Assembly (NCBI GenBank): GCA_964187785.1
Contig: OZ076413.1
Location: 20,956,001-21,020,000 of the forward strand
DNA: 64,000 bases
Reading direction: 5' to 3'
Origin: Amphiscolops sp. MND2022
Lineage: Eukaryota
A model generated the notes under the pieces. That model did no database searches. It saw only the letters and a list, made by a program, of their open reading frames with translations, and had not been told where the DNA came from. This document shows positions 1 to 64,000 of the stretch, one piece after another. Position numbers and translations under genes: made by a program. Position 1 is the first letter of the stretch; each line of letters begins with the position of its first letter.

Positions 1-87
1 AATCTATATCTACTTTGATTTTCATCCAATGTTCGAAAAGTGAAAAATTGTAGAGGTTAAGTGTTTAAGTTCTGCATAACTACTTAC

Positions 88-824
88 TTTTGTTTGGCTC
101 GACGGAACATGGTATGTCTTCATCATCCGGGTAGTCTTTCAAATGTACCATGGCTTGAGCCAATTCGTGGACAGTGATATTGCTGATTTCCTTGGCCAAC
201 ATGCCAGCAACGCCAACAAACAAAAACAAGTTGGCAACCAGACTTCTTAAAAAGTTTATCTGGGTCTTCTTTGAGGCTCTAACATTCGTTTTGTAACGGC
301 TCGTAATGGCAACGATAATGGATTTTAGCCATTCTTTGGCTTCATTCGTCTTCAAGTCGGGTTGGCATTTTTTGCAGGGGGAGTTGTTTTGACTACATTG
401 AACGCTCTTTCTTCAAAAGAGTCAACAAGCTGTTTCTGGCTTGAGGTCGGAACTGTGGTTATGCTGGTTCAAATGCTGGTTAAACCCACGGCATTGGAAA
501 TACCAATGGTAGGAAAAAGAGTTACCGCGTGATCTTCGACTGGCTGATTTGGCTCGTGATGCTCTTCTTGCATAATCCCATTGGCATTGTAAACAATGGA
601 GCTCTGCGAGCTCTGTGTGTAGACTGTCTGCGAGCTCTGCGAGTAGACTGTTGCATCGAATGAGGGTGTCGAATTTGTCAGAGAAGTTTCTGAACTTCCG
701 CTGAGTAAAGGAGTTGAGGAATCGATCAACCATGTGGTCAAGTTTGTCAATGGAGTCGACAACTGGCTTCGAACAGATGAGTAGGGCAATGGTGGATCAT
801 GAGCAGGAGTTTGCTTTCGATGAT
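88..824 (-). pseudogene. First-copy exon of the same orphan pseudogene (Ser/Thr-rich segment, then the KEWLKSIIVAITSRY... segment); the gene continues off the left edge
   Basis: Identical to 4091-4827. Contains ORFs 469-837 and 80-355, separated by a TGA and a frameshift, and ends at a gtaagt donor at 87. Confidence 0.55.
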
Positions 825-1093
825 CTGAATTATCCATTAGTTATTTAGTTGCAAACAAGCGATTCGAAAATTTGGAAGGAACTGTGATGTATATTCGAGA
901 AGACTAGAAGCCACTGATTGTAAAAATGGTTTGAAAGAAACTGAGGAAATCTTTATCAAACAATCGTTATGAACAAAAATTGAGCGTCTTTTTTTAATTA
1001 TAGGCGGCGTTGAAATGTACCAAAAATCACCTAATTAGTTTTAAAATTGCGTAATTTTTGAACCTTAGGATAAACAGTAAGCATCATCCCAAT

Positions 1094-1175
1094 CATAAGC
1101 GGTGTCAACTTGCCGCCTCTTCATGAGCGGTGTCAACTTGCCGCCTCATCATAAGCGATGTCAACTTGCCGCCTC
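1094..1175. repeat. Three ~28-bp tandem repeats (cataagcggtgtcaacttgccgcctc), each a short imperfect palindrome; second copy at 5097-5178
   Basis: Read directly from the sequence. Related motifs at about 1005 and 1277. Confidence 0.9.
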
Positions 1176-1972
1176 AATTGAATATGCCCCCAATTTCCCT
1201 ACTTTACTTTCCCAGTGGGTGTTTATTAGATCTGAGCATCAACAGTAATTAAGCATCGTCTCTACTTCAATTATTAGCGGCGTCATTTTGCCCCAGCTTT
1301 GAAATTGACGCAGGAAATGGGATACTTTAGTTCCCCCAGTGGGTGTTAATTGAACTATTGATAAGGTGTTTATTCCAGTCATTCTCAATTTATCCATCTT
1401 TAAACACAGTAATGCTTCTTCAAAAGTTCGAAACGAACGAAGTGGTCCATATCCTGGACCCTCTATTATCTATTTAGTTTTAATGTTTTAACATGTTTTA
1501 ACTCTGCAATCTTGAGTGACTGGAGTGTCAGAATCAAACGGATGGAGTGGTCTACGAGAAAAGCAGTTCCACAATTCTCTGATTTCTTAGGCCAAAGTTC
1601 CGATGAAATGTGAAACCAGTTTCGAGGACAAAAAAATACATCAGTCGAATTTGAAAATTGAATAATTCTTTTGGAACCATGAAAATCTATAAAAATTGAT
1701 TATTGACGTAACGATAAGCTCATAAGTTGGAGTGAACAAACTAGAACCCGGAAGTTTCACAGAGTTTGCCAAATTTAGACGACAAGCCAGATATTTCGAA
1801 GTGCCAAATTATTAGAAAATGCCAAACAAAAAATCATAAAATTTCTGAGGGCAAGACAAAAAACTGAGATTTAAACCTTGACATACTTTTTATAAGGCTA
1901 TCATTTATAATCAAAAATTGAAAAGTCCTACTTCCAGTCATGGAAATTCGTAAAATGAAAGATTTTGTGATA

Positions 1973-2341
1973 TTTTGGTCCCAATCGTGAGTAGATTAAT
2001 TACTCACAATAGGGACCAAAATTATTTGTGATTAATTTTATCTTTGAATTGCTTTTTTAGCAGAAATTCGTTGCTATTAGTAGTGAGAGAGTCAAAAAAT
2101 GTCCTTAGTATTTTTCGTGAGGACAAAAAGGAGTCCTCTTAGTATACTATTATGAAAAAAAAATTGGTCATTTTGGTCCCAATCGTGAGAAGAAAAATTA
2201 CTCAAGATTGGGAACAAAAATAGTTATGATTAATTTCACCTTTGAATTGCTTTTTTTAGCAGAAATTCGTTGCTATTAGAAGTGAGAGAGTCAAAAAATG
2301 TCCTGAATATCTTTCGTGATGGCAAAAAGGAGGCCTCTTAG
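1973..2341. repeat. ~198-bp repeat family P; each unit opens with a ~49-bp imperfect palindrome. Copies at 5976-6344 and 11229-11440; diverged palindromes at 16221, ~21560 and ~23385
   Basis: ttttggtcccaatcgtgagta-gattaat-tactcacaatagggaccaaaa at 1973-2021 has 21-bp arms with 2 mismatches. The next unit starts at 2171. Confidence 0.9.
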
Positions 2342-2575
2342 TGTTATATTCTCTAGATCTAAGTCAAGATGGAAAAGGATAAAAGTTATATCTCTAGTTT
2401 CAACTGTTCTATATCAAATCAAATTGTGCATACGTATCAAATGTATTTTAATGTAGATTGAGTTTGTTAGTAAACAACTCTAGTATCTAGACTAGACAGT
2501 ATGTAGACCGAATTTCGGTAGAGGTTAAATTGTAGTCTTAACCGGTTTGAACCGAGTATAACATTTCTCAGCCCT
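2342..2575 (-). mobile_element. Duplicated 3' LTR (2342-2563) plus polypurine tract (PPT) of the Gypsy element at 6345-11223; a by-product of the 4-kb duplication, not a true solo LTR
   Basis: tgttatattc...gagtataaca matches 6345-6566. It is followed by tttctcagccct (PPT on minus) and only 28 bp of internal sequence. Confidence 0.93.
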
Positions 2576-2591
2576 ATTGTTTTCCCATCTT

Positions 2592-4827
2592 AAAAGACTT
2601 ATGTGTGCTGACTACTCCGCCTCCGAAAGGTTTGAAATTGGCTGGACGTAAGCCTGGCCAGCTCTGTGTGTCACATCGTGCGAACAGGGAGGTCTGACAA
2701 TCGAAATCCATGACATGTGCCATCCCTTTGTACATTATTTTGGCAGAACCATCACTGCACATCCATCTCGCATCTGGATTTTGTAGCATAGGTGGAACCA
2801 ACAGAAACACTTTTCTAATATCCTGTTTGACGTCCTTTGGGGTTGTCCATTTCTGCCTCTGGAAAAATCCTTCGATTCTTTTCTCCAGGGTGTTCAAGTC
2901 ACATTTCCCGTTCATGTATTTGAAGAACGTTGTGGCTCGAGCTGACTGTCGTGCATATCGTTGAGCATCTTGATGCTTTCTCACGCATGCTTTGATGGTA
3001 CCCTGGTTGAACTCCTTGCCAAATTTTCCATGCACTTCCGTCATTTAATTTTTCAATTTTGGCAACCGTGCTTCATGGTCGTCAACAATTGGATAGATGA
3101 GTTTGAATCTGAACCAATTTGAACTTCAGCTGCTTGGCTGGATTTTTACACTGTTGAAGTAACTGAAATACATGCGTTCGATTAAATATATGATCTTATG
3201 CACTAGAACTACAATGGTTTAGTTCGATTTTAGATTTTTCAATCAAAGTTTTTTTGAAAGCTCCGAATTTTATCTAAATTTAAATGACAAAAAAAACCAA
3301 CGTACAGTGATCAAATACTGGTCGAGAACATGGCTCGGTCTAAAACAAGACTTCCCAACAGAATTGTCGAACCGGAGCTCTGTCACGACTGGTCGGTCAT
3401 CACTTTTGGGGACACATCGGTGGAATTTCACACCCACGGTTTTGTTGAGAAAGTCGTGTCTCGTGTGGCTGGCATACTCAACTAACTCTTCGATTAACCA
3501 GCGTGGTGTATTGTATTGTACTCGTGAAACAGAAACTGCAGAAAAAGACTTTTATTTCACTTGTAAATTAATTTCGAGTTATCAGTTTTTTTAATTATTT
3601 ATTAGTCAGAAAGACAAAATCGGCCCAAAAAATTCTCGCCTCTAAGAATGCTAACCAACCGAAAATGTGACACCTAAACATAAATTGTCAGATTTTAATG
3701 ACAAGCCAAATAATATTAAATGCCATGTTATTTTACAACGCCATTCAACTTTTAACAATATTTCCATGACCATATGACGGTTTATATAGTTTTAAAATTT
3801 GATGTATTACCTACTCCTTTTGGTAGTTGTTTTCTTACAGTTTAAGATATGTAGGTAGTTTCAACGACAAATGTATAAAGATATGGTCTTACTTTCCATT
3901 AGTTTTTTTCAAGGGCTTTGAACAATTTGGTGGAAACCAGGACATTATGCTCAAAATAGTGGAAACCACGACCATATATCAAATTGTTGTTTGGATCATT
4001 CAGAATCTATATCTACTTTGATTTTCATCCAATGTTCGAAAAGTGAAAAATTGTAGAGGTTAAGTGTTTAAGTTCTGCATAACTACTTACTTTTGTTTGG
4101 CTCGACGGAACATGGTATGTCTTCATCATCCGGGTAGTCTTTCAAATGTACCATGGCTTGAGCCAATTCGTGGACAGTGATATTGCTGATTTCCTTGGCC
4201 AACATGCCAGCAACGCCAACAAACAAAAACAAGTTGGCAACCAGACTTCTTAAAAAGTTTATCTGGGTCTTCTTTGAGGCTCTAACATTCGTTTTGTAAC
4301 GGCTCGTAATGGCAACGATAATGGATTTTAGCCATTCTTTGGCTTCATTCGTCTTCAAGTCGGGTTGGCATTTTTTGCAGGGGGAGTTGTTTTGACTACA
4401 TTGAACGCTCTTTCTTCAAAAGAGTCAACAAGCTGTTTCTGGCTTGAGGTCGGAACTGTGGTTATGCTGGTTCAAATGCTGGTTAAACCCACGGCATTGG
4501 AAATACCAATGGTAGGAAAAAGAGTTACCGCGTGATCTTCGACTGGCTGATTTGGCTCGTGATGCTCTTCTTGCATAATCCCATTGGCATTGTAAACAAT
4601 GGAGCTCTGCGAGCTCTGTGTGTAGACTGTCTGCGAGCTCTGCGAGTAGACTGTTGCATCGAATGAGGGTGTCGAATTTGTCAGAGAAGTTTCTGAACTT
4701 CCGCTGAGTAAAGGAGTTGAGGAATCGATCAACCATGTGGTCAAGTTTGTCAATGGAGTCGACAACTGGCTTCGAACAGATGAGTAGGGCAATGGTGGAT
4801 CATGAGCAGGAGTTTGCTTTCGATGAT
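2592..4827 (-). pseudogene. Spliced orphan pseudogene, duplicated copy (exons about 4827-4091, 3535-3306, 3162-2592), 3'-truncated at the duplication junction
   Basis: Acceptor ttcag at 4828, donor gtaagt at 4090 and acceptor ttctgcag at 3536 join in matching phase 1 into an open 76-codon exon (SVSRVQYNTPRWLIEELVEY...). The last exon contains ORF 2574-3044. There is a stop and a frameshift in the first exon and stops in the last. No recognisable domain. Confidence 0.6.
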
Positions 4828-6766
4828 CTGAATTATCCATTAGTTATTTAGTTGCAAACAAGCGATTCGAAAATTTGGAAGGAACTGTGATGTATATTCG
4901 AGAAGACTAGAAGCCACTGATTGTAAAAATGGTTTGAAAGAAACTGAGGAAATCTTTATCAAACAATCGTTATGAACAAAAATTGAGCGTCTTTTTTTAA
5001 TTATAGGCGGCGTTGAAATGTACCAAAAATCACCTAATTAGTTTTAAAATTGCGTAATTTTTGAACCTTAGGATAAACAGTAAGCATCATCCCAATCATA
5101 AGCGGTGTCAACTTGCCGCCTCTTCATGAGCGGTGTCAACTTGCCGCCTCATCATAAGCGATGTCAACTTGCCGCCTCAATTGAATATGCCCCCAATTTC
5201 CCTACTTTACTTTCCCAGTGGGTGTTTATTAGATCTGAGCATCAACAGTAATTAAGCATCGTCTCTACTTCAATTATTAGCGGCGTCATTTTGCCCCAGC
5301 TTTGAAATTGACGCAGGAAATGGGATACTTTAGTTCCCCCAGTGGGTGTTAATTGAACTATTGATAAGGTGTTTATTCCAGTCATTCTCAATTTATCCAT
5401 CTTTAAACACAGTAATGCTTCTTCAAAAGTTCGAAACGAACGAAGTGGTCCATATCCTGGACCCTCTATTATCTATTTAGTTTTAATGTTTTAACATGTT
5501 TTAACTCTGCAATCTTGAGTGACTGGAGTGTCAGAATCAAACGGATGGAGTGGTCTACGAGAAAAGCAGTTCCACAATTCTCTGATTTCTTAGGCCAAAG
5601 TTCCGATGAAATGTGAAACCAGTTTCGAGGACAAAAAAATACATCAGTCGAATTTGAAAATTGAATAATTCTTTTGGAACCATGAAAATCTATAAAAATT
5701 GATTATTGACGTAACGATAAGCTCATAAGTTGGAGTGAACAAACTAGAACCCGGAAGTTTCACAGAGTTTGCCAAATTTAGACGACAAGCCAGATATTTC
5801 GAAGTGCCAAATTATTAGAAAATGCCAAACAAAAAATCATAAAAATTCTGAGGGCAAGACAAAAAACTGAGATTTAAACCTTGACATACTTTTTATAAGG
5901 CTATCATTTATAATCAAAAATTGAAAAGTCCTACTTCCAGTCATGGAAATTCGTAAAATGAAAGATTTTGTGATATTTTGGTCCCAATCGTGAGTAGATT
6001 AATTACTCACAATAGGGACCAAAATTATTTGTGATTAATTTTATCTTTGAATTGCTTTTTTAGCAGAAATTCGTTGCTATTAGTAGTGAGAGAGTCAAAA
6101 AATGTCCTTAGTATTTTTCGTGAGGACAAAAAGGAGTCCTCTTAGTATACTATTATGAAAAAAAAATTGGTCATTTTGGTCCCAATCGTGAGAAGAAAAA
6201 TTACTCAAGATTGGGAACAAAAATAGTTATGATTAATTTCACCTTTGAATTGCTTTTTTTAGCAGAAATTCGTTGCTATTAGAAGTGAGAGAGTCAAAAA
6301 ATGTCCTGAATATCTTTCGTGATGGCAAAAAGGAGGCCTCTTAGTGTTATATTCTCTAGATCTAAGTCAAGATGGAAAAGGATAAAAGTTATATCTCTAG
6401 TTTCAACTGTTCTATATCAAATCAAATTGTGCATACGTATCAAATGTATTTTAATGTAGATTGAGTTTGTTAGTAAACAACTCTAGTATCTAGACTAGAC
6501 AGTATGTAGACCGAATTTCGGTAGAGGTTAAATTGTAGTCTTAACCGGTTTGAACCGAGTATAACATTTCTCAGCCCTATTGTTTTCCCATCTTCTTCAG
6601 TTTCGATTGGAGGGTCTTGGGGGTGTGGATTCTTCTGGGGGAAAATTCGCTGGCTTTTGTGCTGTCTCGGGTTTCGGTATTCCCTTGTGTCTGGTCCACA
6701 CGGTACCTGTAATGTAAATTAATTTTCTATCCCCAGAAGTTTCCGGTATATGTTACACTACCGTAT

Positions 6767-9700
6767 CTATTCGGTTTTTTTACTCTCTCGGTTAGTTCGC
6801 CTTATTTGTGTTTTTAGTTTCTCACCCGTTATTTCGCTGTCGGTGTGTAATTGCAGCGTGTCTTCTTCTTCCGGATCTGTCCGTATTGGCACATATCTCC
6901 CGTCTTTCTCGGATGTATCGTACACTATTGGTGTTTCGGCTTCTTCCGGCATTTCTTCGTCTTCGTCATCATTGTCTTCCTCGGTATCGCTTTTGGCCCG
7001 CTTTTTGTTCGGGACGATTTTCAGTTTGCCGTTCAGGATGTCCTTGAGGATTTCATCCCACCGGCTGTACTTGCCGTCCAGTCCGCGTATGCAGTGTCGG
7101 TTTTTGGGGTTTATCTCGCCGGTTGTGTACATGGCCGGTTCTTTTCTGATCTTTCTCTCGGTCTGAAGTAATGGGTCCGAAATACATTTTCGGTTTATTA
7201 TTTTTCCGGTATCTGTTTTTATGGTACTCTCGGTTCCGCTTATGGCGGTCTGGATTTTATTTTGGAATTTTCTTTCTAGTGATTTTTTGTTGTAGTTTTT
7301 TTACAAAATGAAAAGGGTATCTAACCGAATTTTTCTTTTTCGGTGACTTCGGTCCGTCGGCGAGGTGTTTTTCCTCTGTCTTTGTTCTCGCCATCACAAT
7401 GTGATTTGTGATGTCTCCATCCGAATCACGGCCCACAAAAATTGGGATTTTTGGTTTGTTTGATGCTGAAACAGATAGTTCTGGCCAATCAGATAGGTAG
7501 GATTTCCCGTCTTTAACAATATTTGTTAATTCGGTTCTCGGTTTTCTACCGTGATGTAATTCGAATGGTGGTAATTTTAATCCGGTATGTATTGTAATAC
7601 GTGTAATGCTCGATTTACACTTTCAGTTAGGCTTATGTTGTCTTCCATATTTGCTATAATTAAATTCTTCAGTGTTTGTCTTGCTCTTTCTGCTGTTCCG
7701 TTTTCCGTATGCATTCGGGGGATAAAGTATTCGATTTCGATATTTCGGTTTTTGCAAAATTCTTGGTATTCTTTGGAAACAAATGCTCCTCCTTTATCGG
7801 ATTTAATTTTTTCGGGTATTCCGTATAAATTAAAGTCGCTCGACAAAAGACTTCTTTTGTTTCCGCTGACTTGCAGATTTTTACGGTTGGCCATTTACTA
7901 AATCTGTCTATTGCTATTAGTATTTGTACATCTCCGTTTATATTTTTATTATGTAATTTTCCGGTAAAATCGATTTGTATTTCTTGGCCGAGTTCGGTTA
8001 GTTTTTCTAGTTTTCCGTAGTGTTTTTTTCGGTAATTGGTAGTTAAGGTTTTTACCTGATGCGAGGCAAGCAGTGCAGTCTTTCACTTTGTTCTCGATGT
8101 CCTGCTTCTTTCCGGGCCACCAGAATATTTTGGCTTTTGCATTCATTTTTGTTATGCCGTAGTGACCGAAGTAGATGATGTCTAGAAGTTTTCGTCGAAG
8201 GTCGATTGGTACGACAATGTGGTCATCTACGAAGACCAGTCCCCATCTTATTGACAGTTTGTCAAATACTGCCCGGTAGCCATCCGGAATTGTTTCCCAG
8301 TCTTCTCTCCTCATGCTGTTTCTGACGCGGGTTAGCTCCGGTTCGATGGCTGTTTTGGCGATGAGTGTCTTGAAGTCATAGGTTGGTACCCCCCTCCCAG
8401 TCGGTTCGCTCTCCTCATTATCTCCGCTTCAATTTCAGCAATCTCCTCCCTACTCCTTTTGTTCGGTCTTGATGGGGCAAATACTGTCCGTTGTGTGTAG
8501 TGGTCGTACCGGCGTCGTAGTGTTCCTGACCGGGATAGTTGACTTCTTTGCTCGACTAGTCGGCGTGTCTCTGGGCTGTTGTTCCGTCTGCGGATAATCT
8601 CCATAATTTCGCGTGTGGCGCTCCAGTGATAAAAGTTTTCGCGATCCATTTCGGTAATTTCCGTATTTAATTTTCTGGTCTTTGAATTTGATTTAAACTT
8701 TTGGCTTCTTTCGTTGAATGACTTCTCTCTAGCGTGCTAATTTTGGACTGCCCGTAAGTGGTTTTTATGTTTCGCTGGTGTTTGTTCACGTTGTTTTCGT
8801 TCTCGAATGTTCTATTCTTCTGTGATTGGTTCGCGCGATTCTCATTTCGTTCTTCGGACGTATTCATCTTTGTCTCAGTTATTGCTTTCTCGCTTTTTGA
8901 TTGGTCGGCGAATAATGGTCCGTATTTTACGTTCAGTTTTGCTTGTTCGGATAGTATGTTAATGACGTATTCCTCGTCGTAACTTTCCTCCGGTGTGGCT
9001 CCCTCCTACCGGATTTCTACTAAGGTAATTGGTGAATTTCAAGTTATTTCCTGCAATATGTTGTATCGATATGTCAAAATGAGCTAAGCGGTCTAACCAT
9101 CTTGTTAATCGCGCGCTATATTGTTTTTTGCTCCGGTTTCTTTTAATTAATGGTTCTAGTGCTTTGTGATCGGTATAAAGGAGTACCTTTTTTCCGTATA
9201 AATAAAATAGGAATTTTTCGAGTCCCCACACTACAGCTAATATTTTGGGTACTGCTAAGTCTATTTTGGATATGAAAAGTTTTACTGTTCTGTCGCGTGT
9301 TATTTCCACCGATATTTGGTTCAGTAATTCTTCCATATTTGGCATATGGGGTCTCATTTTAATGCAACTGTCGTTCAGTTTCCTTGATTCTAGTGCTATT
9401 TTTGCCGACTTGTCGCTTTTTACTGTTATGACCACCGGTGATACAACACAGTCTTCGACTACATCGTTTATTTTTTCTTAGTGTCCGGATTTCACTAGTT
9501 TTTCTAGTTCCCGTCCGACATCTTCTTGAAGGTGTAGCGGTATCGGGCTTGCTTTTTGTTTGACCGGATAGTGTCCTGGTTTTAATTGGATGTTTATCTC
9601 GGTGTCTTTTATCATTTCATTGTTCTCGAATGAGTCCGGAAATTTGTTGAATACTTTCTCGCGTTCTGATTGGTTGTTTTCGGCCAATTGTATTTTGCTA

Positions 9701-9771
9701 ATCGTTAGTTTGAATTTCTTCATCCAATCCAACGCCAGTAGTGGTGTAATATCTGTTCTTTCGGTTATCAA
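6767..9771 (-). pseudogene. pol: Gypsy pol remnant: RT N-terminus fused to RNase H C-terminus, an insertion domain, integrase and a C-terminal tail
   Basis: HMPNMEELLNQIS...ISKIDL is joined directly to ILAVVWGLEKF...LYTDHKAL. Integrase Zn domain GHYGITKM...DCTAC. Core IKSDKGGAFVS...NGTAER. Multiple stops and frameshifts. Confidence 0.92.
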
Positions 9772-9774
9772 GAT

Positions 9775-10810
9775 TTACATTTTCTGTTTGTTGTTTTCGT
9801 GTTCAACGTTTACCGGAATTTTCCCCCGGAATTTTACTCCGTTTTTATTTACATATTGGTACCGATTTGTTATTTTCTGTATTTCGGTTGATTTTGTTAA
9901 TCTTTCGTCCGGTGGCATTAATGATATTGGTGATCCGGTGTCGTTTATAATTTTTTTCGGTATTCCGTTGATCATCAATGTTGTGGTTAAATGTTTGTTT
10001 GTTTCGTCTATTTTCTTTATTTCTTTTATGCTATGTATGCTATCTTCGGATTCGCTTGATGGTTCGTCCGTTTCGTTTGGTTCGTTTTCGGTTAGTCTTT
10101 TCACCGTTCGGTTGTTGTTCATTTTCTGTCTGCATACTTTTGCGTAGTGTCCTTTCTTACCGCATTTAATACAGTTGGCATCTAGTGCGGGACATTTATG
10201 TTTTGGAGTCCAGTTTGGTGCATTACAAAATCTGCATGTTCGGTTACCGAGATTTCTGTTTTTCGGTCTTGCGCCGAATTTTTCCATTCTCTGGATTGGT
10301 TCTTCCTTCATTATTTGTTTCTCTTTTGTTGATATCAAGGCTTCCGGTATTGTGTTCTTTTTATTTTTCTTCTCGTACGTGTTCTGTTTGATCATTTCAA
10401 TTATCTTCTTCAGTTCTAGTGTTTTTTTCTTTCATTATTTTATCCCGTAATTTTTTGTCAGTGATTGCTGTCATGTATTTTGATATCAACAATTCTTCGG
10501 CTGAAATAGTGTTGAAGTTACATTCTTTTTCGATTTCGATTAGTCGTCTCCAGAAGTCTTCCGGTGTTTCCTCTTCTGTTTGTTTCGCCCAGAAGAACTC
10601 TCCGCGGTTATGGTATGTATTTCTTTTTGGCATGTAATTTTCGGTGAACAGCCGGATTAGTTCTTTCACTTTTATGCTGTCAGGTTCCGTTTTATATTCG
10701 GCCCTGGTTATGTGATATAGCGCTTCCGGTCCCACTCCCCGCAGGAAATCTTCTTGTATTGCTTGTTCTTTTACGGACCATCCGGAATCTGTCATGTTTT
10801 CTCCTTTCAA
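9775..10810 (-). pseudogene. gag: Gypsy gag-protease remnant (frameshifted)
   Basis: ORFs 10397-10810 and 9775-10395. Knuckles CRFCNAPNWTPKHKC and CIKCGKKGHYAKVC. Protease-like INDTGSPISLM. Confidence 0.9.
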
Positions 10811-10988
10811 AAGCGGTGCGATATCAATCTTGTGCTCCCGGTTTGCTAAACTGCCGGAATCTTTCCAGCCACTGTCTCGGTGTGAATACCGGATTCCCGT
10901 CTGTGGCTTTTGTTTCGAGATTTGGGACTGTATTTTTCTCTGCCATTTCGTTTTCTGTGTTAAGAAGTTTGTTTCAATTTAAAAAATG

Positions 10989-11001
10989 GCTGACTGTGCC
11001 A
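10989..11001 (-). promoter_or_regulatory. Primer-binding site (PBS) TGGCACAGTCAGC, probably tRNA-Ser
   Basis: Abuts the 5' LTR and starts TGG. Complementary, with one mismatch, to the ...GCUGACUGCGCCA 3' end I recall for invertebrate tRNA-Ser. Confidence 0.7.
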
Positions 11002-11722
11002 TGTTATATTCTCTAGATCTAAGTTAAGATGGAAAAGAATAAAAGTTATATCTCTAGTTTCAACAGTTCTGTATCAACTCAAATTGTACATATGTATCAA
11101 ATGTAATTCAATGTAGATTGAGTTTGTTAGTAAACAACTCTAGTATCTAGACTAGACAGTATGTAGACCGAATCTCGGTAGAGGTTAAATGGTAGTCTGA
11201 ACCGGTTTGAACCGAATATAACACTTAGTATACTATTATGAAAAAAAAATTGTCATTTTGGTCTCAATCGTGAGTAGAAAAATTACTCACGATTGGGACG
11301 AAAATTAGTCATGTTTAATTTCACCTTTGAATTGCTTTTTTCGCCAAATTTCGTTGCTATTAGAAGTCAGAGAAACAAAAAATGTCCGTAATATCTTTCG
11401 AGCGAACAAAAGCCGGCCTCTAAAAATGCTAACCAATCGAAAATGTACCACTTCGTCAAAATCTGCCAGATTTCAATATTAAGCCAGATATAGCCTTTCG
11501 GGGTTTTCTTGCAGTTTAACATAAGTATGTGGTTACCACCCACGACACATGTATAAAGATATGGTCTTACTTTCCATTGTCGTTTTGGGACCATTCAAGA
11601 AGGAACTCATCTATTGAATGTTTATGGAAAAATGGCAGTTCATCAAAATCTGCCAAATTTTAATGACAATCTACGTGTTGAGAAGTTCCACAATATTTTC
11701 TGTCAAAGTTTCAAAGAAACCC

Positions 11723-11881
11723 ATGATTGAAGTTGATGAAAAAAAAGAAAAGCGAGAACTAATATTCAAACTTTTTCAGCGACGTTGGATTATTAGAAAA
11801 GCCCAGAAACTGGATGAAACTCTGAGCAAGAAACGGGGTAGAAGCGTGCCTTTCAATCCCAAGGAAGTTAATGCGCAATGA
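11723..11881 (+). CDS. Small Lys/Arg-rich orphan ORF (52 aa) overlapping the start of the next ORF
   Basis: ATG at 11723, stop at 11881, overlapping ATG 11871. No homology recognised. Confidence 0.3.
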   Translation: MIEVDEKKEKRELIFKLFQRRWIIRKAQKLDETLSKKRGRSVPFNPKEVNAQ

Positions 11882-12875
11882 CGACGTTTTCTTTTGGCAA
11901 TCAAATGACGAAGATTGTGACTGTATTGGCGACTTCGAAAATTGCGAGATTACTTGCTGCGGGTCAGTTGTTACTGCAACAGTGATGATCAACGATCCGT
12001 TCCTGCGACAGGGCATGGTCGTTGATGACGAAGGAAAAGAATTTTTTGTCTGTCATCGACAATTAAGGGCAAGCTTGCCTGATCATCATAATGAGACTGC
12101 TCAAGATGACACCAACGAAGAACCTGAATCACCTCCGACCATAATCTAATCGATTCCAGGTCTCCCGTACCAAAAAAGCGATGCCTCCCAAACACTACCG
12201 TTCGTGGATGCAATAGCTTTGATACCACACAGTGACGAGAACGTTGAGTTAAAGCGTGCGCCATGCTATAACAACATCCTGAAAGTTGGTTCTCTCACCA
12301 ACTATGCAAACGCTACGTTTGAGGTAAAAGAACTGTTTTTTGATTGCAGCAAACGAAAAGCGTTTGGTAAATTGATAGGAAAAACAACCCCCGATAATGA
12401 AGTACGCATGCCCGCACTAGAAGTTCAAGTTATCGAAGACGAAATAAAAGAATTCATAATCCACACTCTAGTTCATCCTATTAACCATGCATTCGCGGTG
12501 CTTTCAGCAGTAAAAAGGATGGTTGGATTTGCAAAGAAAAAACAATCAATGCCCAAATTATTAATTCCAGCGACGCCATTGACCCGTAAAACGTGTGGTT
12601 TTGAAACGACGTCCTCAAAAGAAACAGTGAAATTCTCTGGGGATATCAGCAATGATATCAAAGGGTCTAATCAGTCATGGGACAGTGTGCTTGGGACACG
12701 ATGGGATGTAATCGCAAAGAACAAAGAAGGTGAAGATGCCTTCATCAAATTTTTGAGGTTCACAGAACATCGTGAATTCGGGTTTTTCATGATCCGATGT
12801 AGATTTTTAGCATGTCGTGGTCACTTCAAGTGTTCAGATAGTTATCGATCATTAAATCAAACCAGTGTACAATGA
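11871..12875 (+). pseudogene. Orphan ~334-codon frame split by a single TAA (12147-12149); Cys-rich N-terminus
   Basis: ORFs 11871-12149 and 12204-12875 are in the same frame and the codons between them are open (...PPTII*SIPGLPYQKSDASQTLPFVDAIAL...). Confidence 0.55.
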
Positions 12876-13019
12876 ATGACAAACCCAACGTCCTGTAGTT
12901 CTACAAACTCCCTGATTTCATAGTGTGTTATAGAGTAAAAAATACGTGACTCACAGAATGTATTGTTACTGTGTTTTATGCTATCCTCAAGTGAAAACGT
13001 CTTCTGAACTTCTTTTGAA

Positions 13020-13300
13020 TCTTTAGGCAGGTTGTTTACAAACAACTTTGAGACAGTTGCGATAGAGCGCACAGAGCACTCTATCACATCTAGGAACATA
13101 AATTTTCGGCACAGCGGAGAATTGCCTGAAACGCCGAAATTTAGGGTTCGTTTCACAGCTTTTGCCATTCTGTTGAGTTTTGCCAATATAAATACTGTTC
13201 TAGGGTTGAAGAATGGAAAGAATAGTGGTACACTGTGTTTTCTGGCATTAACGGTGCGCATGACACTCATACATGAATTGGCACTTTATTTCAATTTGCC
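13020..13300 (-). pseudogene. Orphan family X member containing FRRFRQFSAVPKIYVP, in a frame absent from the ORF track
   Basis: A 52-bp segment at about 13092-13143 matches 26083-26134 at 40/52 positions. In this minus frame 13/16 residues are identical, with several synonymous changes. Confidence 0.6.
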
Positions 13301-13350
13301 ACTAACAGGTTTTTACCAATAATAAAAGTGTTTACGTTTTAGCAAGTTTC

Positions 13351-13380
13351 TCACACTCTGACACCATCCCCCTTTTATAC
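13351..13380 (-). promoter_or_regulatory. Conserved TATA + initiator-like core promoter motif (TATAAAAGGGGGATGGTGTCAGAGTGTGAG); related copies at about 26021-26053 and 36496-36530
   Basis: Three diverged copies on the same strand, each upstream of a homologous actattcttt-containing segment. Confidence 0.55.
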
Positions 13381-13688
13381 TAATTGGATAATAGGCAATT
13401 AATTAAATTAATACTATAGTATAAGGAGTAGCTCCGTTTACTACCAAAGTTTGTGCGCTCTGCACAAGGTGACTGGATACTACTGGATCAATAATGAAAC
13501 AGTTAATAGTTCAACAAAACTAAAATGTAGATGTTTGATTCATTTTTTGTGTTTCAGGCTTCACTTTAACATACACTTGACTAAATCTGGAAAAATTTAG
13601 CTGATGATTACTTTCTAATGTTCGATTCATTTTGGTAGGTTTGGCGTTTTCGCGTGTAATGGTACAAGGAGTAATTGAGTAAACAAAA

Positions 13689-15090
13689 ATGATTCGCAGA
13701 ACGATTGACCAATCAGAAGCGAGAACGCGCTTATTTACTGTAGAGCAGAACAACAATGTGCTTCAAACTGCCAAATTAAACAAAAGTGTCAAAAATGAAC
13801 GTATATCAAACAGCGAATTAATGGCAGCTAATTCCAAAATTAGCAGAGTTTACGTTCAAGCGAATTATGAAAAAGATAAGCAATTACAAAAAATTATCCG
13901 TCTTCTTCAAAAGCGCGACTCATCGCAAATTGCACGCCTTCCCCTCCTTGGAGGGAAAAGTTTAACTCCCTTAGCTTCGATTCAAAGAATCTGTTGTATC
14001 TCGCTAGAAGATTAGTTATCCCAAAAGATATGCGAGAAAACATGCTAACAGCAATCCTTTTCGGACACGCGGGTAAAGACGCCATGCTGAGAGAGGCAGC
14101 CGACGTCTGGTGGACAAAAACTTATGAGGAAATTGTTGAGAAGGCCAACAACTGCCCAGAATGTATTAGAGCAGGTAAGAACACAAATTGCCTTAAAAAC
14201 CAAAAAGAGTTCAGAACGCTGCCTAAGTCGGAAAAACCAAATGAGGTCCCTTTCAAAACTAAGAACCGAGATTGGAAAGGATGGGAAGTCAGCGTTCGAA
14301 CGGTATTAAAAGAAAAAACCATTTACATTAAAATCTGCAATGGTAAATGAAATTATTTCAGACCGAGATCCCGCACTCCAGGTTGAAGAAGAGGACTTCA
14401 GCCCAGACGTGGATTCCACGCCAAGGTTTCAATCCGTGAAAGGGCCAGAGGGTCTAAACTGGAAAGAACCCTCGCCAAAAAGAAGTCCAGGATGGTTCTC
14501 TGAGTCTGGACAAACAGTTACAATTTTGCCTGATAAAGGAAAACCTTTGATGCTGTCCAAGAGGGATGTGGAGGTCAAACGGCACAAAACGACAAAGAAA
14601 GTAAGCGTGGAAAAAAAGAAGAAAGGCCACAATGCAGCAAAATGGCAAATACAAAGATTCTCGCAGAAAGAAGACGAGTATTCCTGGCCCCAGCCTCGTC
14701 AAGTGAAGAAGAAAATGACGAGACTGAAATGAGGGACGAAGTCAATCAATGTCAGCAGCAAAGTGGGAAAAGAGCCGATACTGAACGATCCCATTTAAGA
14801 TGAGCAGTTATACCCAAACCCAATTCCAGAACCGGAGCAAACTACGGAGGTCGAAGAAGGCGAGGTCACGGAGGCGACCAAATCGGAGTCAGAGACAATT
14901 GCAAACGAGCAATCGGAGGAAGAAGAAGGAGAAGTTTCCGGAAATGTTCCCATTCAAGGAGAAGCGAGTTGGGAAGTAACGAAGAAGAAGACGCGATCGG
15001 GCCGCGTAGTGAGAAAACCAGAATGGCTGGGACAGAACGTCATGGTCAGCACAATCGAAAAGAAGTCTGCAGAAAAAGAGCCAGAAAATT
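13689..15090 (+). mobile_element. Internally deleted Gypsy remnant (integrase Zn domain and C-terminal tail)
   Basis: RLVIPKDMRENMLTAILFGHAGKDAML...WW...NCPEC and a C-terminal TRSGRVVRKPEWLG. No LTRs found. Confidence 0.85.
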
Positions 15091-15521
15091 GAAACACCTC
15101 ACATTTAACCTGAAACTAATTTACATTGTTAAAATACAATTGAAGCCTAACGGCTGTTTTAAGTTTGTATTACTGTTATTACTTAAAATTAAAGGTAATT
15201 GAATTTGACAAGTTGCGTAAATCCACAAATTCTAATCCCTATTCCCTAAGGTACAATTTAGTCACTTCATACCCATTTGCCACTTCTGCTTGTTTTGCCA
15301 AGTTGTAGCTAAACGTCAACAGTTAATTCCGCACCTTTTTCACTTTTTTATTTACTTCGTCAAATGCTTTTTCATGATGTTCAGTCCAATTCATCAAGTG
15401 TTATGTCCCCAACTACAATAAAGTTGCAGCTTGTATGTTTAAAATTTCGAATAAGAAATGAAACAAAAACTTTGTTGAATGACAGAAGTGAAAATAAACA
15501 GAATAAGGGTGAATAAAAACA

Positions 15522-18500
15522 TCAATATAGATCAAAGAGTTCACCCTTTTTAGGGATAGTTCTAATTCCTTTCAATGAAGCCACCATTGGTAGTGCACGA
15601 GGTCGGAAATTGTTTTCGCAAAACGTTGGAGTTTGCGAATTCTCCCTCAGCAGTTCGACTGTCGAAACACGGGTCTCGCGCGACTCACTCAAAACATCTA
15701 CACTGTTAATGTAAACGAGAAAGGTTGCGTAAGAGTCACCAAGGCATTTATTGCTGACACACGCCAGATATTTTTCGGGGATTGCGACATCTTGCAAGGT
15801 TCCGGTTGGTTGTTTCCTGCCCAAAAGCAATCCAACTTGCTCATGCAAAACTGTGGATGAACCTGCAAATTAAAAAGAAAGTAAGTTTTATGTGTGAAAC
15901 ACAGAAAAGTTTAAAATGAACAAGTCTTCTAATTCAAGTCGTAAATACCTCTCGGACGGCCATCTCATTAACAATTCTTTTCACTGCGTCGAATAAAGGA
16001 AATTTGAGGGACAAGCTCTCTGAAGTTTTTCTGTTGCAGTGAGAAGAAGCAATGCCAGCAGCTCGGGAAGATCAGGGAAATTGTCATCCGCGTAAGTTCT
16101 CGAATGGTTAAGGATCATCATCTCCCGTATCATAGGGATGTGTCCAAAGGCCTAAAAATTGTTCCCCACTGCAATTGAGTCATCTGTAACGATTTGATTG
16201 AGGAAAGACCTAGAATTATATTTTGGTTCTAATGGTGAGTAAAAATGTTACTCACGAATGAGTCAAAAATTATTCATGATTATTGTCACATAAAATTTAG
16301 TTTTGAGCCAATGTTTTTGTTATTGCAAGTCAGAGAGTCAAAATTTAACAGAATCTGCCATATTTCTTTGACTAGCCAGATATTAAGAAATGCCAGCATT
16401 ACTCAAAACGCCTTTCAAAATTGAACGGCATAATAAAACCTAAATTTTGACGTACTACCTATCCCTTTGGTAGTTGTTTTTTTTTACATTTTTAGATATG
16501 TATGTTGTTTCCTAGCCACATGTATAAAGATATGGTCCTACTTTCCACAGTCGTTTTCATGGCCATCGAACAATGAATGCTATTTGGGTGGAAACCAGGA
16601 CAATTTGCTCAGAAAGGTGGAAACCAGGACAATCTAGTCAGACTTAAATTTTACCCCCTTTGGTAGTTGTTTTCTTACAGTATAATGTATGTATGTGGTT
16701 CCCACGACACTAGTATAAATATATGGTCTTACTTTCCATAGTTGATTTTGCTCATTCGCCAGATTTTGCTGCCAGATTTTGATGACAAGTCAGAAAGTAT
16801 TAAACGCCATGATGTTTTAAAACGCAATTCAGAATTGAGCAATATTTCATGACCATAAAACGGTATATTAAAATTTAAATTTTGACGTACTACCACATTT
16901 GATAATTGTTTTCTTACAGTTTAATGTATGCGGTTTCCACGACATGTGTATAAACAATTAGTCATAGCAAGGATAAAAATATTAGATTTGAATAATAATA
17001 TTTCGTATAAATTTTAGTTTCGAGCCAAATTGCCTGCATAACCCATAGAGACTATAAAAGACCATAATACCTTTCGTGAGGACGAAATGAAGCTAGTTGG
17101 CAGGCCTAACTAGCATGTCACTGGTTGTAACAGTGAGTCGGAGACATCCTTCTTCCAGTTCATTGATGACATTGAAGAATGTGGGTCTAAAACCTCAAAC
17201 TAAATCAAAATAAGTTTTCATGCACTGTTCCTGTAGTTATAGGTGACCATTGTTTTGTTGAAAGGAATTGATCTCTAAATGCTGTAAAAAACTTTTCGTT
17301 AGTTTCAATTAAAATTTCTTACGTTTGGTCATATTTGCATCTTACAATTTCTCGAATATTGCCATATTCTCTGTTGTTGGCTTGAACAAGAAAAAAATTT
17401 CTCGCCACGAAGAACAGTATAGCAAACAGAAGTTGCTGAAAAGTCTTGGTGCCAAGGTGTGTGCGCTGGGTCCTGTGTAATTAGCAGATAATATGAAGTG
17501 GCATAGGAATAGGGCTCGAGGCTAGTCTTCCCAATGAGTTTTTCAACCAGGTGACCAATGGAATTGTCTCTCACCAACTTTGTGCCGTGTACAGCTTCTT
17601 TAATACAAAAATTTATTTTGAAAAAAAATGAAAATGGTTGAAAAAGTAGATTATTCTTTCATCATGTTTCCCAACTCACTTTTGGCTCCATCCTGATATC
17701 GATAACATTCAATGGATAATTCACGTCATCGGGGCCACATGAATTCAAAGCATCTACGAACTCCGGTATGGATAGAGATTGCCTCTGAAATTAGGAAGTA
17801 ATCATATTGTTTTTTTTTGAAAAAAAAAGAAAAAATAAATTTTGTGAAAGAATTTTGAATGGTAGAAAATCAAAGTAAAACACATGAATCCAAAATTCGA
17901 GGCAATTTGGTTTCAAAAAAGGAACAGTATTTTAGCGAAAAGATGATGAAAAACCTACAGTGCCGATCTTTGCCGATTTCACATCTAGTTGCTGCTCCGG
18001 ATCAGCCAATTTTGATGCCATCAGGAGTTGCTGGACTTCACTGGGACAATCCGCACTCCTGCCAACTTTGGGCAGCTTTATACCGGGACAGTGGTTTGCA
18101 CCACCTTTCCAAAGAAGAGGTTTGCCTTGTTCCAACAGAGAGCCTAAATGCACACTTTGATTCTTCTGAGGACCCTGCCACTCGTCGAAAGAAAACCCAC
18201 ATTCCAGAGGAAGCCTCTCACAAAATTCAAAGTACCCTGTGGTACCTAAGGAGATGGAGGATACTCTGAGAAGGTGACATCAACAGGCATTGGTGCTAGG
18301 GCTACTTGGCAAGATAGTGATCTTGCGACGTGATTCCGGAGTACGTACTGGTACGCGAACAACTTGTCACAACTCACACAAATATGGGGACTTTTATGAT
18401 GACCTTTTGCAGCTGCTGGAAGACACCATGTGTAAACACAAACATTTGTCAATTTCCCTTCCAAACACCCCCCCCAAAACCTTTACATCTTTCAAGATCA

Positions 18501-18938
18501 TAAGTATTGGAACAAAATACTCAATATATTAAGTTTTGTTAAATAACTCACGATATTTGTACATGGACACTTCTATGCCGGCATCAATCTTGGTTTTCTG
18601 CTTGACTTAGCATTTAACGTTCTTTTGATGGCGCATCCGACTTTTCTTGTTAGTGCACAACTGTCCACAATTCTCACAGGTCACTTCATTTTTCTTCCAG
18701 TCCTCATAGGGCATCCCTGTGCACTGCTTCTCATGACGCTGGAGGTTGAACAACCGATCAGTGACGTAATCACAGGTGCCATTGGTACAAGAAAATAGGT
18801 TGTTTTTTTTTGAAAATAAGCTTTTTTGTATTTCTTGTATGATGGTGCTTCATTCTGGCTTTTATTATTCGGCAATAACTGACCGCATTTCTCACAGGTG
18901 ACTGCTTGTTACTGCGATGAGCAAGCCTGACCAGACAT
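15522..18938 (-). pseudogene. Spliced zinc-finger + JmjC histone-demethylase-like pseudogene (KDM2/KDM7-type JmjC)
   Basis: Exons about 18938-18552, 18415-17959, 17784-17680, 17600-17346, 17186-17071, 16183-15949 and 15862-15522, mostly phase-consistent. JmjC motifs LNVIDIRME, HTPWHQDFSATSVCYTVLRGEK, PAN*LHFVLTK and DDSIAVGNNF. N-terminal C2H2/C2HC fingers. In-frame stops at 17093-17095 and 16152-16154, among others. Confidence 0.88.
16220..16960. repeat. Composite repeat block (P palindrome + linker + ~190-bp R units) inside a JmjC intron; R units also at about 3820, 11500, 19320-19720, 21120-21310, 22825-23140 and 25650
   Basis: Recurrent ttggtagttgttttcttacag...gtatgtggtttccacgacacatgtataaagatatggtcttactttcc...gtggaaaccaggacaat. 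Confidence 0.88.
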
Positions 18939-20340
18939 CTGGAATATAGGTTTAAAAAAGAAAAACATCAATTGCATCGAGATTTTTTAAAGTCCTCAAA
19001 ATTGAGAAAAATCCTTGGAAATAAGGTTGAAATTTTATATGATATTGCTTTGCAATCTTACCTTGAGTACTGAGAGTTCGGATAGGTAAGTATGTCTCGA
19101 AAGCTTTGCACAAAGAGCAATGAAATGGTAAAATTGACAATGAATCAAAATTGCAAATTACGAACTACACGTGAGTTTTCACGGACTATGGTTGACCAAA
19201 GAATCAGAAGATTGACTTCTCTTTTCACAAGTATTTAGTCACACTTAATTGATTGTTAGTTTGCGTTAGCTACTTCGCTTGCCTTCTCCACGTTCACTTT
19301 CGCTTGAAACCAAAGTGTCATTTTGGTGGAAACCAGGACAATATGCTCAAAATTGTGGAAACCAGGACAATACAGCAGATTGAAATATTGACGTACTACC
19401 CCCTTTGGTAGTTGTTTACTCACAGTTTAAGATATGTATGTGGTTTCCGCGACACATGTATAAAGATATGGTCTCACTTTCCAAAGTTGTTATCATGGCC
19501 ATTGAGCAAAGAGTGCTATTTTGGTGGAAACCAGGAGAATATGCTCAAAACATTGGAAACCAGGACAATACAGTCAGTCTTAAATGCTGACGTACTACCT
19601 ACCCCCTTGGGGGTTTTCTTGCAGTTTAAGATACGTATGTGGTTTCCACGTTACATGTATAAAGATATGGTCTTACTTTCCATAGTCGTTTTGGGACCAT
19701 TCAAAAACGAGCTCATTCGTTGAGTGCTAATGAAAACATGGCAATTGATCAAAATCTGCCGTATTTTAATGACAAGACAGTTATTAATAAATGCCATATT
19801 TTCATAAAATGCCATGCAAAATGGATCAGTGTTTTCGTGAGACTAGAACTTTTGAGACGAATTTCGTGTTTATTACAAGTCAAAGAGAAAAATAATCGTT
19901 GCTATTTCATGTCATGATGGTTGGGGACACAGGGGACAACTTATGGTCGCGTTTACAATGTTCAAATTCAGCTTCAAAACGTTCTGATTCACGGTTCAAA
20001 AGCAATAGCTGAACAAAGAGAAATTGTTCATCTCACCTGTCCGTAATTGGGATTCTAATTAATTGTTAGCTCAAAAAAGTTGTTTATCAATGTCCGCGTG
20101 TTCATTGAAGAAAGCGAGTAATGCATTAAAGCCAATTTAGGTTTGAAAAAGCGCGAAAGTACCGTGAACAAAAGGGACGTTCCCTTTAGTTGAAATCGTT
20201 CAATGCTTGCTGAATTTTCAGTTACTGGTTTAACCAGTCTGGTATTCATTCATTTGCAATACTGCCTAGCGAAAACTTGCATAACTTCGAAACCAAATTT
20301 TCTTACCTTAGTTTTTGATACCTTCTTCTCATATCACAAA

Positions 20341-21060
20341 ATGTCTCAGTGCATTGTCTGCCACAAAGAAACCCGAACGAGCCTCCGCGAACAGCACTTC
20401 ATCTGTGAGGAATGCCGCAATCATTGTATTGACGTAAAGGATCGCGACAACGAGCGCAGAGGGTGGGCACAGGCGGAAGTAGTGTACCGGAAGCAGTGTG
20501 TCCTACGGGACGGGCCTAGTGGAAGCGCTCGATCCGTTTTTCGGATTTACAATGCGATGAGAACAGAGACTTCATCAAACACAACTTTTTTATTCGATCC
20601 ATTTTTATCGTCACATTTTAACGTTCTTTTTTTGCTGCCATTCAACCAAATGATTGACGACGATTTGTGTTAGAATTATACCAAAATTTCTCCCTTCCAA
20701 AACTCGTTTATTGATGCTGTTCAATCATGTGATAATTACAGAAAATATGTATCCGAATTTCCTTATTTGTTATTTTTATTTGTTGTTCATATGGTTGAAA
20801 AGTTTTGCACCGAGTGATACCGAAAAGTTTTGTACCGACTGCCAGCCCTGGTAGGTAGTCATACCGACATGAAAAGCTCAGACAGCGAAGCATACGACGC
20901 CGCCAGCACTGTTGAATTTACACCTTCGCCGCCCATTTCGAAACTGATGAACTCTTACAAAAGATTACCGGTACATTACCTTGTATTACCTTGTTTTAGA
21001 CTCAGAATTGTAAAACAAGCGTTTTTTGGCAAAAAGATTGAATTGGCAAACTTTGCATAA
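20341..21060 (+). pseudogene. Intronless ~240-codon orphan gene with an N-terminal RING-like Zn finger and two in-frame stops
   Basis: aaaATG MSQCIVCHKETRTSLREQHFICEECRNHC. ORFs 20203-20673 and 20830-21060 share a frame, separated by TAG (20671) and TGA (~20814). Confidence 0.65.
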
Positions 21061-22220
21061 CAGACAGTATGAGTGAGGAAGTTATTTTGGATCTTTTCTG
21101 TTAATTCCCCCCACTGGAAACCAGAACAATTTGCTCACAATGGTGGAATCCAGGACAATACAGTCAGATTTAAATATTGCAGTTTTACCCCCTTTGGTAG
21201 ATGTTTCCTTACAGTATTATGTATGTATGTGGTTTCCACGACACATGTATAAATATATGGTCCTACTTTCCACAGTCGTTTTAGGACCATTCAAGAACGA
21301 GCTCATTCGTTGAATGCTTATAAAAAAATGGCAGTTGATGAACATCTGCCATATTTCGATGACAAGACAGTCATAAATAAATGCCACGTTTTCAAAAAAT
21401 GCCATACGGAATGGTTTTCAGTGTTTTTGTGTGACTAGGACTTTTGAGACAAACTTTGTGTTTATTACAAGTCGGAGAGACAAAATTTGCCCATATTATC
21501 TTTCGTTAGGACAAAATACTTGCCTCTTAGTTTTGCAATATGAAGGAAGATTTTGTGAAAATTTGGTCCCAATGGTATTTTTTACTACCGATTGGGATCA
21601 AATTTTTTCTGGTTCCATTTCACGTTTGAATTAATTCTGAGACGATCTTCGTTGCTATTACATGTCATTATTGGGGACATAGGAGATAAATTATGGGCGG
21701 TCTGGTCACGTCTGCAATATTCACTTTCAGCTTCAAAATCCTGTAATTTATATCTATCTGATTTTTTTGAATTTGTCTCAGACTTTCTTTTCAAGAATTA
21801 CCTACAATTTGAAGTTGACTCAATTGAAATATAAAGAAGTGGCTGTGAAGCAGCGAGGTTCTGATTCACAGTTCAATAGCAATAGCTGAACAAAGAGAAA
21901 CTGTTGATCTCACTTGTCCGTAATTAAGGTTCTAATCAAATGTTAGCTCGAAAAAGGTTGTTAATGTGTCTGCCTGTTAAGTAAAGAAGGCGAGTAATGC
22001 ATCAAAGCCGGTTTAAGTTTGAAAAAACGCGAAGGGATAGTGAGCAAAGGAGACGTTCCCTTTATTTGAAATTTTCAATGTTTGCTGAAATTTCAGTTAC
22101 TGGTTTAACCAGTCTTTCATTTGCAATACTGCCTAGCAAGAACTCGCATAACTTCCAAACCCAGTTCCAATTCTGCTCTGTCTCTTACCTGTTTTTGTTT
22201 ATTTTACCTTCTAACATAAA

Positions 22221-22470
22221 ATGCATCAGTGTATGGTTTGCCGTGAAGAAAACGCGACAAGTGTCCTCCACGACCAACACTTCTTTTGTGAGAAATGCCG
22301 CGATCATTAGATCGACGTAAAGGATCGCGAAAACGAGCACAGAGGGGTGGCCCCAATCGAAACTGGAAGTTGCGTGCCCCCTTTGCCGGAAGCACTGTAT
22401 TTTAAGGAACGGGCCGAGTGGAAGCGCGAGCTTCGACCCGTTCTTCGGATTTAGAATGCGGTGAAAAAAG
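22221..22470 (+). pseudogene. Truncated paralog of the RING-like Zn-finger ORF
   Basis: MHQCMVCREENATSVLHDQHFFCEKCRDH* followed by IDVKDRENE. Confidence 0.7.
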
Positions 22471-24045
22471 AGACTTGTAAATCGAGATGAAACCGCCCAG
22501 TCGTGAACTTGAACAAATTACATTGTGAACGTATTACATTGTACTTGTCATACAAAGTACGTGTTTATTCGTTTAGCCAATTTTCGTTGCTACTAGAAGT
22601 CAGAGAGACAGAATATGTCCATGATATCTTTTGTGCGACAAAAAGCCGGCCTCTAAAAACGTCAACCAATCGAAAATGGATTATTTTATCAAATTCTGCC
22701 ATATTTTAATGACAAGCCATATATAAATAATTATCAGAATATTCTAAAGCGTCATTCAAGAGTGAGCAATACTTCCATGACACTATTACGGTATATTAAT
22801 CTTTACATATTGAAATACTACATTTGGTAGTTGTTTTCTAACAGTTTAAGATATGTATGTGGTTTCCATGACACATGTATAATGATATGTTCTTACTTTC
22901 CACAGTCGCTTTCATGGCCATCGAACAATGAAAACTATCTTGGTGGAAACCAGGACAATTTGCTCACAATGGTGGAACCCAGGACAATACAGTCAGATTT
23001 GAATATTGCCGTACTACCCTCTTTGGTAGTTGTTTTCTTACAGTATAATGTATGTATGTGGTTTCCACGACACATGTATAAATATATGGTCTTACTTTCC
23101 ACAGTCGTTTTAAGACCATTCAAGAACGAACTCATTCGTTGAATGCTTATAAAAAAATGGCAGTTGATGAAAATCTGCCTTATTTTGATGACAAGACAGT
23201 TATAAATAAATGCCACGTTTTCAAAAAATGCCATACGGAATTGTTTTCAGTGTTTTTGTGACTAGGACTTTCGGGGCAAATTTTGCGTGTATTACAAGTC
23301 AGAGAGACTAAATTCGCCCATACTCTCTTTCGTTAGGACAAAATACTTGCCTCTTAGTTTTTCAAAATGAAGGAAGATTTTGTGAAAATTTGGTCCCAAT
23401 GGTATTTTTACTAACGTTTGGGATCAAAATTTTTCTGGTTCAATTCCACGTTTGAATTACTTTTGAGACGATCTTCGTTGCTATTACATGTCATGATTGG
23501 GGACATAGGAGATAGATTATGGGCGGTCTGGTCACGTTTGCGATATTCACATTCAGCTTCAAAATCCTGTAATTTATATCTATCTGAATTTTTTGATTTT
23601 GTCTCAGACTTTCTTTCCAAGAATTACTTACATTTTGAAGTTGTCTCAATTTAAATATAAAGAAGTGGCTGAGAAGCAGCGAGGTTCTGATTCACAGTTC
23701 AATAGCAATAGCTGAAAAAAGAGAAACTGTTGATCTCACTTGTCCGTAAAAAGGTTCTAATTAAATGTTAGCTCGAAAAAGGTTGTTAATGTGTCTGCCT
23801 TTTCTGTAAAGAAGGCGATTAATGCATCAAAGCCGATTTAGGTTTGAAAAAACGCGAAGGGATAGCGAGCAAAGGAGACGTTCCCATTATTTGAAATTTT
23901 CAATGTTTGCTGAAATTTCGAGTACTGGTTTAACCAGTCATTCATTTGTAATACTGCCTAGCAAGAACTCGCATAACTTCCAAACCCAGTTCCAATTCTG
24001 CTCTGTCTCTTACCTGTTTTTGTTTATTTTACCTTCTAACATAAA

Positions 24046-24290
24046 ATGCATCAGTGTATGGTTTGCCGTGAAGAAAACGCAACAAGTGTCCTCCACGACC
24101 AACACTTCCTTTGTGAGAAATGCCGCGATCTTGGATCGACGTAGAGGATCGCGAAAACGAGCGCAGAGGGGTGGCCCAGGCGAAACTCTAAGTTGCGTGC
24201 CCCCTTTGCCGGGACCACTGTATTCTAAGAAACGGGCCGAGTGGAAGCGCGAGAATCGACCCGTTCTTCGGATTTAGAATGCGGTGAAAA
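24046..24290 (+). pseudogene. Truncated paralog of the RING-like Zn-finger ORF
   Basis: MHQCMVCREENATSVLHDQHFLCEKCRD, then a 1-bp deletion. Confidence 0.7.
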
Positions 24291-25859
24291 AGAGACTTCT
24301 AAATCGAGATGAAACCACCCAGTGATGAACTTGAACATATTACATTGTTAACGTTTTACATTGTACTTGTCATACAATGTACGTGGTTTAGATTTTGTGT
24401 TACAATTTTGTTAACAGGTTAACTGGAGTGAAGTAATTGACCTTTTATATCCTGCATTATGACAATGCCGGTTTCACCTGTCCTTATTAACCTGGCCCGA
24501 TTTTCAGCGCTACCAAGGAATTCTAACTTTTGAAGGTTTTAAATTCTAAATTTTTGAAGAAGAATTTTATCATGGATGTCAAAAAGGTAGTTACGTTGTT
24601 AGACCCCAAAGCAGTGGTGTTCAATAAAAACTTATGGGTAAGAATAAATTACAATAAAAAAATAATTCAATTTTACACTTAAATGAATAAAGTTAATTAT
24701 TTTTGGACCTTTTAAAATAAAAAAAACAATTTCTTGAGATAACTAAAACAGAAAGCGCTTAATTCACCATATCGTCAGCCAATTGAACTCGGAAATACTG
24801 AAATCTTGAGCTAATTTCTAGAAATACTTTTATTAAGTACCTTGGGCTACTTACTCAAACAGTCGAAGAGTCCATTAAAAAAGCCTGTCCCCGCGTTTTT
24901 GCCTGATTATGGATGGCTAATTAAAGTTTTTGTTGCTATCCGTTTTTCGCTGAGAATAAAAACAAAGATTTTAGCAAAAAAAAATTAAAAAAATCATTTT
25001 TTTTCACAGTGAAAATGAAATACTTTATTTTTAGGCAAAAATGATATTCGAATGAAATATTGAACACCCCTGCCTCAAAGGTTACAGCAACGCCCCGGAA
25101 GTAAATTTCGTCGAGCCAGAGATTACCAAAACTCTTTTGCAAGCATGATGAGGACAATTTTGCCGGAGAAATTGACAACAGTGATGATGACGACGACGGA
25201 GATGAAGAATGTTCTCAAATTATTTTGTAGAACCCAGAGTACAACAAAAAAGGAACACCATAATTATGTTGTGTTGATATTTGGGTTCATATTTAGCGAT
25301 ACATTACTATTTCAAAATAATACCATTAAAATTCTGTTCTTTAAACTGAGTATCTCTGAGATGAACATACCTCCTAATTCAAGTTAGTTGTAAGAGACTA
25401 TATTTTTCATACTCTGCTGAAGATCAGCTGCAGTGACGAGAAACCAACACATCGAACCCTGTTACGTCGCGAGAAGTAGAGCACATGTTAAACCAATCGA
25501 AAAGTTGGGGTTTAACAAAATCTGTCAGATTTTAATTGGAAACAAAATAATAATAAATGCCAGAAAATTATAATACGTCATTCAAAAATGAACAACAGTT
25601 CCATGACACTAATACGGTATATTAAAATTCACATATTGAATACTACCTTTGGTAGTTGTTTTCTTACAGTTTGAGATATGTATGTGGTTTCCAAGACGCA
25701 TGTATAAAGATATGGTCCTACTTTCTACAGTCGTTTTTGCTCATTCGTTGAGTGTGAATCTAAGAAAAAGGCAGTTTATCAGAATATATGCTAGTTTATC
25801 AAAAACGACAAGCTAGAAAATATTAAACGTCATGTTTTTCCAAAACGCCATTCGAACAT

Positions 25860-26580
25860 AGTGCAATGTTTCTAATAATTCTGTTGTAGAGAAAAGAATA
25901 GTGCAAAGTGTGTATTATGGCAAATAAGGTCAACTGACCCTTTTATCTATTTTGTCACTTCACTTCAGAATGGCAAATATTGGTTGTTCACCAACAGTCT
26001 AGATATCGCTACTTACAACTTCCTCACGCTCTGTCACATTCCCTCTTTATAAATGAAAGGGGCAAAGAAATTATTATCAACTAGGAACAATAATTTTCGG
26101 AACGTCCGAGAAGTGCCGAAAACGACGAAATCCAATAAATTTTGAGTGAAGGTGCCGAAAACCAACTTGGAAAACACTCGGTGAAGAGTTGAGCGGAAGC
26201 AATGATGTACACAACCAATTAAGCAAACCAATTGAACGCTGGAAAAAAATATTTGTAAGCTCATTGGTTGAAGCAACCTATCGAAAAACAGCAGTTCAGC
26301 AAAATTTGCCAAGTTATAATATTGATCCGTTTGGGATTGATTGTCACGTTTAGTTTAATTGCTACACTGTCAATGACTTGAAAATTTGACGCATGTTCTG
26401 TTGAAAACAAAATAGGGAAAATGTCGGACACGACATCCGCCTATGAACAAAGTTCATAAAAAATGGTTGCCAAGGTCCCTCTGCTGTATTTTTAAGGAGG
26501 CAATCAGCTCGTGAGATACATAGTATCACACTTGACAAGACCCACGGCAAGATCGTGGCCTCCATCGAGTCTCAAAAGTT
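25860..26580 (-). pseudogene. Two tandem orphan family X members: one ending FRRFRHFSDVPKIIVPS*** (~26075), then the promoter motif and the truncated 5' part of the next
   Basis: Homologous to 13020-13300 at two places (FRRFR motif; tgccataatacacactttgcactattctttt vs tgccagaaaacacagtgtaccactattcttt). Confidence 0.55.
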
Positions 26581-26820
26581 CAAAAATATCTATGTAAAAC
26601 GTTCTCTTCAAGATTTAGAGTAGTTGGTATATAATGTATAAATATTCATCTCTTGTATAAAAAGTATGCAAAAAAACAGATGAAAAGAGGACAATAGCAC
26701 AGGAACACCAGTCTGCGAAAGAAAGCTGAAACTCGAAATTATCAAAACAATACAACCAAATAATTCTCAAAATTTTCTATAATTCAATACCATTATTTTT
26801 ACAAACAATATAATGAACTA

Positions 26821-27286
26821 CAGTACTGTGATTGAGAAAACGTCCCCCGGGCATTTTAAGGCTCGATTTTAGGCTAAATTTCAAAGGCTAAAGTTCAAAA
26901 GAAACAGAGATAAAAGTTTCTTAGAATTTCATCTAGTTTACAATAGTATTTTTTAAAAGTTTCTGAGACTAAGATTGAGAAAGTTACAAAAGGCTGATTT
27001 TGAGCAAAAGTGGGACTTTTTGACGTTTTTCATATTTTTGACCGTTACATCCACAGTTTTTTTGGCACGTTTCATGCTCAAGTCCCACAAATCTGTTGAA
27101 GTAATTGATGTATTTTGATTTCCAAAAAGATCAACCGTTTCCAAATTATCAGGCTCAGAAGGTAAAGTTTCCTTAAATTACGTGAATTTCACTTGATGCG
27201 CCAATCACAATTGAAAGTGAGACCAAATGAACAATTTTGATTGGCTGAGAACGTCACAGAGGGACGATTTCTTAATCACAGTACTG
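26821..27286. mobile_element. MITE, Tc1/mariner-like (CAGT-initiated TIRs, TA target duplication), 466 bp
   Basis: ta|cagtactgtgattgagaaaacgtccc ... gggacgatttcttaatcacagtactg|ta; ~26-bp TIRs with 2 mismatches. Confidence 0.88.
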
Positions 27287-27340
27287 TACTTTACGTATAT
27301 TAACTCAAAATGATTCCGACCAATATTACATAAATAATCG

Positions 27341-27990
27341 TATTTTTCAGTTTAGGTACCAGTTTCGAACAAACTGCCAGATCATCACAATCTGCCATTT
27401 TTTGATAACATGCTGCAATTTTGGTCCCAGTCATGAGTATCTCTATTCGTACTTTTGGATTTTTCGTGTCAATCAAAACAATTTCCATTGATATAGAATT
27501 AATTTAATTAAAAGTTCTTTTGCCTTTCCAATAAGGATCATGCAAAATGCTATTATATTACCCAAATATTTGTATTTTTCAGTTTCGTACCAGTTTTGAA
27601 CAAACTGCCAGTTCATCACAAACTGCCATTTTTTGATGACATGCTGCAATCATGGTACCAGCCATGAGTATCTCTATTCGTACTTTTGGATTTTTCGTGT
27701 CAATCAAAACAATTTCCATTGATATAGAATTAATTTAATTAAAAGTTCTTTTGCCTTTCCAATAAGGATCATGCAAAATGATATTATATTACCCAAATCT
27801 TTGTATTTTTCAGTTTCGTACCAGTTTTGAACAAACTGCCAGTTCATCACAAACTGCCATTTTTTGATGACATGCTGCAATCATGGTACCAGCCATGAGT
27901 ATCTCTATTCGTACTTTTGGATTTTTCGTGTCAATCAAAACAATTTCCATTGATATAGAATTAATTTAAATAAAACTTCTTCTGGCTTTC
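27341..27990. repeat. Tandem repeat, ~231-bp unit, about 2.8 copies
   Basis: tatttttcagttt recurs at 27341, 27573 and 27804 with near-identical downstream sequence. Confidence 0.93.
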
Positions 27991-28299
27991 CAGTATTGAT
28001 CACTCAAAATCAGCGGACCAATCAGAGAGCAGCAGCAAAAGTGTCATTATAGCAGCAGTATTGGAGTGGAATCCAAGACAAGCATTGTCGTGGTATCCGA
28101 GACACGCTTAACATCAAAGAGAAATTTTGTTCTGGATTCCACGACTTTTCTCGATTTTCGTGTCCTGGTTTCCACAAAAGCAGCAAAATAGCTTGCCTGT
28201 GCACTGTAATGTAATGAAATAAACTCACATACGTCTACGTTTGAAACTATTCTGGTAAAACAACTCCTCATTAACATAATTTGATTTCCATACTAATTT

Positions 28300-31200
28300 A
28301 GAACCTGTTGTTTTCACAAACAAAATCAAACTTCTTCGCCTTGGCCCCTATTAATTTCCTGGCCCCAAAATATAACTAGCCAGCCATCGGAATCTTTTTT
28401 AACCAAACTACCTACCACCCATCGTAACAACACCTTACTATAATTCCCCAAAGAACTTCTCATCATCCCATGTATTCGTCTGTATCATTCAACGTCATCA
28501 CCTAATGACAACTCTGATACTATACTGAATCTAAATCTTTTGATCATAAATCAAAATAAATCGCCTGAGCCCTTCAGCTTAGAAACGTCGATAAAATTAA
28601 TTCTCAATATCAAAAGTTTTTTACCTCACCTCATGACTATTGGAATCGCTCTGATCCTCATTTTACAAAAAACACCCTAGACACCAATTTTGACTCCCTC
28701 GATTCAGGTTATGAAAAGCTCCGAAATCCAATATATAAATCTACTTCTTCTCATGCACCACCCTGCCATTCTAACGAAACTATTTTGCAAAATTCTAACC
28801 ACAGATTGCTGATTCAGATTTAAGTCTTGAACTCTCACATGATAATCAAGTACAACCCAGTCGCATTAGAGCTCCTCATTCACCCTGTTATTTCCGCCCA
28901 CGTCCACCGGAAACATATATCGAATCTCAACCTTGTTTCAGTTTTCTTATTTTATTTAGCATTCCACACCAATTGCATTACTATACCAGACATGAAATGA
29001 CATTTCTTCAGTGTAGACACATCAGTGCCCTCACGTCTAGACTCAACCATCATAAGACTACCTATAAGCTTCTTGCAAGGCCAACCTACCTTCATTTGGT
29101 CACACACTTCTAACTGCTCAGTAGGTCCTTCTATCTTCTTGAACAAAAAAGTCAAAAACAATCTGAAGATCAGAATAACGTAACAAATGAAAAATAACTT
29201 CATACGTTTCCATCATGTACTCTCCTGACATTATATCAACTATTTCTACTAATAACAGGTCATCTACTTCTCCTTCAGTCTCCACCGACACCTTAAACTA
29301 CTAACAAAACTCTTCTTCAAATTTACATCGTCGACCTTTAAATCCTAAACCTGTAACATCTCCTATCGAAACAATTCCTACAAAAACTTTACAGCTTACT
29401 CCTATCACAAATCATATTGAACAAAATATGTTTAACAATTCCCCTTTCTGATCGTTAATTTAAAAAGGAATTTTCTTTATTTGGACGACACGCACAATCA
29501 ATTTTTTATGACACTTTCTCTTCTCAAGAAAAAACACAGCTTTCTCAGAACGTTCTACAATATGCTCTTTCAATACCTTTTTTCTTCTGCCTCTTCTCGA
29601 AATCCTCTGCTTTTATCTCATAGCCACCTTTCGAATTTTTCTCTCAACACTGATCAATACTCAAGTCCTCCTACGCATAATCGTGTTGATTATCCCTTTT
29701 TTATCAACGATAATCTTTTCACTCATCCTCGTCAGGTTTCTAGATTTTTTACCTTACGTCTCATAAATTGAACTCCAACCATAATAGTTCAGACGAACGT
29801 CGTTCTAAAAAATTTCAAATCTTAGAACCTTCAAATCTTCAACCTAAATTTGAAACAATCGTCGACTTCCCCAATTTAGGTCAACATCCCATTCCTTCTC
29901 ACACGAATGTGAACTTCAAACCTTTACCCTACCCTTTCATCGCAAGTAACTTGAACTTATTCAAGAGCGATCATCCTTCTTTTCGCCTCCTCCTAGAATC
30001 TATCACTTTTCTTAATACCCTCACGTATTTAAATATACTGCCCGATTTTATTCCTTCACCTCCACTCCTCTTTTCACTCTCCTCTCTCATGCTTCTTGAA
30101 CACTTGAACTACGTCCTCTTCCTAATTTTTCTCCCTCACTTTCATGTCCACACCTCTTCTACTGTCTCTCAGAGCGGTCTGGTTGAACCTATGATCCACA
30201 TAATTCAGATCCCCTTGTCTCTCAATATGATTGTTCCTTGCACTCTATCTCCTTCTTCTTTAGAATGCACTCTGTTATCACAAATGTCTTTGTCCGCGTC
30301 ACAGCAAAACGTCTTCAAGCTTACACCTGCAAGCATATGTCGAACGTGAAAAATTTCTTTATGCTCAATCCGAATTTAGAAACCGTCGTATTGGACGTAA
30401 TGCTTACCACCAAAATATTAGAAAACAATCTCGTATTCTATATCTTACTGAATGACAACATGGTATACGACACCTTAATGGTACTGAAAACCCTCAACAA
30501 AATGCCTTTGATAATAGTAACTGTTTCACCTTCTTTGATGATGTTCAAAAACAACGCCTCCTTGAAACTAAACAACTTCTTTTTTGCATAACTAAACTCA
30601 TCATTTTCCATTATGGCGCTTTTATGTCTGATGGGACCGCTAAGAATTTAACAATGAAAACGACAGCTGGTCTTGAATTGTTAAAGAAATTGAAATTACG
30701 TATGACGATAAAAGTACTGAATTTTATTGTAATGCTCACACTCCTCATAGCCTCCATGTTGATGGCTTCGATGAATCAAAGATTTTAACTCCGTTTACCA
30801 TATTTTGGTTTCTCGAAGACTTATGTGTTTTCTTTTTAATTCACACAACTTCATTGGACGCATGTCTAACATTAACAATCAGTGTTTCTTTTATCTTTGA
30901 TAACTTTTATGTCGAAGGCTTCACCGCCTCGCAGAAGGCTCTATGATTGCAATCATCAATTCTCTCCTATTTAATTTCTGAATATGTTATGACAAAATCC
31001 CTGTTAACTATCTTGATACTGTGATGTGTGTCGAACCTAAACCTCGCCAAACTTTCTAACGTCCATATGCAAACCAAACCTCGTGGAAACAAACCTCAAA
31101 ATGTTAACGTTCTTGACTCTGACACCGATCAATGTGAAGTTTTAACCCCAGAACGTATTGAGAAGGACACTCCTCAACTTTCTTAACGTACCCAAATTCA

Positions 31201-34200
31201 AACTGCTATTAATCCAAACACCTTCATTCTACAAGTGCTAGGCAAAGATATGAGATATGAAATCAAGAGTAAACAATCTTCCAAATTTCGTTCTAATAAC
31301 CCATACCAATCTCTTAGAATTGAGATTCATTACTATGTGATAATTCTCATCCCTTTTTTACACCCTAATTGTGCACTTATGCTTTTATTAAAGACTTTGG
31401 ATATCCTCGCTATCTTTTAAACCGGCGTGAAATGCATTTACGCACTGCCATGCTTCAATTTGCTTCTAATAAACTTCTCAGTTTTTACAGTTCATTCATC
31501 GTTAATAAATTCCTTGAAAACAAGTAACTCTTATTTCTCTCCTTCGTTATGGCTCCTTTACAACTGTTACAAAAACTCCAATGATACAATCCTCAAACTC
31601 CGTTTCTGATACTGAAAAAAACTCAGATTCACCTTCCACCTCCCTACTCCAAATCTACCGTCGTTATCACTACAAATTAAACAGAACAAAAACCTAGTTT
31701 TACAAATACACTAATAGACAATACACTGATAAAGAAATAATAAAATCTCAAAATTCAAAATACCATGCAAAGGATCTTTACCGACTCTGCTACTATCTCC
31801 ACATATATGGACACACATTTCTATCTCCACCATTACCAAAAGATACTTCGCTTCCTCCGCCTATTTCCAATTTAGATTCTAATCCTCATATTATTCTCTT
31901 GCCTCATTGTTCACAAATATCATCATTGAAATCACCTCCATAACAGCATAATTCAACTTCCCGAAATGACACCACGCTTGACACTTCTCCTAGTGATTCG
32001 CCTTTACACAATACCTGGCAATCCAAACTATATCCTCATATTCCACCACTGATGAAATTTAATGACATAGCGTTATTGACTGACAACGGTATATTTATTC
32101 ACACTTCTAAAAGCCCCCGGCTTCCTCTTGCCGCTTTCCGCCTAAAGATTTCTAGCCACTTCTCTTTTCTTGAAATCGTATAAGAAACCTTTTCCTCAAC
32201 ATGAAAAGCACATCTTTTCAACCTGAATCGTTTCTAAAGTGTATATTTTTCTTTTCTTCAACAATAAGAAAACGAGTCATTTCAATCTCAATCTCTTTTC
32301 AAATATCTAATTTTCTCTTCCTCCAAAAGTCAAACGGCGAACATTTTCAAATCTTCTCTAAGTTGTCTAATCTTCAATAAAAAGAACAAACAACTTCAAT
32401 TCTAACCATGCTTCTCAACTGTTCAATCTTGGAAAAGGAAAGCAATCCAAATATTTAACCATGACTTCACGACAAAAGGACAAAGAAATTTTGTCCAGCA
32501 TTGCATCGCCTCCACTTCTTTCCCTAAATCTAGCATAATAGATCTCCCGACTATTTTTCTTGAACCTGCCGCCGATAGTTCTGAACTAAACCATACTCCT
32601 GACAAGACTATTACTACTACTAGACTATGTTTTTCAACTCAAACTCCTAATGCTTCTATTATAGCTTCTCAATCACTATCTTCAAATCTCAAAACTCTTC
32701 ACGCTCCAACTCCTCCGCCTATTATTTTTCAAGTCAGTATCGATATTTATATTGTACCCCCACGAAAAAAAAACAATGTTTTTGATGACCCTTTTTTGTT
32801 TCAATTCTGGTATTTTTCCCACTACTTCGCACCCATGTCAAAACCTCTCTCAAACCAATTGTATCCCAGATGATTTTTGTCTCACTCATCTCAAGTTTAA
32901 AGCCAACCTCCCAATTCTGTAAATGATTCCTACAACTTATAAGTTCCTAATCCCTCAAGATCATAACTATGATACCTACATAGAGTATGCTTCTGAAAGA
33001 AATCGAACAACTCCCTTTTTGGCAAACAAAACAAATCCGTTTCTGTCAATTTCAATTCAGCTTCTAAAACCCCACTCAGCATGCCTTCAATACCTGTCCC
33101 TACGTTATTACTACGTCCCTGTCAGGTACATCTTCACTACCAAACCTACCAGGTCTTTCTCGAACAAAACGACCCTCAAAACTTCTTTTTTTTTCAAAAT
33201 CAAAAACGTATTTTTTTTTATCCTACAACGCCCATTGTTCATTCAATCACCTTTATGGTATTGGCACTGTACGCAACTATGACCCTATGCTGTACGCAAC
33301 TATGACCCTATAAATCAAGAGTATATACTCTCGCCAAATACTGATCTAACTCATCCTCTAATTGTTCCTCAAGATTCCCTGAATCTCAAGGATGATTTGT
33401 TACTTTCCACTCAGACTTTAAATGGTGTTGCTAACTTCTTTTCCAAAATGAATAAACCTCTTCAATCTCCCCTTGATGATCACTCGCGTTCCTCGTACAA
33501 CTCTCTTCCTCTCTCAATTCTCTCGTCCTTTATACTGAGGAAACAACACGAAAAAGTCCCTGGCACTGCCAAAAAACCTGATGAAATCAAAAAGCCCCAA
33601 CGTTCAATGCATCCTCCTTCTAATACTCTATTATCCATTAACTCTCATCCTACTTCTATTCAACCTAATACCTCCCAAAAAATCTGCATAACCTCATTCT
33701 CACGCCACACTGATAAATTCTTCACTGAAATTTTTAACCTACTACGCACTCACGTTGAAGTAACTCCTAATACTGATACCTTTATAACCCAAACTCATAG
33801 TTTTGATACGTATCGTAGCCTCCAAAACCCTATCCAATTCCAAACTAATTGTATTCACAATGTCAACTCTACATGTTTTTGATTTCCTCGAAAAACCTAT
33901 TCTTATAGAAACTGGTACTTCTTTTACCAATTCTTCCTATAAGCATCATGATCAATTTATCTCTCCCTCCTCTCTGCAACGTTTTTATATCTCCTCAAAA
34001 AAACTTCACAAAAAATTTTCACCCAATGAATTTCAAAACTATCACTCAAGGTTAAATTTTTTTCTTCTCAATTAAAATCTTTTCAATTCTCAATAACACT
34101 TCCTTCTATAGGACTCAATTTTAAAATTGTTATCAAAATGCAAAATACCTGATTATACAGTTTTTCATAAGAAATAAATTTTGTTACTTTTATAATTCCT

Positions 34201-36423
34201 GTCAATTCAAAATTGCCATACTATAACTCGATTTCATCAGTTTTCCGTGCAGATTTTTCACCATCTGAAATCTCTTTCAATTAATGTGACTTCAGAAAAC
34301 TCCCTAAATATATGTTATCCTTGTTTTAATCCAGTTTTAATTATCCTTGTTTTTTTTAAAAATTCCTTGTTTTAATATATATTATCCTTGTTTAAAACTT
34401 GAAATCATCGTTTTCTGAAGTTATCTAGAAAAATTATGAAGGTATCTTAACAAAATTATCATCTTTTACCAGAATCGTTTCCCATTTCAAAAGCAAGAAC
34501 TTTCTCACTTCGACATTACATTTTCTCCAAGTCTGACTGCCTAAAGTTCGTAAACTTTTGCAAACTGTGCATTGAAAAAACTGTTTCAACTTTTCTCAAT
34601 AAAGTTGTCAAACTTGCTTCTTGAAACACTTTGAAAAAACCCACATGAAAAACTATCTTTGAACAAATTTAGCCTAGCACAATATCGTCGCTCTCTTTCA
34701 GCGTTGTTTCACGCTAGTCTATAAAACCTTCCGGATTCCACATTACTTCATTTCTTCCCTCCTCCACTTTACTTGCAGCACTATGCAACATTTTAAAACA
34801 CGACTTTTTCAGATTAATACTTCCAGAAATATTCGTGTCAATTGTGCTTCAGCAATTTCTCATTCCAAAATCTCTTCTTTCCTTGATCATAATTTCTCCT
34901 TCATCATTCCTTTTTGCTCATCATCGTCCAGTACTTATCCAGACTCCAAACCTGCTAATCGTCTCATCAACCAGACGTTGGCTTCATCCTTTGCCATATT
35001 CTTCCATCTCTTCATCTCACTCTACTTCCACATACACTTCAACTTTGTGTGCTGTTTAGACGTTTCCTTTCATTTCTGCCCGGTCATGTGGAATAACCTC
35101 TTCTGCACTTTCTCTAATGCTTCCTCTGCGCTGCTTGCTCTCTTGCTTCCAGAGGCCGTTGCCACAAACTGACTTCTTCAACAATGCTCTGCTATGAAAG
35201 AATTGTCCCAGCAGTTGCAACTTTGAAAGTTTTGTCACCCGAAGCGTATTCAACAGCGCCCAGGTGAAACTGGTTCAGTAACTAAGAGGACCAGCCTCTG
35301 ATTTATTCGTAAACAAACACTTTTCAACTACAATGATGAACTCGAATGTTTTGAAAAGTATTTACAGTCACTGTTTTATAATCAAATCAATGACTTGGTT
35401 AAAGCCGCCTCAAAATTGTGCGAAATTGCAAATCGCATTGCAGTAACCCCTTCACGATTAACTAAATCTAGAACTCCTTGTTACAGTAGTGCTTCTTATC
35501 AACCCCTCACAATACAAATACTCCCAATATTACTTTAAACACCCTCGTGAAAGGTACTCTCAACACAAAATTAGTTTCCTCAATGTTCACCATATAACCT
35601 CTTCTTCGAATTCGAAGTGTTTTCCCCCTCACCTGTTACCCTTTCCTCCAACATCCCCTGCGCTAATGCCTACCCATACAAAAGTTGAGTCCTCTATAAA
35701 CCAAATGAACATTTCTCCCGCAACTCATTTTTTCAACCAACACTCCAACCAATTTTGTTTATTTTCCTCCTCAGTGACTTCGGTTTTATAATTAATCTAC
35801 TTCTTTTTTAAAGTTCCATAGCTAGAAAAAGCGTGTAACTATCTCACGAAATGATTTCCTCTCAAACCAAACTTTTAAGTCTTCCACAACTAATGCCAAA
35901 AGTTTTAAAAAATTACCCGCTACACGTGATCAAAAATGATCAAGTTTGTGGATTATTATTGACTAACTCTGATTGGTTTTTGAACTGAATGAACTTTGAA
36001 CATGTTGCCAGCTTGCCACTGAAACAATTTTGTTCTCATTTAGAGTTACTTTCCACACTATGACGCTAAAGATTAACGCTGAAAATGACCTGAAAAACTA
36101 AGAATCTTCGTCCGTCCTCGCTTCACAATTGTCGACACGGCCGCACCTCTATTCCTCTTTCTCCAAATTTTTCATCTGTCACTCATTTTTCATTTCATTT
36201 CACTCAGTTTTCAAAACAAACTGACCGAAAAAAAATTGAAATGAAAATACTTCATGAAACATCACTCCAAAATAACAATTTTTCTACACGTACATGCTTT
36301 CACTTAGAATATAATCAGATCCTTACTCTCTGCTAAAGTGCCTCTAACTTGAAAGCATAATAACTTTAACTCCACTCTTATTAAATTGTGTCAAGATCGA
36401 AATTGCATTTTGCTGGAACCTCA
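28300..36423 (+). mobile_element. Highly decayed 3' half of a large Gypsy element: integrase C-terminus, env-like ORF, further ORF remnants and a putative 3' LTR at 35834-36423
   Basis: GPY/F-like LRLGPY (28334-28351) and THRN...PKE. Uniform G-poor plus strand. Purine run agaaaaagcg before TGTAAC at 35834. Ends ...ggaacctCA at 36423, where family X sequence resumes. Confidence 0.62.
30200..32600 (+). pseudogene. env: env-like glycoprotein remnant, resembling the chuvirus-type/class III fusion glycoprotein N-terminus
   Basis: SQYDCS (YDCS at 30226-30237), NVFVRVTAKRLQAYTCK/AYVEREKF, TPFTIFWF and IFNHDFTTKGQRNFVQHCI, pieced together across frameshifts. Confidence 0.5.
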
Positions 36424-36591
36424 TGTAAGGAAAGAATAGTTTTAAGATATAGTCACAAATCCAAATTATAGAAACACTTTGAGTTTACCTCCAGTCCTCA
36501 TACATTTTGACACCATCCCTGCCTTTATTTCAACCACTACTCAAACGTGTTTTTTTTTAAAAATGAACACCAAATTGTTTTAATTCTAAAC

Positions 36592-36783
36592 TCAGAACAA
36601 AGTTTGTTTTCGTCTCAACTCATCTATAAACCTTCTCTTTTTTTCAATACCCGGTCGGATGATAAACCTGTCTAAAGCTTTATCATCCCTCCTACCTCGA
36701 GTCTTGCCGCCTAAACTTTCCTGCACTGCTCTGAATGTAAATGCATCTTGGTTGTAATCATCACATAACGTAACTGTAAACAT
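36592..36783 (-). CDS. Short orphan ORF end lying directly upstream of the third promoter-motif copy
   Basis: FTVTLCDDYNQDAFTFRAVQESLGGKTRGRRDDKALDRFIIRPGIEKKRRFIDELRRKQTLF*; the promoter motif follows about 60 bp later. Confidence 0.35.
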   Translation of the reverse strand: MFTVTLCDDYNQDAFTFRAVQESLGGKTRGRRDDKALDRFIIRPGIEKKRRFIDELRRKQTLF

Positions 36784-37867
36784 CTTTTGTCTTACATCTC
36801 TAAGGACAACAGAAACACAAGTGTTACCACCCAGTTGTCACTGTATCTAGACCTAATGCTGCACCTCTGGTACCTTCTCTTAAAGTACTATCTTGAAGCA
36901 AAATTAGGCTTCGTAAATTGGAACATCAAACTATTGAAAACACAAGTACCTCAGTGAGAAATCGATAATTCAAACTTTCGAAGTGTCTAAAGTTGCTGAT
37001 GTTATTCCAGTGCTACAACCCATTGTTGATGTGGAATCTAATCACGCACGCCTACTAGGCCTTCCAAAAATTTTTAGCAGCAATTTCTGTTGGGGTTTCT
37101 GGATAACTAGGTTGATGAAGCAGTATCACTGGATGATGACAACAAAGAGGTGAACGTCAACTCTCGTTTGCCGAGGACAACAAATTTTGGCTCGCGGAGG
37201 ATGTAACGTCCAGCAGCCCGGTGACATGGTATCTGTTAGAAATTTTGAAAAATTCGAATTGTGACATGCTCGACCTGACAGGTACCTAAAATCAGTCAAG
37301 AGACAAAGAAAAGAGAGACCCCACCAGCAGCCTCTCAGAGAAAAACAATACACAGCCCGTGGAAACCCTGAGGAGCCCGAAAGTGACGAAAGCAACAGAA
37401 AAAAGGTTACACCAGAAAACCCAAAAACTGCAGTATCTGCTTTATCCTGTATCCAGTATCACGTGAGTCAAAAACTCGGTGAGGCTCTGACTCTATGTTT
37501 TATGGTAGCAAATTCGTCAACAGTGCTTTCTTGAAGGTATTTGAAAATACACGATCTGTTAGCTCCTGCATTTTCAGAGTATTTGGACAATGAAATATGT
37601 TTCAGCTATATTGTCTTTTTGATCTCGGATGTATGTAGGAAGTCGCATGAAGACACACTAGGAACATGAGGAATCGTTTTTACGTGCAACCTAGGCATTA
37701 TCCCAGCTCTTGTATGTACACTTCTAGCTTGACTTTTCATTAATTAGGATTTGGAAAGAAATTTCATAACTAAATATACGATTCACACTCAAATTACTGT
37801 TACTATTCTTGTTTGTTTTTCGTTAGTGAGTTTTGTGGGCGTTTTTGGCGATGAAGTTGCTACTTAC

Positions 37868-38089
37868 GAATTGGCCAGGCTGTTTCCGCGTCTAGTGCCT
37901 GAAATATCCACAAATTTGTTTCCTCAGTAGGTTCCCAGGTTCCCAATTCATTTCCTCTGACTTCATTGCGCGTCTCAAGCCATGAACAAAACATGCCCCT
38001 GTATTGTTCATCCTGTGATGGATTGTAGCCCTCTGGTAATTGGAAAATAGACCGACCGGAGTTTGTCATGTAAGAGTCACCATTTTCAT
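37868..38089 (-). CDS. Putative internal exon of an unidentified spliced gene (222 nt, phase 1-1); another possible exon at 40799-40944
   Basis: Acceptor ttttgag, donor gtaagt, open frame DENGDSYMTNSGRSIFQLPEGYNPSQDEQYRGMFCSWLE... Confidence 0.45.
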
Positions 38090-38789
38090 CTCAAAACCCA
38101 ACCGAATTGCTGCTTTTCAATTTTTTTGTCAATTTCTGGAAATGTTTGATGATTTTACTCAGTACTTCATGATTTCATTGCATAATTGGTTGCCATTTTT
38201 CGAAACACTCATCGTCAACAAAAGTAGGATTTTCAAAATAATTCCTGCTGCAGATGGGAATCGACCAAAACTAAGAAATGTTCAATAACAATCGTTCGTT
38301 TTTTTGCACAAATGAGAGGCTCTGAAGTAAGTTGCGTAAAACTTTTTTCTTCATGAATGAAAATCTTGAAACAAACTTCAATAGAAGAAGGCAAAACATT
38401 TCAATGGTCCTTTCGACTAGATTGAAAGGTACTCCCAACAAAAAGGTACTGCATTAGTCGTGTTTTTATTTCATGAAGCACAGACTAATAACAGCGATGG
38501 GGAAAAGCTGTAACTGTTTTGTTTGAACATCCATTGAAGTTTCATCTAAAGACTAGAAACATATTGGAAGAGGATGAAAAGTGTAATTCAAAAGATAGTT
38601 GATCTAGTCACTCGATTTGAATTTGCATTGATTTCAGCAATTCAGCAATTGTTGTTATACTGCAATTTATAAAAAATCCAATTCCAAAGTTTTTATTTCA
38701 TGAAGCACAGACTAATAACAGCGATGGGGAAAAGCCGTAACTGTTTTGTTTGAACATCCATTGAAGTTTCATCTAAAGACTAGAAACAT

Positions 38790-39400
38790 AGAATCACGAT
38801 CAAGAAACACGATCAAGAGAATTGGACAAACTGTCCGACTATGAAAACATGGATGTGATGTTAGGGGTGAATAATCCTAACCCAAAGAAGATACCTAGAG
38901 AATGTAAGAAACAGACTCATTAGTCATGGGGAGTCATGGCTAATTCTACGCTTCCGGAAAAATCATCACCGGAAATTGAAACCAGGAACAAGTAGAGTGA
39001 AAAAGTGACGCCCAGGCCTGATAGACTGCTAGAGTCCAAGAGATATTGTGTAATGAAATACCTCTAAGTCTGTAAACAGATTCAATGGTTAGCTCGATCA
39101 TGCTCAAATTATTAAGGCTATTCACTCTGCAATAACTGAGAGGGTTATAATTGAGGTACGAACGATAGCCAGGAGTTTGCCTTTGAGGGAACAATTAATT
39201 GAGACGGGTACGTCTACGTGCCATCTAGAGTCACATCGATATGCCGGATGGGTCCAACAACAGCTTGACAAGGCTCTAGATCTGCCTTTGGTATGAGGAA
39301 CGAGGAGGGCCTTACACATGGTTACTGCGAACATGACAATTCCTACTTAGACCGATCATAGAAGACGCTCTACACGCAAACAGAGACTCTGAGTTGAGCG
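38790..39400 (+). mobile_element. Decayed LTR-element 5' / gag N-terminal remnant
   Basis: Fragments ELDKLSDYENMDVMLG and HAQIIKAIHSAITERVI, plus a possible LTR/PBS junction aca|tggttac at ~39320. Recognised by pattern only. Confidence 0.4.
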
Positions 39401-40600
39401 ACTGAGGTACCAACTCGATGTAAATCTACCCAGGAGGAAACAAACCAGGGCAGATAAATAAAGCTTCTTTTAGCACCGATATAAACTTAGAACAAACAGT
39501 CAAACAAAATTAATGACAAATACTTTCCACGCAGATCGAAACGACTGCAACAAACTATTCTTTTTGCTATATTGAATATCACAATTTTCATGATGATTAA
39601 CGGGGAACGTGAAAGGTCTCAAGCAGGGAACCGTTCTGGAGTCGTCAGAGACCGAGTCAGAGATTGGAGAGGACAAGGGATGTAAACCCCACATGACATC
39701 CGAGAGCCAGACATAGAGCATACATGGCCATCCGTGTTGCCAATATCCAAGGAATCACCGCCACTGACATGATGCTCTCTCGACCGTTTTCAAGTTACTG
39801 TCTTTTCAAATGTCAATTCTGTGCAGGTAATATTCCTAGCTATATAGACACAACAAAGTTACAGCAAGCTTGAATACACGCTTAGAAGACGTTTTTAAAA
39901 ATCGAATTACTCTAATTACTCTAATTACTCGAATTAATTAATCGAATTTACTCTGATTCAGTGGGGTTTTTTGATATCTTAGTAAGACTCTTGCAATGGA
40001 TCTATTGGACACGCAGATGTAGTTACTATTTGGCAAGGTCTTGTCTTGTCCGCCACGATGCTACGGAGACGGTTAACCCAGGTTGAAGTTGTTTTGAATG
40101 TTCAATTCAGAGTGTTTTCAATTCCAGAAATGCCGTCCACCGTATAATTTTGGGTTTCTGATCGCGCGAGAATAACTCAGAAACTGAATTGTTCTCCGAT
40201 TATTTCGCAAATGGGACAAAGTTTTGACATGGAAATCAAAAGCAGGCCCGAAAAGCAGCAAATCATAACTACCTTCCACTGGAACTGAGAACATTTCGTC
40301 AACACTTGTATACTGAAAAAAAGCAAAGTCCAAATGATTCCAAGTGAATATCCAATTCAAACAAGTCTAATTAAAAAATGTCTGCGACTTTTATAATGTA
40401 CACATGAAAGAATTTTGAAAACTCACATAAAAGATAGATTGTATAAATTCCTTTAATCATAGGCTCGGATGTTTGTCCTTAAAATCTATAAGAATTTGAT
40501 GACAATTTTGCCTATAAGGTAAAATTTGACGTCACATCTGGAGAAAAACAACGAATCACCTTATTTTCGGTCATAAATTCCTGAGCTAGCTCAACTTGGA

Positions 40601-40763
40601 ACTTCATTTTTATTGACAATCAAACCTTTCAATACAAGGAGAAAAGGCTTTTTTAAAAATATTTCTGAATTTTTATAGTATTAAGACTATAAAAATTCAG
40701 AAATATTTAAAAAAAGCCTTTTCTCCTTGTTTTGAAAGGTTTGATTGTCAATAAAATTGAAGT
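40601..40763. repeat. 163-bp near-perfect palindrome (arms ~78 bp, ~6-nt loop)
   Basis: acttcatttttattgacaatcaaacctttcaatacaaggagaaaaggc...tatagt attaag actata...gccttttctccttgttttgaaaggtttgattgtcaataaaattgaagt; about 3 mismatches. Confidence 0.95.
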
Positions 40764-41841
40764 CAATAAAATTGTCAATAAAATTTGAATTGTCTTACCG
40801 GAGAGGCTGGGATTAAAACTTCTATCATGGCTTTTGCCGGCCGAGAGGCTTCGTACACGAGAAGACTTCGCAATGGTTCATCAGGGCCATATATCTTGTG
40901 CTTCGGTGGATCCACCAAACTTGGCAAATGATCCGAGAGATATCCTTGTTTCAGGGATTGATATATTTTTTTTCAATTTTTATGACTTCAGCAAAAACAC
41001 GAAAGCATAAGAAGTTTTTAAATTTGACTAAACTGTAGAAACTGCAGCGTTGAAATACCTTCGAAAGAAGGCATATTCACTTGCAAATCCAATTAGAAAG
41101 AGCTACCATGTTTGGTAAACAATTGTGAAAAGGTCCATAATGATATGAAAAACCAAAATGTTAATCAATTGGATTTCGAATCAATTTAATTGACATAGAA
41201 ACATTGTTTAGTCTGCTGTTTTGAAGCTGGGAATTCGAGTCCTGTCAGAATACTAGTTGCTCTCAATGATCATAGAAACTTTGTCTTAAATTGTTGATAA
41301 CTATCTGAGAGACAGTTATTATTCAATTTTATTCTACGTAGATCAATCTCATCATTTATTATGTTGCATGGGTTTATGCTTCTTCAATCCCTGCCTTGAA
41401 TGATTTGGGTGAAGGTCGGATTTTGATATTTCTAAATGTCTTTACAATTGAACATATTTCTTCAGATTTTTCAAGGCAACCGGTGCAGAGAAGTTGGCAG
41501 AGAAAACCGGAATTAAAAAAAAATCTAAAATTGAGTTTCAATTGAAAAAAAGCAATCATTTTTGTACGGTGCCATACCGGAACCAAGTTAATGAGTACAT
41601 GTCAACTGGGAAAACTTAACGAGCTTAACCTGATATATTCAATTTACTATATTTACTAACAGTTTCACGTTAGACTTTATGTTCATTTGTGGAACAATTC
41701 CTTTGTTGTGAAGTTGCATGAAAGACATTTGAGGAAAAAACCTCTTTTATCACCAGGGTGAACGCCTTGTGCTGCCAGCAAATATATTTATTTAACAAAT
41801 ACCGAACAAAATATTACATTATCGGAACAAAAGGGAACAAG

Positions 41842-43839
41842 TGTCGGAACGTGCACAGGTCTTGGCAGACGCTGTATTTTGACTGTTACCTTCTCCAGAA
41901 TTGGAGGATAACTTTTCAGTTAATGCCAGAACTAGTCCAGTTAGGTCGCTGATTTGCCTATTCATGTCGGAGAAACGTTGGTCTATCGATTTCTGCTCTG
42001 GATTATTATAGGTACTGATAAGGTTTCAATTGTCTAATTCATCGATTTGGTCTCTAGAAAGGACCTCTGGAACACTACTTTCGCTTTCCGTGTCGCTACT
42101 TCTGTCATTCATATCCATTCCACCCAAGAACACTGGGATAGAACTTCTTTTGTTAGAACGAGTGTTAACCATGGTAAAGAGTGTTTAGAGTTTAAGATTT
42201 ATTGATCGAAGAAAGTTTATGTTAGAAGGTATGTGAAACGAAGTTAGTGTAAATAACGTGTATGCAGGTAGGTACTGAACGTTAAGGTACAAAATGCTCT
42301 AATGGTAGCACCTATTTGCTTCGTGTCAATTATGGCGATGCTGGTCACACGACCACATCGACCAATCATATTGCAGTACTCATTCGCACCTTAGTGGGTA
42401 ATTGCGCAATTCGCGCCTCAATTTGGTACAACACAGAAAATGATGTGCAATCTTGTTGCTATGGCTACATGACTTATTGCTTAGTGTATATGGTAATATG
42501 ATGATGGTAATATAAGCTCATCAAAGCACGGTAATACTATATTCACTGTACGTGCACGTGGTAATGCATTGTGATGTTAATGGTGTTGCGTATATCATTA
42601 GTTGGTTGGGTAAAGATACTAATTGCACTTACAAGCACCAAATGGATGAAGTGAACACTGATGATAATACATTAACTACATCATTGACTAAATGCTACGA
42701 GATTGATTCTAATGAGTATATGTAAAAAGGGAATGATTATCGTAAATAAATAGTTGGACACTGCTTCGAGATTAAATATAGTAGATGCATGTAATAAGTT
42801 TGAGTTTATTTTACTTGATGTAGTTTGCCCAAATACATTCTTTCCTTTCAGTTTTTCGGTCATGTTTTCATTTATTATATCTGCTTTTTGGGTGTTGTAT
42901 GATTGAGCTCATTCTTGTTCGGTATATTCATGCGTCAGGCATGACACTCCGGGTCTTTTTTTTCGAAAAAGGTGCATGATGGGGAAAGTGGGCGGCGACT
43001 TTTACTTGGGGTGTTGGTTGAGTTTTTACTTGTCGATCGGCGGAGTTGAGCTCGGTGTTGGTAATTGATCGGAAGTGGCAGTGATGTTGTCATAGCAACT
43101 GCATCTGCTGCAGTGAATTGACGTCATGGTCGGAATTATCGGGTGGTTTCGTATTTCATCTCAGTGGGGAGGAGAAATGTTAACTGCGCGTCGAGTTTTC
43201 CACTTCGGTAGAGAGTAAATAGAAGTCGGTGTGGCGAGGGTAGCCACGTCATCCACTCGTGCGCATTGGTTGCAGGTAGAGAGTGAGAGTAAGAATGTCG
43301 TCGCCGGAAATCAATAGCGTGGCAGCGCAATTGTAATAACTCGGCTCATTCGGTACTTGTTTGGAAGTAAGATGCAGTGGAATATTGCGCGTTATGTTTT
43401 CATAGCTGCCAAAACTGAGTGAATGAATTAAACTATTTGTCACGATAGAACTGTTGTTAATTGGAATTGCAGTAAGTTGTTTAGCGGTATACCAGATGGA
43501 AGTGAGCTAATCAAAATGGTCATTTTTGAATCGTTCAGGATGGGGATTACATCAGGAAGTTTTGTGCATAAAGTTTTCCTTTCTCCGGAGAAATTTAGCG
43601 ATTTGTGAAATTCGAACCTTGTGGTTCTTTGATTAGTAGGGTGGTCAAATGGTTGTATTTCGAGTAAAGTTTTTATCAAATGTCTCTTTGACGTGGGTGG
43701 TAGGCTATCATTTCCAGGTGATAAGGGTGATCAATCCTCATTCTGTATAACGATAGCTGCTGAAACCTGGTAAATCGCAAATTTGTTCCAGAGATTGTTT
43801 ATATGCTTTGACATTCGTTATTGATTGTTCTTGGTTATT
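41842..43839 (-). mobile_element. 3' end of a second Gypsy family: ORF remnant (43000-43839), PPT (42838-42850) and a ~996-bp 3' LTR (41842-42837)
   Basis: On minus, aaaggaaagaa|TGTATTTGGG ... cgttccgaCA. Upstream ORF fragments 43136-43679 in shifting frames. The ORF is cut abruptly at about 43840. Confidence 0.6.
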
Positions 43840-43847
43840 TGTTAAAA

Positions 43848-46800
43848 ATGGCCGCTGGAGAATTATCGGAAGGAGAGGTTGCATCATTAGTAGAAGCGGC
43901 AGAAGGAGCGTTGGCTGAGCTATCCAGTTTTGACCATTTGTCGGACGAGGAAGGTCTCGTTGCATCAGTGGACGAATTACTAGAGGGTGCGACTCAGTCG
44001 GTATGTTGTCAGTTTGCCGGGCGAGTAGATGAATCCAATGTGGAAACCGCTACTACCTTGCTCGAAATAGCTCTCTCTAGTGAATTCCGTGAGTAATCCA
44101 AAAAGTTTTTGTACTATTTTCTTTGTATTGATGATCTGTTGATAAGGGCAGGCATTTATCATTTTGTGTTTAACTTCGGAACTCATCAAGGTAATGTGTG
44201 TGTGTGCATAGCATCGTTAATGCAGGATATGATTAATGAGCGGCACTCTGTAGGCTCTTCCCGGGATCTATTACCTTGGGTAGACTGTTGGAACGTTGGT
44301 TTTAAGCCGATGAACTGCCTGGCTGATTTTCCCCATGTGTGTTGTAGAATCCTCGAATATGACCGATATTGTTGCCATGTTGCGGCGGATGCTACAGTTA
44401 GAGCGTCGTCAGGTGATGTAGCAAGTGTGGGTGCGTGCGAATCCGAGCTCAGGGTTTACTGCTACACTCAGAGTGGTAAGTGAACAAGTTGGTATCTTCT
44501 GTATGTTCTGGTGTAAGATAGGCACCATTTCAATCATCTACTGGTAGTACCGTATGACAGTCGTCCCTTGATTTTCACTGACATAAGGGTAATGTTGGAG
44601 AGGTCATTGTTAGGGGTGACGTATGTATGGTGACGGCATTGTTTACCCTTTTGTAATTTATTCCAGGTGTCGCGAGTAGTTCCGCTTTGAGTGTCGACAC
44701 TGTGGTGGCTGCAATTACTCGGTTGGAAAAGGAGTTGGCTAGTGTTGTCAAGGCAACAGTTGAATCCACCCTGGGTCGGTTAGGCACTGTGGGCGCGCTA
44801 GCTGTGGACGATTTCGTTCAGCGATTGGTCACGGCTGTATCGCAGTTGAAACCTGTCAGTGGTTCGCTTGTTGCCATCCCTGGACACGATGTGCCTGTGA
44901 CTCCTACATTGCCTGCTGGGATAGTGTCGGTTGGATCTGCTGTCCCTGTGACTCCCTCAGTTGCTAGTTTGCAGGAGTCAGTCGCGCCATCATTGTTCGG
45001 CGAGAGTGCTGTGGTCGGGCCGGCCAGTGTTGCGAAGTCGGCTGGTGTTACACCTGGTAAGAATCTCATAAGATCATGGGGGGTTTAGGGGGAAAGATTT
45101 TAGTGATTACAAGAGCATCTCTATACTAAGATTTAAAAGTTTTTTTTGTTTTTTTTTGAGTTTCACTTGTTTGTTGCAGCGCGTACTAAGAAGATCAAGA
45201 CGCTGAAACCTTCTTATTTTGTGTCGAGTGTTGTGGGGACCTTCGTTGGTTTTCCTCGCAACAAGAGAGTGATTGATGGTTACGCTCGTTGTCTGCTATG
45301 CCGGGCGGACCTGAGCATTGCGGGGCGCGGGATCTCATCTCTGTGGGATCATTGGAAGGGGGTGGAGCACACCCGTTTGGAGCAAAAATATCGGATAATG
45401 ACCCACAGACCGCTCCTAGACAAGTCCTGCAGGCCTGTATCTGCAGATGAGGATCGCCGGATCAGACTTGCTCGTTCTACCGAACCGCCAGTTTTTATGG
45501 AAACGGACCTGAACCTGACAGTCGAAGAACGCATGGCTATTGAAGAAGCTGAGGCAACAGAAGGGGCGCGACCACATTTGCCGGACGATAGTGTGGGTTA
45601 TCTGTGGCTGAATAATTTTATATCTAGCTTCCTGGTTGCGAGGTCCATCGAGGGGGTGCTCTATTCAATGGATGCCTGGCGAAGTTGCATGGCGAATGAA
45701 CTACATTTCGAGTGCCGGACACTGGACTACGCGCGTTGTCAGGTTATTTGAGATAATATTTCTTTAACACGTAGAGGGTCGTACCGCGTTGTTAAATCGT
45801 GTATAATGTGATTGTTGGGGTTGCTTTGTGGTTTTAATGTCGTTATGTTCGGGACGTTATTTGTTATTTAGAGTCTGATACTGTACGGGTGTTACCCGTA
45901 TGTTGTGGAGCAATTGGATACCCTTGTGGAGGCGAGTTCATGTATTGGCGTCAGCAACCGTCGGAGTGGCTGGCAGTGGCGTGGCGAGCTTCACATCATC
46001 GGCAATCATGGTGTGAAATCGGTGGTACTCGCTCTGGTGACCGATGGAACTGGATGGGAGAAGAGGATGCTGGGTAACGTGGTACCCTTACTTGCATGTC
46101 TGAAGGACAGAACATTGCTAAAAACAGTGGCGGTCGAGGGAGAGACTCACGTTGGGAGAGCAGTGGCGGGCATGGTAGCTCCCAAGACGCCTCTCGTGGT
46201 TGGACTGCTAACGGCAAAGTCAGTTTTCAATGAGGTGCAGAGGCATTTCCGGGTGGAATTTTCAGGATTGGACCCGCTCAGTGTCTTAGAATACTTCGGT
46301 GTGAGAATGCTACCTGTAGTCCAGGAGAAGTTTTTGGATCGATTGCCGTTGTTACGACAGGTGGATATGTTATAAAGTAATGCAAGTAGTTTGCTGAAGT
46401 CGCTATTTGTGACTTTAGCTTCTTTTATTTTTGTTTTTTTTGGAGTTGCTAAGTGTAGTATAAGGTTTATGTATTTGGACAGCTCTTTGGATGTTGGTTA
46501 TGAAACGCAATTTTGTTTCTGTTGTTCTAGTATGTACGTGTCGGTGGAGAGGACATCACTCAGTTAGCATCCGTCTGTGCAGAAATTGTGGAGTACTGGA
46601 ATGATTTATCGTTGTACTTCGGGACTCATCGTCCAAACGTCACCTCAGAACTACGGCCGATTACCCCACTGGAAATCCAAGTGTTCGAAGACGCGATGAT
46701 TCGTCCTCGGTTTGCTATCTTGCGGCTCGTTTTGGATTTAAGTGAGTATGAGACAATAAGTTGTACAAAAGAAGGAGAAAAAAATTTTTTTTTGTTTGAG

Positions 46801-48217
46801 TTATCTTTTCCGTCGTAGTAGTGAGGACTCATTTGCGATGTTAAGGCTACTATTGTACTTTACTTTGTTTGCAGTGGTGAAGCATTGTCCTCGACTGTGT
46901 GGACGTGGTCGAGACTACGGCGTTGTTGTGGAGAGGGAGCTAGCTCATTTCTTGCTCGGGTTAATGAGGTTCATTTACCCAGTTACCAGTATTCCTGCAG
47001 AGTACGAGATTACAGCATTGCTTCAAGTTATTGACTCTGATTGTGTGGATGTCGATGCCTATTTGTACAAGAAACATTTCGGGCAATATTTCCGCTACGA
47101 CATCAGTTCCCAACTATCCTTCTTTTACAAGGCAGTACAGAAGATGCTGGTGGGTTTGTGTCGTGGGCTAAGTGGAATGTGGCAACGGACCTGGCCGAAG
47201 CATCTAAGTTTAACACCGTTTGATCCAGTACTTATACACCAGGGTTCGGAAGATCGTCGTGTGGACTCATTAGTGGAGACCTGTGCTGTATTGACTGCCC
47301 ACGGACTAGTCGATCTGGACGACGGCGGTGTAGTACAGCAGCAGTAGAGAGAAGTCACGCCGTTCTTTAAGAAGCGGTGGTCGTTTTGTGTGGACGAGCT
47401 TCCTGCTGTGGACGATGTGATTGCTATGTAGCTTTCTTATCCTCATTGGAGTCGGTGTGCTCAGTTGCGCCAAATAGTAAACCTAGTGCTCAGTGTGGTT
47501 GTTGTCAGTAGTTATCAGGCTGAGTTTGTTGACAACGCCGCTACCGCTTTGGACCCTGATGAACTTGCTTCGAGCTTACATTTAGTTTGTAGTTGATTCG
47601 GACATTCCTTCGTTGGAAAATCATTGCGTATTGCCGAGACGACGGACATGCAAGTCTCTCGTCTGTCCGATAGTGTTCGGGCCAAGCCCTGGGACCAATT
47701 ACTGAAAGTCGGGCTGGATCAGAGCTCATCATTTTGCGTAGCCTTATTGGATAAAGGACCCGAGGCACCTGTGGTGCCTATCGTGGATGAGTACAGGTCG
47801 TCTATTCTCGCACAGCTGAATGTGATGGGGGTCATGGCAGCTAGCCCTATTTGTGTTTCTCCCAAACTTACTGCACTGCCGTCAGGATCAGGAAGTAAGT
47901 CTAAAAGGCCTCGCAGTCAATCTGACGTGAAATTGAAAACGCCAAATAAGGATGCTAATGTGGTTGCGTCTACTACTTCTAAATCTGCCATACCGTCAAA
48001 GACTCGTGGTGCCATTCGCAGGAGTACTGGGAGGAAAACGCCGTCGTCTACAGGACGTCGAACTGGAGGGAAACCTCAAAGCGGCAAAAAACTAGTATTG
48101 TCATTGGTTGCTAGTGAGTCGGCCGATCAAGAAGATCAGTTAACAGATGACGGTTTAGTGAAAACCAGTCGTCGAGGAAAACGTACTATGAGGATCGAAT
48201 CTTCTGACGAATCCTAA
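43848..48217 (+). pseudogene. Seven-exon BED-zinc-finger, hAT-transposase-derived gene (~1,150 codons) with three in-frame stops in the last exon
   Basis: Exons 43848-44088, 44254-44475, 44667-45056, 45180-45742, 45872-46360, 46531-46741 and 46875-48217. All six GT-AG introns are phase-consistent and exons 1-6 are open. BED finger RCLLCRADLSIAGRGISSLWDHWKGVEH. hAT-like blocks EIVEYWNDLSLYF, SFFYKAVQKML...TPFDP and QLRQIVNLVLSV. Confidence 0.85.
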
Positions 48218-48772
48218 GGAGAGAAAACTCTGTATGTGTTATTATCAAACTTTTGACTGATGTATTTGCATTGGTTTGGTATTGCGTTCTGTATGTATTG
48301 CCCTTCATTCTTTGTTTTTCTTTTTTTTGTTGGAGTTATACTCTCACTGTCGCGTGCGCGCGCGAATTGAATCATTGACATTTGCAAGCATCAATCATTG
48401 TTATGTCAATTAAAACTGAGTGACGTAGAAGTACTTGAAATCCATTTGACCGCTCGTTTGCACTTATGTAATCGTTTACATAATCACCATAAAAAAGACA
48501 TCTTTTGTGATGTTCCGTCAGTCAAAAGTGTCTGAGTTAATTGTATTTGATTCCTTTGTCTGTGTACAAAGGTCACATTTAATTTGAAACATTTGAGTTC
48601 GTCTATTTATAAAGTTCGTCTATATAATATCTCTTTTGTTTGTTTGATTTGTATGTAAACAAGACTTCTCAGTCTTGCCCAAAAAAGAAAACGGCCATAA
48701 GCCGACAAAGATGATAATTCAAAAGTTGTCACACCGATTCCTTTTCAATGTACCAAAGTCAAGTACATTTTT

Positions 48773-48782
48773 TGGCGACCAC
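48773..48782 (+). promoter_or_regulatory. BEL PBS TGGCGACCAC, probably tRNA-Arg(TCG)
   Basis: Lies 5 nt after the 5' LTR. Complementary to the ...GUGGUCGCCA 3' end known for metazoan tRNA-Arg(TCG). Confidence 0.7.
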
Positions 48783-49161
48783 AAGAAGTTTACCCCTGAT
48801 TTCCTTGAATCTTGTTCGAGACGAAGATGAGAACCGCCAAACTAGCAAAAATTGCCAATTGAATCTCGCCATTACTTACGACAACTCATTTGTATCCAAA
48901 AAAGTGGAAACTGAGTACTCGTTCTTTCAACACTGTTACCCGACGCTCCCGCAAACCCTGAAGTTACTCCCTACAAACCCGAAGACAGCCCCCGTAGCCG
49001 TTAGTTAGAGGAAACTGCGAAAAGAAGAAAAACTTTTGAAAAACTCATTGTTGTGACATTTAAACTTTAAAACGGAACATCACAACCTGTAAACAGAAAA
49101 TTAAGACGGGCAAAAAAAAACAGAAATCAGAATTTTCTAAAATCATTTAAATGGTCTCCCA

Positions 49162-49765
49162 ATGGTTTATTTCATTGGTGCAAGCTGCCTTCATGGCCTA
49201 ATGCGAAATTTGCCTTATGAATCTTACAGGAAGATCTCTCACAAGGTTTTCACAGTTCCAGGTTTGGGTTTCAATCCAAAAACTATTGATAAACTCAAAA
49301 TTCTGCAAAATCTTTTGATCAAAGGCAAACTTGCGTCCAGGAAGGACATAGTCATTTGGCACGGTTGCATTAGCAACAGCATTTCCGAACATCGGTCGAA
49401 CAATAATCAATCTCTACCTGTTGAGGACCTTGTGAGAGTCCTCAAGCCCCTAAAAAAACCGCATTAAGGCCGTAATTTACCTCCAGCGCGACAAGTCCCC
49501 CAATATCGTGAAAGATCTTTACAGAACAGGCATTCTGGTGCTACACGCCAAGAAATTGTTGTTGTCTCGTAAAAAAGCCAGGTCCGGGGAAATACTTAAG
49601 GACCTCAAGCGAATCCATCCCTCATCAGAGGCCGAGTTGCGCTTGTTCAACACCGTTCTTGCCCATGAGGACAATTTGAGGGGACTTGTGCGTTATCGAG
49701 GCAAGAAAACGAACCAAAGGAGACCCGGTAAAAAAGAAAGAAATAGAAATAAGACTTCAAAGTGA
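49162..49765 (+). CDS. Extra upstream ORF of the BEL element, SGNH/GDSL-hydrolase-like (~200 aa after removing one A from an A7 run at ~49455)
   Basis: VYFIGASC (block I-like), VPGL (block II), DIVIWHGCISNSI (block III), KRIHP (block V-like). ORFs 49162-49467 and 49508-49765 join as ...PLK/NRIKAVIYLQRDKSPNIVKDL. Confidence 0.6.
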
Positions 49766-50129
49766 AGTCACTCGAAAGCCAATACTTTATATTTTTGTTA
49801 AACCAACCATTTATCTTTGAGCTCTGTCGCAGAGTGACTGCTAAATAACGCATAGCTATTTCGGGGTTTTCTCTGGCCAGGAACCGATTAAGACGATTAA
49901 CACAGTCGCGGTGAGAGGCCAGAGAGTGGGATTTTTTTCATCAGCTCTAGGAATTTTTGGTTCGGGTGTTTCTTGGTCCACCAACCGATTAAGACGCTTA
50001 ACACAGTCGCGGTGAGTGGACTAAGAAAATTCATTTGTTTGAGCCTTTAGCAGTCACTCTACGACCGAGTTTTCCCACGAGCGGGTCGTTTCAAGTAGTG
50101 CTTTTAAACCGACAAAACTAACGTGACCG

Positions 50130-51662
50130 ATGGAAGCTAAGTGGAAGAAACTTATTGCGAATCGGGATCGAGCGGTCGCCGACGTTGCTTCCTATAATCA
50201 GCTCATTGAGGAAGCTATCGAACGGAAATCGAGGACAGTTAAACTCGACCGATTTGTGGATGAGTGTACTAAAGCCTTCCAAAGTGCAGTCGAATTCAAT
50301 CAAAGCCTAGTACAATTGGCTTCAGGAGCAGAAAATGCCTCTCAATTGGTGCCTCCACTAGAGTCGTGGTTGGAAGAATTTGTCCAAAACCATGACGATA
50401 GGATGCAATATTATAAAACTGCGCGGGCTGCTGCACCCCCCAGCGTGGCCAGCGCGTCCAAAAAATCAGACAGGGGTGAGTACTTACGCGAACTGCCACA
50501 TACAACTGACGATTCACTGTCGGGAAAGGGTTCTGCAAAAAAGGGACCTGTTTCAGTGTCCCGAAGCGGTCGCGCAGCTAGCAAACCCAGCTGTCATTCG
50601 AATATTGAGGCCTCCAGCCAGGTCGCATCTTTGACTCCAAGCCAGCGTAAATTAGAACAGCGTCTGGCCAAACTTAGGCGGGAGGAAGCCGAGCGTAAAG
50701 CAGAAGCTGAAATTTCTCTGGCTCGGCAAAAAGCAGATTTAGCTCGTCAACAGACTGATCTGCAAGCGAACTTGGACATTCGGATCGCCGAAGAAAATCA
50801 ACGGCAGATAGTCGCGCAGGCCAGGATCGAAGAAGCGGTGTATGATAGTGCAGACGAGAGTGATTGGGGAAGCATCCAACCTCGACCCCTCTTCGCAAGT
50901 CTGATTGGCTCTAACGAAGCGCGGACGAACGAATGGGTAAGGACCGGCGGTAATGAACCTCAAAGAACATCACCCACTTCCAACCTGGGGACCGGGGGCG
51001 AAGTGAACCAGCCTCAACCTATCTCAAGCCTACCTGTTGTTGTACCGCCGAGTGTGGCAAGTGTTGTGTACGCCACAACTGAACCATTTTCTCAAATTGA
51101 ACCAGTTTTCCCGCAAACAACCAGTTTCTTTGTTCCGTGGTCCAACCCAATCGAACAAGGACCATCAACACCGACACTTACACAACCACAACCCTCCATT
51201 TTTGAACCTCTTGAGAATTCGAACGTGGTTCCTCCTATTGCCGCGGCATTTCCCAACTTCCAAATGCCTGTTCACCAACAACCAGTAGTGACAAGTCTTA
51301 CCAGTCATCTTTCGAACGCGATTGCAAGTCCGGCTGCTCATGTGGCTCCCACTGGTCCAAAGTTCCAGTTCAGTGCGCCACTTGAAAATGTGCCAAGCCA
51401 AGTGCAAGCCCCGGTTCCCAGCAATGTTAATATTGGTGGAACAGCTTTCTACGCGCCCGCAAGCACCATGTGGGCTCCAACCATGCCAAACCTGGTTCCA
51501 AAACCCAGCGTTCTCCAACACGCCACCAACCCAGGTGTTCCAATTTTTCCCAACCACGTCCCAACATCTAGCGTTCACCAACCTGCTAGTAATCTCAATT
51601 TTGCCGCACCTGTCTACAAACACCAAGCCAGAATGGCAACGGACTTTCGCCTGCAGACGTAG
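50130..51662 (+). CDS. gag: BEL Gag N-terminal region (coiled-coil and Pro/Ser-rich), out of frame with the downstream polyprotein
   Basis: 510-aa ORF. The -1 frame opens near 51600 into ADVAKLIAATRKEPLPEWKLPEFSGDPLQWPEWF, the typical BEL Gag (DUF1759) start. Confidence 0.85.
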   Translation: MEAKWKKLIANRDRAVADVASYNQLIEEAIERKSRTVKLDRFVDECTKAFQSAVEFNQSLVQLASGAENASQLVPPLESWLEEFVQNHDDRMQYYKTARAAAPPSVASASKKSDRGEYLRELPHTTDDSLSGKGSAKKGPVSVSRSGRAASKPSCHSNIEASSQVASLTPSQRKLEQRLAKLRREEAERKAEAEISLARQKADLARQQTDLQANLDIRIAEENQRQIVAQARIEEAVYDSADESDWGSIQPRPLFASLIGSNEARTNEWVRTGGNEPQRTSPTSNLGTGGEVNQPQPISSLPVVVPPSVASVVYATTEPFSQIEPVFPQTTSFFVPWSNPIEQGPSTPTLTQPQPSIFEPLENSNVVPPIAAAFPNFQMPVHQQPVVTSLTSHLSNAIASPAAHVAPTGPKFQFSAPLENVPSQVQAPVPSNVNIGGTAFYAPASTMWAPTMPNLVPKPSVLQHATNPGVPIFPNHVPTSSVHQPASNLNFAAPVYKHQARMATDFRLQT

Positions 51663-54600
51663 CTAAGCTCATTGCGGCAACACGCAAGGAGCCCTTACCA
51701 GAATGGAAACTGCCTGAGTTTTCGGGCGACCCTCTCCAATGGCCCGAGTGGTTTGGTCAATTCAAAAGTGCAGTTGACTCTGCAACATTGACAGATGCCG
51801 CCAAAATGACTTACCTGAAAACACTAGTAACCGGCAAGGCCAAAGCGGTTATCGAAGGGTTTGCATACTGTGGCGACATGTATCAAGAAGCATTGAAGGC
51901 ACTTGAACTCAAGTATGGCCAACCTCAAACGGTTGTTAGTGCACATTTGGAGAAGCTTGGTAGCTGGCCGAGCGTGAAGATGCATAACTCGGAAAGCCTA
52001 ATTGCCTATGCCAATGTGATATCCAGTCTGGTGGGTGTATTCAAATCACTTGGGTTTGATGCGGACCTCCGAAGTTCCACGCTCCTGATGCAAGCTGTTA
52101 GCAAATTGCTACCAAATCTCAAGGAGGCGTGGGCGATGTATACTGTCAACCGAAAATTTTCGCGGCCGACGCTGAACGAATTCAATGAATGGCTGCAGCA
52201 GAAGAGTGAAGCCCATGATCGCATGCAGGCTATGCCTAGTGGGCGAAGCAAGCTCGACCAAGAGGGTAAAGCAAAAAATGCGAGCAGAGCTTATCCTTCC
52301 GCAACCCAGGGTAGGCCACAGTCCTCAAGTACAGGCCAGAGAACTCAAAAGACTACGCTGCAACCGACAACACGTGAACCTTGTGCAAACTGTCAAGGTC
52401 CCCATCCAATCTTTAGGTGCCCCGGCTTTTTGAAAATGACGGCAACAGAGCGAGCAAAACTAGTGGCAGAGAAAGGTTCTTGCTTTTCATGTTTGGGCAA
52501 CGGGCATGGATTCCGACAGTGCACCCGCAATATGAAATGTCCTAACGATGGTTGTAACAGCTCTCATAACAGATTGTTACACGGAGCCGAGCGCGTTTAT
52601 CCTCGCAGAACATCGGGACAAAGAATGTCAACTTCCGGCGGTGCTAACAAACAAGGCGCGTCCGAACCGAATCGGACCACCGCATTAATGAACTCCAATC
52701 TAATTGAGAACAACGTTGAGACAACTTCCATGCCTGCAACGGTTAAAGGGCTGCTCCAAATAGTAAAGGTTGAAGTTGCCGCACCCAGTAAAAGTATACA
52801 GGTTATGGCCCTTTGCGACACAGGTTGCACCCATTCCTGGATTACCTCCCGACTAGCGAATGAGTTGACGCTTGAATGTGAACCAACTAAGTTAACAGTG
52901 AAGGGGTTCAATTCAAAGAGAGAAATCAGAACCGCACAGGTCAATATTACGTTGAGATCCGTCGACCTCAAATCTTCGGTGGAATTCGCCGTCCGTCCGT
53001 TCACCAAAGATGACTTGGGTGTTGGTTCCGACGAAATTGATCTCGAAGCTCTCAAAAGAAAGTTCCCTCACTTAACCGTAGTACCTGGTAACCGCATCAG
53101 CTACTCAGACGTTGAGTTGATTTTGGGGCAAGATATCTACGAAGCAATTCGACCCATAGAATACGTCAAGCCTCCCGGGAAGAATGTACCAATGGCAGTT
53201 CTCCTGCCGCTAGGATGGGTAACAAGTGGCCCTGTGGATTCCGCCACAGCGTTTTTGAGTTCAATGTTCAAAGTATCATGTACAACCGCAGACCAAGACT
53301 TGACGGAAGAAGTCCGGCGATGGTACGACATCGAGTCATTCGGCACTCTGAAAGATGTCACCCCCCGGTCAAAGGCGGATGCTAAAGCCACAGAAATCCT
53401 TGAGCGAGCTACCCGGCACGACGGAGAGAGGTACGAAGTAGGGATGCTGTGGGCAGAAGAAAACAGCTCATTGCCCAACAATTTCTTCTCGGCGCTGGCC
53501 CAACTCAAGTCATTGGAAAGGCGTTTAGAAAAAGATGACGACCTCAAACAAAAGTACGCAGCAACCATCGCCGACGATTTCAGTAAGGGTTACATCGAAC
53601 AAGTCGACCCCAAAAACGACACCGTGAAATCTACGCGCGAATGGTACTTACCACACCATCCAATTATCCATCCGAACAAGCCTGGAAAAGTTCGACGTGT
53701 GCTGAATGGAGCGGCCAATTTCCGTGGTCACTCACTGAACAAGTCGTTGCTGACAGGACCAGACCTGTTACAAAACTTGGTGTCCATCAGTTTGAGGTTC
53801 CGTAGGCATGCCTTCGCTGTCTCTGCGGATATCGAAGCTATGTTTTTACAAGTAGGCGTTCCTGAAAGCGATCGCCCCTCCATTCGATTTTTGTGGCGGG
53901 AGGACCCCAACTCCGAACTAGTTGTGTATCAGTACACAAGGCACATTTTCGGTGCCAAAGACTCCCCCACTTGTGCAAACTACGCACTACGCCGAACCGC
54001 AGAAGACAACCGTAATGAACACCCTGAGATAGTGTCAATTGTGGAGAAAAATTTCTATATGGACGACTATCTGGATAGTTGTCCGTCCAAAAACGAATCT
54101 TTGCAGCGCAGCAGAGAACTAACTTGCCTGCTGCAGAAGGGCGGATTCAAACTAACAAAGTTTGTGGGAAATTTTCCAGAGCTCGAGCAGATTGAACCAC
54201 CGGTAGACTCAAAGGAGTCCTTACATGTCTTGGGTCTAGAATGGAACCACAAACAAGACACATTAGTCGTCAGCAGAGGAACAAGAAAACCCGTTAAGGA
54301 ACCGATTACACAACGAACTATCTTGAGTTGTGTTGCATCAGTTTTCGACCCTATTGGTTTGGTGGCACCCTACACCGTAAAAGCGAGGTTGATTTTGAAA
54401 GATATATGGAGAACGAGTGGCCAGAACTGGGACGCACCGCTGCCAACAGAAATGACACAGGAGTTCCTCAGCTGGAGCGACGCCTTGCCACTCCTGAACG
54501 ACATTCAGATCAAAAGACCATACTTCGAGTCTGAACCAGATGAAGTAGAACTCCACGTTTTTGGAGATAGCTCTCAGTTAGCCTTCGGGGCGGTTGTTTT

Positions 54601-56656
54601 TCTTCGAGGACGTCTAACTGAGGTCAATGGGAGTTGGAAAACCCAATTAGCTTTCGTGTTCGGCAAGGGCAGAGTCGCACCAATGAAAGTACTTTCAGTT
54701 CCGAAGCTGGAGTTACAAGCTGCCTTACTTGCAGCCAGACTGAAGTCCGTTGTGTGCGACGCACTTGATTTTAATTTCTCAAGAACTTTCATGTGGACTG
54801 ATAGCACCACTGTTATTCAATGGTTGCATTCCGAAGCCAAACAGCCCGTGTTTATTGCGAACCGGGTGAGCGAGATACTCGAACTCACCAGCATTGATCA
54901 GTGGAGCCATGTGGGAACCACTGACAACCCCGCTGATGACGTCACTCGTGGTTTACCCATAGAAAGCCTCAACGATAGTGCGTGGGTGAAAGGTCCAGCA
55001 TTCTTGAAAATCGATCAATGGCCCTTTCGAGCGCCAGACGTCAGAGAACTGCTAGCCAGGAAGGGAACACCCACCCAACACGCGGTATCTTCGGATGAAA
55101 CCGAGTCTGTCCTGGTTGACAGCTTCCTGACCAAGCTCTCTAAAGGTCCGATTATGAACTTTCAGTTGTTCAGTAACTACCGTAAAATTGTGCGCGTGTT
55201 AGCGTATGTGTTGCGCGCCTGCCTTCCGTCCTCAAGAGATAGCCTCACAATCGAACCAGCCGAGTTCGATCGAGCTGAAGTTAAACTTCTGGTTCTCGTT
55301 CAACAAGACTGTTTTGCTGATGAATATCGAGCTTTGCAAAGAGGCGAAACTGTCTCAAAAACCAGCAAGACCCGCAACCTTACTCCTTTTCTAGGCTCTG
55401 ATGGCCTTATGAGATGTACCGGAAGACTCCGACGTCTTTCCGAAGCCGAATTCCATATGAAACATCCCATAATACTCGACGGCCGTTATCACGTGGTGAG
55501 ATTGCTGTTAAAGTGTCTGCACGAAGAGCATCACCACCAGGGTGTGGAATACATGAGGGCCCTGGTGCAACAACGATTTGCAGTGATATCCGGCAGAAGT
55601 GCTATCCGATCTCTGCAGTCGAGCTGCGTGACTTGTCGACGCTTCCGAGCCAAGGCACCAGAACCTCTGATGGCGGACTTACCCAAAGAGCGTCTCGGTT
55701 CCGGAAAAGCGCCGTTCACATACACTGGTGTAGATTATTTTGGACCACTGTACGTCACCGTCCGCAGATCTACCGTGAAAAGATGGGTATTTCTCTTTAC
55801 CTGCCTGACCACTCGAGCTGTGCACATTGAAGTTGCGCACTCCCTCAACACAGATTCGTGTGTCATGGGGATTGAGCGCTTCATAGCACGTAGAGGTCGT
55901 CCATATGTCATATTTTCTGACAATGGGACCAATTTCATCGGGGCCGAGAAGGAACTGGTCACGCATTTCCGACAAGTCAAAAGCAAAGTAGCGGCAGACC
56001 GCTTGGCTGGAAAAGGCATCTGCTGGAAATTCAACCCACCGGCGGCACCGCATCATGGTGGCTCTTGGGAACGATTGGTGCAGAGCTGCAAGCGCCTTTT
56101 TTACCGAATTCTCGGCACTAGGCGGCTCACCGATGAAGTTTTAAGCACCACGCTCTGCCTGGTTGAGCAATTTGTCAACAATAGACCTCTGGTCCCGGCC
56201 AGTTCCGACCCTACTGACCTGAATGCTCTCACACCTAATCATTTTTTGATTGGGGGAACATCTTCCAGCTTTCCTTTTGAAGATCAGGGAGAGCGAGAAA
56301 CATTCAACTACAGGAAAAGGTTTCAGCAGGCACAAGCGTACGCAAATGTGATCTGGACGCGTTGGTTAAAAGAGTATGCTCCAACTTTGAATGTACGTCG
56401 GAAATGGAACGTCCCTAACGCAAGTCTGAAGAAAGGTGATCTGGTCTGGTTGGTCAACCAAACCAACCCCCGAGGCAATTACCCGCTCGGGCGCATCGAA
56501 GAACTTACCTACGGAGCGGACGGTATTGCCAGGTCGGGAACAGTGAGGACTAACGCTGGCCAACTTGTCCGACCGGTGACCAAGTTGGTACCGGTGTTCG
56601 ACGCATCTTCTTTGGGGCTGGAGGATGTCGCGTGCGCGCGCGAATTGAATCATTGA
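51600..56656 (+). CDS. pol: BEL/Pao Gag-Pol: DUF1759, three Cys-His knuckles, protease, RT, RNase H, integrase, DUF5641
   Basis: Open 1622-aa ORF (51788-56656) that can be extended upstream. CANCQGPHPIFRC, CFSCLGNGHGFRQC, ALCDTG, YMDDYLDS, LHVFGDSS, GVDYFGP, FSDNGTNF, HHGGSWERLV. The stop lies inside the 3' LTR. Confidence 0.97.
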
Positions 56657-57716
56657 CATTTGCAAGCATCAATCATTGTTATGTCAATTAAAACTGAGTG
56701 ACGTAGAAGTACTTGAAATCCATTTGACCGCTCGTTTGCACTTATGTAATCGTTTACATAATCACCATAAAAAAGACATCTTTTGTGATGTTCCGTCAGT
56801 CTAAAGTGTCTGAGTTAATTGTATTTGATTCCTTTGTCTGTGTACAAAGGTCACATTTAATTTGAAACATTTGAGTTCGTCTATTTATAAAGTTTGTCTA
56901 TTTCTTTTGCTTGTTTGATTTGTATGTAAACAAGACTTCTCAGTCTTGCCCAAAAAAGAAAACGGCCATAAGCCGAAAAAGATGATAATTCAAAAGTTGT
57001 CACACCGATTCCTTTTCAATGTACCAAAGTCAAGTACACTCACCAGATGCTTGATGATTTGTGTGAAGGCTCTACATGTGTTGTTTTACATGTATTTAGT
57101 AGCGCTGACTACGTCCCCCTTTTTTTTTTGTTCGTCTTGAGTTTTATGCTTGGGATCACGATTAATTTACATGAGGCATGGTGGTTACTTGCGTAGCCAC
57201 CACTCAAGACAGTGTTTCATTGACGGAGGTTTACCCACAGGTCTCGGAAAGTGGTATTGACGCCCTGTGGTTACACCAAGGTGAACGAACGGAGCTGCAA
57301 CGCTCCTTCCCAATGATCGAACTAATGTGTTGCATGCTATATATACCCTAAGTGCGTGTGTTTTAACGGGTGTTTAATAACGTAGGTGTCGTTCTAAGGT
57401 GTCAATCATTTTGCATTTTACATATATTATTTTAGTTGTAAAAGTGAGCGTTAGTTCTGACGTCGTCAACGCTGATGTGTGTCATGAGACGTCATCACTC
57501 GTAACGTGTGTCAAATGTTAACGTCAGTTTAATGGAAAATGGGTTTCCCCATGTTCATTACACTTTGCGGCAAGGGGTGGTGTGATCCATCCCTTGTTCC
57601 GAATTTCGATCATGTGGTGATGATGACTACATGTATATTGTACTGTTGTTCTTTCTGACACGAGGCGAAGCCTACGAATTACCAGTAAGAACTACAGCGT
57701 CGCGACTTAAAGTCTA

Positions 57717-58109
57717 ATGAGGGTGACGACTGCATGTTACTGTCCAAGGAAGATGTTGTTGTTTTCGTTGATTGGGAAGGTTTTTGCCGTCGCAAAAACC
57801 CATACAAAACTAACATCGAATCCACTTGCTAAAGAGCAAGCTTCATCTGAATGTTTGCACAACCACACAGACGCGCTTTTGATGACGCACCCACACAGCC
57901 GAACCACATCATGGTTTGTCAGGGCGGAAGTGTAAGTCTAGATTTTGGCAACGTAACTTAAACGGGTCAGCGGTTTCTTTTACATTCTCAACTGTGGACT
58001 GTGACGTGTTCAAAAAACAGTTTAGTTTAATTGATTCAGGGTTAGTGGGCACAGAATTCCCAAGCAATTCCTTTGAATTTGTGTGGTCGAGATTTTTCGT
58101 GAATTGCAT
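57717..58109 (-). pseudogene. Small Cys-containing accessory ORF downstream of integrase (~130 codons, 3 internal stops)
   Basis: A single frame reads MQFTKNLDH...HFRPDKP*CGSAVWVRHQKRVCVVVQTFR*SLLFSKWIRC*FCMGFCDGKN... Confidence 0.5.
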
Positions 58110-58383
58110 AAATTAGTAGGTCGTTTACGTGTGTATTAAATGTACTCAATGATTTCCGGTTGGAGTGATGTGGTGTATATGACTGCATTACATGTATTTA
58201 CTTTCGTGCTCAGCTGTCTCGGTAGAGAGTAACATTTTACTCTGCCGGTAAACTAATTTTATGTAGGACAGTGAGTATCAGTCGTCACTGAATGGTGGAA
58301 AGTGAATAGAGAAATTCGATGGTGTGATAGTTGCATGTGGTGGAGTAAACTACATCGTATTGATTACATGTATTTTCATTTTT

Positions 58384-61300
58384 CTATTGGTTTGCAGATT
58401 TGCGTTGCATGAATTTTAGGAGTGCGGGCTTTGCTTGCAGTTCATGAACTAGAAAGTTGTCAAACGTTTTAGGCACTGGTGCCTCACGAAGACTGTATCG
58501 GGTAATATTATTTCGTGTAATTGGCTGGGATGTTTCGGCAGATGATGTGGTCGATGCCGCATCATTATTTGGATGGATTTGTTGTTCAGGCAGTTGATCA
58601 GGAGACGGCGTGTACATTTCATTTGATTGAATTTCAGCTTCAGATCGATGCGTACTGTCGGTGTGGACGGTCTCAGGTAGAGGGTTATCCAGAGGTGGTA
58701 CCTCATGAACCCTTTTGTGTTCGTAATAGATTGTTCCATGCTCAGTGTTGACTGTGTCAGTTTCATTTGTGTCTATTTCTACTGTGTTTTCAGCGGGAGG
58801 TAGCGTTTCTGATGCAGATAGATTATCGTTGAATATTGATTGATCGTCGATTTCGTCGGGATCACTATAGTGTCGTGATGCATCGTCGTGTATGTCTTCG
58901 ATGGGATCGTGTGGTACGAATGGGCGAAGCCGCTCTCTATGTACGCACTGTGTTCGGAATGTACCAACTTTTCTGATGATATAGTTTGACTGCGACAGGA
59001 CTTTAACTACCTTGTAAGGTCCTTCCCATTTGAAAGAATTGAAAGGGATTTTTTCAGATTGCTGGCCAATTTTGGGGTTCAGTAAAAAGACAAAGTCGTT
59101 TACTTTTAAAGGTGACGCTTGCGCTTTCCTGTCATAATACGACTTGTATTTATGGAAAGCACGGATTATGTTGGTGTGTGTCTCTTTGAATTTCGCATTC
59201 AGGTTATCCACTAACGTCTTCGTGTCAACAGCGTTTCGAGGCGGATTGAGGGGGTTGCTGAACTTCAGATCTAGTGCATTGTATGGTACTCGACCGTGGA
59301 AGACTTCAGTTGGAGAGCATTTCAGAGTCTGGTGGTAAGTCGTGTTATGTGCCATCACAGCGGGATTGACGTATCGGTCCCATTGTGGGCGGTCCACGGA
59401 AACGTTTATTTTCAGGACTTGTTTCAAGCGTTGATGTGATCTCTCGATCATCCCAATTGTTTGGGCATGTTTAATCGTTGCGTGGGAGACTTTGATCCCG
59501 GCTTTGTTCATCAGTTCAGTTATGACTTCGGACGTAAAGGCGGAACCTTTGTCGGTGATAATGTGTTTCGGTACATATGCATGTTTTGTGAAAATGTCTA
59601 GCAGAGCATTGACGACGGATTTCGTGTCAGGTTTGCGGATCGGGATAGCAAACAGATAACGTGAAAAATAGTCACAGGCCGTCAGAATGTGTGAGTACCC
59701 ATTAGATCGCCGTAACTCACCTACGAGATCAATTTCAAGAACATCCTCAGGACCGTTGCAGGGGTCATAAATTGGTTCGAGTGGAGGTGTCAGAGTGTTT
59801 GGTTTTGCAGGTTACGTTTTAATACATTCTTGGCAGTTGTTTACAAACTCTTGGACCTTTTCCGTTACGTTTGGGACGTAGTACCTTTTCCTTAGTTCAC
59901 TTAGCATTTTGGAAGCGCCAGGGTGTCCCTGTATGGGGTCGCCATGCATCGTCCTGATTATGGCTTCCGTCGTTTCTGGAGGAACTACAATTTGTCGGTA
60001 AGCTAGATGACCTAGATTGTCAAAGAACTGTCTGTACAAGACGTTGTTTACAACTTCAAGTCTCTTACGGTTTTTAAACAGTTTTTGAAAAAAGGTACTT
60101 TTGAAGTTCACGTGGTTCGGAGGAGTTTCTTGGGCAGTAAGGATCTTAATTACACGTTGTACTTCACTACTTTCGCTTTGAGCCTTAACAATCTCTGAAA
60201 CCCCCGAAGGGCATACCTGATTTACCATGTGAACCTGGTCCCGTTGGTAAAACCGGGTGAAGAGAAGAGCTGGGTCAGAGGGCGTCACAAATGGTTCTAT
60301 CTGGGACTTCATTCCCTCGATTCGTCCGTTGTATTGTTCTTCACGTTCGCGGTGTTGTTGTGGGAACATCGTCATCAGCGTTTGCAATGTTGGGTTCGAT
60401 GACGTGGTGACATCCGGTGCATCATGGTCATCCGGGATGTACTCCTCCTCGTCATCGTCTTGTTTGGGCGTCTTGGATGCCAGGTCGATTTCCACCTTGA
60501 AGACCGGTATCTCGTCGTGCAGTTTGAGGTGGATCCTGTCTGCTGGATTGATGTCGATCCTGGACAGGTAATCGGCTGCTGGATTCTCGATGCCAGGGAC
60601 GTGGGCCAGAACGAAGTCGAATTGGAGGGCTTGGTCGCAGTAGTTCCACAACTTGGGTGGTATCCGCTTTGACTGAAAGAATCTTGTGAGGGCTTTGTTG
60701 TCCGTCATGACTATGGTTGGTTTCTTCACACTCACAAGATATGGGCGAACTCGTCGAAGGCGAAGTGCATAGCCAGGAACTCTTTTGCGTACATCGTGAG
60801 TGACATCTGGCCCTCGGTAAACCTTTGTGAACCAAAGACAACTGGTGCATATGACTTCGTCGGTCCGTCATTTGTCTCGGTGTAGTCCTCAATAAAGAGA
60901 ACGTATCCAGCTGCGTGCTCGCTGGCATCACACATGATCACTAGCTGTTTGTCCGGAAGTGGAACCTCAATGACATCTTAGCAGCATTCGCCAAGTTCTC
61001 GTTGATGTCAAATATCCCGTCTTTGTGGACTTGCGTGAGTTGGAATTTGACGTCCTTTTGCAACAACTTGTATAGAGGCACTAACTTCTCAGCTAGTCTC
61101 GGTATGTACTGTCGGTAGAATTGTACAAACCCAATGTATCGCTGAAGTGATTTCACTGAAGTCGGCAGTTTGATATTTTTCAGGAAGTCGTCAATCTTCT
61201 TCTCGATGGGCCCGATGCCTTTGCTGGTGATGCTTCTGCCAAGGAATTCGATCTCGGGATGACCAAATGCACACTTCGACATCGAGAGTTTGAGCCCAGC

Positions 61301-63120
61301 TTGCCTGACTTTGGTGAAGACGGCCTCGATGTTGTCGACTAGTTCTTCGACAGTACTGGCTGCAATGCCGATGTCGTCAACGTACTGGGCACATTTGTCA
61401 GCCTTGACCAGGGGGTCCAAATACTCTCGAACAGTACTGTTAAAGGCTGACAGGGACCGGTTTAATCCTTGGGCTAGTCTGAGGAAGGCAAATGTTCTGC
61501 TTCCGAAATTGAATGCGAGTAACTGAATTGACTGTTCATCTGCCATCTGCAAGCAGTGGTACGCTTGCGAACAATCCAGTTTGCAGAAATATCGCTTTCC
61601 AGCCATGTGTTGTGCTGCATCGGCCATCGTCGTTACTGGGTGGTTATGCTGGTTGTAGTCGTTCTTCAGTAGGTGGTTGATCCTCCTAAGGTCTACGAGG
61701 ATTCTCAGTTTTTCCATTCGGTTTCCGTTGGGCGAAGATGGGTGATGAATATTTGCTGTACGGCAATGTTGTGATTATCCCGTACTCCTGCATCAACGCC
61801 AATTCAACTAGGAGGTCGTCTTTCAAGTTCGTTGGTGTAGGCAAACTTTGTGCATAAACTGGTTCATCGTGCTTAGGAGTCAACTTTATCTTGAATTCAA
61901 AGTTGATCCCGATGTCTAATCTATGCCTGGCGAAGATGTCATGGTATTTAACCAATAGGGCCTCAACTTGCTGTTTCTCGTGCGGGCTCAGTATTGATTG
62001 TTCCCACTGAAAACATGCCAAAAATTCATGCCGCTGATCATCCTTCGTCGTTGGGTCTCCTGCTCCTTGAGTTTGACGATCTCCTCATAGATGCGGTTCT
62101 CGATTTTGTTCAGTTTTGACGGGTCGTCGCATGTCTCAGGGGTAGGGTACCATCGTTTGTCTGATTTGGCAGTGGGGTCCTGGAAAATCTGGTTCAGGAC
62201 AGCTTCGGCTTCATCTGGGTACCGCGAAATCAGATTCAGTTGGTGATCGGTCATTGGCTGCAGATTGGTTGCTTGTTTTGGCGTCAATATTTTGAATGAT
62301 GCTACAGCCGTGCCCACATTGATTGTTATCTGGTAATCTAACGGATTGGTTATCTGGACGTGAGTCCGGCCCTCCTGGGTTTCGCTTAGAGCCGGTGACA
62401 CCAGTAGTTGTGTGCGTCGTTCAAAGGCTGGTAGTCCTTCAACTGTACCGGTGATGTCACCCAAATCACGTTCAATCACTACTGGAGCAAAGGCTTGTTG
62501 ATTGGGCTGGAGTACTATCTTCTGTGTGATCTTCAGTTCTAGCATTTTGTTTTTAAACCTCCCGTTGACTCGTCGCAATTGGAGTGTGATGTCCTGGAAT
62601 TTGACGATATTTTTGGCCAGATCCAAGGTGACGGAATACTTTTTAAAGAAAGACATTCCTATGAGGATGTTTCCCATCGTTGGGAGTACCATGAATGTCT
62701 CCTCGATGATTTTTCCTCCAATAAAAATCGTAGGAGGACTTGTTTTCTCACGGGTACAAAGTTACCATTGGCTATCTGTACTTTGAACTCCGGGGCGGGG
62801 AGTTCCTCAAGAAGTGCTGCTGGGTGAGCGGTGAGGATTCGACGGAGTTCAGCTTCTGAGAGGGCGCTTTGGATTGCGCCGGTGTCTAGTAAACCGAAGT
62901 TCTCATATGCACGGAATTGGAGTGGTTCATAGAGCATCCTATCTTTCTTGTTGAGTTGGAGGGTGGCACTCAGCTGGCGTATTTCATACCTCGGTTTTTT
63001 GGGTATTTTCGGTAATTTGGCAGATGTGGTCGTTGTATCGGCATTTGGTTGATTGAAGGCTGTGTCATTGGGGGGGGGGGGGAGCTGATTGATGTTGTTG
63101 ACTTGTGGTCTTGGCTTCAT
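58384..63120 (-). pseudogene. pol: Gypsy pol (PR, dUTPase-like insert, RT, RH, IN) with several frameshifts and a stop
   Basis: ORFs 62659-63120, 61988-62692, 61686-62021, 60941-61717, 60732-60941, 59812-60735 and 58384-59511. Confidence 0.93.
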
Positions 63121-63311
63121 CTCTCTCGGTTTAATGGTGTAATTGTTAGTCGAGTGTCTGGTAATGACAAAGTTTGTAGTCTCTTTAGTGTAAGTTGAAG
63201 AACGGGGCTGCCACCCCTTCTGGTTTTCAGTATGTAGTTGAGTCGGAGTCGTAGTTTGTGGTTTTTGATTTGATAGCGCACTTTTGTATGATTGCGGAGG
63301 ATGACGTGGCT

Positions 63312-64000
63312 TTAGAAGTTTTTTGGGTCTTCTACGTCATCGTGTCTCTCCGTTTCCTCAGCGATGTCGGTTTCGTCGTTGGTGGCGTAGGACAATTCGT
63401 TCGTGTTGTAGGCCCTGTTGTTGGTCTGCCTAAAATCCCGGCGGAATTGGTTGTTCTCTTCTGTCGACTGCTTCGAATACGGGACGCTTCGGTAGGCTGA
63501 TGTCGTCGTATTTCTGTAGTAGCAGTCTCGGGCGGAGTGTCCCACTTTGCCACATATCTGGCACATCAGTTTGGGATTGTATTTGGGTTTGACGTCTTGG
63601 GTATTGGTGGGTGGGGTTGGTTGTTGTTGGTTCTTGTTGGTTGTTCGTTGAAGTTTTGTTCTGCGCTTCTTCTCTGAGGCGTTTTCGGCATTCGACCCAT
63701 TTGTGTCCGGTGATACCGCAGTGGCGACATTGACCGTCGAATTTGCGCTTCGTCTCCCTGTTTTCGGTTGGTTGGGAGTTGGATGACTGCGGTACTGCTA
63801 CGTTGGGTTTTGGTGCACTGATTTGGTTGAATGGTTGTGCTGTCGTACTTGGGATGAGTTGGGCATATTGACATCTGCGTTGGACGAATGTCCGGATCTC
63901 CTCCATGGACGCATCGTGTTTCCCGGCCATAGCCAATTCGTTCTGCATTTGGACGGGAAGTTTGGCGAATAGAAATGTCTCCGTTAGATCACTTGATTTG
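63312..64000 (-). pseudogene. gag: Gypsy gag C-terminal part with two CCHC knuckles
   Basis: ORFs 63430-63948 and 63312-63566. Confidence 0.9.

Follow-up and report, generated by a model that had tools for sequence, protein, structure and literature searches.

An antisense gene with seven predicted exons between pol and the 3′ LTR of a Gypsy retrotransposon of Amphiscolops

The 64,000-nt stretch of Amphiscolops sp. MND2022 DNA analysed here (the window; contig OZ076413.1, positions 20,956,001 to 21,020,000) raises the question of how a gene with several predicted introns comes to lie antisense within a Gypsy retrotransposon, and what it does there. An earlier note on this DNA had proposed that 43840–57113, minus a BEL insertion, forms one ~4.6-kb LTR that carries the gene. 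Comparison with the sequence right of the window and with other genomic copies gives a different layout.

The host element and its boundaries

The host is a Gypsy retrotransposon of ~15 kb whose LTRs, at 1.1 kb, are ordinary, and the gene is a conserved antisense part of it between pol and the 3′ LTR; we are highly confident both of this layout and that the gene is a real coding gene. The parts of the element outside the gene are as follows (strand omitted where none is assigned).

41837–41841: left TSD, ACAAG, 5 bp (partner at 65624–65628, in numbering extended beyond the window)
41842–42946, minus: 3′ LTR, 1,105 bp, TG...CA, from LTR pair comparison
42947–42963, minus: polypurine-tract position adjoining the 3′ LTR, A8GACCCGGAG
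42964–43847, plus: non-coding 3′ internal region, aligned without a conserved ORF
48348–57038, plus: nested BEL/Pao retrotransposon in the 3′ flank of the gene, CTCAC TSD
57044–58383: spacer from the gene 3′ end to the pol stop, containing a subfamily-specific C5T10 tract
58384–64000, minus: Gypsy pol and the 3′ part of gag, frames broken in the window copy
58384–59811, minus: integrase, within pol
59812–60867, minus: RNase H and H2C2, within pol
60941–61774, minus: RT, within pol
64519–65623 (519–1623 bp beyond 64000): 5′ LTR, past the window end, adjoining the PBS

The two LTRs differ by 15 mismatches across 1,105 bp, and gag, PBS and 5′ LTR extend past the window to 65623. The PBS is complementary over 13 nt (added CCA counted) to the 3′ end of tRNA-Leu(CAA), an intron-containing tRNA encoded in the same genome. 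Pfam gives the pol order RVT_1, RT_RNaseH (weak), Integrase_H2C2, rve and Integrase_p58_C, and detects no protease domain in the host Gypsy. The tract next to the 3′ LTR is atypical, being purine-rich yet interrupted by CCC; its position is kept in related families, and a purer tract is present in distant families of the element. The pol-to-LTR region spans ~6.7 kb, and the large size of the element comes from the antisense cassette.

With these boundaries the giant LTR has essentially no chance of being correct. The window does contain a C5T10 tract and, close to the ATG, a CA, but in other copies neither of the proposed ends marks a boundary: all 11 other loci compared align straight through 43840, and at 57114–57129, previously read as a polypurine tract, a C4+T6+ tract occurs in only 2 of the 13 other copies examined, with no LTR after it. 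The sequence right of the window, where a second gene copy had been expected, matches 41842–42946 and holds no gene sequence, and a gene-bearing stretch at both element ends is found neither in the window element nor in the other copies examined. What had been taken for the ORF of an older Gypsy (43000–43839) has a longest open frame of at most 129 codons in 16 copies and falls in the element's own 3′ internal region (42947–43847); the supposed older and right-hand Gypsy elements are one and the same. This region also leaves 901 bp in front of the gene, which had been thought to lack room for a promoter of its own; the stretch 42964–43847, with a conserved block at 43726–43778, is likely the 5′ UTR together with a putative promoter. 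The BEL insertion was correctly recognized, as host sequence is uninterrupted across its site in other copies. Thus a BED-type gene, predicted to be spliced, does lie antisense in a Gypsy and moves with it, introns apparently kept, whereas its placement inside an LTR does not hold.

The antisense gene, its conservation and its spread

The gene is on the plus strand, runs from an ATG at 43848 to a stop at 48217 and, as first noted, shares the G/T-rich plus-strand skew of the antisense Gypsy region. Its seven predicted exons and six predicted introns are consistent in phase, have conserved GT/AG dinucleotides and specify a protein of ~1,130 aa.

43848–44088, plus: exon 1 of 241 nt with the ATG, acidic and helical, phase 1 at its end (sequence and splice-site conservation)
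44187–44278: conserved non-coding element of intron 1, a 9-bp stem enclosing a CCCGGG palindrome
44348–44475, plus: exon 2, short helical peptide, placed by alignment, out of frame in the window copy
44667–45056, plus: exon 3, 390 nt, a helical segment followed by a low-complexity linker
45180–45742, plus: exon 4, 563 nt, the most conserved exon, with a helical segment as well as a BED-like zinc finger (CxxC...H...H)
45872–46360, plus: exon 5, 489 nt, predicted helix, three strands, helix, strand, helix
46531–46741, plus: exon 6, 211 nt
46875–48217, plus: exon 7, helical domain and basic disordered tail with conserved short motifs

The window's own gene copy is broken, with three in-frame stops in exon 7 (47345, 47429 and 47594). 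Across the family the picture is one of conservation. Counting only copies whose matches reached the given site, splice dinucleotides are present at homologous positions for the donor of exon 1 (34/35), the acceptor and donor of exon 4 (35/38 and 37/37), of exon 5 (36/36 and 38/38) and of exon 6 (30/32 and 35/35), and the acceptor of exon 7 (38/38). Between families with as little as 59% identity, splice sites and exon lengths remain constant, whereas the introns have diverged (57–75% identity in exons versus 40–58% in introns), and splicing is predicted on the strength of this conservation. In ten between-family pairs synonymous sites are saturated, with pS of 0.72–0.84 against pN of 0.14–0.31, and the remaining five frames contain stops in all 15 exon tests. 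By these sequence comparisons, the gene is under strong purifying selection.

The intron 1 element is matched by regular expression in 33 of 38 copies, was not seen in the most distant families, and shows one two-sided change in its stem. By eye it does not conform to the hammerhead or HDV-like ribozyme consensus, and an Rfam scan of 41800–48400 returned no match. A 128-codon open frame in intron 1 was considered as exon 2 and set aside for the conserved acceptor at 44346–44347.

At least 150 copies of the gene are present in the genome, and the element family is very abundant. An opposite-strand integrase lies tail-to-tail 4–6 kb downstream in 19 of 20 sampled loci, and the gene is continuous with Gypsy sequence in 19/20 and 9/11 loci of two samples. 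LTR pairs of 1.0–1.2 kb surround it in nine of ten fetched elements, eight of these nine with an exact 5-bp TSD, and in all three further full elements, one of which has two identical LTRs and keeps gag and pol open. Nearly all near-complete gene copies checked reside in an element. An automatic census scored at least 3 of 47 copies as intact, a lower bound because in several families exons 2 and 3 escaped it. The gene tree conflicts with the integrase tree, and in two mosaic elements the cassette has been swapped whole; by these comparisons the gene is exchanged as a cassette among Gypsy backbones, between which integrases diverge by as much as about 30%. In one family exons 4–7 are missing from five copies, which nonetheless have LTR pairs, here longer (about 1.6–1.8 kb), and the spread of this truncated family suggests action in trans. 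Among 20 integrase loci picked as hard cases, 15 retain at least part of the gene.

The protein and its possible function

Pfam zf-BED matches the finger of exon 4 in 5 of 12 rows, below cut-off (best E 0.026), and hhalign aligns it to a BED finger from a single one of the 13 host hAT frames (64%, E 6.6e-5). When hmmsearch and hhalign were run against frames from 46 host hAT loci the finger alone was supported; exons 4, 5 and 7 scored no better than shuffles against host hAT transposase profiles, and a focused test of exon 5 gave 17.06 against 17.0 for the best shuffle. Exon 5 has an RNase H-like order of predicted secondary structure and no conserved catalytic set: in the presumed DDE register 6 of 12 rows have Asp at the first position and 2 of 12 at the presumed second, and CxxH is absent from all 12 aligned rows. 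The exon peptides have no Pfam match to PF05699 (hAT dimerisation), TRP28 (PF04195) or bZIP; DUF4371 matched nowhere, which is uninformative for a hAT origin. Two AlphaFold models are poor (pLDDT 41 and 43); in these low-confidence models exon 5 resembles small folds, RNase H-like ones among them, at Z 4–6 (best 6.0) and exon 7 generic helices (best Z 5.3), with no transposase among the best 50 structural matches of either. PDB sequence searches with six profiles gave nothing below E 0.38. Word-index protein searches returned six fragments of the gene family only, and the exon 7 profile had no word-index match among proteins of 960–2740 aa; Atlas searches gave chance-level matches or none, and a full profile search found 175 unnamed proteins, of which the ten clusters looked up are ENA-only and unnamed. 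The gene was not found as an independent hAT insertion; its domain order suggests a hAT origin, and we lean slightly towards descent from a hAT transposase that lost catalysis.

The tail of exon 7 is basic and NLS-like. Its C-terminal hydrophobic-ESSDE motif is a candidate that presumably resembles the phospho-SIMs of repressors. A second tail motif, RTGGKP, we took to resemble the histone H3 tail; a PDB profile search did not return H3, and the likeness is unsupported.

How such a gene may persist can be outlined from its orientation. The genomic RNA would be the minus strand, with the introns of the gene on its complement, so that they would escape splicing and pass into every new copy of the element. 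The gene would have its own plus-strand transcript, beginning in the 3′ LTR or in the 0.9-kb region behind it, and its product would be nuclear and bind DNA through the BED-like finger, while acidic N-terminal helices and tail motifs would recruit host chromatin factors. In plants, some antisense ORFs have a promoter of their own and nuclear products, and a regulatory role has been proposed for them (PMC7264820, PMC11963269), and the accessible part of 10.64898/2026.08.24.746577 reports that transposases without catalysis can serve as sequence-specific regulators. We give an even chance to the whole explanation, in which the protein is a likely DNA-binding factor whose probable action in trans keeps the elements transcriptionally active, and slightly less than that to an activator or anti-silencing role as such. 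A fuller history, which we regard as rather unlikely in all its parts, would have a Gypsy clade capture an intron-bearing hAT gene and keep it antisense while catalysis decayed, the product becoming a shared anti-silencing or activating factor on a swappable cassette, its tail engaging chromatin and the SUMO machinery; if true, a retrotransposon would have domesticated a DNA transposon for its own defence.

Three points weigh against a shared activator. The finger hardly changes between elements whose LTRs have diverged, which is not the pattern of an anti-silencing factor specific to one family; a product acting in cis would explain the strong purifying selection more easily than one that is freely shared; and activator and repressor both fit the present data.

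The protein might instead be a self-repressor or copy-number brake that lets the element persist cheaply, with antisense RNA possibly adding dsRNA silencing. HBZ of HTLV-1 damps transcription from the 5′ LTR. The layout is as in HBZ, to the extent described in the available parts of PMC1459196 and PMC3185765, and cassette swapping fits a shared repressor, as does the C-terminal motif with its presumed likeness to repressor phospho-SIMs. Loss of a brake should, however, be free or favourable, yet gene parts are retained in most of the hard-case loci, and the abundance of the family also argues against restraint; we consider this reading improbable. Marginally less probable still is an accessory of the particle or of integration, which would tether or import the pre-integration complex or steer it to safe sites. 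The predicted DNA-binding finger, the basic NLS-like tail and the comparable roles proposed for plant antisense ORFs (PMC7264820) agree with it, and a cis preference would account for the strong selection, but cassettes cross between backbones with such different integrases, and the family without exons 4–7 still inserted. That the protein aids the element indirectly, by acting on host genes in, say, stem or germ cells, is distinctly improbable: the near-invariant finger suggests a fixed, possibly host, target, but no host target and no host copy outside elements was found among the copies checked, nearly all of which lie in elements. Finally, a hAT transposon inserted in the Gypsy as a neutral passenger, as the finger and hAT-like domain order might suggest, is refuted by selection, pS being saturated and pN low. 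Splice-site conservation and a position fixed in all families likewise speak against it, and no inverted repeat of at least 30 bp flanks the gene in the window, in keeping with the earlier observation that TIRs are missing, although shorter TIRs would escape this search.

Comparison with known systems

Retrotransposons are expected to shed introns, whereas this whole clade has kept a gene of ~1,130 residues and six predicted introns until synonymous sites saturated, apparently because it is held on the opposite strand. Literature searches found no earlier example of a multi-intron coding gene in an animal LTR retrotransposon; as ORF calling without splicing would miss or fragment such a gene, similar ones may be overlooked in other animals. 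The role of antisense accessory genes in LTR elements is an open question (PMC7264820, PMC11963269), for which natural controls exist here in the many copies, in families that are very young, in exchanged cassettes and in one family without most of the gene.

Among giant elements, Ogre and Burro are likewise large Gypsy elements with extra coding capacity, as given in the available part of PMC6431247; they are giant or giant-LTR elements, whereas the LTRs here are of 1.0–1.2 kb, or about 1.6–1.8 kb in the truncated family. The hAT transposases of the Ac/Hermes type share a BED-like finger followed, in the expected register, by an RNase H-like segment; the Amphiscolops protein differs in its extra N-terminal exons and basic tail, with no TIRs seen, no conserved DDE or CxxH and no significant profile match beyond the finger. 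VANC (VANDAL), TnpA (Spm) and dead transposases are element-encoded, trans-acting DNA-binding regulators, as proposed here, and TnpA is reported as transposase-derived in the accessible part of 10.64898/2026.08.24.746577; VANC and TnpA reside in DNA transposons, whereas the present gene resides in a retrotransposon. The multi-exonic antisense transcripts of Arabidopsis Copia likewise arise at the 3′ end of an LTR element and are spliced, both of which are predicted in our case, but are non-coding in the portion of 10.1101/2024.04.02.587720 available, whereas the cassette is coding and under purifying selection.

HBZ and the other deltaretroviral antisense genes are likewise spliced, coding and placed in the 3′ part of an LTR retroelement (available parts of PMC1459196, PMC3185765), splicing being predicted here. 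HBZ, however, is retroviral, encodes a bZIP protein and has its start within the 3′ LTR; the present gene has no bZIP match, seven predicted exons and a Gypsy host. The plant aORF-3R elements (maize Grande gene23, rice RIRE2 and Retand TRP28 (PF04195), with Boty in fungi) agree in their Gypsy backbone, in a coding region on the opposite strand, after pol and before the 3′ LTR, that most copies retain, and in a putative DNA-binding regulatory product, and the pol-to-LTR region of Retand measures 2.9–6.6 kb against about 6.7 kb here (PMC7264820, PMC11963269). They are reported as ORFs, with introns unmentioned in PMC11963269, whereas the Amphiscolops gene, in an animal host as the BEL/Pao insertion also suggests, has six predicted conserved spliceosomal introns, ~1,130 aa, a BED-like finger and no TRP28 match. 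By analogy, we propose that the gene may work like the antisense ORFs of Retand and Grande and like HBZ of HTLV-1.

Ends and layout of the host element

Searching the genome with window positions 43700-48347, a stretch spanning the gene, returns 64 matches, among them 13 other near-full-length copies at 93-97% identity and further ones at 86% and ~70%. An earlier note had placed an element boundary at 43840 and had joined 43840-57113, less a BEL insertion, into a single gene-bearing LTR of ~4.6 kb; however, the alignment runs straight through 43840 in 11/11 other fetched loci. On the right side the alignment of all 11 picks up again past the BEL element, in agreement with the nested insertion that the note had recognized (8.7 kb, CTCAC TSD; Pfam Peptidase_A17, DUF1759 and DUF5641). 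In the 20 kb to the right of the window, where a second copy of the giant LTR had been anticipated, the main match is one block (64519-65623 in extended numbering) that corresponds to 41842-42946. These are the true LTRs, with a length of 1,105 bp, a TG start and CA end, 15 differing sites and ACAAG on both flanks, and the giant LTR is thereby refuted. The C5T10 tract that had been read as the PPT marking the 3′ LTR is confined to the closest subfamily (2/13 other copies). What stands is a real and unusual antisense gene with predicted introns inside a Gypsy element; the structure given for it was wrong.

Features of the Gypsy element and its antisense gene
Element order, minus strand: 5′ LTR, PBS, gag, pol, spacer, antisense gene, PPT position, 3′ LTR
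43848-44088, plus, exon 1, read from sequence
44348-44475, plus, exon 2, placed by intron 1 alignment in 18 copies
44667-45056, plus, exon 3, read from sequence
45180-45742, plus, exon 4, read from sequence
45872-46360, plus, exon 5, read from sequence
46531-46741, plus, exon 6, read from sequence
46875-48217, plus, exon 7, read from sequence

The window's copy measures 23.8 kb, or ~15 kb without the BEL insertion, and its PBS matches a tRNA-Leu(CAA) that contains an intron, at the 3′ end of that tRNA. The genome-wide search proposed in the note does recover many further gene copies: LTR pairs of 1.0-1.2 kb enclose the gene in 9/10 other fetched elements, with a 5-bp TSD that is exact in eight and carries one mismatch in the ninth, whereas the stretch fetched for the tenth contains no LTR pair. 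Intron-containing tRNA-Leu(CAA) gives 895 pattern matches across the genome, and a large tandem array (L102, G000 C8:35.59-35.64 Mb) holds genes for this tRNA, which is the element's likely primer. The gag frame starts within the 5′ LTR and continues through the PBS (L013 301-702, minus strand, to the right of the window, with the equivalent part of the 3′ LTR lying near 41842-42030); the LTR-encoded peptide is 43-54% conserved in 8/11 distant loci. The BEL element carries a 511-codon frame upstream of gag-pol (50127-51662) with no Pfam match. Elsewhere, window positions 1-8000 and 16300-25700 hold 100% identical repeats at a spacing of 4,003 bp as well as a dispersed repeat family of ~100-200 bp, a 231-bp tandem repeat occupies 27356-28048, and a long inverted repeat of MITE-like or fold-back type, whose arms of 58 bp are 95% complementary, lies at 40601-40763.

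The predicted gene and its protein

The predicted seven-exon splicing has junction phases of 1,1,1,0,0,1, and GT and AG are conserved at homologous sites across 38 copies (E5 donor 38/38, E7 acceptor 38/38, E4 acceptor 35/38, counting only copies whose tblastn matches extended to the site). Wherever exons 4, 5 and 6 were called, they nearly always measure 563, 489 and 211 nt, and the exon 2 peptide is found again in both near and distant families. Selection on the gene is evident from five family representatives, in which 744-745 codons of exons 4-7 give a pS of 0.72-0.84 and a pN of 0.14-0.31, and from six pairs of close copies with dN/dS of 0.14-0.71; exons are 57-75% identical, and introns 40-58%. 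All seven exons are open in 3/47 copies, encoding 1,128-1,134 aa, a lower bound as the strict automatic test overlooked exons 2 and 3 in a number of families. The window's own copy is defective, with exon 2 broken and three stops in exon 7.

The product of exons 1-3 appears acidic and helical, and exon 4 encodes a CxxC...H...H finger that Pfam zf-BED matches below its cut-off in 5/12 rows and that hhalign relates at 64% to the finger of one host hAT. For exon 5 the predicted order is helix, three strands, helix, strand, helix (model pLDDT 43). When exon 5 is aligned locally with the catalytic segments of host hATs, the top alignment has the correct register around the first Asp and scores 17.06, while the highest of 40 block shuffles reaches 17.0. 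With this register 6/12 rows carry the Asp and 0/12 a CxxH, and catalysis is therefore unlikely. The model of exon 7 is helical and of poor quality, and hAT C-terminal profiles gave no match with this exon. Most families retain three short motifs in the basic, divergent tail of exon 7, namely RxQxxV, RTGGKP and a terminal hydrophobic-ESSDE, which we take to resemble the H3 tail and phospho-SIMs; a PDB profile search gave no support for an H3-tail mimic. Homolog searches with the protein returned no named homolog.

Intron 1 contains a conserved stem and a CCCGGG palindrome (44187-44278) with no match in Rfam, possibly a signal by which the genomic RNA dimerises or is packaged; the palindrome is present also in a family that has lost exons 4-7. 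Some 70-120 bases upstream of the ATG, a block of ~50 bases (43726-43778, starting GGTGATCA) is conserved in 16 aligned copies and in that same truncated family, and is a candidate promoter or RNA structure. The 3′ flank of the gene and the spacer (~57070-57170) show repeated TTACATG motifs and a block that the families have in common. Along the gene's strand, none of 13 copies examined has an AATAAA up to 1.2 kb from the stop, and 3′ end formation may thus rely on other signals.

Distribution and exchange of the cassette

The exon 4 peptide has matches at ≥65% identity in at least 150 loci, and two distant queries reveal additional families of the gene. The integrase lies just downstream on the opposite strand in 19/20 loci spanning 65-84% identity. 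A further 11 loci are more distant (59-64% identity in those with a complete exon 4): seven have the integrase, one its last 18 residues and one an LTR with RT, and the remaining two consist of exon 7 pieces standing alone, without a visible connection to Gypsy sequence. In one complete element the two LTRs are identical and the frames of gag and pol both open; many gene loci also give identical scores, and some families are therefore very young.

In the reverse direction, 20 of 150 integrase matches were chosen as lacking a gene match in earlier lists, and 15/20 nevertheless contain at least part of the gene, antisense every time. The five without exons 4-7 form one family (L127-L136), whose elements measure ~10.6-11 kb and have longer LTRs; it retains intron 1, the region upstream of the gene and a remnant of exons 2 and 3 fused together, and has no open exon 1. 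The existence of this family means that the full protein is not required in cis. A separate locus (L105, L106; G000 C1:55.53-55.58 Mb) holds five ~10.5-kb units in tandem, with LTR and truncated gene and no gag-body or pol match in the unit examined, and is probably a segmental duplication.

Gene and backbone have also been exchanged. The exon 4 and integrase trees, covering the 29/40 copies with both regions, conflict, and in tests on 17 of those copies the clade of one tree is rejected by the other in both directions (p-AU 4e-48 and 2e-66, values that flatter the result because the groups were named after the trees were inspected). Direct alignment illustrates the exchange more plainly: at C5_21.4 the LTR, spacer and pol are 92-97% identical to another locus, L045, and the gene is 95% identical to the window's family, whereas C12_39.4 combines a window-type pol (90%) with a gene of the type at locus L051 (93%). 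The exchanged unit comprises the gene with all its introns plus several hundred bases of the sequence before the ATG, and we infer template switching during reverse transcription as the likely cause.

Proposed role and known systems

The introns would survive because the RNA that is packaged carries their complement, while a second, plus-strand transcript would be spliced and translated into a nuclear DNA-binding regulator. We tentatively favour an activating or anti-silencing role, since most sampled elements retain the gene, the gene works with different backbones, and the truncated family can spread among gene-bearing elements. That the protein is instead a repressor appears unlikely, an integration or import factor is slightly more doubtful still, and a host-directed factor is improbable.

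In the accessible portions of the following sources, HBZ is both antisense and spliced (PMC1459196, PMC3185765), Arabidopsis Copia elements give antisense RNAs that are multi-exonic yet non-coding (10.1101/2024.04.02.587720), Retand elements have TRP28 ORFs (PMC11963269), and transposase-derived regulators (10.64898/2026.08.24.746577) and the Ogre and Burro elements (PMC6431247) are covered; the corresponding portions of PMC9289625, PMC9940879 and PMC9911081 hold nothing comparable. Our literature search found no animal LTR retrotransposon with a coding antisense gene of several introns, although subscription papers, Repbase/Dfam entries and supplements, which lay outside its scope, could hold one. 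The host is taken to be an animal from its BEL/Pao element, given the established distribution of that group. The available text of a review (PMC7264820) describes antisense ORFs of unknown function between pol and the 3′ LTR of plant and fungal Gypsy elements, and calls for antisense and spliced transcripts to be looked for. The gene described here shares that placement, and is a novel version of the same antisense accessory-gene layout.
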